Source: an uncultured Actinomycetes bacterium (GTDB taxonomy: Bacteria > Actinomycetota > Thermoleophilia > Solirubrobacterales > Solirubrobacteraceae). Taken from it: a stretch of DNA of 32,000 nt. Positions within the stretch are counted from its first letter, which is position 1; each line of letters opens with the position of its first letter. Under the pieces are notes generated by a model. The model was not told the origin of the DNA, ran no database searches, and saw only the letters and a list, made by a program, of their open reading frames with translations. Positions 1 through 32,000 of this stretch are shown here, in pieces. The position numbers were made by a program, and so were the translations under genes. The stretch is from assembly GCA_963766605.1 (NCBI GenBank), contig CAVYAT010000002.1, positions 131,439 to 163,438 of the forward strand, in the 5' to 3' direction.

Positions 1-696
1 GGGGGGTCGGCGATCGCGGCCGCGCATTACATCATCACGTCGACGTCGCAGATCAAGCCGAGCGTCCTGAGCTCTCTGAAGAAGTCCGGACCCAAGGGCG
101 CCACCGGGTCGCGAGGTGCGCAGGGGCCAAAGGGCGACCGGGGCGACACCGGAGCCACGGGAGCCACGGGAGCGACCGGGGCAATTGGACCGAAGGGCGA
201 CCCGGGGGGCCCGGGCGGCACGGCCGCACCGACCCTCGTCGGCGTCAAGACAGCCTCGCCTGACGTCGAGTGCGAGACGACGTTCGACACGTTCTGCAGC
301 TACACGAGCCTCAGCCATACGCCTGCGGGGTTCTGGAACAACCCCGTCAAGTCGATCAGCTACCTCGGCTATTTCGTCGAGCCGGGTGGGTTCATCCAGT
401 TCCACGGGGGCGCCCAGTTCGTTCCCGGTCCAGGGCTCTCGGTGGCAGGCACGGTGATGGTCCTTCCGCCTGGACACCGTCCCGACGCCGTCGTGGTGTT
501 GCCAATCATCGCCATCCCAGTCTCCGACAGCGGCGACCTGGGTACTCCCGAAGCCGACGTGGGCTCGTGGGCCGAGATCTTGCCCACCGGCCAGGTAGAG
601 ATCGGGCGTGGCTTCAACCAGCCCCTTGATGGGGTCGTGTACGACCTCGACAGCATCCGGTTCCACACTCCCAACGTCATCGTCGTCACGAAGTAG
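1..696 (+). CDS. Collagen-like triple-helix repeat protein with C-terminal globular domain (5' end cut by window edge)
   Basis: Frame 1 is open from nt 1 to TAG 694-696. The ORF track shows only the last 84 aa, from an internal Met at 442. My translation gives ...LKKS-GPKGATGSRGAQGPKGDRGDTGATGATGATGAIGPKGDPGGPGG, 14 uninterrupted G-X-Y triplets at nt 88-216. About 160 aa of non-repetitive Cys-containing sequence follow. The minus-strand ORF 27..290 (PVAPVAPVAP) is the antisense image of this repeat. Confidence 0.8.
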   Translation, partial: GGSAIAAAHYIITSTSQIKPSVLSSLKKSGPKGATGSRGAQGPKGDRGDTGATGATGATGAIGPKGDPGGPGGTAAPTLVGVKTASPDVECETTFDTFCSYTSLSHTPAGFWNNPVKSISYLGYFVEPGGFIQFHGGAQFVPGPGLSVAGTVMVLPPGHRPDAVVVLPIIAIPVSDSGDLGTPEADVGSWAEILPTGQVEIGRGFNQPLDGVVYDLDSIRFHTPNVIVVTK

Positions 697-708
697 CCGT
701 GGTGGTGT

Positions 709-739
709 CCGGCCTCGGGTCCCTGACCGCCCGAGCCGG
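709..739. terminator. Hairpin between convergent stop codons (candidate bidirectional terminator)
   Basis: CCGG(C)CTCGGG (709-719), 10-nt loop, CCCGAGCCGG (730-739): a 10-bp stem with one bulged C. It sits exactly between TAG 694-696 (+ gene) and the minus-gene stop at 742-744. No U-tract. Confidence 0.5.
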
Positions 740-741
740 CG

Positions 742-2448
742 TCAGCGGCTGAACCCGACCGCGGCGACCCGCGGACGGCCGGTCACGGCCCTGATGACCA
801 GATAGCTTGCGTCCATCTTGTAGCCGGTAAAGGGGATGCGACTCCAGTGGAGCGCGACGTTGGTGAGAGGGAAGTCTCCGCTGTGGCCTGCGGACGTGAG
901 GTTGACGGTGGCGAGCTTGACCGGCTTGCTCTCGAACTCCTTGAAGCCGTCGAAGTTGACCACGTGGTAGTCGAACTCGACGGTGCCGCACGTGGGGCAG
1001 CGCTGCGCGATGAGCGCCGTGTGGTCCGGTGAAACGAACCCGTCCAACCCAAAGATGTCCTGGGAGATCTCGGTTTTGTTCGCACCTCCCAGCTCCACGT
1101 AGACGCCGCCGAACGCCTTCGCGTCCTTGACCTCCGGCACGGCGGTGAGCGGCTCGTCGCGGACTTCGAGGCTGTTCTCGTCATGGTGCCGCACCGATCC
1201 GGGGATCGTGGTGCACTCAGTCCGACTCCGTGAGGTGTTGCCCACCGCGTCCCTGGCGTCGACCGTCACGCAGGCCTCCGTGCCGCGGGTCACCGTCAGC
1301 GTCAGTGCCTCGCGTTTCGTCCTCTTGTACTCCCGGACGCGGCCAACACTGTCGCCGGTGGCGTCGAACCCGGTCGAGAGCTGGTCATCGACCGTGACGG
1401 TCACGTCGAACGATTTCGCGCTCGAGTCGCTCGACCACTGGGCATGCAACTTCGTGGTGAGCGAGAACCTCGCGGTGCCGAGGAGTTTCGCGACGGGGCT
1501 GGTCTCGTTGACGCTGATCGTCGGCGCCTTCTGCGGTGTGGGTGCCGGGCGGGCGGCCGCCCCGTGGGCGCGGGGCGCGGCGGGTGCCGGGAAGATCGCC
1601 ACGGTCGGCCGTTTGGGCGGCGTCACGTCGGCGGTCCACGCGTAGGAGGCCGGTGTCGGGTCGACGTTTCCTGCGTCATCGACCGCGCGGACCTGGAAGA
1701 CGTGATGCCCCGAGTGTTGAACGAAGACCGATCCGCCGGACGAGCAGGCCTGAAATGCCTGGTTGTCAAGCGCGCACTGGAACGTCGAGCCGGGCTCCGT
1801 GGAGGCAAACTGGAACTCCGGGCCGTCCTGAGCGACGATGTTCCCAGGGTTCTGAAGCGTCGTGTCCGGTGGGGTCGCGTCAACGGTCCAGCTGATCGGC
1901 TGCGAGAGCAGGTCCACGTTGCCCGCCGGGTCGACCGCCTGAATCAGCAGCGAGCGGGTCGCGTCCGCAAGGCCGCTGTAGACGACCGGTGATGTGCACG
2001 GCGCCGCTGCGGAGCCGTTCAGCGAGCACTGAAAGGTCGCCGAGAGATCAGGTGAGGTGAACGTGAACACCGCGGTCTGGGAGTTGGTCAGCGCCGGCGG
2101 CTGGCCCGTGATCACGGTCGTGGGCGACGTCAGGTCGACCGTCCACGCATAGCTGATCGGCGGGATCGCGGCGGCGCCCGTCTCGTGCACCGAGAATGTG
2201 TGGCTGCCCTCGGACAGGCCGGTCACCGTGTCGGGGGACGTGCACGAACTCGCCGCCGCCGCGTCCAGCGCACACGTGAACGCCGCCGACGCGCTGGACC
2301 CATGGAACTCGAACATCGCGGACGTGTGGTTCGCGATGGCCGGCGGGGTGCTCGTGAACGCCAGCTGAGAGGCGGCCGTGGCCGGCACGGCACCGACCGC
2401 GGCCGCGACGAGCACGACCAACAGGAACCCCCCGACTCGGCCAGTCAT
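742..2448 (-). CDS. Secreted Ig-like domain repeat protein
   Basis: ORF 742..2532. The preferred start is ATG at 2448 (MTGRVGGFLLVVLVAAAVGAVPATAASQ, a signal-peptide-like N-terminus). Three tandem ~90-aa repeats (about nt 1549-2364) share the pattern F.F......F.C.L(D/N).....C(T/S)SP......L..G.H.F.V.A.D.AGN.D....Y.W.VD..PP. A ~270-aa non-repeat C-terminal region follows. Confidence 0.85.
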   Translation of the reverse strand: MTGRVGGFLLVVLVAAAVGAVPATAASQLAFTSTPPAIANHTSAMFEFHGSSASAAFTCALDAAAASSCTSPDTVTGLSEGSHTFSVHETGAAAIPPISYAWTVDLTSPTTVITGQPPALTNSQTAVFTFTSPDLSATFQCSLNGSAAAPCTSPVVYSGLADATRSLLIQAVDPAGNVDLLSQPISWTVDATPPDTTLQNPGNIVAQDGPEFQFASTEPGSTFQCALDNQAFQACSSGGSVFVQHSGHHVFQVRAVDDAGNVDPTPASYAWTADVTPPKRPTVAIFPAPAAPRAHGAAARPAPTPQKAPTISVNETSPVAKLLGTARFSLTTKLHAQWSSDSSAKSFDVTVTVDDQLSTGFDATGDSVGRVREYKRTKREALTLTVTRGTEACVTVDARDAVGNTSRSRTECTTIPGSVRHHDENSLEVRDEPLTAVPEVKDAKAFGGVYVELGGANKTEISQDIFGLDGFVSPDHTALIAQRCPTCGTVEFDYHVVNFDGFKEFESKPVKLATVNLTSAGHSGDFPLTNVALHWSRIPFTGYKMDASYLVIRAVTGRPRVAAVGFSR

Positions 2449-2704
2449 GCGCCCCGCGCGACGATCGTTGACGTCGGGGTCGACCGTGCGGTCATGACGC
2501 TCCATGCTAACGGGCCGGTGATCAATGCGCATCTATGAGACTCATGGATCTTTGAGTGCCGCCGACAGCTCCTGACGCGAGCGGATCGGGAGCGCGGTCA
2601 GTGCGTCGCGTCCGGTGAATGCCAGCCTTCGGAAGCCTGACGGCCTTGGAGTCGCGATCTACGAAACCTTGTGTATCGAGGCCATGCCGCTGCCCACTTG
2701 CGGC

Positions 2705-4171
2705 TCAGTTCGCTGCGATCGATGCTCCGGCGTCGTCCATTTGACCCGCGCGTACGTCGAATCGCTCGCCGAGCGTGTCGAGGGTCTTGCGGTAGTGCTT
2801 GGAGTCCCGGGGCTGGGTGGCGAGGAGCGCGGTGGCCCCCGCGAGCCGCCGGACCTTCGGGTACCAGCGGTCGTAGTCGAGACCGCAATCCATGATGACG
2901 GTGGGTGGCAGGGTGCGGGCGACGCGGCCGAGGTTGTACATCGCCAGCGTGATCGAGGCCCAGATGATCGCGGACCTCGATTTCGTGGCGAGTCCTTCGA
3001 CGTCGAGTTCGTAGAGTCGTGCGGCGTGCAGCTTGCGCCGGAACATGAGGTGCGTCAGGTAGTACCCCGCGAACGATGTGAAGGGCCCCGTCACGCTTGA
3101 CCGCAGCTGGATCGACAGGACGTTCTCCGTGCTGGAGACGAACGGCTCGTAGCGATGTCCTGGCTGGGCGAGATAGCCGGTGCAGTTCACTAGCCAGCTC
3201 CCGACCGGTATCGCCAGCGATCGACCGCCGCGGAACGCGAGCGTGGGCCCGTCGGCCGTGTCGACCACGTCATCGAGATGGCCGGGTTCGATGCGCCGCA
3301 CTCCCGTGCGTACGTCGGCGTACTCGTCGTCCGACAGGTAGGCGCCGAAGAAGTTGGCCGGCGCCGCTGACGGACTGATGCCGTAGGCGTCGGTGAACCA
3401 CACGGCGACCTCCTGCTCGTTGGTGCCATCAAAACGGAGGGAGGCCTCGCGCAACATCGCGTTGACCCGGGTGCCGCTGAACCAGCGCCGCGGACCGGTC
3501 GGGAAGAACGTCTCGCGACGGCTGAACACCGTACCCGAGCCGGCCACCATGTTGAGCTCGCGCCGCGGACATTCCCGCCGCAGCAGCAGGGCGACGTCCA
3601 TGGCGGTCTTGCCGCTGCCGATGATCCAGACCGGTCCGCTGTCCTCGGGGCGCTTCGCGATCGTGCCCGACAATTCCTCGGGAGTGGTCGAGCGCACGGC
3701 CGCACTCGAGATCGGGAGCGGCGCGCTGGGCATGACGTGGTTCCCGTAGGCCTTGATCAGCCGCCTTGTCGCCAGCGCCTCGCTGCGTCCATCCGGCCCA
3801 CGGAGGGTCACCGTCACGGTGCCGCCAGCCTCGGCATGCGCGACGTACTCCCAGCCGAAACGCTCTTCGAGATCCACCTTCGTGCGAGCCACGTCGACGC
3901 AGTGGCGCAGGTGGTCGAGCACCTCGTCGCGAGTCGCCAGATGGCTCGCGGGCTTACCCAACTGCCACGTGATGTTGCCGGCGGTGAAGATCGGGTGCGG
4001 CTGGTGTAGCCGGACGAAGTCGTAGGTGTCCACCCACATCCCGCCGGCGCAGGGGCGGCTGTCGACCAGGACAACCCGGTCGTGCGCCGAGAGATAACCG
4101 CTCGCGACAGCCAGCGCATTGAGTCCCGCGATTCCGCCGCCAATGATGATCAGTTCGCTGGCCTCGTTCAC
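2705..4171 (-). CDS. FAD/NAD(P)-binding oxidoreductase (two dinucleotide-binding motifs, flavin monooxygenase-like)
   Basis: 488-aa ORF with a GTG start. There is an N-terminal Rossmann motif LIIIGGGIAGL and a second motif VWIIGSGKTAMDVALLL mid-protein. Amino-acid composition is protein-like throughout. Confidence 0.85.
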   Translation of the reverse strand: MNEASELIIIGGGIAGLNALAVASGYLSAHDRVVLVDSRPCAGGMWVDTYDFVRLHQPHPIFTAGNITWQLGKPASHLATRDEVLDHLRHCVDVARTKVDLEERFGWEYVAHAEAGGTVTVTLRGPDGRSEALATRRLIKAYGNHVMPSAPLPISSAAVRSTTPEELSGTIAKRPEDSGPVWIIGSGKTAMDVALLLRRECPRRELNMVAGSGTVFSRRETFFPTGPRRWFSGTRVNAMLREASLRFDGTNEQEVAVWFTDAYGISPSAAPANFFGAYLSDDEYADVRTGVRRIEPGHLDDVVDTADGPTLAFRGGRSLAIPVGSWLVNCTGYLAQPGHRYEPFVSSTENVLSIQLRSSVTGPFTSFAGYYLTHLMFRRKLHAARLYELDVEGLATKSRSAIIWASITLAMYNLGRVARTLPPTVIMDCGLDYDRWYPKVRRLAGATALLATQPRDSKHYRKTLDTLGERFDVRAGQMDDAGASIAAN

Positions 4172-4206
4172 GTCTCGGGCAGGCTAACGTAAAAAATAGA
4201 GACGTA

Positions 4207-4219
4207 TCCTTTGAAAGGA
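4207..4219. promoter_or_regulatory. 13-nt perfect palindrome TCCTTTGAAAGGA in an AT-rich gap upstream of the oxidoreductase gene (candidate operator)
   Basis: Read directly from the sequence. It lies ~40 nt upstream of GTG 4171 on the minus strand, next to the window's most AT-rich stretch (acgtaaaaaataga, about 4186-4199). That stretch gives TAnnnT-type -10 candidates (TATTTT, TACGTT) on the minus strand. Confidence 0.25.
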
Positions 4220-4262
4220 CGGGCGTGACCGAGCGCGCGTACGACCAGTGCTGTTGAGCGTC

Positions 4263-4287
4263 CGCGAGAGACGGACTGCTTCTCGCG
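4263..4287 (-). terminator. Candidate terminator hairpin downstream of the methyltransferase gene
   Basis: CGCGAGA (4263-4269) pairs with TCTCGCG (4281-4287), an 11-nt loop, about 35 nt after the stop at 4322-4324. No U-tract. Confidence 0.35.
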
Positions 4288-4321
4288 CGCGCATTGCAGC
4301 AGCGCCAGGGAGGAGGGTTGC

Positions 4322-5122
4322 CTATGACGGAACGTGCCCGCGGGCGGCCCACGCGCGGGCGACGAGTTCGATCGATCCGTCGGTGTTGAACGGCAGCGTG
4401 GAACGGATCCGCTGCTCGACGGCAACGCGGTCCGGTTCGGGGAGCGACATGAGGTGCGCGGGCGCGGCGCCCTTGCCGGCGCGAAACGGCGACCAGTAGT
4501 CGTCGAAGTCACGGAATCTGGTGTCGATGTCGATCGGTTCGACCTCGACGGTGTCCAGGCCCGCCGCGCGCAACGCGGTCGTCAGCGGCTCCGGGCGACA
4601 CAGGGCAAAGCGCCGGACCTCGTCGAGCTCGTTCGTGTCCGGTGACACCGCGAGCAGCGCGTCCCAGAAGTGACGCAGCATCTGCATCTCTCCGAGGTAG
4701 TCCCACACGTAGCACGCCACCGTTCCGCCGGGCCGCGCCACGCGGACCATCTCGCGCGCAGCGCGATCCGCGTCGGGCACGAAGTTCAGCACCAGCGCCG
4801 AGACGACGACGTCGACCCGACCGGCCTCGACGGGGAGATCCTCGGCGCTCCCGAGCGCGAAGCGCGCTCGGTGATCGGGGACGCACGTCGTTGCGCGCTG
4901 CACGAACGCGGTCGACGGGTCGAACCCCAGCACCTCCGTCGGCGCGTACGACGCCAGGACGCAGCTCGTCAGCGCGCCGGTTCCGCAGCCGACATCGAGC
5001 CACCGCAATCCCGGACGGGCATCCAGCCACGCGAGGAACCGAGGCGCGACCGCTCGGCTCCACCGACCCATGTAACGCTCGTATGCGTCGGCGCTGTCCC
5101 ACCGGACAAGCTCATTGCTCAC
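4322..5122 (-). CDS. Class I SAM-dependent methyltransferase
   Basis: 266-aa ORF. Motif I is WLDVGCGTGALT. An acidic loop (GFDPS) and the post-II region RFALGSAEDLPVEAGRVDVVVS are present. It starts 9 nt after the stop of the upstream SBP-domain reading frame. Confidence 0.9.
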   Translation of the reverse strand: MSNELVRWDSADAYERYMGRWSRAVAPRFLAWLDARPGLRWLDVGCGTGALTSCVLASYAPTEVLGFDPSTAFVQRATTCVPDHRARFALGSAEDLPVEAGRVDVVVSALVLNFVPDADRAAREMVRVARPGGTVACYVWDYLGEMQMLRHFWDALLAVSPDTNELDEVRRFALCRPEPLTTALRAAGLDTVEVEPIDIDTRFRDFDDYWSPFRAGKGAAPAHLMSLPEPDRVAVEQRIRSTLPFNTDGSIELVARAWAARGHVPS

Positions 5123-5131
5123 GCCGTCATC

Positions 5132-8100
5132 TCATCGAGCGCCCTTGCGCACGCATAGGTTGCCCAGATCGGCGCCGTAGACGCCGTACACCTGGCATCC
5201 CATCCGCGCCGAGAACAGCTCGTGCCCCGACTGGTTGCCGAATGCCACGAACGGCGCGGCGTCCCGCACGAGCGCTCGGTCCAGCCGCCCGTAGGCCAGG
5301 TAGCGCTTCGTCCCGCCGAGGCTGGCCGCGACGGCCAGCTGCGCGCGTGAACGGGCGTCTTGGAACTTCGGGAGCACGGTCCCGCTGGACAGCAGAACGT
5401 TGAGCATCGCGCCGGGGTCGGGGTAGTCCGGTATCCAGCCCAGCCACGCGATGTCGAACGGCGCGTGGGCGCTCGCGAGCTTCGCGTTCAGGGTCTGGTC
5501 GGGGAAGGTCTCGATCACGAGCCGGATCCCGATTGCCGCGAGGTCGGTCTTGACGATCTGTGCCTGTTGCTGGCACGGGGCAAAATCGCACGTCCACAAC
5601 ACCGCGGTCGCGCCGCGATGGTGTCCGGCAAGCGCCCGGGCTCGGCGGACATCCGGCCGCAGCGGGTATCCGCGCACGTCGCCATAACCGGGGATGCCCG
5701 GGGGGAGGTAGTCCTCGGTGACATGCTCGGGCAGCGGGTCGTACTCGTCGCCGAGGCGCGCCAGCGCCGATCGATCGATCGCGTAGTTGACGGCTTGGCG
5801 CATCCGTCGGGAGGCGAACAGCGGCCGCTGCGAGTTGAGCGCCAGGAAGTCGAGCTGGGGTGCGGCCTGGACGAAATACTGCTGGCGGCCATGCCGCGCC
5901 GCCCGGCTGCCGGCGCCGTACCGCGCGGCGAGCCAGGGCCCGTCGGTCCGATCGATCTCGCCTTCGAGCGCGTAGTCCGCGGTTCCCGCCCGCACCTGCG
6001 CGATCGCGTGGCGTGAGGACACGCCGACGGTCATGACGATCCGCTGCGGCCGGTGCGGGCGGGCGCCGTGGTAGTTGCGGTTGCGGGTGAGGACGATCCC
6101 CTGGCCGGGCGTATACGACGCGACCCGGTATGGGCCCGCCGACGGGATGACGCGCAGCCCACGGGGGTCGATCGGCGTATCCGACGGCACGGCACACAGC
6201 TCGGGCAGGGTCGTCCGCGCCGGCAGGTCGGGCGCGGGCGCGACCATGCGGATCGTCAGCGTATTCCCGCGGGCCACGACGCCCGAGATGTGCGGTGCCC
6301 GGCCGGCCATGTACGCCGCTGCCCCGGCGATGTCCGCGAACACGTACGCGACGGGGCTCTTCATCCGCGGGTTGAGGGTGCGCTCGATCGAGTCCTTGAA
6401 CGTCTGCGCCGTAACCGCCTGGTTCGACGGCGGCGAGAAGCGGAAGCCCGGCCGGATCACGAACGTGTAGCTACGACCGTCGGCTGAGACGGACGGCAGC
6501 GCCTGCGCGACCTCCGGGACGATCTCGGACGCCGCCGCGCCGCCGCGGTCGGGATAGTTCAACAACTTTGCGCAGGTCGCGTAGAGCAGCTGCGCCGACT
6601 CGCCGTCGTAGGAAAGCGCCGGGTCCATTGATGAGACGTCGTACGGCGCGTCGATGCGCACCGTGCCGCCGCCCGCTACCGCCCCGGCCACCCCCGCCGA
6701 TGGCACCGTCCGGGCGTCGACCGTGACCCAGGCCCGCCCGCGCGCGACCACGATCGCCTGCGGGCTGCCGCCGACCCCGATCGTCGCGACGGCTTTCCTG
6801 GTACGCGGATCGATGCGCGTCACCGTTCCGTCGCCGCTGTTGGCCACCCAGATCGCGCCGGCGCCGGCCGCCACTCCCGCCGGCGCATTGCCGACCGGGA
6901 TCGTGTGGTGACGGCCTGGGTGCCCGGATCGATCCTCAGCACGGCGTCGTCGGCGAAGTCCGCAACCCAGACGCCGCCGTAGCCGATCGCGATACCGGTC
7001 GGGTAGTGACCGACCGCGATCGATGTCGCGAGCCCGGTCGGGTCGACCCGCGTGACGTTGTCGGCATCGGTGTCGGTGATCCAGACCGCGTCGGCTCCGA
7101 CGCCCAGGCCGGCGGCGGCCGCGCCGGGGTCCAGGCGCCGCAGGACGCGTCCGGACCGCGGCGCGAGCCGCGTCAGCTGGCCCGCGAACGGCGCGACCCA
7201 CAGGGGCGCCTGCGCGCGCGGCGATCGCCGCCGGCGTGCCGGCCGCGACGCTGGCGATCCGGACCGTGCTGGTCGATCGCGTCGAATTGAGGATTGATGC
7301 GCACCACCGGGACCGATGTCGCGTTGGGGCTGGTGCCACTGACCCAGATCCCGCCCCCGGCGACGGCGATCCCGGTCGGCTGGCCGCCGAGCGTCAGGGT
7401 CCGGAGGGTCGACAGCGTCCGTGCGTCGACGCGCGAGATCGTCTGGTCGTCCTGGTTTGCGACCCACAGCGACCCGGACGCAAACGCGATCGCGCCGGGC
7501 CGCGCGCCGACCGTGACCTGGGCTACCACCCGGTTCGATCGCATGTCGATCGCCGCCACGGAGTTGGGCTCGGGGCGCAGGCCGTCACTCGAGCCGCCGG
7601 CGAATTCGGTGACCCCCAGTGCGACTGCGGCCACGAGCAGTAGCCCCGCGCCGGCGAGGACCAGCGCGCGGCCGCGCCTGCGGTCGCCCGGGGGACGATC
7701 GCGCGGGCGGTCGGACCGCGCCGTGGGCGCCGCGTCCAGGGCCGGATCGTGGGTGAGGATCTGTTGCTCGAGCGCGCGAAGCTCCGGCCCCGGCTCCAGG
7801 CCGAGTTCCTCGTCGAGCGCGGCGCGGCCGCGGCGATAGGCCTCGAGCGCGTCGGCCTGGCGCCCGCTTCGGTACAGCGCGAGCATCAGCTGCCCGAGGA
7901 GCCGCTCGCGGTGCGGATGGCGTCGGGCGAGCGCCTCGAGCTCGCCAACCAGCTCGCGGTGCGCGGCCGAGCATCAGGTCAGCGTCGGCGCGGTCCTCGG
8001 TTGTCGACAACCGCGCCTCCTCGAGGCGGGCGATCTCACCCTGGGCGAACGACTCGTAGGCCAGGTCGGCCAGCGGCTCGCCGTGCCACAGCTCGAGCGC

Positions 8101-8474
8101 CTCGACGAGCTGCTGGCGTGCAGCGGCCGCGTCACCGTCGTCCAGCGCCCGGCGCCCGTCGGCGGCCATCGCCGTGAACACGTCCGCGTCGACCTGCTCG
8201 GGCGCAGCGACCAGCTCGATAGCCGCCCCCGGGTCAGGAGCACGTCGCTTCCGAGCGCCTTGCGTAGGTGGGAGACGTAGCCCTGAAGCGTCTTTGCCGC
8301 CGTCGGGGGCGGTCGCTGTTCCCACAACTCATCGATCAGACGGTCACTCGGGACCGCCGCCCCGCGACGCAGTAACAACAGCGCGAGCAGCGCGCGTTGC
8401 CGCGGCCCGCCGAGTGCGAGCGCGCGCTGATTCTCGAGCACCTCCAGCGGGCCAAGGATCCGGAACTCGAGCAT
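5132..8474 (-). pseudogene. SARP/AfsR-type regulator fused to TM helix, YVTN/NHL-like beta-propeller repeats and a family-5 ABC substrate-binding domain; continuous only across five frame changes
   Basis: wHTH from ATG 8474: MLEFRILGPLEVLENQRALALGGPRQRALLALLLLRRGAAVPSDRLIDELW...LQGYVSHLRKALGSDVLLTRG. BTAD: ELVAAPEQVDADVF...ALELWHGEPLADL...ARLEEARL, then, in another frame, HRELVGELEALARRHPHRERLLGQLMLALYRSGRQADALEAYRRGRAALDEELGLEPGPELRALEQQIL. TM helix: ALVLAGAGLLLVAAVALGV. About 6 propeller blades follow (G.RP.AIA...GSLWVAN..D.T.SRVD pattern). SBP_bac_5-like domain: VRIDAPYDVSSMDPAL...WIPDYPDPGAML. Frame switches lie near 8226-8233 (C5 run), 7958-7966, 7265-7272, 7203-7206 (G4 run) and 6902-6912. 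Confidence 0.85.
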
Positions 8475-8520
8475 GGTTTGTGGTCGCCCCGGCGACACGC
8501 TACCGCCGCGTGCACCGATC

Positions 8521-8548
8521 TCCAACCGCTTCCAACCGTCCGCCAACC
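8521..8548 (+). promoter_or_regulatory. Three direct heptad repeats (T/G)CCAACC at 10- and 11-bp spacing (candidate SARP box)
   Basis: TCCAACC at 8521-8527, TCCAACC at 8531-8537 and GCCAACC at 8542-8548. They sit in the 141-bp divergent gap between the SARP gene start (8474, minus) and ATG 8616 (plus). Only a weak A2/T6 -10 candidate (GAGGGT, 8558-8563) follows. Confidence 0.45.
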
Positions 8549-8615
8549 GGGCCGCGCGAGGGTGTGCGCCGAATCCGATCGCATCAGGCGATCGGCAGAC
8601 CAGGAAGGTTCGGAG

Positions 8616-8900
8616 ATGTCCCCGCACAATCGCTCGATCAAGACGGCACTGGCACTGGCCCTCGCCGCGACCGCGGTCACCCCGGCGGCGGCCTCGGCCC
8701 GGTTTGATCTCAACCCGCCGCCGGTCCATGCCGCAGCGCCGCCCGTTCAGGTCGTCCACAGCGCGGCCGGCGACGGCTTCGACTGGGGCGACGCCGGCAT
8801 CGGCGCCGCCGGTGCCCTGGGCCTGTCGATGCTCGTCGGCGGCGGCGGCGCGCTGGTCGCGGGGAAGCGTCGCGGCCACCGCGCCACGGCCACGCCGTAG
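8616..8900 (+). CDS. Small secreted protein with Pro-rich linker and C-terminal motif-TM-basic tail
   Basis: ATG 8616 is preceded by GGAAGG..GGAG. The 94-aa product is MSPHNRSIKTALALALAATAVTPAAASA (signal-like), PPPVHAAAPPVQ, then GFDWGDAGIGAAGALGLSMLVGGGGALVAGKRRGH. It is the downstream part of ORF 8397..8900. Confidence 0.6.
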   Translation: MSPHNRSIKTALALALAATAVTPAAASARFDLNPPPVHAAAPPVQVVHSAAGDGFDWGDAGIGAAGALGLSMLVGGGGALVAGKRRGHRATATP

Positions 8901-8912
8901 CGGACAGATCCG

Positions 8913-9549
8913 ATGCTCCGGACGACCACCAGCCTCGCCGCAATCGTCGTCGCGGCGGGGCTCGCGGCCTCGGCCCGCGCCGCGACGATCCACCTGACCC
9001 GAACCGACGACCCGAGCTCGGGCGGCACGCGGTGCAGCACCCTCCTGTTGGTCAACACCGACTGCTCTCTGCGCAACGCCCTGAAGGCCGGCCGGCCCGT
9101 ATCTCGTCGAGCAGGAGGACTTGCCGCTGATCATTGCTCACGACGTCACGCTTCAGGGCACCGGCGCGCGGACGTCAACGATCGAGCGGTCGGGCGGGAT
9201 CGGCGGGGTCCTGTACATCAGCGCCGCCGACGCGACGGTAACGATCGACGGGGTGACGATCACCGGTGGGCGCGAGACGCTCGAGGGTGGTGGAGTCCTT
9301 AACCAAGGCGACCTGAGAATCAACAACAGCGCGGTGGTCGACAACGCCATCCTGGCGCAGTCGGGTACGCCCGCCTTCGGGGGCGGGATCTACAGCGACG
9401 GCCGGCTGGACCTCTTCGACACGACAGTCAGCGGCAACGAGGCGGTCAGCGACGGAACCGACTCAACGCGCCGCAACGTGCGACACAACGACCGCGACGG
9501 ACGCGAGCGTGAGACGACGACTCGCGCCCACTCGGCTCACCAACGGTGA
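8913..9549 (+). pseudogene. Secreted right-handed parallel beta-helix repeat protein, frameshifted and 3'-truncated
   Basis: Signal peptide MLRTTTSLAAIVVAAGLAASARA and a DCSLRNALKA motif (the CSLR(E/D)AI motif is typical at the N-terminus of beta-helix proteins) are in the 8913 frame. LPLIIAHDVTLQGTGARTSTIERSG...VTIDGVTITGG...LRINNSAVVDN...FGGGIYSDGRLDLFDTTVSGNEA is in the 9121 frame. The switch falls in ggccggccggccc (9086-9098). Repeat character is lost after ~9455, with a stop at 9547-9549, and only ~3 helix turns are present. Confidence 0.7.
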
Positions 9550-9699
9550 GACGCTGACCCCCAGACATGCCGCAAACGTCACGGCCATAACCGCGGTGGC
9601 GCTCCCGGCGATCGCGTGCGTCCAGGCCAACGTGACCCAAGCACTCGACCCTTTGGCGGTTGACGAGCGCGAATTCCCGAGTGTCGAGCAAGCCATCGC

Positions 9700-9846
9700 G
9701 TGGGGCCGTCGACAAGCGCGGTCGTGCTGGTTCGCGTGGGCTACTCCGACTACCACTCCGCCGGTGAAGAGCGCCCGCTCGACTACCCGAAGTGGCCGCC
9801 CACGGAAGACGCTATCCGCCGAGAAACGCTGCGAGACCCACCCTGA
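9700..9846 (+). CDS. Small hypothetical protein (possibly the 3' part of a ~70-aa gene starting near 9632 in another frame)
   Basis: GTG 9700 to TGA 9844-9846 gives VGPSTSAVVLVRVGYSDYHSAGEERPLDYPKWPPTEDAIRRETLRDPP. The adjacent frame upstream reads ...LDPLAVDEREFPSVEQAIAWGRRQA, which is protein-like, so a frame switch near 9716-9722 is possible. Confidence 0.3.
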   Translation: MGPSTSAVVLVRVGYSDYHSAGEERPLDYPKWPPTEDAIRRETLRDPP

Positions 9847-9981
9847 CCGCCCGCAGCAACAGGACGCGATGCTCAATCCTCGAAAGCGCGCAGAGCAGCA
9901 ACGCCCTGCCTGCGGGCGACGTGCCACGACGGCCACCCTTCCCCCGACGTATGGGAGACGCGGCGTAGCGGCTTGTCGCTC

Positions 9982-10031
9982 CCGTTGATCTTGATGTCGC
10001 TCTAACCCGGACTCCTGCGTTCCGCCCAAAG
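9982..10031. repeat. Copy A of a ~48-50 nt imperfect direct repeat
   Basis: ccgttgatcttgatgtcgctctaacccggactcctgcgttccgcccaaag. Hand alignment to copy B gives 33 of the first 37 columns identical and 41 of 50 overall. Confidence 0.6.
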
Positions 10032-10071
10032 CCAGGGGGTGCTTGACACGTGTCGACAGTGGCTGCGCCGC

Positions 10072-10350
10072 CTAGCGCGCGACGTACTCGTGGATCGGGA
10101 ACTCGTCTATCTCGGGCTGGACATCGACTCCGGAGCTAGCCATCGCAGGCCCGACGCGCTCGGCGATGAACGTGTCGAACTGGGCGCGCGACTCCCAGAA
10201 GTCGAGTACCCGCCAACCGCTTTCGGTCGGGCCGGAGGCGGAGAAGATGAGCCCGTCGGGGTGGTTGCTGCGAGTGTCGATCAGAGCATCGACGCGGTCG
10301 AATGCCTCTGCCTCCACACCGGGAAGGGTGATTCGGATTCCTACGGCCAT
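10072..10350 (-). CDS. Small ABM/dimeric alpha-beta-barrel-like protein (92 aa)
   Basis: ATG 10350 is preceded by GGAG 6 nt upstream. Product: MAVGIRITLPGVEAEAFDRVDALIDTRSNHPDGLIFSASGPTESGWRVLDFWESRAQFDTFIAERVGPAM... The size and the pattern (PDGLIFhaaGP..gGWrV.D.WES...F..F) resemble ferredoxin-fold ABM-like proteins. This is the downstream part of ORF 10072..10590. Confidence 0.7.
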   Translation of the reverse strand: MAVGIRITLPGVEAEAFDRVDALIDTRSNHPDGLIFSASGPTESGWRVLDFWESRAQFDTFIAERVGPAMASSGVDVQPEIDEFPIHEYVAR

Positions 10351-10392
10351 GTCGGTCTCCTCGTATTCGGTGCGGCAACGATACTTGGGCCG

Positions 10393-10440
10393 CCGTGGAT
10401 CTTGGTGTCGCTCTAGCCGGACTCCTGCCTTTCGCGAAGG
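10393..10440. repeat. Copy B of the ~48-50 nt imperfect direct repeat
   Basis: ccgtggatcttggtgtcgctctagccggactcctgcctttcgcgaagg. It starts 411 nt after copy A and lies 43-90 nt upstream (minus strand) of the ABM-like gene start. Confidence 0.6.
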
Positions 10441-10616
10441 AGGACTGGGAGCGGACGATCCTGAAGTCTGTGACCGCGGCACCGTGCGGTCGTAGCGACG
10501 GCGTCGAAATGGCGAGAGGTCTGCGTGGCTCGCTGGCGGTGGCCGGGAGTTCGGCATCGACCGGTGCGCCGTGTGTGTCGTAGCGCTCAATCAAAGCGAC
10601 AGCGGATCGGCAGTCC

Positions 10617-11927
10617 CTAGTCGGTTGACAGCGGTTGGACGTGGACGACGTCGTGGACGTGCGAGCCGGTGTTGCTGCAGGTGGTGAGGTAGTGCTGATT
10701 GCCGGTGCAGTCTGCTGGCGGTAGCGGTGGCCCGAGATGGGCGATGCCAGCTTCGATGGTCGCGGTGTCGAAGCGTTGACGCAGCGCGAGGCCGTCAAGT
10801 GGGACGTGGAATTGCTCCGCGTGTGCGGCGAGCAGGCCGAAGCCCTGACCGATCGGGATGTATGCCGACTGGTCGCTGCCGTCGGGGCAGCCGTCCATGC
10901 TGTCCTCGCCGACACCGGGCAACGTGATGTTGAGGTCTGACAGCGTGCCGCTTGGCTGGAGTGTCAAGTAGGGCGCCGGAACCGACGTCGGTGAACGCAC
11001 GATGGCCCCGTTGCATGCGTAGGCCTGGCTGGTGCCGCCACAGTCGTTTTCGGGAAAGAAGTTGCCCGATGCCGACCACGTTCCTGTGATCTGACCGGTG
11101 CCGTTGGCGAGGGCGACGCGCTTGATCGCGCCGTTCGCCAGGACAGTGATCGGCGGGAACGTCGCGGTCTGGGTCATCGTGCCGTTCTCGGTTCCCTTGG
11201 CCTGGCAGGACGCATCGCCGGCGCCGAGTGTCGCGCTCTCGGAGTTGGCGTAGGTGACGGTGTAGGTGACCGAGATCTTGAACTCCAGCGGTCGGCTCTT
11301 TCTCAAGACCGCCGTCGGCGATCGCGCGGCCTGGTAGAGGTCGCCGAGCGCGAACTGCTCGTGCTGCTTGCCGCCTCCGGCCATCGCGAACATCGCGTTG
11401 AGGATGCTCCTTGGGTCACAGTCGAGGCTCTTTTGCGCTGCCATCGCGCGTCGCGCGTAGCGGGCCTCGTTCTTACGCTCGAGGCGCGCCGCCTCGAGTT
11501 CGACGGCCGCCTTTTTGAGGTGGTGGCGACGGGCGCCGCTCGTCTTCTCGGCGAGCGCGTCGAGTTGTTTCTCGATCCGCGCGTAGTCGCCGTCGGAGGT
11601 GAACGCGGGCTCGAAGTCGCGCTTCAGGCCTTCCTCGGCGAGCGATATCGCGCGGTCGAGCAGCGCACGCGTCTCGGTGGCTTCGTCAGGGTCGAGCCGT
11701 CCCAGCCGAGCCGTACCGCACGCGTCATTGATCAAATCGGAGTCGGCGCCGTGCTGCTGGCTGAACTGCTGGATCGCGGCCGTCTTGGACTCGAGCGTCC
11801 GGCGCACCTGGCGCAGCACGGCGTTGTCGCCCTTCGCGACCGCGGTGGCCGGCGATAGCACGAGTGCCCCAGCCGCGGCAGCGCTGAGCAGCGCCATCGC
11901 CGCCCGATCGACCCAAAAGCGGCCCAT
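10617..11927 (-). CDS. Secreted hypothetical protein (helical N-terminal half, Cys-containing beta-rich C-terminal half)
   Basis: 436-aa ORF. The signal-like N-terminus is MALLSAAAAGALVLSPATAVAKG. About 180 aa of charged, helix-like sequence follow (LDALAEKTSGARRHHLKKAAVELEAARLERKNEARYARRAM). Then comes a T/S/G/N-rich region with several Cys (DASCQAKG, NDCGGTSQAYACNG, DGCPDG, ADCTGNQHYLTTC). I do not recognise a family. Confidence 0.75.
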   Translation of the reverse strand: MGRFWVDRAAMALLSAAAAGALVLSPATAVAKGDNAVLRQVRRTLESKTAAIQQFSQQHGADSDLINDACGTARLGRLDPDEATETRALLDRAISLAEEGLKRDFEPAFTSDGDYARIEKQLDALAEKTSGARRHHLKKAAVELEAARLERKNEARYARRAMAAQKSLDCDPRSILNAMFAMAGGGKQHEQFALGDLYQAARSPTAVLRKSRPLEFKISVTYTVTYANSESATLGAGDASCQAKGTENGTMTQTATFPPITVLANGAIKRVALANGTGQITGTWSASGNFFPENDCGGTSQAYACNGAIVRSPTSVPAPYLTLQPSGTLSDLNITLPGVGEDSMDGCPDGSDQSAYIPIGQGFGLLAAHAEQFHVPLDGLALRQRFDTATIEAGIAHLGPPLPPADCTGNQHYLTTCSNTGSHVHDVVHVQPLSTD

Positions 11928-12040
11928 GAACCGACAACCTAGCCCAGCCGACGCGCGTGTGTGTCAGTTCCAGGCATCTCGAACGACGACCGCCTTGCCG
12001 GAAGCGATCACGCTTGCGGGAGTCGCGTTGGCGACTGGAA

Positions 12041-12403
12041 TCAGCAGATCGGGCCGGAGTCGGACACGGTCGCGTGTAGCAGAGCCCGCACGGTGGTCGG
12101 ATCGACCTGCTCGGGGCGGCGAAAACGGACACAGCCCTTGCCGACCGAGAGTCCACCGAGTCTCTGGGCGTTCGCGTTGAGCGCTGCCTGACGAAGGATG
12201 TACAGGGAGATGTAGGCCTTCTGGCTCGCGAATGCGACTTCGACCGCATCGTCCCGCAAATAGGCCGGCATTCCGTGCCTCATCGCCTCATCGAAACCGG
12301 ACAGCTCTTCTCGACACAATCGCCGCAGCAAAGTGAGTGCGCTTCGGCGCTCGAGCGAGGCTTCGCCGATGTACTCGTCGATCGTCGCTGCCCTGCTCTG
12401 CAT
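12041..12403 (-). CDS. DUF1801 (YdhG-like) domain protein
   Basis: 120 aa: MQSRAATIDEYIGEASLERRSALTLLRRLCREELSGFDEAMRHGMPAY...VAFASQKAYISLYI. The pattern (IDEYI, ...GMP.Y......vaFa.qK.yisLY) is typical of DUF1801. Confidence 0.75.
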   Translation of the reverse strand: MQSRAATIDEYIGEASLERRSALTLLRRLCREELSGFDEAMRHGMPAYLRDDAVEVAFASQKAYISLYILRQAALNANAQRLGGLSVGKGCVRFRRPEQVDPTTVRALLHATVSDSGPIC

Positions 12404-12538
12404 AGCCCGCCACGAGCGTAGCGCGGGGCACGCCGCGGCTTCAGCCCACCCGGATGCGAGATTTCAGGCGACCAGGGCGGATCGAGGCGCACCCAACCTG
12501 AGCGATGAATTCACGCGACGGGGTAGGTCTGTACCGGC

Positions 12539-13096
12539 ATGAGCGGTAGAAAAGTGGTTCTCAAAATGGTGATATCCCTCGACGGTTTCGCCACGAGCCC
12601 CGACGGGACCCATGAATGGATGTTCGAGTGGTTCGGCGACGACTCCAATGAGCGCAATCTCCGCGCGCTCGAGGAGGCCGGCGTTCACGCGATGGGCCGC
12701 CGCAGCTACGAGATCATGGGCCCGCACTGGGCCGCGTCGGAGGGGCCGATCGCAGCCGCGATGAACGAGAAACCGAAGGCTGTTTTCTCCCGCACCCTCG
12801 AGAAGGCGCAATGGGGACCGGCCGAGATCTTCGGCGGGGACCTCACCGCGGCGATCGCGGACCTGAAGGCCCGCGATGACGACGGAACGGTCCTGGTCCA
12901 TGGTGGTCCCACCTTGGCCACGTCGCTGACGCGCCTGGGCCTCGTCGACGAATACCAGCTGTCGACGGTCCCGATTGCGATCGGCGCCGGCCGCAGCCCA
13001 TTCGCAGAACTGGACGAGCACCTGAAGCTCGACGTCGTCGAACAGCAGCGCTTCCGAAGCGGAGCCCTCGCCCAGATCCTGGTGCCGAAGCGATAG
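12539..13096 (+). CDS. Dihydrofolate reductase family protein (RibD C-terminal domain-like)
   Basis: 185 aa: KVVLKMVISLDGFATSPDG...MGRRSYEIM...KAVFSRTLEKAQWG...VLVHGGPTLATSLTRLGLVDEYQLSTVPIAIGAGRSPF. This is the classic RibD_C/YwjB-like pattern. Confidence 0.85.
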   Translation: MSGRKVVLKMVISLDGFATSPDGTHEWMFEWFGDDSNERNLRALEEAGVHAMGRRSYEIMGPHWAASEGPIAAAMNEKPKAVFSRTLEKAQWGPAEIFGGDLTAAIADLKARDDDGTVLVHGGPTLATSLTRLGLVDEYQLSTVPIAIGAGRSPFAELDEHLKLDVVEQQRFRSGALAQILVPKR

Positions 13097-13132
13097 ACGA
13101 CGCCGTCGCGCACGATGTCGGCTGTCACTGCG

Positions 13133-13164
13133 ACCGGCGTGGCCGGGAACCGCTCCACGCCGGT
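13133..13164. terminator. 10-bp perfect hairpin between convergent genes (candidate bidirectional terminator)
   Basis: ACCGGCGTGG (13133-13142), 12-nt loop, CCACGCCGGT (13155-13164). It lies between the stops at 13094-13096 (+) and 13203-13205 (-). Confidence 0.55.
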
Positions 13165-13202
13165 GACGGTGACGTTCCTGGTGCGTTGGCGCTGGTTCGC
13201 GA

Positions 13203-13808
13203 TTACTCCAGCGTGTTCAGGTCGGTCGGGCACCGCGGGTCGACGACGATCGTTCCGGGGCGCCACACCTCGCGGTCGAGGAAGAGCCACTGTCCGTGGA
13301 GCTTCACGAACTTGTCGGTGTACGTCCCCATGATCGAGATGTGGGGGTTGTTGGGGGCGGTGAGACTCTGGCTGACGATCGACACGTACGAGTGTCCCGT
13401 CGCCTGGTTGCCGTTGCCCTGGATCAGGATGTTGTAGGGCATGTGCTGCTCGTGATGGTCCTGCTGAAACTTCCCGAACGTCTGCGCCAGGTTGCGCAGC
13501 TGATCGGTGCCGACGTCGCAGATGCTCGGGTCGTGGAACGTGCCGTTGGGGGCGAACACGTTTGTGACGAAGTCGTCGGCCTTCCCGCCGTCGAGATCCT
13601 GGCTGTAGCGGGCGTACAGGTCGAGGATGTCGAGCCTGTCCTTGACCGAGAGCCCGCTGTGGCCGTTGTTGAACGGGCCGCGGTGCTTGTCGTGGCCGCC
13701 GTGGGCGAAAACGCCCCCGGCCATGACCAGCGCAGCGACCGCCGCGGTAAGGACGGCCGTGGCGGCGATCGTGCGCGCCTGGCGCATGCGGGACTTGGAT
13801 GTGGGCAT
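13203..13808 (-). CDS. Secreted nuclear-transport-factor-2 / SnoaL-like family protein
   Basis: ORF 13203..13820. ATG 13808 is preferred because GAGGTGGAG lies 6 nt upstream. The signal-like N-terminus is MPTSKSRMRQARTIAATAVLTAAVAALVMAGGVFA. LSVKDRLDILDLYARYSQDLDGGKADDFVTNVFAPNGTF...GTYTDKFVKLHGQWLF fits the SnoaL_4/NTF2 pattern. Confidence 0.75.
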   Translation of the reverse strand: MPTSKSRMRQARTIAATAVLTAAVAALVMAGGVFAHGGHDKHRGPFNNGHSGLSVKDRLDILDLYARYSQDLDGGKADDFVTNVFAPNGTFHDPSICDVGTDQLRNLAQTFGKFQQDHHEQHMPYNILIQGNGNQATGHSYVSIVSQSLTAPNNPHISIMGTYTDKFVKLHGQWLFLDREVWRPGTIVVDPRCPTDLNTLE

Positions 13809-14004
13809 TGCGAACTCCACCTCTCTGAGGTCGTAGGTAGATAACCCCTGCAGAGCCCCGCGGCTGGACGTGGATGTGCCTTAGGCGCCCGATGGTCCGC
13901 TCGACCGGTGTGTGAGCGAGACCACCCTCCCCTGCGTACGGCGCTCATCACCGGGTCTTACCCACTGGACAAAGCATCAAGCCACGTTCTCGGCCCCGCG
14001 AACG

Positions 14005-14046
14005 CTGACAACGAAGAGGTCCCGGGTTCGGATCCTGGGTCGCCCA
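14005..14046 (+). other. tRNA 3'-half-like fragment (anticodon-loop-like, variable loop, T-arm, acceptor 3' strand), not an intact tRNA
   Basis: CTGACAA (14005-14011), cgaag, AGGTC, then T-stem CCGGG (14022-26), loop TTCGGAT, stem CCTGG (14034-38, one G-U), GTCGCCC-A (14039-46), followed by CTCC rather than CCA. No complementary 5' acceptor, D-arm or anticodon stem is found upstream. The T-loop has G where the conserved A58 is expected. Confidence 0.35.
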
Positions 14047-14138
14047 CTCCGGAAGACCCCGCTCAGGCAGGGTTGCCTGTTGTTGGAGGCCTCGTCCCCG
14101 TCGTGATCCGCGGCTGCCGGGCTGGATCGAGGCCGGCG

Positions 14139-16085
14139 CTACTTCACCGTCAGCTTCAACTTCAGATCCACCCGGTTGCCGAACGTGTCGATCAGCCGCA
14201 CGCTCTCGGTCAGCTTCTGGTGACGGTGCGCGCGCAGACTGAACGTGAGCTTCACGTGCTTGCGGTCGAGCGTCCCCTGCTTGACGGCGAGGATCGTCGT
14301 CCCGCGGCGCACGACGGCGAAGTACTGACACGGGCACGCCGCGTCGCTGACCTTGCTGAGCACGTCGGCGAGCGAGCGCTTGCCATGGACGGTCTTCTTG
14401 GCCAGCGTCAGCTTGCCGCGCACCTTGCGCAGTGCCGTCCGCGCGTCCTCGGCGGCGCTCGTCACCTTCACGGCGACGGTTGCGGCGGTGCTCGCGCCGG
14501 CGTTGTCGAATGCCGTCACGCGTGCGGTGAACGTGCCCTTCGTCGGATAGATGTGACTGGCGGTAGGCCCGGAGGTCACGCGGTCGGCGACGCCGTCGCC
14601 ATCGAAGTCCCACTCGTAGCGCCCGATCGACCCGTCGGGGTCAGACGCCGTCGCCGTGAACGAGAACGACTTCGTCGTCGAGCCCGATCCCGGAGCGACG
14701 GCCAGCGAGACGACCGGCGGCTGGTCGAGCGGGTCGGGCGCGGTGACGAGCCGGGCAACCGCGAACTGAGACGGCACCGGGTTGGGCGAGGGCGGCACCG
14801 TCGGCGGCGCCAGTACGCGGAACGTCCCGACGGTGACCAGGCCCGCCGGCGTCAGGACGCTCGCCGCGTGCGAGTACGAATCGGTCGGCCCGTTGAACCA
14901 CGACGTGAACGGCCCATAGCCGTTGATCGGGTTGTCGCCGAACGACAGATCATGTGTGCCGTCGGCGTTCAGCCGGTTGGCGTAGCCGGAGCCGCGCACC
15001 CCGAGCCCACCGGCGGTGGCGACGACGTCGGCCCCGATCACGATGACACGACCGTCGTCGCCGATCACGAGGTCGCTCGGGATCGCGAGGCCGCCGTTGC
15101 CGATCTGCGTAACACCGCTTCCGCCGCCGAACGACGTGGCCACGTGCCCGTCAGGCGTGAAACGGACGACGGTCTCCGCGGCGGCGGCCGCGGCGAGGTT
15201 TCCGATGACCGCAAGACCCGCGGCCGAGACCGCCGGCTGACCGACGGCGGGGCCCTGAAGCGTGGCCGGCGAGCTCGGCAGCGTCGCAACCCCAGCGGTG
15301 CCGTAGGTTGGATCGGGCTGACCGCCCGTCGTGAAGCGCACGGCTGACAGCTCGTGCGTCGTGTTGTCGGCCTGCACACCGTTGGCCACGACGATCGGCT
15401 TCCCGTCGCTCTGGAGCACGACCCGGCCGATCGCCGCGTTGGTCCCGGCGTTGATTGCCTCGGAGCCGACGCCGGCGGTACCGAACGACGCGTCCTGGAC
15501 GCCCGCCGCATTCAGGCGGGCGATGCCGGCCGTCTTGGCGCCGACCGGGCCGTCGAAGTACACGAACCCGTTGCGGCCGTCGACGGCCACGCCGGAGACC
15601 GCGGTGAACGGAGCCGGGAGCGCCGTGATTGTCGCCGGTGCGGCGACGCCGCCGGCCGAGACGGTGTCGACGGCAAGGCTGGGAATCGCTGCGTTGAAGA
15701 CGACAGCCCCGACGAGGTAGGACCCGTCGGGCCGCTGCGCCACCGCGATCGCCCCGCTCGCGCTGTTCGGCGGGGCGATCGGGATCTCCACGTGCCCGGC
15801 AGTCCCGAACCCGCTTCGCGGTGTGCCCGACGCGTCGAGCGCGACCAGGCCGAGGTCGGACGTCGTCGAGGGCGCGGTCTGCGCGGCGCGCCCCGCGACG
15901 ATCAGCCCGCCGTCCGAGGTCGCTGCGACCGCCACAGCACCATCGACGAAAGCGCCGACATGCTGGGTGACCTCGCCGGTGCCGGCGCCGAACGTCGTGT
16001 CCAGCGCGCCGGGGTGGGCGCCGGCCGCGGCGGGAAGGCCCAGCAGGAGGGACAGGGACAGGGCCAGGGCGGCGCGAATTTGCAT
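14139..16085 (-). CDS. Secreted delta-60 repeat (beta-propeller-like) protein with PKD domain
   Basis: 648 aa. Signal peptide MQIRAALALSLSLLLGLPAAAGA. Recurrent motifs are LDTTFG.G.G, DGGLIVAG, DASFGTAG, PDPTYGTAG and DLSFGDN, spaced ~50-60 aa apart. The PKD-like segment is FSFTATASDPDGSIGRYEWDFDGDGVADRVTSGPTASHIYPTKGTFTARVTAFDNAGAS. A ~100-aa basic C-terminal domain follows. Confidence 0.85.
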   Translation of the reverse strand: MQIRAALALSLSLLLGLPAAAGAHPGALDTTFGAGTGEVTQHVGAFVDGAVAVAATSDGGLIVAGRAAQTAPSTTSDLGLVALDASGTPRSGFGTAGHVEIPIAPPNSASGAIAVAQRPDGSYLVGAVVFNAAIPSLAVDTVSAGGVAAPATITALPAPFTAVSGVAVDGRNGFVYFDGPVGAKTAGIARLNAAGVQDASFGTAGVGSEAINAGTNAAIGRVVLQSDGKPIVVANGVQADNTTHELSAVRFTTGGQPDPTYGTAGVATLPSSPATLQGPAVGQPAVSAAGLAVIGNLAAAAAAETVVRFTPDGHVATSFGGGSGVTQIGNGGLAIPSDLVIGDDGRVIVIGADVVATAGGLGVRGSGYANRLNADGTHDLSFGDNPINGYGPFTSWFNGPTDSYSHAASVLTPAGLVTVGTFRVLAPPTVPPSPNPVPSQFAVARLVTAPDPLDQPPVVSLAVAPGSGSTTKSFSFTATASDPDGSIGRYEWDFDGDGVADRVTSGPTASHIYPTKGTFTARVTAFDNAGASTAATVAVKVTSAAEDARTALRKVRGKLTLAKKTVHGKRSLADVLSKVSDAACPCQYFAVVRRGTTILAVKQGTLDRKHVKLTFSLRAHRHQKLTESVRLIDTFGNRVDLKLKLTVK

Positions 16086-16202
16086 GTCCGCAGACTACGC
16101 ACCGCTTCCACGGAAATTGCCGTTAACCGGCGGATATCCGAGGCGTCGCACCCGCGCGCTAGGGTCTGGCCGCCATGTCCGCTGGGTCAACAAGGGGAAT
16201 CG

Positions 16203-16586
16203 ATGGATAACGACTCGAGAGTCACCGGGTGGTGGGTCTTCGCGGGGATTCTGCTCGCGATCGCCGGCTTCCTGAACGTCGTCTGGGGCATCGCCGCGAT
16301 CAGCAACTCGAAGTTCTTCACGGCGGAGTCGACCTACATCGTGAGCAGCCTGCACACCTGGGGCTGGATCACGCTCATCATCGGGGCGATCCAGATCATC
16401 GCCGCGTTCTCGCTGTTCTCCGGCGGCGGCTTCGGCCGCATCATCGGAATCATCGCCGGGTCGCTCGGTGCAATCGAGGCGCTGGCCGGAACGGGCACGA
16501 CGCCGTTCTGGTCGCTGTCCGTGTTCGCGCTGTGCGTGATCGTCGTCTACCAGCTCTGCAAGCCCGCAGACGCAACAACCGCCTGA
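16203..16586 (+). CDS. Small integral membrane protein, DUF7144-like (HdeD/DUF308-related)
   Basis: ATG 16203 is preceded by GGGGAA. 127 aa with four hydrophobic spans: WWVFAGILLAIAGFLNVVWGIAAI, HTWGWITLIIGAIQIIAAFSLF, FGRIIGIIAGSLGAIEAL, TPFWSLSVFALCVIVVYQL. This is the downstream part of ORF 15354..16586. Confidence 0.75.
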   Translation: MDNDSRVTGWWVFAGILLAIAGFLNVVWGIAAISNSKFFTAESTYIVSSLHTWGWITLIIGAIQIIAAFSLFSGGGFGRIIGIIAGSLGAIEALAGTGTTPFWSLSVFALCVIVVYQLCKPADATTA

Positions 16587-16602
16587 CCGGAGCTGACATA
16601 TA

Positions 16603-16633
16603 GGGTGGGTGCGCGTTTGCCGCGTGCCCACCC
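16603..16633 (+). terminator. 13-bp stem hairpin between two membrane-protein genes
   Basis: GGGTGGGTGCGCG (16603-16615), loop TTTGC, CGCGTGCCCACCC (16621-16633): 11 Watson-Crick pairs plus 2 G-U pairs. It begins 17 nt after the stop at 16584-16586 and is followed by GAAGGGA and the next start. No U-tract. Confidence 0.55.
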
Positions 16634-16648
16634 GCGAAGGGACTGACT

Positions 16649-17899
16649 GTGATGGCGTCGACATCGGGGACTGACGACCACTCCAACGAGTCGGACGAGG
16701 CGCCGACCAAGGTCGCCGCTCCCGAGAAGACCCCACTGCCGCCGATCGGCCGCGGGCGCCGGATCCTCGTCCAGGCCATCATCTGGGTCACGACGCTGCT
16801 GGCGGTCGTGGCGATCTTCTCGATCTGGGCCAACCGCCAGATCTTCAACCCCAACAACTGGGCGACCACGAGTTCGCGGTTGTTGCAGGATCCGAAGATC
16901 CGGGCGGCGACGGCGAGTTATCTCGTCGATCAGCTCTACCAGAATGTCGATGTCGCCAAGGAACTCCAGCAACGGCTCCCCAAGAACCTCCAGCCGGTCG
17001 CCCAGCCGTTGGCCGGCGTGTTGCAGAACGCCGCCGTGACGGCCGCCAACCGGGCGCTGGCCAATGGCAAGGTGCAACTCGTGTGGAGGCAGGCCAATCA
17101 CGCCGCCGACCAGACCCTGGTTTCCATCGTGAACGGCGGCAAGGGGGCGGTGAACTCCAACAATGGCGTCGTCGTGCTCGACCTCAGCGGGATCATCAAG
17201 AGCATCACCGATCGCCTCGGCCTGCCCGACGTCAGCGGCAAGCTGCCGCCCAACGTCGCCCACCTGACGATCCTCAAGTCCGACCAGCTCGAACTGGTCC
17301 AAAACGGCGGCAAGGCGATCAAGGGCCTCGCGCTGGCGCTGACGATCCTCGTTCCGCTGCTCTACGCGCTCGCGCTGCTCCTCGCCCGCGGCCGCCGCCG
17401 CAAGACGCTGCTCACGATCGGCATCGCGGCGGTCGCGGCCGGCGTCGTCGTGCTCGCCGGCCGTTCGGTGATCGAGACCCAGACCATCAACTCGCTCGTC
17501 AAGAACGACGCGAACATCCCGGCGGCCAAGGCCGTGATGTCGATCGCGACATCGATGCTGAGCGAGATCGCCGGGGCGTTCGTGATCATCGGCGTCCCCC
17601 TGATCCTCGCCGCCTGGTTTGCCGGGCCGTCGCGTCTGGCCACCCGCGGGCGCAGGCTCGTCGCACCAGTGCTCGCCGACGAGCCGCTGTGGGCGTTCGG
17701 GTTCGTCGCGCTGATCATGGTCCTGATCTTCATCTGGCGCCCGATCCCGTCGACCGGCAAGATCGCGGGCATGATCGTCTACTTCGCCCTGGCGATGATC
17801 GGCACCGAGGTGCTCAGACGCCAGTGCGCGGAGGAGTTCCCCGACGCCCACCTGCACGGCCACGACGACGACGACGCAGCGGCGCCGGCGCCCGCCTAG
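16649..17899 (+). CDS. Integral membrane protein, unknown function
   Basis: 416 aa. After an acidic N-terminus comes one TM span (ILVQAIIWVTTLLAVVAIFSIW). An ~190-aa extracytoplasmic-looking domain follows, then at least 5 hydrophobic spans and a His/Asp-rich tail (HLHGHDDDD). Confidence 0.75.
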   Translation: MMASTSGTDDHSNESDEAPTKVAAPEKTPLPPIGRGRRILVQAIIWVTTLLAVVAIFSIWANRQIFNPNNWATTSSRLLQDPKIRAATASYLVDQLYQNVDVAKELQQRLPKNLQPVAQPLAGVLQNAAVTAANRALANGKVQLVWRQANHAADQTLVSIVNGGKGAVNSNNGVVVLDLSGIIKSITDRLGLPDVSGKLPPNVAHLTILKSDQLELVQNGGKAIKGLALALTILVPLLYALALLLARGRRRKTLLTIGIAAVAAGVVVLAGRSVIETQTINSLVKNDANIPAAKAVMSIATSMLSEIAGAFVIIGVPLILAAWFAGPSRLATRGRRLVAPVLADEPLWAFGFVALIMVLIFIWRPIPSTGKIAGMIVYFALAMIGTEVLRRQCAEEFPDAHLHGHDDDDAAAPAPA

Positions 17900-19326
17900 A
17901 CCCCGGTCAGCGCCTCGATCCGGCCCGACTCGACGGCCGCCGTCATCAGCGCGTAGTCGCGCTCGTTCTGGTCGGCGTAGGCCTCGGCGAATGTCGCCAT
18001 GGCGCGCTCGAACGCGTCGCCGCGCCCGAGGTAGGCCGAGATCGCGATCCGGTCTCCGGCGCGCGCGTGGGCGCGCGCCAGTGTGTGCCCGCACAGTTCG
18101 CCGTAGCCGCGCATCAGCTTGGCGCTCATCGAATCGACGTCGGCCGAGCCCTTGTTGTCCCACAGCTGGCGCACGTAATAGTCGCGAGCGACGCCGTCGA
18201 AGCCGGTGACGCGCAGCCACCCGAGCATGATGTCGCTCGCGCCCTGCATCAGTCTCTGGCCCTCGACCACGCGCTGCCCGTGGGTGTCGAATTCGCTTCC
18301 GCTGACGAACGGCTCCAGCACCGATGCCTCGGCCTCTTTGAATTGCAGGAACAGCGGGTCCTCGCCGTCGCGTCCGAGCAGCAGCAGGATCCACGCGCGC
18401 GTGCCGACGCTGCCGACGCCGACGACCTTGCGCGCGGCATCGACCGACCGGAAGCGCTGCAACAGGCGCCGCCGGTCCCCGACCAGCGTCGCCTCGTAGG
18501 AGCGCACCATCGACGCGGCGAGCTCGTCGAGCTGCGTCTGCTGGTGATCCTCGAGCATGTCGCGGACGCGGATGATGACCGGCGGATCGTTGACGATCTG
18601 CGCCTCGCCGTCGACGACCCTCGTCAGCTTGGCGAACGCGCGCAGGTTGTCCTTGTGGCGCGTCTTGTCGAGGTTGCGCTCGGCGCGCGTGCGCTCCTTG
18701 TCGTTGAGCAGCGGCGCGATGTTGCTGAACAGGTCGTCGAGGTCGATGCGCGAGTACCACACGTCGAGCTCGCCCATCTCGGCGTACTCGCCCATCGCCT
18801 CGCGATAGCTGCGCGCGACCGTGCGGTTGATGTCCTCGCGATCGGAGGCATCAAAACCCCGGCTGCGTCCGGCGACGGCAAAGCTCGCCACGAGGCGCTT
18901 GACGTCCCACTCGAATGGGCCCGGGAGCGTCTCGTCGAAATCGTTGACGTCGAACACGAGCCGGCGGTCGGGGGCCGCGTACGCGCCGAAGTTCGACAGG
19001 TGCGCGTCGCCGCACAGCTGCGTACGCAGGCCCGTGTTGGGCATCGTCGCCAGGTCGGCCGCCATCAGGTACGCGGCGCCGCGGTAGAACGTGAAGGGCG
19101 AGACGAGCATCCGCCCGTAGCGCAGCGGTACGAGGTCGGGGACGCGGCTCGCCGCCTGCTCCTCGAGCAGTTCGACCGGGTCGCGACGGTCCGCCGGCGG
19201 CTCCCACTTCGCGTGCGAGCGGCGTGGCACTGCCGCCCGCGCCGCTCGGCCCGCAGCGACGCGCTCGGAGACACTCGGGGAGCCGGAGCTCGCAACGACC
19301 GGCTCGGAGGCTGTGGCCATGACCAC
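17896..19326 (-). CDS. DUF2252 domain protein
   Basis: 476 aa: GRAARAAVPRRSHAKWEPPADRRDPVELLEEQAASRVPDLVPLRYGRMLVSPFTFYRGAAYLMAADLA...QLCGDAHLSNFG...DVNDFDETLPGPFEWDVKRL. This is the characteristic DUF2252 N-terminal pattern. Its stop overlaps the convergent upstream gene's stop. Confidence 0.8.
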   Translation of the reverse strand: MVMATASEPVVASSGSPSVSERVAAGRAARAAVPRRSHAKWEPPADRRDPVELLEEQAASRVPDLVPLRYGRMLVSPFTFYRGAAYLMAADLATMPNTGLRTQLCGDAHLSNFGAYAAPDRRLVFDVNDFDETLPGPFEWDVKRLVASFAVAGRSRGFDASDREDINRTVARSYREAMGEYAEMGELDVWYSRIDLDDLFSNIAPLLNDKERTRAERNLDKTRHKDNLRAFAKLTRVVDGEAQIVNDPPVIIRVRDMLEDHQQTQLDELAASMVRSYEATLVGDRRRLLQRFRSVDAARKVVGVGSVGTRAWILLLLGRDGEDPLFLQFKEAEASVLEPFVSGSEFDTHGQRVVEGQRLMQGASDIMLGWLRVTGFDGVARDYYVRQLWDNKGSADVDSMSAKLMRGYGELCGHTLARAHARAGDRIAISAYLGRGDAFERAMATFAEAYADQNERDYALMTAAVESGRIEALTGV

Positions 19327-19362
19327 AGGCTAGCCCCTGGACGCGCTGCGCGTGCGTGGCCG

Positions 19363-20502
19363 ATGCCGCCGTCGTCAACCCGTAGCCTGGCCAGGGTGCC
19401 CGAACCGGTGCTGACGACCCGTGCGCTGAACCGCGCCCTGCTGGCGCGCCAGCTGCTGTTGCAGCGCGCGGGCATCACGGCCGCCGAGGCGCTGCGGCGG
19501 ATCGCCGGCATCCAGTCGCAGGTCCCGACGTCGGGCTACGTCGGCCTGTGGTCGCGAGTCGCGGGCTTCGACCACGGCGAGCTCGCGGGGCTGATCACCG
19601 ACCGCAGCGCGGTGCGGATCGCGCTGATGCGCAACACGGTCCACCTCGCGACGTCGGCCGACGCGCTGGCGTGGCGACCGGTCCTCCAGCCGGTACTCGA
19701 CCGCGCGATGCTGCCTGGGAGCCCGTGGGGCAAGCGGCTGGCCGGGGTTGACACGGCCGCGGTCGTCGAGGCCGGCCGCGCCCTGCTGGACGAGCAACCG
19801 CTGACCGTGGCGCAGCTCGACACGCACCTGAGCGAGCGCTGGCCCGGGATCCCCGACCAGGCGCTGGGCCAGGCGATCCGCAGCCTGCTCCCACTGGTGC
19901 AGGTCCCGCCGCGCGGCGTCTGGGGACAGGGCGGTCTCGCCCGTTGCCAGACGATCGAGACGTGGCTCGGCGCCCCGATGGGCGCCGGCACCGAGCCCGA
20001 CGAGCTCGTGCGGCGCTACCTCGCCGCGTTCGGGCCGGCGACCGTCATGGACGTCCAGGCGTGGTCGGGGCTGACGCGGCTCGGTGACATCGTCGAGCGG
20101 ATGCGCCCACGGCCGGCGCGCCTGCGTGATGAGGAGGCTCGCGAACTCCTGGACCTGCCGCGTGCGTCGCGCCCCGATCCGAAGACCCCCGCGCCGCCGC
20201 GCTTCCTGCCCGAGTTCGACAACGTGATCGTCGCCTACGCCGACCGTTCGCGGGTCATCCCGGCCGAACACCACGAAACGGTGATCGCCGCGCTCGGGCG
20301 CCCGATGCTGCTCGTCGACGGCATGGTGCGCGGGTTCTGGAAGACGACCCGCGCCAGGGGCACCGCGACCCTTGCGATCGAGACGTTGCGCCCCCTGTCC
20401 AAGCGCGACGCCGCCGCGGTGCGGGCTGAGGGCCGGCGCCTGCTCGCGTTCGTCGCCGCGGCCGGCCGGCCTGAAGTCCGCATCCGCGATCTTCAGTCGT
20501 GA
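19363..20502 (+). CDS. Winged-helix DNA-binding domain protein of the AlkZ/YcaQ (DUF1006) DNA glycosylase family
   Basis: This is the real coding part of the 1139-aa track ORF 17083..20502. The start is ATG 19363 or GTG 19396. Sequence: LTTRALNRALLARQLLLQRA...AEALRRIAGIQSQVPTSGYVGLWSRV...VRIALMRNTVHL...LVRRYLAAFGPATVMDVQAWSGL...RFLPEFDNVIVAY...LLVDGMVRGFWK. Confidence 0.8.
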   Translation: MPPSSTRSLARVPEPVLTTRALNRALLARQLLLQRAGITAAEALRRIAGIQSQVPTSGYVGLWSRVAGFDHGELAGLITDRSAVRIALMRNTVHLATSADALAWRPVLQPVLDRAMLPGSPWGKRLAGVDTAAVVEAGRALLDEQPLTVAQLDTHLSERWPGIPDQALGQAIRSLLPLVQVPPRGVWGQGGLARCQTIETWLGAPMGAGTEPDELVRRYLAAFGPATVMDVQAWSGLTRLGDIVERMRPRPARLRDEEARELLDLPRASRPDPKTPAPPRFLPEFDNVIVAYADRSRVIPAEHHETVIAALGRPMLLVDGMVRGFWKTTRARGTATLAIETLRPLSKRDAAAVRAEGRRLLAFVAAAGRPEVRIRDLQS

Positions 20503-21116
20503 CGCACGGCCGACACGCCGAGCGCGCCCCCGAAGCCGATCAGCCCCGCGCCGGCGACGCCGTCGGCGATTCGCAGCGCCCGCGGCCCCGCCGCGCGGCG
20601 GGCCAGCGCGATGCCGGCCGCGAGCACCGTCACCCACAGGAGGCTGCCGGCGCCGACGCCGGCCACGAGCAGCGCCGCGGCGGTCGTCGTCTTCGCCGCC
20701 CCGGCGGCGCTGGCGCCGGCGAAGATCGCCGCCCACGAGACGATCGTCGCCGGGTTGGACGCGGTCGCGCCGAGCGACGTGAGGAACGCCCGCCGGGGTC
20801 TGGCGACCGCGGCGGAGCCCTCGGCGCCGAGGCGGACCGCAAACGCGCTGTGGAGGCTGCGCGCGCCGAGGACGATCAGCGCGGCCGCGCCGACCAGCCC
20901 GAGGCCGAGTCGCAGCGGCGCGATGCTCAGCAGCGGCGCGACGCCCGCGGCGCCGCACGCGGCGTACAGGCCGTCAACGATCGCGATGCCGCAGCCGATC
21001 GCGAGCCCAACGGCAAAGCCGCCGCGCAGCGTGCTGCGAATCAAGAACAGCGACATCGGGCCGAGCTGGAGCGCGACGAGAAAACCGAGGCCCAATCCGA
21101 CGATCACGGGGTGCAC
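20493..21116 (-). CDS. LysE/RhtB family amino-acid exporter
   Basis: GTG 21116 gives 207 aa, the downstream part of ORF 20493..21359. Sequence: VIVGLGLGFLVALQLGPMSLFLIRSTLRGGFAVGLAIGCGIAIVDGLYA...FLTSLGATASNPATIVSWAAIF. It has five or six hydrophobic spans. It overlaps the convergent AlkZ-like gene by 10 nt. Confidence 0.8.
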   Translation of the reverse strand: MHPVIVGLGLGFLVALQLGPMSLFLIRSTLRGGFAVGLAIGCGIAIVDGLYAACGAAGVAPLLSIAPLRLGLGLVGAAALIVLGARSLHSAFAVRLGAEGSAAVARPRRAFLTSLGATASNPATIVSWAAIFAGASAAGAAKTTTAAALLVAGVGAGSLLWVTVLAAGIALARRAAGPRALRIADGVAGAGLIGFGGALGVSAVRHD

Positions 21117-21169
21117 ACGCCATAGTCTCGCCGACGACGCGGGCGGCCGGAGGTCCGCCTGCGCGCACC

Positions 21170-21175
21170 TATACT
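21170..21175 (+). promoter_or_regulatory. TATACT -10-like hexamer upstream of the bifunctional nuclease gene
   Basis: Read directly from the sequence (cacc-TATACT-gcg), ~57 nt upstream of TTG 21233. No convincing -35. Confidence 0.25.
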
Positions 21176-21232
21176 GCGATGACGCGGCGGTGTGCGCCGC
21201 GGGCTCGTGCGTGGAAACGAGGAGCAGCTGAA

Positions 21233-21721
21233 TTGCAGGAGATGGTGATCTACGGAGTGAGCTTCGACATGGTCGGCAAACAGCCGATCGTGCTGTTGAA
21301 GACCGTCGACTCCAACAAGTTCCTGCCGATCTGGATCGGTCATCCCGAGGCGGCCGCAATCCTGATGAAGCTCCAGGGCGCCTCGACGCCTCGCCCGATG
21401 ACCCACGACCTGCTCGTCGACGTTCTCGGCGAGCTCGAGGTCAAGTGCTCGCAGGTCGCGGTCACCGAGCTGCGAGACAACACCTTCTTCGCGACGATCA
21501 CGCTGTCGGTCAACGGTCGCGAAGTCGAGATCGACTCGCGCCCGTCCGACGCCCTGGCGCTGGCCGTGCGCTCCGGCGCGCCGATCTTCGCCGCCGAGGA
21601 CGTGATCGCCGAGTCGGCGATCGAGTTCGAGCACGAGGTCGAGGACACCGAGGAGGTCGTCGACCGCTTCAAGGCGTTCCTCGACGAGGTCACGCCCGAA
21701 GACTTCGCCGGCGACTCCTAG
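21233..21721 (+). CDS. Bifunctional nuclease (BFN/DUF151) family protein
   Basis: TTG 21233 has GAGGAG 8 nt upstream; ATG 21242 is the alternative. Sequence: VIYGVSFDMVGKQPIVLLKTVDSNKFLPIWIGHPEAAAILMKLQGASTPRPMTHDLL...FFATITL...EIDSRPSDALALAVRSGAPIF, with an acidic C-terminus. Confidence 0.85.
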   Translation: MQEMVIYGVSFDMVGKQPIVLLKTVDSNKFLPIWIGHPEAAAILMKLQGASTPRPMTHDLLVDVLGELEVKCSQVAVTELRDNTFFATITLSVNGREVEIDSRPSDALALAVRSGAPIFAAEDVIAESAIEFEHEVEDTEEVVDRFKAFLDEVTPEDFAGDS

Positions 21722-21729
21722 GCCACGAC

Positions 21730-21898
21730 ATGACCGATGCGCTGCCGAAGGCGTCGATGGCGATCGACTGGGGGATCGGCCGCTACGAGGACACCGCAGC
21801 ACAGCTCGCGCCGGCGGCCAGGAGGGCCTGCCGGCGCGGTTCGCGGCCGGCGACGCCGCGTCCCTGCCGGTCGGCGACGGTGAGGCCGACGCGCCGAT
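21730..21898 (+). pseudogene. Remnant of a SAM-dependent methyltransferase (two out-of-frame fragments, motif I missing, 3' end lost)
   Basis: From ATG 21730: MTDALPKASMAIDWGIGRYEDTAAQLAPAA, a typical methyltransferase N-terminus. From ~21834 in a different frame: ARFAAGDAASLPVGDGEADA, a post-motif-II pattern (compare RFALGSAEDLPVEAGRVDV in the intact methyltransferase at 4322..5122). No GxGxG segment lies between them. The sequence runs into the ddl 3' end. Confidence 0.4.
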
Positions 21899-22825
21899 CT
21901 ACGCCTGTGCGGCGGCGAGGATCCGCCCGACCAGCTCGTCGAAGCCGACCCCGGCCGCGTCGGCAGCCTGGGGCAGCAGCGATGTGTCGGTCATCCCCGG
22001 GACCGTGTTGACCTCGAGGACCCAGGGCTCGCCGGCGGTGTCGAGCATCAGATCGACGCGCGACAGCGAGCGGCAGCCCAGCAGGTCATGGACCGACAGC
22101 GCCAGCGACTGCACGCGCTGCGTCGTCGCCGCGTCGAGATCGGCCGGGCAGACGAAGTCGGTGCGCCCGATCTCGTATCGCGACTCGTACTCGTAGAAGT
22201 CCTCGTCGTGCGGGACCGCCTCGACGATCGGCAGCGCGACCCCGTCGAGGATTGACACCGCGAGGTCACGCCCATCGACATGGCGCTCGACGACAACCTT
22301 CTGGGAGTAGGAGAACGCGGCGACGAGCGCCGAAGGGACGTCGACCGCCGTGCGCGCGAACTTGATCCCGAGCGCCGACCCCTGGTCGGCCGGCTTGACG
22401 ACGAGCGGGAAGCCGAGCCGCTCCTCGATCGCCGGCAGCACGTCGGTCGCGCCGAGCTCCTTGAACGCCGTCTCGTTGAAGGCGAAGAAGTCCGGGGTCG
22501 GCACGCCGGCGTCGCGCAATGCGTGCTTGGTCACGACCTTGTCGGCGCAGCGCATGCACGCCGACACGCGCGAGCCGGTGTACGGGATACCGGCTATCTC
22601 GAGCAGCTCCTGGACCGTCCCGTCCTCGCCGTCGCGGCCGTGCAGGGCGATGAACGCGACGTCGGGCTTCTCGGCCCGCAGCCGCGCCACGAGGTCGTGC
22701 CCGACGTCGATCGCGATCACATCGTGGCCGAGCGCGTGGAGCGCCTCCTCAACGCGGTCACCCGACTGCAGCGACACCTGGCGTTCCAACGATCGGCCGC
22801 CCTTGAGGACGGCGACACGGCTCAT
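21899..22825 (-). CDS. ddl: D-alanine--D-alanine ligase
   Basis: ATG 22825 gives 308 aa, the downstream part of ORF 21899..23212. Sequence: VAVLKGGRSLERQVSLQSG...FIALHGRDGEDGTVQELLEIAGIPYTGS...CADKVVTKHAL...PLVVKPADQGSALGI...FYEYESRYEIGRTDFVCPA...SRVDLML...WVLEVNTVPGMTDTSLLP. The start overlaps the upstream stop as ATGA. Confidence 0.92.
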   Translation of the reverse strand: MSRVAVLKGGRSLERQVSLQSGDRVEEALHALGHDVIAIDVGHDLVARLRAEKPDVAFIALHGRDGEDGTVQELLEIAGIPYTGSRVSACMRCADKVVTKHALRDAGVPTPDFFAFNETAFKELGATDVLPAIEERLGFPLVVKPADQGSALGIKFARTAVDVPSALVAAFSYSQKVVVERHVDGRDLAVSILDGVALPIVEAVPHDEDFYEYESRYEIGRTDFVCPADLDAATTQRVQSLALSVHDLLGCRSLSRVDLMLDTAGEPWVLEVNTVPGMTDTSLLPQAADAAGVGFDELVGRILAAAQA

Positions 22826-24264
22826 CGAGCGCGGCGTTCGCCGCGGGAGCCATCCCGCCGCGGCAGCTGCAACACGTCCGCCAGCTCGGGATCGACGACG
22901 CGGTCCCCGCGGGCTCCCGGCTCGGGCTTGTCGACGGGCGGCGGAGTGACCGCGGCGTGGGTCAGCGTCCCGTACAGGCCGACCTGCTCGCGCACGACCT
23001 CGCCGATCCGGCGGATGCCCTCGCGGATCTCCTGATCGCCGACGCCGGAGAAGTTGAGCCGCATCGACGACCCGCCGCGGCCGTCGAGGTAGGCGCCGCG
23101 CCCAGGCACGAACGCGACATGGCGCTGCAACGCGCGGGCCAGCAGGTCGGTCGTGTCGATGTAGTCGGGCAGCGTCGCCCAGATGAACAGCCCGCCCTGC
23201 GGATGGGTCCACGTCGCCTCACGCGGGAAGTGCTCGGCGAGAGCGTCGAGCATCGTGTCGCGCCGCCGGCGGTACACGTCGCGCAGCGAATACACGTAGT
23301 CCTGCCAGCGGCCGTGCTCGAAGTAGGCGCTGACGAACAGCTGGCTCAGCGACGACGAGCACAGGTCGGCGCCCTGCTTGCCGAGGTTCATCTTCGCCAT
23401 CACCGGCCGTGGCCCGGCCGCCCAGCCGACGCGGATGCCCGGCGACAGGATCTTCGAAAAGGTGCCGAGGTAGACGACGAACTCGCCGCCCTCCAGCGAG
23501 CGGATCGTCGGCAGCGGGTCGCCCTCGTACCGCAGTAGCCCGTACGGGTTGTCCTCGAGCACAAGCAGCTCGCGCTCGCGCGCCACCTCGACGAGCCGCT
23601 GGCGCCGCGGCAGCGACATCGTCACGCCGCCGGGGTTCTGGAAGTTGGGGATCGTGTAGACGAACTTCGGGCGCCGGCCGTCGCGGTCGAGCTGCTCGAG
23701 GGTCGCCTCGAGCTCGTCGATCCGCATCCCGTCGGCGTCCATCTCGATCTGGATCACGTCGGCCTCGTAGGCGGCGAACGTCGGCACCGCGCCCGGGTAG
23801 GTCGGCGCCTCGGCGATGATCACGTCGCCCGGGTCGATGAACGTCTTGCACATCAGGTCGATGACCTGCTGGCCGCCGGTCGTGATCAGCAGGTGTTCGG
23901 GATCGACCGGGGTACCCTCCTCGGCCATCACCGCCGCAATGCACTCGGCGGTCGACGCCATCCCGTCGGTCGGTCCGTACTGCAGCGCCTTGGCGCCCGA
24001 CGTCGTCGCGACGCTGGCCAGGATCTCGGCGAGCTGCCCGGGCGGGAATGTCGAGGTGTCCGGCAGGCCGCCGGCGAGCGAAATCACCTCCGGGCGTTCG
24101 GTGATCGCCATCATGTCGCGCATCGCCGAGGACTTCATCGCGCGGGTGCGCGCGGCGAACAGGCCGGCGTAGCGCTCCAGGTCGCGCGCGGCCGTGCGCG
24201 ACGGGCGTCGATCCATCGGTCGTGCTTCGCCGCCCGGCCCCAAAGGCCTGTCGTCGTTCATCAT
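22822..24264 (-). CDS. PLP-dependent aminotransferase (class I/II; 2-aminoadipate/MocR-type catalytic domain)
   Basis: 480-aa ORF; an alternative Met lies 16 codons in. Sequence: MKSSAMRDMM...ISLAGGLPD...LQYGPTDGM...ITTGGQQVIDL...VIIAEAPTYPGA...VYTIPNFQNPGGVTMS...LVLEDNPYG...YLGTFSKILSPGIRVGW (PLP lysine)...RLNFS. Confidence 0.9.
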   Translation of the reverse strand: MMNDDRPLGPGGEARPMDRRPSRTAARDLERYAGLFAARTRAMKSSAMRDMMAITERPEVISLAGGLPDTSTFPPGQLAEILASVATTSGAKALQYGPTDGMASTAECIAAVMAEEGTPVDPEHLLITTGGQQVIDLMCKTFIDPGDVIIAEAPTYPGAVPTFAAYEADVIQIEMDADGMRIDELEATLEQLDRDGRRPKFVYTIPNFQNPGGVTMSLPRRQRLVEVARERELLVLEDNPYGLLRYEGDPLPTIRSLEGGEFVVYLGTFSKILSPGIRVGWAAGPRPVMAKMNLGKQGADLCSSSLSQLFVSAYFEHGRWQDYVYSLRDVYRRRRDTMLDALAEHFPREATWTHPQGGLFIWATLPDYIDTTDLLARALQRHVAFVPGRGAYLDGRGGSSMRLNFSGVGDQEIREGIRRIGEVVREQVGLYGTLTHAAVTPPPVDKPEPGARGDRVVDPELADVLQLPRRDGSRGERRAR

Positions 24265-24290
24265 GCGCCGTCAACCGTACCGAAGCCGCG

Positions 24291-24863
24291 ATGCAGCTCG
24301 TTCTCGATATCTGTCAAGCCGCCGGCCTGGGCGCCGCATGCGGCATCAGTCCGTTCCTGCCGGTGCTCGTCGCCGGCGGTCTGGCGAAGGCGAATTTCGG
24401 CGTCGATTTCGAGCACACCTCGTACGCGTTCCTGGAGAGCTCGTGGTTCCTGCTCGCGATCACGGTCGCGTTCGTGGTCACGACGCTGCTGCGCGGCTAT
24501 GTCAAGGGCACGACCGCCGACGCGCTGGCGACGGTCGGCGTCGCGCTCGGCGTGCTGGAGGGCGCCGGCACGATGGCCGACCACCATCACAGCGCGGTGA
24601 TCGGCGGCGTCATCGCCGGGCTCTGCGCGATCCTCGCCGCGGTGGCGACGCGCGACCTGCTCATCCGCGTTCGCGCCCGCCTCGACGAGAAGGCCGGCGC
24701 GGCGCTGATCCTCTACGCGTACGGCGCGTCGCTGCTCGTCGCGCTGGCGGCGATCCTGGCGCCGCCGCTGTCGATCGCCGTGATCGCCTTCCTGATCTGG
24801 CTGCTGATCGGCGGACGGCGGCGTTCTCAAGAGAAGTACGCCGGGCTGCGCAGCCTGCGGTAG
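24291..24863 (+). CDS. DUF4126 family membrane protein
   Basis: ATG 24291 gives 190 aa, the downstream part of ORF 24222..24863. Sequence: MQLVLDICQAAGLGAACGISPFLPVLVAGGLA..., with 4-5 hydrophobic spans. Confidence 0.75.
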   Translation: MQLVLDICQAAGLGAACGISPFLPVLVAGGLAKANFGVDFEHTSYAFLESSWFLLAITVAFVVTTLLRGYVKGTTADALATVGVALGVLEGAGTMADHHHSAVIGGVIAGLCAILAAVATRDLLIRVRARLDEKAGAALILYAYGASLLVALAAILAPPLSIAVIAFLIWLLIGGRRRSQEKYAGLRSLR

Positions 24864-24873
24864 TGATCTCGCC

Positions 24874-26361
24874 TTGAGCCCCAAGCGCCTCGTCCTCGCC
24901 GTGATCGACGGGATGAACCCGTCGGCGGTGCGGGACACCGTCGCCGCCGGCCGGGCACCGTTCCTGGCCGCGGTGATCGAGCGCGGGACGTTCGTCGACG
25001 GGGCGATCGCCGCGTTCCCCTCGGTCACGCCGGTCTGCGCGACGGCGATCGCCACCGGCGTGCGCCAGGACCGCCACGGGATCCCGGGGATGAACTGGTA
25101 CCACCGCGACGAGCAGCGCTACGTCGAGTACGGCTCGTCGCTGCGCGCTGCGCGGCGCGTCGGCATCGCGCGCCAGTTGCTCGACCTCGTCTACGAGATG
25201 AACGGCTCGCACCTGTCGTCGACAACGGTCTTCGAGCGCCTCGACGACCACGGCGTGCGGACCGCCGGCACGACGTACCTGATCTACCGCGGCCGCCACG
25301 AGCAGCAGGTCTCGCGCCGCGGCGGCCTCACGCGGCTGGCGCGGACGATCATGCGCGAGCCGGTGCTGGGCCCCCGCGAGCTGTTCTACGCCGACATCTT
25401 CGAGAGCCGCCCGACCGAATGCCGCTCACAACTCGGCCTTCCCGGCGTCCGCGATCGGCACGCCGGCTGCGTCGGCGCCGAGCTCGTGACCGGCGACCTG
25501 TTCGACTTCCTGTTGCTCTCGCTCCCCGACAACGACTCCCACTCCCACAAGCGCGGCGTCGATGCGCAGACGACGTCGATCGCCCACGCCGACCGCCAGC
25601 TCATGCGGCTTGCCAACGCGGCTGGCGGCCTCGACGCGTTCCTCGACCGCTACGCGGTGATCGCGACCGCCGACCACGGCCAGACGCAGGTCACCGGGCG
25701 CGCCGAGTTGCGCGCGCCGTTCGACAACCTCGGGGTGCTCGAGCCGACGCCGTCGGGCGCGGTTGATCCACAGGCGCTGATCGCGATCTGCCCGTCGCAG
25801 CGCTTCGCGATGCTCTACGTGCTCGACCCCGACCGCCGCGCGCGACTCGTGCCCGACCTCGTGCGTCGGGCGCGCGGAATGGCAGATGTCGACCTCGTCA
25901 TGCACCGCGACGGCGACGAGGGGGTCATCGGCGCCGCCGGGGGCCGCGGGGGGGAGCTGCGCTTCGCCCCCGGTGGCGACCTGCACGACGCGCGCGGCGG
26001 TCGCTGGAGCGTCGACGGCGACCTGGGCGTGATCGAGGCGACGGTTCAAGACGGGCTGCTGCACAGCGACGCCTACCCCGACCCGCTGGGCCGCGTGTGG
26101 GCGGCACTGGCCTGCTCGCGCAGCGGCGAGGTGCTGCTGTCGGCGGCGGACGGGCTCGAGTTCTCCGACTGGGGCGGCGCCGCGCACGTCGGCGGCGGCA
26201 GCCACGGATCGCTGCATCGCAGCGACAGCTTCGGGGCGCTGATGTTCTGCGGGATCGAGCCGCCCGCGGGCCTCCCGCGGGGCGGCGTTTGGGCGATCGA
26301 GGACGTCGCGGACCTGTGCTGTGCCCACTTCGGTGCGGGTACGCTGTCCGCGCATGACTGA
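24874..26361 (+). CDS. Alkaline-phosphatase superfamily protein (type I phosphodiesterase / nucleotide pyrophosphatase-like)
   Basis: 495 aa with a TTG start. LVLAVIDGMNPS is the metal-binding Asp region. FPSVTPVCATAIATG is the nucleophile Thr region. LLLSLPDNDSHSHKRG and ATADHGQT are the distal metal ligands. No TM or signal segment is seen. Confidence 0.85.
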   Translation: MSPKRLVLAVIDGMNPSAVRDTVAAGRAPFLAAVIERGTFVDGAIAAFPSVTPVCATAIATGVRQDRHGIPGMNWYHRDEQRYVEYGSSLRAARRVGIARQLLDLVYEMNGSHLSSTTVFERLDDHGVRTAGTTYLIYRGRHEQQVSRRGGLTRLARTIMREPVLGPRELFYADIFESRPTECRSQLGLPGVRDRHAGCVGAELVTGDLFDFLLLSLPDNDSHSHKRGVDAQTTSIAHADRQLMRLANAAGGLDAFLDRYAVIATADHGQTQVTGRAELRAPFDNLGVLEPTPSGAVDPQALIAICPSQRFAMLYVLDPDRRARLVPDLVRRARGMADVDLVMHRDGDEGVIGAAGGRGGELRFAPGGDLHDARGGRWSVDGDLGVIEATVQDGLLHSDAYPDPLGRVWAALACSRSGEVLLSAADGLEFSDWGGAAHVGGGSHGSLHRSDSFGALMFCGIEPPAGLPRGGVWAIEDVADLCCAHFGAGTLSAHD

Positions 26362-26803
26362 CGACGTCGCCGCCGTCCGCGTCCCTGTCCACCGTCGCGT
26401 GCGCGGCGGCCTTCGCAAGCGCGCGAACTGGTTCGCGCTGCTGCGCTTCGGCCTCGTCGGCGCGAGCGGCTACGTCATCAACCTCGTCGTCTACACGGCG
26501 CTCGTCCACGGCGCCGGGACCGGTTACATCGTTGCGGCGACGATCGCGTGGCTGGTCGCCGTGACCAACAACTTCTGGTGGAACCGCCACTGGACGTTTC
26601 GCGCCGGCGACGGTCGCGTCCGCTTCCAGGCGGCGCGCTTCTTCGTCGTCAGCCTCGTGGCGTTCGGCGTCTCGCTCGTCATCCTGCAGCTGCTGATCGC
26701 CGAGGCCGGGCTGGCGAAGGTCGTCGCCCAGGCGATCGCGGTCGCCGCCGTGACGCCGCTGAACTTCGCCGGCAACAAGCTCTGGAGCTTCGCGTCGCGA
26801 TGA
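26354..26803 (+). CDS. GtrA family membrane protein
   Basis: ATG 26354 overlaps the upstream stop by 8 nt. Sequence: LLRFGLVGASGYVINLVVYTALV...AATIAWLVAVTNNFWWNRHWTF...TPLNFAGNKLWSF. This is the canonical GtrA pattern with four TM spans. Confidence 0.85.
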   Translation: MTDDVAAVRVPVHRRVRGGLRKRANWFALLRFGLVGASGYVINLVVYTALVHGAGTGYIVAATIAWLVAVTNNFWWNRHWTFRAGDGRVRFQAARFFVVSLVAFGVSLVILQLLIAEAGLAKVVAQAIAVAAVTPLNFAGNKLWSFASR

Positions 26804-28614
26804 ACGTCGGAGGTGTGGGGCGTCTGGGCATCGCGGCGATGCTCGCGCTGGCCGTCACGCCGGTGGGGGCGCTCGCCTCGGGCGGCGTGTCGGCTCCCGA
26901 CGCGGCGTCGGGAAACGGCTCCACGACGACCGCCACCGTGACCTCCTCGGGCTTCACCGGCGCGTCGTCGACACAGGTGACCGCGTCGCAGGACCCCGGC
27001 GCGCTGGTCGGCGTCAGCGATCTCACCACGCGCCCGCTCAGCCACTACCTGACCGGCGCGCAGGCCGAGGCGATGGCCGGCGCGATCCCCAAGATCCGCC
27101 ACGCCGAGAAGCGCTACCCCGGTTCCTATCCCGGCGTGTTCATGAAGGGCCCCGACCGCTGGCAGGTCTCCTACTACGCCAAGAGCAAGCCGCTCAAGGA
27201 GATCGGGCAGGTGACGATCCTCGACGGCATCTCGACGCCCAACCACCAGTCCAAGGTGCTCGAGGCGTGGACCGGCTTCCAGGTCCCGTGGACGATGGCC
27301 CGCGGCTACAAGGGCGCGTTCGGCAAGAAGGTCAGCTCGGTCTGGATCTGGATCCCGCTGTGCGTGCTGTTCGTGCTGCCGTTCATCGACCCGCGGCGGC
27401 CGTTTCGCTGGCTGCACCTCGACCTGCTGGTCCTGGTCGGCTTCTCGGCCTCGTTCGCGTATTTCAACAACGGCGTCATCGGCCACTCGGTTCCGATCCT
27501 CTATCCGCTGTTCACGTACCTGCTGGCCCGGATGCTGTGGATCGGGCTGCGCCGCAACGAGAAACCCCACGAACCGCTGAAGCTGCTCGTCCCGGCGAGC
27601 TGGCTGATCGTCGGGATCGTCTTCCTGGTCGGGTTCCGCGTCGGGCTCAACGTCACCAACTCCAACGTCATCGACGTCGGCGACGCCAGCCAGATCGGCG
27701 GCAGCCTGCTCGCCCACGGCCACCAGCTCTACGACAACTTCCCCAGCAACATCTCCCAGGGCGACACCTACGGCCCGGTCGTCTATGAGTCCTACGTCCC
27801 GTTCGTCAAGGCGTTCGGGCTCAACGAGAACCAGCGCCAGGCGACCCACGCAGCGGCGATCGCGTTCGACCTGCTGACCGCGCTGCTGCTGTGGTTCCTG
27901 GGCCGCCGGATCCGCGGCCCGACGCTCGGTGCGGCGCTCGCCTACGCGTGGGTCACCTATCCGTTCACGCTGTTCGTCAGCAACACGAACTCCAACGACG
28001 GCGTCGTCGCGCTGATGCTCGTGCTCGTGCTGCTCGCCTCCTCCAAACCCGCGCTACGCGGCGTGGCCGCGGCGCTCGCCGCGTTCACGAAGTTCGCGCC
28101 GCTGGCGCTCGCGCCGGTGCTCGCGACGCACGAGCGCAAGGTGCGGCCGTTCGTGTTCTTCTGCGTCGCGTTCGCCGTAACGACGGTGCTCGTCTGGCTG
28201 CCGGCCGTCATCCATGGGCCGTCACTGCACGACATCTACAACCGCACGATCGGCTTCCAGGCCGGCCGCGGCGCGCCGTTCTCGGTCTGGGGCTACACGC
28301 CGGGCGGCCTGGGCTCGGGGCCGCAGCACGTCTGGCAGGCGCTGACCGTCGTCGTCGCGCTCGTCCTCGCCGTGGTGCCGCGGCGCCGCGACGTCGTCGG
28401 ACTGGCCGCGTTGTGCGCCGCGATCATGATCATGGTCCAGATGGGGGCGACGTACTGGTTCTACCTCTACATCGCGTGGTTCTTCCCGCTCGTGATCGTC
28501 GCCCTGCTCGGGCAGTCGCCGGAGCCCTCGCCGCGGAGCGGCGACGCACCCGTCCCGATCGCGGAGTCGGCGTCGCCCGAGCCCGAGCCCTCGGACACGC
28601 TCGTCCCGGCCTAG
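26800..28614 (+). CDS. Polytopic GT-C-type (DUF2029/GT87-like) glycosyltransferase with N-terminal extracytoplasmic domain
   Basis: ATG 26800 overlaps the GtrA stop as ATGA; the upstream part of track ORF 26548..28614 is off-target. There is a signal/anchor (LGIAAMLALAVTPVGALA), a ~130-aa soluble domain (PepSY-like by pattern, inference), then at least 9 hydrophobic spans. An acidic loop NVIDVGDASQIGG...GDTYGPVVY follows the early TM spans. The tail is Pro/Glu/Ser-rich. Confidence 0.8.
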   Translation: MNVGGVGRLGIAAMLALAVTPVGALASGGVSAPDAASGNGSTTTATVTSSGFTGASSTQVTASQDPGALVGVSDLTTRPLSHYLTGAQAEAMAGAIPKIRHAEKRYPGSYPGVFMKGPDRWQVSYYAKSKPLKEIGQVTILDGISTPNHQSKVLEAWTGFQVPWTMARGYKGAFGKKVSSVWIWIPLCVLFVLPFIDPRRPFRWLHLDLLVLVGFSASFAYFNNGVIGHSVPILYPLFTYLLARMLWIGLRRNEKPHEPLKLLVPASWLIVGIVFLVGFRVGLNVTNSNVIDVGDASQIGGSLLAHGHQLYDNFPSNISQGDTYGPVVYESYVPFVKAFGLNENQRQATHAAAIAFDLLTALLLWFLGRRIRGPTLGAALAYAWVTYPFTLFVSNTNSNDGVVALMLVLVLLASSKPALRGVAAALAAFTKFAPLALAPVLATHERKVRPFVFFCVAFAVTTVLVWLPAVIHGPSLHDIYNRTIGFQAGRGAPFSVWGYTPGGLGSGPQHVWQALTVVVALVLAVVPRRRDVVGLAALCAAIMIMVQMGATYWFYLYIAWFFPLVIVALLGQSPEPSPRSGDAPVPIAESASPEPEPSDTLVPA

Positions 28615-29409
28615 CCCGAAGCCGGGCGCAGGACCTGGGTCGATCGCCGTTGCGCGCCGCTGCCGCGGCGCACAGTCGATCAGCACGCCGTTGAGCCACG
28701 GGTCATCGTCGGAGGTCTCGAAGCGCACCGACATCATCGTGCGCAGCGACTCGATCGCCTGCTCCTTCTTGACGCCGATCACGCCGCCGCGCGGGCCGGT
28801 CATCCCGACGTCGGTGATGTACGCCGTGCCCCTGGGCAGTACGCGGGCGTCGGCCGTCGGGACGTGCGTGTGGGTGCCGACCACGGCGGTCACGCGGCCG
28901 TCGAGGTACCAGCCCAGCGCGACCTTCTCGCTCGTCGCCTCGGCGTGCATGTCGACGAGGATGTGGTCGGCGCGGCCCTCCAGGCGATCGAGCACCGCGT
29001 CGGCTTCGGGGAACGCGGGGCGCCCGGCGCGCAGGAACACGTTGCCCGACAGGTTCACGACGCCGAGTCGCACGCCGTCGCGCTCGACGACGCACGAGCC
29101 GTGACCGGGCTGGGTGGCGAGGAAGTTGGCCGGGCGCAGGATCGTGTCGTGGTCGTCGAGGTAGGGGAAGATCTCGCGGCGGTGGTAGGTGTGGTTGCCG
29201 AGCGTGATGACGTCGACGCCGGCCGCGAACAGCTCGTCGGCGATCGCCGGCGTGATGCCCAGGCCGCCGGCGGCGTTCTCGCCGTTGACGACGACGAACG
29301 TCGGCTTGAGCTCCTCGCGCAGCGGTCCGAGCAGCCCGAGCAGCGTGCGCCGGCCCAGTCCGCCGACGATGTCTCCGACGAACAGGATCGATGCGGAGGC
29401 GTCGGGCAC
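28222..29409 (-). CDS. ymdB: YmdB-like metallophosphoesterase (2',3'-cyclic-nucleotide phosphodiesterase family); conserved part ends near 28640 but the ORF stays open to 28222
   Basis: [14 protein letters not shown]...[15 protein letters not shown]...[11 protein letters not shown]...VVNLSGNVF...[42 protein letters not shown]...[11 protein letters not shown]...GVIGV...[10 protein letters not shown]...ATAID. The remaining ~135 codons are Arg/Asp/Gly-rich and antisense to the GT-C gene. Confidence 0.85.
28605..28626. terminator. 6-bp hairpin spanning the GT-C gene stop codon (weak candidate terminator)
   Basis: CCCGGC (28605-28610), 10-nt loop containing TAG 28612-14, GCCGGG (28621-28626). Confidence 0.35.
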
Positions 29410-29441
29410 GCCGCATACTCTGGCGCAGGAGCGTCATCGGC

Positions 29442-30804
29442 GTGACCGAGCAGCCAACGCAGACGGGCGAGGAGCCCGGGCAGGAGACCGACGGATCGGC
29501 CGCCGAGCAGGCCGCGCCGCGCGCGCCCGACGCCGATCACGACCACGATCCGCTGCCGTCGGGTGTCGCGCCATGGGTCGTGCCGCGCTGGATCCAGCAT
29601 GTCGCGCTGCCGCTGGCGATCCTCGCGATCTGGGTGCTGATCTGGGCGGCGGGCGACGGTCCTCCTGCTGTTCATCGCCGCCGCCGTGATCGCGCTGATC
29701 CTCAACCCGGCGGTCGGCTTCTTCGAGCACCGTCTGCGGTTCCCGCGCGGGCTTGCCGTCCCGACCGTCTACCTGTGCTTCTTCGCGCTGCTGATCGGCG
29801 CGGGCTTCGCGCTTTCGGGACCGATCTCCGAGCAGGTCTCGAAGTTCCAGCACGACATCCCGCACATCGCAGACTCGGCGAACCGGACGCTGGCCAACCT
29901 CCAGAAGTGGCTCAACGACCAGGGCATCCACGTCCAGATCGTCAAGCAGGGCAAGACCGCGTTGCAGACGCTGCAGGAGAAGGCAGGCGCCGGCGCCGGC
30001 AGCATCGTCAACTTCGGCGGCGACCTGCTGACGCGCCTCGTCACGGCCGGGTTCCACCTCGTCCTGGTGTTCGTGTTGTCGGTCTACATGCTCATCTACG
30101 GACCGAAGATCGGCGAGACGGCGCGGTCGTGGATGCCGCCCGGCGACGGCTCCGAGGAGGACGATTACCCGTCGCGCGTGCAGCGCGCGGTGTCGGGCTA
30201 CGTCCGGGCGCAGTTCCTGTTCAGCCTCGCGATGGGTCTCGGCGCCGGGATCGGGCTTTACATCTTCGGCGTGCTCGGGATCTTCCCGAGCGGCAAGACG
30301 TATGCCGTCGCGTTCGGCGTGTTCTTCGGCTTCATGGAGCTCGTGCCGTTCATCGGCCCGTTCCTCGGCGCGCTGCCGCCCGTGCTGGTGGCGCTGTTCC
30401 AGGACCCGATATCGGCGCTGTGGGTCGCGCTGCTGTTCCTCGCGCTGCAGCAGCTCGAGGGCCATGTCGTCGCGCCCCAGATCTTCGGGCACACGCTACG
30501 CATCAACCCGATCCTCGTCATCTTCGCGCTGCTCGTCGGCGGCGCGGTGGCGGGGTTCATCGGAGCGCTGATCGCGCTGCCGACCGCCGCCGTGATCCGC
30601 GAGACCGTGATCTACCTGCGCCGCCACATCGTCTTCGAGCCGTGGGACGACGCGACGCCGTTGACGGTCATCGGGGCCATAGCGCCCGCGCCGCGGCGCG
30701 CCGTGCGCTGCCCGGCCTGCGATGCGGTGGCCGCGGCGGGCGACGAGTACTGCCGCGCGTGCGGCCGTGCGCTGCACCCCGAAGCAGTAGCGTCCGAAGT
30801 GTGA
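29442..30804 (+). pseudogene. AI-2E (PerM/UPF0118) family transporter with C-terminal CxxC...CxxC zinc-ribbon; one frame change between TM1 and TM2 as sequenced
   Basis: TM1 ([26 protein letters not shown]) is in the 29391 frame. [35 protein letters not shown]... continues in the 29686 frame, which has a stop at 29638-40 upstream. The switch lies within 29644-29660 (ggcggcgggcgacgg). The core motif [22 protein letters not shown]...[15 protein letters not shown] is present. The tail is [20 protein letters not shown]. Confidence 0.85.
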
Positions 30805-31500
30805 CCGCGATCAGCGCCCGCGGGGTGACGAAGCGTTTCGGGTCGCGGACCGCGCTGCGCGGGGTGAGCTTCACCGCCGAGCCCGGCGAGCGCCTGGCGG
30901 TGATCGGCCCCAACGGCGCGGGCAAGACGACGCTGCTGTCGATCCTCGCGGGAATGCAGCGCGCCGACGAGGGCGACGTCGAACCGCACCGCCAAGCAGG
31001 TCGGCTGGGTGCCCCAGCAACCAGCCGTCTATTCGAAGCTGTCGGTGGCCGAGAACCTGCGGCTGTTCGCGCGGCTGGAGAAGCTCTCCGACGTCGAGCC
31101 GGTCGTCGGGCGGATGCTCGACCAGACGGGACTGCGCGAGCGCGCCGACGACGAGCTGTCGACGCTGTCGGGCGGCAACCGCCAGCGCGTGAACATCGCC
31201 GTCGGGCTGCTCGCCGCGCCCCCGGTCGTACTGCTCGACGAGCCGTCATCGTCACTTGACCCGCGCCAGCGCGAGCGCCTGTGGGAGTTCATCTCGGGCC
31301 TGGCGCAGGGCGGCACGACGGTCGTCTTCTCGACCCACAACGTCAACGAGGCCGAACGCTACGCGGACCGCCTGCTGGTGCTCGCCGACGGCGACCTGAT
31401 CTTCAGCGGCACGCCGGCCGCCCTGCACGCCGCCGTCGACGGCGCGTCGACCGACTTCGAGAGCGCGTTCGTCGCGTACCTGCGCGAGAAGGGCCACTAG
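30801..31500 (+). pseudogene. ABC transporter ATP-binding protein; one frame change between Walker A and the Q-loop as sequenced
   Basis: GTG 30801 overlaps the AI-2E stop as [53 protein letters not shown]...GDVE is in frame 0. (K)[21 protein letters not shown]...[32 protein letters not shown]...VVFSTHNVNEA is in the 31009 frame. The switch lies at ~30984-30996. Confidence 0.85.
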
Positions 31501-32000
31501 ATGCGCTGGCTGCTGCTCAAGGACCTGCAGATCCTGCGCCGCTCGCCGCTGCTCGTCGGGCTGCTCGTCGCCTACGGACTGCTGATCGGCGCGCTCATCG
31601 GGATCGGCCTGTCGCGGCCCGAGTCGCGGCCCAAGGTCGCGTTCATCAATGAGATCCCGGCGTCCAAGAAGAAGGTCGACCTGGGCAGCATCACGATCAA
31701 CACCGACGACTACATCAGGCAGCTGTTCGCCGCCGTCGACCCCGTGTACGTCAAGACCCGCCAGGAGGCGATCGACCAGGTCAAGTCGGGCGCCGTGACG
31801 GCCGCGGTCGTGATCCCGGCCAACATCACCGACCGCCTCCAGCAGCTGATCAACATCCCGGGCTCGGCCCCGCCGCCTACGGTCGACGTCTACTACTCAA
31901 ACGCCGACCCGCTCAAGCGCCAGGGCGTCGAGACGCGGATCAACTCACGCCTCGCCGACGCCAACAACGCGATCGGCAAGCAGATCATCGCGCTGGCGAC
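31501..32000 (+). CDS. ABC-2 type transporter permease (N-terminal part, runs off window)
   Basis: ATG 31501 immediately follows TAG 31498-31500. My translation: MRWLLLKDLQILRRSPLLVGLLVAYGLLIGALIGIGLSRPESRPKVAFINEIP...AIDQVKSGAVTAAVVIPANITDRLQ... This is one TM span followed by a large extracytoplasmic loop, as in ABC-2/YhgE-type permeases. It is absent from the ORF track because there is no stop in the window. Confidence 0.75.
   Translation, partial: MRWLLLKDLQILRRSPLLVGLLVAYGLLIGALIGIGLSRPESRPKVAFINEIPASKKKVDLGSITINTDDYIRQLFAAVDPVYVKTRQEAIDQVKSGAVTAAVVIPANITDRLQQLINIPGSAPPPTVDVYYSNADPLKRQGVETRINSRLADANNAIGKQIIALA

Follow-up and report, generated by a model that had tools for sequence, protein, structure and literature searches.

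A predicted transmembrane SARP regulator with a beta-propeller and a family-5 solute-binding domain, encoded by an interrupted gene in Thermoleophilia

Textbooks present SARPs as soluble activators of specific antibiotic pathways in Streptomyces. AfsR of Streptomyces coelicolor and EmbR of Mycobacterium tuberculosis, both 'large' SARPs, have an N-terminal head made of a winged helix-turn-helix (wHTH) and a bacterial transcriptional activation domain (BTAD), followed by cytoplasmic NOD/TPR or FHA extensions that are controlled by phosphorylation or ATP. The TTRs ToxR, TcpP and CadC act from the membrane, with a cytoplasmic N-terminal OmpR-type wHTH, one transmembrane (TM) helix and an outside sensor; they have no BTAD, and their periplasmic domains are small and dedicated, with neither a propeller nor an SBP fold. 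ToxR and TcpP often pair with a small single-pass partner (ToxS, TcpH). Solute-binding proteins (SBPs) of family 5 (cluster C), such as those of the Opp, Dpp and Nik systems, are free lipoproteins or periplasmic proteins. PknD-type actinobacterial Ser/Thr kinases are single-pass membrane proteins with an extracellular NHL/YVTN propeller as their sensor.

The locus that we describe lies in the window, the whole 32,000-nucleotide stretch of DNA that was analyzed, and its sequence predicts one copy of a SARP-type, transmembrane one-component activator of transcription. The predicted protein has the same wHTH and BTAD head as AfsR and EmbR, and its C-terminal extension is proposed to modulate the head as theirs does. 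However, whereas those proteins are soluble, the extension here consists of a TM helix and a predicted extracytoplasmic propeller and SBP5 domain, and no biosynthetic gene cluster is linked to the gene. The predicted topology is that of ToxR, TcpP and CadC, from which the regulator differs in its domains and in its host lineage (Thermoleophilia). A full PF00496 domain is common to the regulator and the Opp/Dpp/Nik proteins, but here it follows a propeller in a fusion with a transcription factor. As in the PknD-type kinases, a beta-propeller would serve as the outside sensor, but those kinases have a kinase output instead of a DNA-binding head, and no SBP domain; in databases, the propeller part has some relatives that carry a Ser/Thr kinase annotation. 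The parts of the gene are as follows.

5132-8474, minus strand: whole conceptual coding region of the transmembrane SARP regulator (stop codon at 5132-5134; ~1112 aa once frame-corrected)
8247-8408, minus strand: Trans_reg_C, an OmpR/PhoB-type winged helix-turn-helix (aa 23-76; Pfam E 2.5e-8)
7755-8193, minus strand: BTAD, right after the wHTH (aa 94-239; PF03704 profile 1-146/146, E 1.6e-47)
7611-7667, minus strand: single TM helix ALVLAGAGLLLVAAVALGV (19 hydrophobic residues, with RRRGR before them on the cytoplasmic side)
6632-7574, minus strand: YVTN-type beta-propeller with seven blades (propeller families at aa 300-612; TIGR02276 YVTN repeats, E 4e-24)
5381-6526, minus strand: SBP_bac_5, a complete and unbroken family-5 solute-binding domain (aa 648-1029; PF00496 profile 1-364/368, E 5.4e-49)

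Three-frame translation of the minus strand yields six in-frame pieces (8474-8226, 8223-7963, 7961-7269, 7267-7205, 7203-6904 and 6901-5135), which join into 1111-1113 aa with no internal stops. This conceptual protein is 85-86% identical to the intact protein P0001 (1110 aa) across 100% of its length, which is far above chance, and DNA alignment with the closest intact orthologue gene (locus L001, positions 10001-13333) gave 86.6% nucleotide identity. The initial annotation had proposed a single collinear minus-strand protein of ~1100 aa, and the frame-corrected translation confirms this; Pfam and NCBIfam searches recovered all of the named domains on one protein and in the order claimed.

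Domain searches found both a wHTH and a directly adjoining BTAD, as expected of the SARP family. The NCBIfam model of the AfsR N-terminus was matched at E 2.9e-59, and a PDB sequence search with P0001 returned chains of AfsR and EmbR (E 1e-44 to 1e-46). The P0001 head shares 45% identity with the AfsR SARP domain at an rmsd of 2.8 A, and Foldseek aligned it with 8k60_J (TMt 0.89, 45% identity). A 19-residue hydrophobic helix was found between the BTAD and the propeller, where a single TM helix had been claimed, and the AlphaFold model of P0001 shows a lone helix (residues 277-289) flanked by two disordered linkers. A DNA-binding domain and a TM segment thus appear to share one polypeptide, as in ToxR and CadC. 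The propeller, modeled in P0001 with 28 strands (pLDDT 75-93), has Foldseek matches to the 1l0q YVTN propeller and to YncE. It had been recognized as YVTN/NHL-like from the outset, but with about six blades; by the P0001 model the number is seven.

The SBP-5 domain had been called complete, and it covers the Pfam profile almost from end to end. The nearest solved relative of the SBP part of P0001 is 8upi (E 5e-33), and sequence and fold searches indicate a resemblance to peptide-, nickel-, opine- and signal-binding SBPs, with the SBP part of the P0001 structure model being of low confidence. The six invariant cysteines are all C-terminal of the TM helix, in the SBP part. Proteins with propeller and SBP5 folds are typically extracytoplasmic, and we infer the same location here from the sequence. 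Within ~10 kb, the window and loci L001, L080 and L082 are free of ABC permease and ATPase genes, and the sole ABC-related neighbor in L081 is an unrelated ABC2_membrane gene 7.4 kb off. The domain is fused to the regulator rather than occurring as a free SBP linked to a cognate permease and ATPase. Because the flanks of the window gene and of the four other loci lack ABC permease and ATPase genes, we read the domain as a sensor and not as part of an importer, which bears out the earlier proposal that it is coupled to the SARP head instead of to an ABC importer.

The same architecture, with 58-85% identity, recurs in more than 100 proteins of ~1100 aa that are uninterrupted and come from Solirubrobacterales, Gaiellales and other Thermoleophilia. 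The top 120 matches all had 100% query coverage and an identical Pfam set. Intact orthologues are always a single gene for ~1100 aa, never separate pieces. Judging by these matches, the architecture is abundant in databases, not rare. We found no paper describing a wHTH-BTAD-TM-propeller-SBP_bac_5 architecture. A 2024 SARP review covers soluble classes only. The text and part of the supplements of the 2023 census by Demey et al. (PMC10269533) report 213 TTRs that contain BTAD and include single-TM 'Trans_reg_C,BTAD' proteins of 885-986 aa from Actinobacteria, which resemble the window regulator in having one TM segment and both of these domains. In those parts of the census, such proteins are given as counts, with sensor domains, operators and partners not analyzed, and SBP_bac_5 is absent. 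The initial description of this topology as poorly documented is therefore fair, as far as the review and these parts of the census go. The family is large, uncharacterized and found in Thermoleophilia (Solirubrobacterales, Gaiellales).

The regulator gene is divergent from a small gene, and the features between and beyond the two are listed below.

8511-8549, minus strand: SARP box, three CGGTTGG heptamers plus a degenerate CGGTGCA, in the regulator-strand reading
8497-8502, minus strand: conserved -10-like hexamer TAGCGT, ~25 nt ahead of the start of the regulator gene
8558-8563, plus strand: candidate -10 hexamer GAGGGT (conserved NANNGT) of the small-gene promoter, 8 nt past the last heptamer
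8575-8595, unstranded: perfect palindrome CCGATCGC-N5-GCGATCGG, past the candidate -10 and ahead of the small-gene ribosome-binding site
8616-8900, plus strand: divergent small gene for 94 aa (signal peptide, short variable region, GFDWGDAGIGAAG, TM helix, basic tail)
8913-9480, plus strand: remnant of a 700-aa secreted choice-of-anchor-Q / CSLREA protein, with homology lost after ~9480

On the plus strand, the CCAACCG heptamers start at 8522, 8532 and 8543, and start-to-start spacing across the box is 11/10/11 nt. The pattern is unique within the window (expected 0.01). An identically placed box, with three to four heptamers spaced 10-11 bp apart, is conserved in 10 loci (L001, L002, L005, L011, L080-L083, L092 and L097), down to 42% protein identity. 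According to the published SARP rule, heptameric direct repeats lie 11 (or 22) bp apart, and a distance of 8 bp separates the 3' repeat and the -10 (PMC10936776). The CGGTTGG box has this geometry and is a predicted operator; direct repeats one helical turn apart, the last of them 8 bp from the -10, are also what AfsR and EmbR target. No sigma-70 consensus promoter was found at the small-gene promoter. In an alignment of five loci (A1), the A, G and T of NANNGT are invariant, and the interval from the repeats to the small-gene start is free of gaps. GTAGCGT, on the regulator side, is invariant across the five loci, and the palindrome arms are invariant in four of the five, with a single uncompensated change in L081.

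A GFDWG motif marks the small membrane protein encoded beside the regulator. Its gene is conserved in the window and in L001, L006, L011, L014, L080-L083 and L092, and L083 encodes an identical protein. Searches of Pfam and NCBIfam gave no family match for it, and it has no similarity to ToxS or TcpH. ToxS and TcpH are co-transcribed downstream of their regulators, whereas the GFDWG gene, which adjoins the regulator gene, is divergent and has the predicted operator in its own promoter. It is likely the regulator's direct target.

Beyond the small gene, the choice-of-anchor-Q remnant carries a frame-shifting deletion of ~13 codons near 9090. Its junctions are identical in the independent contig L083, and since two assemblies agree, the gene is truly truncated. 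L083 represents the same locus with a different regulator allele: identity between the two alleles is ~70%, and the flanks are identical. Such highly divergent sensor alleles between identical flanks, in strains of one population, may point to cassette-like allele replacement, together with diversifying selection on sensing. Elsewhere in the window, a suspected frame break at the GtrA/GT87 junction is in fact two genes, and the YmdB ORF bears a long tail.

The reading frame of the regulator gene is broken at five places, which we located by DNA alignment of the window gene to its L001 orthologue.

8219-8233, minus strand: frame break 1, a net loss of 1 nt within a G5 run and just beyond it (deletion at ~8230)
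7960-7964, minus strand: frame break 2, extra G at 7962, GCCGC[G]CACC, outside a homopolymer
7268-7272, minus strand: frame break 3, extra A at 7270, GACC[A]GCAC, outside a homopolymer
7203-7208, minus strand: frame break 4, extra C at 7206 within a C run (a G run on the plus strand)
6903-6907, minus strand: frame break 5, missing G at 6905, CACCAC-ACG, outside a homopolymer

Single-nucleotide indels relative to L001 fall exactly at the five positions where the initial annotation had placed interruptions. Its view that each can be mended by 1 nt holds for sites 2 to 5, while site 1 probably consists of two events ~14 nt apart that bracket the GGGY codons, making probably six events in total. 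The conserved GGGY between 8233 and 8219 is read in the +1 frame, and P0001 has LLTRGGGYELV there. Break 2 sits inside the BTAD, and breaks 3-5 fall within the propeller. All of the lesions are 1-nt indels, with no in-frame stop codons, and the break region is a very GC-rich stretch that is also variable between strains.

We think it fairly probable that the five or six breaks are residual indel errors of a long-read metagenome consensus, and that the gene is probably intact in the organism. Lineage-specific amino-acid changes, counted by hand as a relative-rate comparison, number 46 in the window protein versus 56 in P0001, and at ~253 invariant columns the window protein deviates four times and intact P0001 three times. 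Neither count reveals the acceleration of relaxed selection on a broken copy. All of the breaks lie within 1.33 kb of the 3.34-kb gene (p ~0.01-0.02 for five to six neutral hits). Furthermore, the window and the ENA contig L083, in flanks that are otherwise identical, differ by eight indels and two substitutions; these differences are mostly indels, which indicates an indel-dominated error profile of such data. Related contigs derive from long-read assemblies that are prone to indels: related MAGs are Nanopore-only Flye assemblies with one round of Medaka, and many of the ENA long-contig matches of the regulator family are short fragments.

Several observations speak against errors. The window consensus is right at all eight L083 differences, in both flanks. 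It shows no indels over 2245 nt relative to the independent Logan contig L165; within this, the 3' 1276 nt of the gene have no indels and one substitution, with L165 ending at window position 6407, short of the nearest break. At least 15 other window genes give contiguous full-length domain matches, some of them in equally GC-rich stretches. Given these intact genes and the correct flanks, we reject a generally poor window consensus, and because flanks and other genes are clean, five to six errors per 1.3 kb would be unusual for this contig. Searches of genome, metagenome and protein collections yielded no second assembly or conspecific copy spanning the break sites: the best genome-contig match had 64% identity and the best metagenome-contig match 62%, and three protein searches gave at best 85% over the full length (P0001) and 62-77% for break-spanning segments.

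Possible, but rather unlikely in our judgment, is that the breaks are real and that the window holds a very recently inactivated pseudogene, decayed after the divergent regulon lost its choice-of-anchor-Q protein. Confinement of the breaks to the regulator gene, with flanks and other genes clean, fits such decay, as does the location of three of the five sites outside homopolymers; however, the indels are all confined to the first 47% of the gene, its 5' part. Another strain has a different allele at this locus, which is therefore in flux, and the frame-shifting deletion and truncation of the neighboring 700-aa gene are common to two independent assemblies. True truncation of this adjacent, probably co-regulated gene would relax selection on the regulator, yet the substitution and invariant-column counts given above show no relaxation. 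Five to six neutral indels also predict tens of extra substitutions and some stops, of which none are seen, and the small partner gene is intact, along with the SARP box and the promoter elements. Consensus errors are the more likely explanation, favored over very recent inactivation.

Considerably less probable is a mixed case, in which one or two real indels inactivated the gene very recently while the remainder are consensus errors. The homopolymer-linked indels at 8230 and 7206 do resemble typical long-read errors, and the three other sites do so less, but most of the errors of L083, judged against the window, likewise lie outside homopolymers, so sequence context cannot separate an error from a real indel. 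We give almost no credence to programmed ribosomal frameshifting or phase-variable on/off switching, for although two sites lie in short G/C runs, these runs are merely 4-5 nt, a conserved slippery heptamer is absent, five to six shifts of both signs would be required in one mRNA, and all orthologues are uninterrupted at every site; frame analysis, the intact orthologues and the L001 alignment lead us to reject programmed frameshifting. Gene callers do split such loci (L083 into products of 487 aa and 482 aa), but the equally negligible reading of a soluble SARP, a propeller protein and a free SBP as separate genes with their own starts is refuted by single-gene orthologues and the 1-nt indel alignment, as, along their whole length, the pieces line up in order with more than 100 orthologues encoded as one gene, the junctions fall inside the BTAD or propeller blades without a start codon or ribosome-binding site, and the frame changes are 1-nt offsets.

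For the intact form of the regulator, which consensus errors as the favored explanation would leave in the organism, a working mechanism can be proposed. The propeller-SBP module on the outside would bind a small ligand, which going by the nearest solved relatives may be peptide-like, opine-like or a metal chelate. Binding would shift the oligomeric or conformational state across the membrane, and the SARP heads would then line up on the CGGTTGG heptamers, of which there are three to four at a spacing of one helical turn. From the last heptamer, 8 bp upstream of a weak -10, the heads could recruit RNA polymerase to the divergent small-gene promoter, and activation might extend to the genes downstream of the small GFDWG gene. 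The small GFDWG protein may double as the regulator's membrane partner. Taken jointly, these features tentatively suggest an undescribed module, widespread in soil Thermoleophilia, that would comprise a membrane SARP with a propeller-SBP5 ligand sensor, a CGGTTGG operator and a GFDWG protein as both target and co-component, with diversifying sensor alleles swapped as cassettes. Under this joint reading of module and allele replacement, the allele in the window could be one that has just been silenced.

For genome scans, the locus is a caution: before a gene with several frameshifts in a long-read metagenome contig is interpreted as a 'pseudogene', its relative rate should be checked and read support obtained. 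The operator, its geometry and the conserved partner gene can all be read from the sequence, and the system is thus directly testable. The family would add an actinobacterial type, fused to a ligand-binding protein, to the ToxR/CadC class. A SARP head apparently wired as a membrane sensor in thousands of genes of abundant, barely cultured soil Thermoleophilia, outside biosynthetic clusters, would widen the role of SARPs.

Translation of the minus strand of this window (G+C ~70%) in three frames from 5100 to 8600 gives a coding signal that switches frame repeatedly. Six coding pieces can be followed in this three-frame translation:

From ATG 8474, minus strand: piece 1, phase 2
From ~8226, minus strand: piece 2, phase 0
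From ~7961, minus strand: piece 3, phase 2
From ~7267, minus strand: piece 4, phase 1
From ~7203, minus strand: piece 5, phase 0
From ~6901 to stop 5132-5134, minus strand: piece 6, phase 1

Joined, they form a 1111-aa conceptual regulator without any internal stop codon, in which Pfam finds:

aa 23-76: Trans_reg_C
aa 94-239: BTAD (full profile, E 1.6e-47)
aa 300-612: beta-propeller families
aa 648-1029: SBP_bac_5 (profile 1-364/368, E 5.4e-49)

NCBIfam agrees on the joined translation (AfsR N-terminus, E 2.9e-59; YVTN repeats, E 4e-24), so the initial annotation was right to read one collinear protein with these domains in this order. It had also placed a single transmembrane (TM) helix between BTAD and propeller, and RRRGR-ALVLAGAGLLLVAAVALGV, which by its residues is a classic N-in single TM segment, lies exactly there.

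The architecture is real and abundant. A search of 5.8 billion proteins at E<=1e-10 returned 7,727 matches, the best 120 of which are all uninterrupted, 1066-1161 aa long, with 96-100% query coverage and an identical Pfam set. The pieces are thus a single gene in orthologues, and the domain reading first made from sequence is borne out by both domain matches and intact full-length relatives. The top match, P0001, has 1110 aa and 85% identity to the regulator. Homologues carry generic names ('YVTN family beta-propeller protein', 'ABC transporter substrate-binding protein', 'BTAD domain-containing putative transcriptional regulator'), and the genome matches are MAGs of Solirubrobacterales, Solirubrobacteraceae, Gaiellales and other Thermoleophilia. 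Proteins of a large subfamily (~580-650 aa; matches P0246-P0360) have the SARP head, TM helix and propeller without SBP_bac_5, so the SBP module is an addition to an older design made of SARP head, TM helix and propeller.

By sequence, P0001 matches solved structures of AfsR and EmbR (E 1e-44 to 1e-46), the peptide-binding SBP 8upi (E 5e-33) and the archaeal YVTN propeller 1l0q. In an AlphaFold model of P0001 built from an 18-sequence alignment, the SARP head is confident (pLDDT 80-95), an isolated helix stands at 277-289, and the SBP part is poorly modelled. The propeller, also confident, has 28 strands, that is, seven blades rather than the "about six" first proposed. Foldseek pairs the head with AfsR (TMt 0.89, rmsd 2.8 A, 45% identity) and the propeller with YVTN and YncE structures. 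Six cysteines are invariant across homologues, every one in the SBP part, which fits an oxidising, extracytoplasmic location.

The head carries all the testable defining features of SARPs and is a genuine member of that domain family; the predicted topology of the whole protein is that of transmembrane transcription regulators. The regulator has no ABC permease or ATPase genes as neighbours, either in the window or at four other loci. Being fused and standing without transporter genes, the SBP domain does not belong with ABC-importer binding proteins; it would resemble one only in the sense that it binds a ligand.

Global alignment to the P0001 gene (L001:10001-13333, 86.6% DNA identity to the window gene) has 1-nt differences solely at the five frame breaks that head this list and at one compensating pair, besides an in-frame insertion:

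~8230, minus strand: one base missing in the window, within a G run
7962, minus strand: additional G in the window
7270, minus strand: additional A in the window
7206, minus strand: additional C in the window, within a C run
6905, minus strand: G missing in the window
7708 and 7683: compensating 1-nt pair in the non-conserved cytoplasmic linker
~6685: in-frame 9-nt insertion

The initial annotation had counted five 1-nt interruptions. Their positions hold; the count probably does not, since at the first break the +1 frame reads GGGY, as P0001 does there (LLTRGGGYELV), and this site is better read as two events ~14 nt apart, making six in all.

Sequence quality around the gene is high. At least 15 other window genes have contiguous, full-length domain matches, among them DUF2252 (1-390/392), AlkZ-like (1-329/329), YmdB, aminotransferase, Ddl, AI-2E, LysE and methyltransferase, and some of these sit in stretches as GC-rich as the regulator. 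Two independent assemblies overlap the locus. L165, a Logan contig from run ERR10755946, differs from window 4163-6407, including the last 1276 nt of the regulator, by one substitution and zero indels. L083 (ENA assembly ERZ25039534, contig_74973, 5.8 kb) differs in its two flanks by eight extra-base indels and two substitutions and is otherwise identical there. At every one of these differences the window version is backed by homologues or Pfam, so the window is accurate right up to the regulator gene, and L083 shows the indel-dominated errors of such assemblies. Related MAGs are Microflora Danica bins, assembled from Nanopore reads alone with metaFlye and a single round of Medaka (PMC12313526); judging by contig naming and accession series, the window may stem from that project too.

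The methyltransferase gene (4322-5122) differs between window and L083 by three 1-nt indels (4517, 4552, 4657) and one substitution, with the frame restored after 47 codons; the window copy has a contiguous Methyltransf_23 match and the same sequence as L165. Compensated indel errors can hide within an open ORF in GC-rich DNA.

Within the regulator, L083 carries a different allele, ~65-75% identical over window ~5185-8348 (L083:~990-4130); the switch between alleles is sharp at both ends, falling within the first 42 codons and the last ~17. The population is thus heterogeneous here, with fewer reads per allele than for the shared flanks, and this heterogeneity is a plausible local cause of indel errors; the error-free 3' 1.2 kb of the variable stretch speaks against it. 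The allele difference itself could be a cassette-like strain replacement or an assembly-graph path switch.

We lean towards consensus errors as the explanation of the frame breaks. A recent real inactivation of the window gene is possible but the less probable reading. Neutral drift long enough for five or six indels should have left tens of extra substitutions on the branch. Among ~253 columns invariant in an alignment of 18 intact homologues, the window regulator departs at four places (R131H, P453A, L648I, L740M), a fifth, Y86, being lost solely through the first break; intact P0001 departs at three (V649, A946, L1061). A hand count that took P0002 and P0004 as outgroups gives 46 lineage-specific amino acid changes for the window and 56 for P0001. 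Protein evolution of the window copy is not accelerated. Moreover, every indel falls inside 1.33 kb of the 3.34-kb gene (p ~0.01-0.02 for five-six uniformly placed events). The lack of acceleration, the absence of stops and the clustering together fit a locally caused, indel-only error process better than decay. A mixture of errors and real lesions is very improbable. The breaks are therefore probably an assembly artefact, and at most a very recent inactivation.

The DNA between the regulator and a small divergent gene is conserved (alignment A1) and contains these candidate elements:

8522, 8532, 8543: heptamers CCAACCG, as read on the plus strand
8511: degenerate heptamer TGCACCG, as read on the plus strand
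8558-8563, toward the small gene: candidate -10, GAGGGT (conserved NANNGT), 8 nt past the last heptamer, which ends at 8549
8575-8595: perfect palindrome CCGATCGC-N5-GCGATCGG, between the candidate -10 and the small-gene RBS
~25 nt upstream of the regulator start: conserved TAGCGT hexamer

On the regulator strand, the repeats read CGGTTGG three times, with a fourth, degenerate copy, and are spaced 11/10/11 nt. The three-heptamer pattern is found once in the window (expected 0.01) and immediately precedes the regulator in ten loci, and its distance to the small-gene start is gap-free in five. This geometry agrees with the rule published for SARP targets, in which repeats recur every 11 bp and the 3' one stands 8 bp from the -10 (PMC10936776). 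The small gene has no sigma-70 consensus promoter, as expected of an activator-dependent promoter. The palindrome arms are invariant in four of five loci and show no covariation, a pattern that points to a site bound by protein more than to an RNA hairpin; a second regulator may use the palindrome as its operator. TAGCGT lies 8 nt from the degenerate repeat in the window and L001, and 30-60 nt are inserted between them in loci L080-L082, so autoregulation is not a conserved feature.

The small gene lies divergent from the regulator at:

Window 8616-8900, plus strand
L001:9575-9859
L080:7568-7837
L081:7338-7793
L082:7479-7793
L092:1904-2209

It occupies the equivalent position in L083, its motif also occurs in L006, L011 and L014, and in L092 it accompanies a regulator just 42% identical. 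Its product (89-151 aa) consists of a signal peptide, a short variable region, the motif GFDWGDAGIGAAG (GFDWG(D/S)A(G/A)(I/V)GA(A/G)G), a TM helix and an Arg-rich basic tail, and matches no Pfam or NCBIfam family. The layout is reminiscent of C-terminal sorting signals. Genes downstream differ from locus to locus.

Window 14139-21359 is syntenic with L001:158-7130 in inverted orientation, sharing a PKD/DUF5122 protein, a ~416-aa protein, DUF2252, AlkZ-like and LysE. Both loci also have two genes that diverge from the regulator and lie immediately upstream of it, one for a 94-aa protein and one for a 700-aa secreted protein (CSLREA-like N-terminus, choice-of-anchor-Q domain). The window copy of the latter is a frame-shifted N-terminal remnant (8913-9480, plus strand), with ~13 codons deleted and the frame shifted near 9090 and homology ending after TTVSGNEAVS (~9480). 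A 4.4-kb segment of lower G+C (9500-13900; 65-67%), encoding a 436-aa unknown protein, DUF1801, RibD_C and SnoaL_4, replaces the rest of this gene and the EthD gene of L001. L083 has the same junctions, so this lesion is real.

In L001, the closest intact locus, the regulator lies near an origin cluster (parB-parA-gidB-jag-yidC-rnpA-rpmH-dnaA; L001:17195-23333), with parB ~4 kb and dnaA ~9 kb away. Synteny with the window does not extend to that side, where the window encodes a methyltransferase, FAD oxidoreductase and Big_13 protein (742-5122). Elsewhere in the window, a YmdB-like ORF (28222-29409, minus strand) runs 138 codons beyond its domain end (profile 251/253 at residue 257), and this tail (28222-28640) overlaps a convergent GT87 gene; it could reflect a lost stop, a 3' frame error or a real extension. 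An intact GtrA-like membrane protein gene (26321-26803, plus strand) overlaps the 5' part of the 688-codon ORF at 26548-28614 (plus strand), whose GT87 domain begins only at residue 434; the real start of the GT87 gene is therefore probably close to 26800.

Full-text literature searches found this architecture described nowhere. A 2023 census of transmembrane regulators counts 213 members with BTAD and lists single-TM 'Trans_reg_C,BTAD' proteins without discussion; SBP_bac_5 is absent from the portion considered here. A 2024 SARP review has small, medium, large and SARP-LAL classes only, and the word 'transmembrane' does not occur in it. The regulator is an abundant but uncharacterised variant of two known kinds, SARP and transmembrane one-component regulator. 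New here are the predicted operator, the conserved partner gene, evidence that one locus carries divergent alleles, and a neighbouring gene that is truly truncated.

The mechanism that we propose starts from what is established: domain order, single TM helix, conserved operator-like repeats, a conserved partner gene and a lack of transporter genes. The ectodomain, made up of propeller and SBP5, would bind an extracellular ligand, altering the state of the membrane-anchored SARP heads. These would occupy the heptamers side by side, like AfsR on the afs box, and recruit RNA polymerase for the small GFDWG gene, whose promoter is weak. More speculatively, the small protein might use its conserved juxtamembrane and TM stretch, which has many small residues, to pack against the regulator's TM helix, and might thus act as ToxS and TcpH do in their co-component systems.

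Follow-up and report, generated by a model that had tools for sequence, protein, structure and literature searches.

The locus studied here raises the question whether a short run of direct repeats between two divergently transcribed genes is an operator and, if so, which protein reads it and which gene it serves. The repeats lie in a window of 32,000 nt, i.e. the whole stretch of DNA that was analysed, from an uncultured member of the Solirubrobacteraceae (genome G000; 4.42 Mb, 71% G+C, 7 contigs). One of the two flanking genes encodes a regulator of the SARP family, with an OmpR-type wHTH and a BTAD domain, and the other a small protein. From the comparison of sequences we consider, with good confidence, that the heptads form a four-repeat SARP box in an activator-dependent promoter of the small gene, and that this box is read by the neighbouring regulator. 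The regulator would thereby, most likely, switch on a small membrane-anchored secreted protein.

For SARPs, sites of three heptads have been described that are separated by 4-nt (sometimes 3-nt) spacers and overlap the -35 position (PMC10972967, PMC5930380). Their repeats are phased by about 11 bp, units of 10 bp also being known (PMC10936776, PMC10972967). According to the published rule, 8 bp separate the 3' repeat from the -10 element and the repeats are phased by 11 or 22 bp; at the afsS promoter the -10 (CACTGT) is suboptimal and the -35 poor (PMC10936776).

Four phased heptads between two divergent genes

The two genes flanking the spacer are the following.

5132..8474, minus strand: SARP-family regulator gene, recognised by Pfam matches on frame pieces, by frame switches and by an intact orthologue
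8616..8900, plus strand: gene of a 94-aa protein, the putative target, recognised by its translation and homologues and intact in comparison with locus L138

Direct reading of positions 8300-8800 showed that TCCAACC begins at 8521 and again at 8531 and GCCAACC at 8542, with gaps of 10 and 11 bp, and that the array stands 47 nt off the ATG of the SARP gene (8474, minus strand) and 68-95 nt 5' of the ATG at 8616; in all these positions and distances the original prediction was accurate. It had, in addition, described the array as three repeats of a (T/G)CCAACC unit. All three copies are present, but both the number and the register had to be revised. The common repeat unit is CCAACCG (8522-8528, 8532-8538 and 8543-8549), and only this register gives the 8-nt distance to the -10 element. 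Furthermore, a direct-repeat search paired ACCGATCTCCAACCG (8514) with ACCGTCCGCCAACCG (8535) at an offset of 21 bp, and this pairing exposed a degenerate fourth heptad, TGCACCG, at 8511-8517. With ends at 8517, 8528, 8538 and 8549, the four heptads are spaced by 11/10/11 bp and are thus heptameric direct repeats phased by about one helical turn. We agree with the earlier remark that CCAACCG is unlike the classical TCGAG-type boxes, and this counts against the SARP reading. The array consists of four elements.

8511..8517, plus strand: heptad 1, TGCACCG, degenerate and 5'-most, 11 bp ahead of heptad 2, unchanged in L138 and L139
8522..8528, plus strand: heptad 2, CCAACCG, whose complement gives the TTG of the -35-like TTGGAG of the regulator gene
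8532..8538, plus strand: heptad 3, CCAACCG, which occupies the -35 position of the predicted small-gene promoter
8543..8549, plus strand: heptad 4, CCAACCG, the 3' repeat, exactly 8 nt ahead of the -10-like hexamer

Predicted promoter and leader of the small gene

When positions 8300-8800 were scanned with the sigma-70 consensus, no -35/-10 pair was found. Downstream of the array, three elements were assigned to the small gene.

8558..8563, plus strand: weak -10-like hexamer GAGGGT of the small-gene promoter, predicted from its position relative to the hairpin
8575..8595, plus strand: leader hairpin CCGATCGC-ATCAG-GCGATCGG, conserved and with covariation across 12 loci
8602..8608, plus strand: ribosome-binding site AGGAAGG, from direct reading

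Between the end of the last CCAACCG at 8549 and the start of GAGGGT at 8558 there are 8 nt, which puts the 3' repeat at a distance of 8 bp from the predicted -10. The array would take the place of the -35 element or overlap it, and the predicted core promoter is suboptimal. Transcription of the small gene would start, as we infer from this arrangement, at about 8570.

In the leader hairpin, five of the eight pairs have changed on both sides among 12 loci, while the top, CGC-A...G-GCG, is invariant. Over the same 12 loci 90.6% of the cells pair, compared with 23-47% when the 3' partner was slid. The U-G wobbles fall on the small gene's sense strand and, together with the covariation, fit a transcript start upstream of 8575. 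The hairpin might stabilise the mRNA or act as a regulatory site. A purine-rich block occupies the position equivalent to the ribosome-binding site in most homologous leaders. The sole Rfam match within 8400-8950, JUMPstart, was rejected since its 18.7 bits (E=0.19) fall short of the gathering score of 35.

Uniqueness of the array in G000

Counted over the two strands of the 4.42-Mb genome, the hexamer CCAACC is present 2140 times, and pairs of it at 10-11 bp are found in the whole genome at the heptad array only. The triple occurs once, also when one mismatch per heptad is tolerated; from the CCAACC counts we calculated that about 5e-4 such triples would be expected genome-wide by chance. A 54-nt position matrix, for which only 11 loci of genomes other than G000 served as training set (down-weighted by group), ranked the heptad site first of the 8.83 million positions of G000, with 37.7 bits, the runner-up reaching 21.6 bits. 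The original prediction had asked how often the triple-heptad arrangement recurs in the genome: it is unique rather than present at random frequency, and the exact triple, one mismatch per heptad and the matrix scan returned no further site in G000.

Matches with two mismatches per heptad were rejected as additional sites, as they turned out to be coding sequence and a repeat with multiple copies. Outside the window, a sequence of about 55 nt (GTGATGCAGTTCCGAACTGCCGGAAACCGCACACCAACCGAACAACGTGCC...) is present on both strands at seven or more places of the genome (C2:422213, C2:230535, C3:123995, C5:447658, C5:591317, C7:911991 and C7:519831), and it is probably part of a multi-copy element.

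The architecture is conserved in related loci

Since uniqueness alone leaves a neutral tandem duplication possible, conservation was examined. A search with the 83-aa wHTH sequence, which covered the GTDB species genomes as well as 300 genomes from within the family, yielded 12 loci in which a divergent gene bears the same C-terminal motif as the small gene. The related loci belong to uncultured Thermoleophilia (Solirubrobacterales and Gaiellales-type MAGs). The layout of heptads, 8 nt, [G/C]ANNNT and hairpin was found in 15 further loci, namely two close orthologues (L138 and L139) and 13 more distant ones; a SARP gene accompanies the small gene in 16 loci, G000 included. Being related to one another, these 16 loci correspond to about seven independent lineages, not sixteen. 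In nearly all of the 12 loci with a divergent gene, three to four heptads ending in (A)CCG are followed by 8 nt, [G/C]ANNNT, 9-12 nt and the stem-loop, and then by a purine-rich ribosome-binding site and the ATG.

For the stacking of loci the hexamer was chosen with the heptads ignored, as the sole [G/C/T]ANNNT in the stretch searched just 5' of the hairpin; each of 12 loci offered one candidate, 9-12 nt 5' of the hairpin. When 13 loci were stacked without gaps, 13/13 had a C at -10 followed by a G at -9, and the 8-nt gap was kept throughout. Information peaks with T..A(A)CCG recurred every 10-11 bp, at -15..-9, -27..-20, -38..-30 and -47..-41. In the -10-like hexamer of these 13 loci A and T are invariant, and the first base is G or C and never T, as would be expected for an activator-dependent promoter.

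The 11/10/11 array is also present in L018, L019, L023, L026 and G001. The G000 motif recurs in L018 (TCAACCC/CCAACCG/CCAACCA/CCAACCG) and L046 (ACAACCG/CCAACCG), while L019, L023 and L026 have TTTACCG/ACAACCG/CCTRCCG/GAAGCCG with 11/10/11 spacing. A subgroup of four loci (L021, L035, L041 and L050) contains heptads of the TCTACCG type, which are spaced by 10/13 bp instead of 11/10/11, an exception that weighs against the SARP reading.

Two comparisons were particularly informative. G001, a genome of the same genus, encodes the closest regulator found among the searched GTDB genomes (wHTH 72% identical), and here the small gene is placed in tandem upstream of the regulator gene rather than divergently. 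Its box (ACAACCG/TCAACCG/TCTACCG/TGAACCG, 11/10/11, then 8 nt and GACGGT) fronts the small gene and not the regulator start, and scored 37.1 bits against 2.2 bits for the next best position within 9 kb. As the box stayed with the small gene after the rearrangement, the array belongs to the small-gene promoter. The second comparison involves L138 and L139, two metagenome contigs whose small proteins are 81-82% identical to that of G000. Their spacers are 90% identical to the G000 spacer overall, and the 39-nt block from TGCACCG to the last CCAACCG is identical at 39/39 positions in L138 and at 37/39 in L139. All four heptads are unchanged in L138 and a single heptad base is changed in L139. The small-gene -10-like hexamer is GAGGGT in L138 and GACGGT in L139, the -10 hexamers of both promoters being kept, whereas the spacer outside the heptad block varies, notably beside the start codon of the regulator. 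Conservation in orthologous spacers, which had been proposed as a check of the prediction, is thus found in both close orthologues, and the same architecture extends to the 13 more distant loci.

The regulator, its predicted promoter and its reading frame

The regulator gene of G000 gave Pfam matches to Trans_reg_C (E=2.3e-9), BTAD (E=3.8e-17) and SBP_bac_5 (E=2.2e-49), the matching pieces being in different frames. Intact relatives contain wHTH, BTAD, an Arg cluster directly followed in order by one transmembrane helix, then a beta-propeller (Vgb_lyase/YNCE-type) and SBP_bac_5, and the regulator is a membrane-anchored large SARP. Two architectures were found among the partner regulators. The arrangement of transmembrane helix, propeller and SBP5 is present in G000, G001, L135 and L138, and a cytoplasmic AAA_16/STAND arrangement in L134, by Pfam, and in L136 and L137, judged from P-loop-containing sequences. 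The SARP domain and the design of the small-gene promoter are common to both. Two sensor modules on one conserved regulator-target pair look like sensor swapping (L134, L136 and L137 versus L126, L135 and L138). The recognition helix reads KTLQ.YVSHLR where the heptads are (C/A)CAACCG and VSRLR where they are TCTACCG; the helix thus seems to track the heptad type, a match that is no more than suggestive, since phylogeny is a confounding factor.

The regulator gene has a predicted promoter of its own.

8497..8502, minus strand: -10 hexamer TAGCGT of the regulator gene, 17 nt from a -35-like TTGGAG (8525..8520) that lies inside the array

This TAGCGT is invariant in L138 and L139, and most of the homologous regulator genes that were compared keep a TANNNT 25-35 nt ahead of their start codon. 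The regulator promoter (TTGGAG-17-TAGCGT in G000) overlaps heptads 1-2 in G000, L019, L023 and L026, and judged by this overlap autoregulation is likely in these four loci. The overlap is absent in L018, L022, L033, L046 and G001, and it would therefore be a secondary trait.

The reading frame of the G000 regulator gene is interrupted. Compared with the intact 1110-aa orthologue of L138 (86.6% DNA identity), about seven 1-nt indels are present, at ~8229, 7962, 7708, 7682, 7270, 7206 and 6904, together with another 1-nt indel within 15 nt of ~8229 and one in-frame 9-nt insertion. New stop codons were not found in the reference frame, and substitutions fall mostly on third codon positions (262 vs 98 and 86). 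No 1-nt breaks occur in rpoB (1249 aa), rpoC (1431 aa) and three other BTAD genes (1092-1120 aa) of this genome, and the neighbouring 1.9-kb gene likewise has no 1-nt indels relative to L138; a uniformly indel-rich assembly is thereby excluded as the cause of the frame breaks. Locally clustered consensus errors in the regulator gene are possible. Between such errors and a recent pseudogene the chances are roughly even, slightly in favour of real decay because the other genes are unbroken and the downstream gene is truncated. The regulator may consequently no longer function in G000, and the box may be a relic of recent date. With the regulator read as frame-broken and the downstream gene truncated, the circuit may be disabled in G000. 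The identity of the SARP box is independent of the frame state of the regulator; only its present activity hinges on it.

Frame breaks were also observed in L023 (G264:C1), where both the small gene and the regulator gene are affected, and in the small gene of L126 (G001:C16), which suggests that several assemblies of the group carry indels.

The small gene and its variable downstream neighbour

The 94-aa protein contains a signal peptide, a GFDWGDAGIGA motif, a hydrophobic span regarded as a transmembrane segment, and a basic tail. It gave no match to Pfam or NCBIfam. Its family comprises 402 metagenome homologues, nearly all of them unnamed or called hypothetical. Compared with its L138 counterpart the gene at 8616 is intact and free of indels. 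A second gene of the family was noticed elsewhere in G000 (C5:751640-751909), its product ending in ...FSWGDAGLGAAG, a transmembrane segment and a basic tail; its surroundings contain neither a SARP box nor a SARP neighbour.

The gene that follows the small gene is of a different nature.

8913..9451, plus strand: remnant of a 700-aa secreted repeat protein (passenger), from comparison with L138, where the gene is intact

In G000 this gene has lost 41 nt at about 9084 and breaks off at 9451. At the latter position synteny with L138 ends, to resume at 14141, and 4.7 kb of unrelated DNA stand in place of 1.9 kb of the L138 arrangement. In L139 the passenger gene is cut at a different place than in G000. 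Six loci were inspected for a conserved operon partner 3' of the small gene; none was found and the downstream genes differ, which places the beta-helix gene outside the conserved unit. The conserved core is the regulator gene and the small gene. The original prediction of a candidate target operon beside its regulator therefore stands for the small gene as the conserved target, but not for the beta-helix gene, a variable passenger that is truncated here.

Proposed mechanism

The proposal that the repeats are a SARP operator gains support from the 8-nt/11-bp geometry, the conservation and the uniqueness of the array, together with a regulator of the OmpR-type wHTH and BTAD type encoded nearby; the 8-nt distance recurs in 13/13 loci of the stack and likewise in G001. 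If the regulator acts as AfsR does at afsS, its wHTH-BTAD protomers would occupy the four heptads head-to-tail along one face of the DNA. Bound in this way, they would make up for the absent -35 contact and bring RNA polymerase to GAGGGT. The transcript, starting from about 8570, would carry first the stem-loop and then the coding region of the 94-aa signal-peptide protein with its C-terminal transmembrane anchor. Owing to the membrane anchor and the outside sensor domains of the regulator, the output would depend on an extracytoplasmic signal, perceived via the beta-propeller and the family-5 solute-binding domain. As the array overlaps the -35-like element of the regulator gene, binding probably also feeds back on the regulator.

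An extension of this circuit, to which we give little credence, makes the small protein the signalling partner of the membrane-tethered SARP in a positive-feedback or cell-to-cell loop. The small protein would be exposed or cleaved outside at its conserved juxtamembrane motif DWxDAGIG, and the protein or a peptide derived from it would be sensed by the outside beta-propeller and the oligopeptide-type SBP5 of the regulator. It speaks against such a loop that cytoplasmic SARPs of the STAND type, too, occur as partners of related small-gene promoters.

Alternative readings of the array

The array could, although this is improbable, be bound by another regulator of the OmpR/PhoB family, e.g. a response regulator of the PhoP, MtrA or GlnR type, the adjacency of the SARP gene being incidental. 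Direct repeats at one-turn spacing are general in the OmpR family, and the afsS site is common to PhoP and AfsR (PMC10972967). Yet a global regulator should have several sites, and the array is unique in the genome. Moreover, a SARP gene is found beside the box in 16/16 loci, a linkage that was kept after the rearrangement, and the heptad type shifts with the SARP recognition helix. A PHO box is built from direct repeats of 11 nt whose core resembles GTTCACC, and is present at several sites per genome, whereas the array at this locus has a CCAACCG core, not the GTTCACC PHO unit, and is a single site. Finally, the 8-nt rule is specific to SARPs (PMC10936776).

It is a step less probable that the repeats are mainly an autoregulatory operator over the -35 of the regulator (TTGGAG-17-TAGCGT) and not an activation site of the small gene. 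In G000, L019, L023 and L026 the regulator -10 indeed sits 8 nt from heptad 1, and in the same four loci the complement of heptad 2 supplies the TTG of the -35 at 17-nt spacing. In L018, L022, L033 and L046, however, the regulator -10 is 40-50 nt away from the array, the array of G001 is not beside the regulator start at all, and it is the 8-nt relation to the small-gene -10 that is invariant.

We regard it as very improbable that the repeats are a neutral tandem duplication with a slippage unit of 10-11 bp, or chance -35-like elements, devoid of any regulatory function. Slippage readily yields three perfect copies in a row and is compatible with the uniqueness of the array, but the phasing, the 8-nt offset and the ..ACCG ends persist where the heptads have otherwise diverged, and in the close orthologues no part of the spacer is as well conserved as this block; this reading was already disfavoured on these grounds. 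Promoters of ECF sigma factors combine a GGAAC-like -35, a spacer of 16-17 nt and a CGTC-like -10, and the idea that the AACC cores are -35 elements of such a promoter (GGAAC-N16-17-CGTC type) is equally hard to credit: AAC-containing heptads do occur together with CGT-containing -10-like hexamers (CAGCGT in L018, GAGCGT in L019, GATCGT in L021), but G000 has GAGGGT without CGTC, the gaps between heptads and hexamer are 8 and 19 nt instead of 16-17, and three to four phased copies would be left unexplained.

Significance and comparison with known systems

Having weighed these alternatives, we retain the four-repeat SARP box of the small-gene promoter as the preferred explanation. For membrane-anchored SARPs whose solute-binding sensor lies outside the cell, it provides a concrete and testable candidate operator, together with a promoter and one conserved target. 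Such membrane-anchored sensor-SARPs are a widespread, unstudied class of regulators of soil actinobacteria, and our literature search for membrane-bound SARPs with solute-binding domains found no paper. SARP domains with two different sensor modules are linked to one family of small anchored proteins with more than 400 homologues, essentially none of which is functionally annotated. The Streptomyces SARP promoter rule would appear to hold in the deep-branching Thermoleophilia with a different heptad.

ToxR and CadC combine a cytoplasmic OmpR-type wHTH, a single transmembrane helix and an outside sensor domain, and bind DNA at the membrane. The likeness of the present regulator to them is one of topology only, and ToxR and CadC are not known to have a BTAD domain or the 8-nt SARP geometry.

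The closest parallel is AfsR/afsS of Streptomyces coelicolor (PMC10936776), where an activator with wHTH and BTAD acts at direct repeats of about 11 bp that extend over the -35 and the spacer. Both systems have a suboptimal -10 at a distance of 8 bp from the 3' repeat (CACTGT at afsS and the predicted GAGGGT here), and in both a small target gene adjoins the gene of a large SARP. Unlike the two 11-bp units at afsS, four heptads (11/10/11) are present here, and their sequence is CCAACCG, where the afs box repeats CGTT(T/C)ATCGNN. A further difference concerns the sensor part, which is composed of a transmembrane helix, an outside beta-propeller and SBP_bac_5 here and of a cytoplasmic NOD-TPR in AfsR, and the present system comes from an uncultured lineage of Thermoleophilia.

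With the sites of ActII-ORF4, DnrI, FdmR1, VlmI and the SARP-LAL regulator PimR (PMC10972967, PMC5930380), the array shares at least three heptads with 4-nt (sometimes 3-nt) spacers, its location on the coding strand of the target and a spacer that is divergent from or beside the regulator gene. In contrast to this locus, those pathway activators recognise TCGAG-like heptads and control antibiotic clusters; the sole conserved target here is a small membrane-anchored protein, with no biosynthetic cluster. Taken together, the promoter design is that of a textbook SARP and the circuit is conventional. What is new compared with the known systems are the CCAACCG heptad, the four-heptad 11/10/11 array and the conserved leader hairpin, as well as a membrane-anchored sensor-SARP as the presumed binder and a conserved small anchored protein as the sole target.
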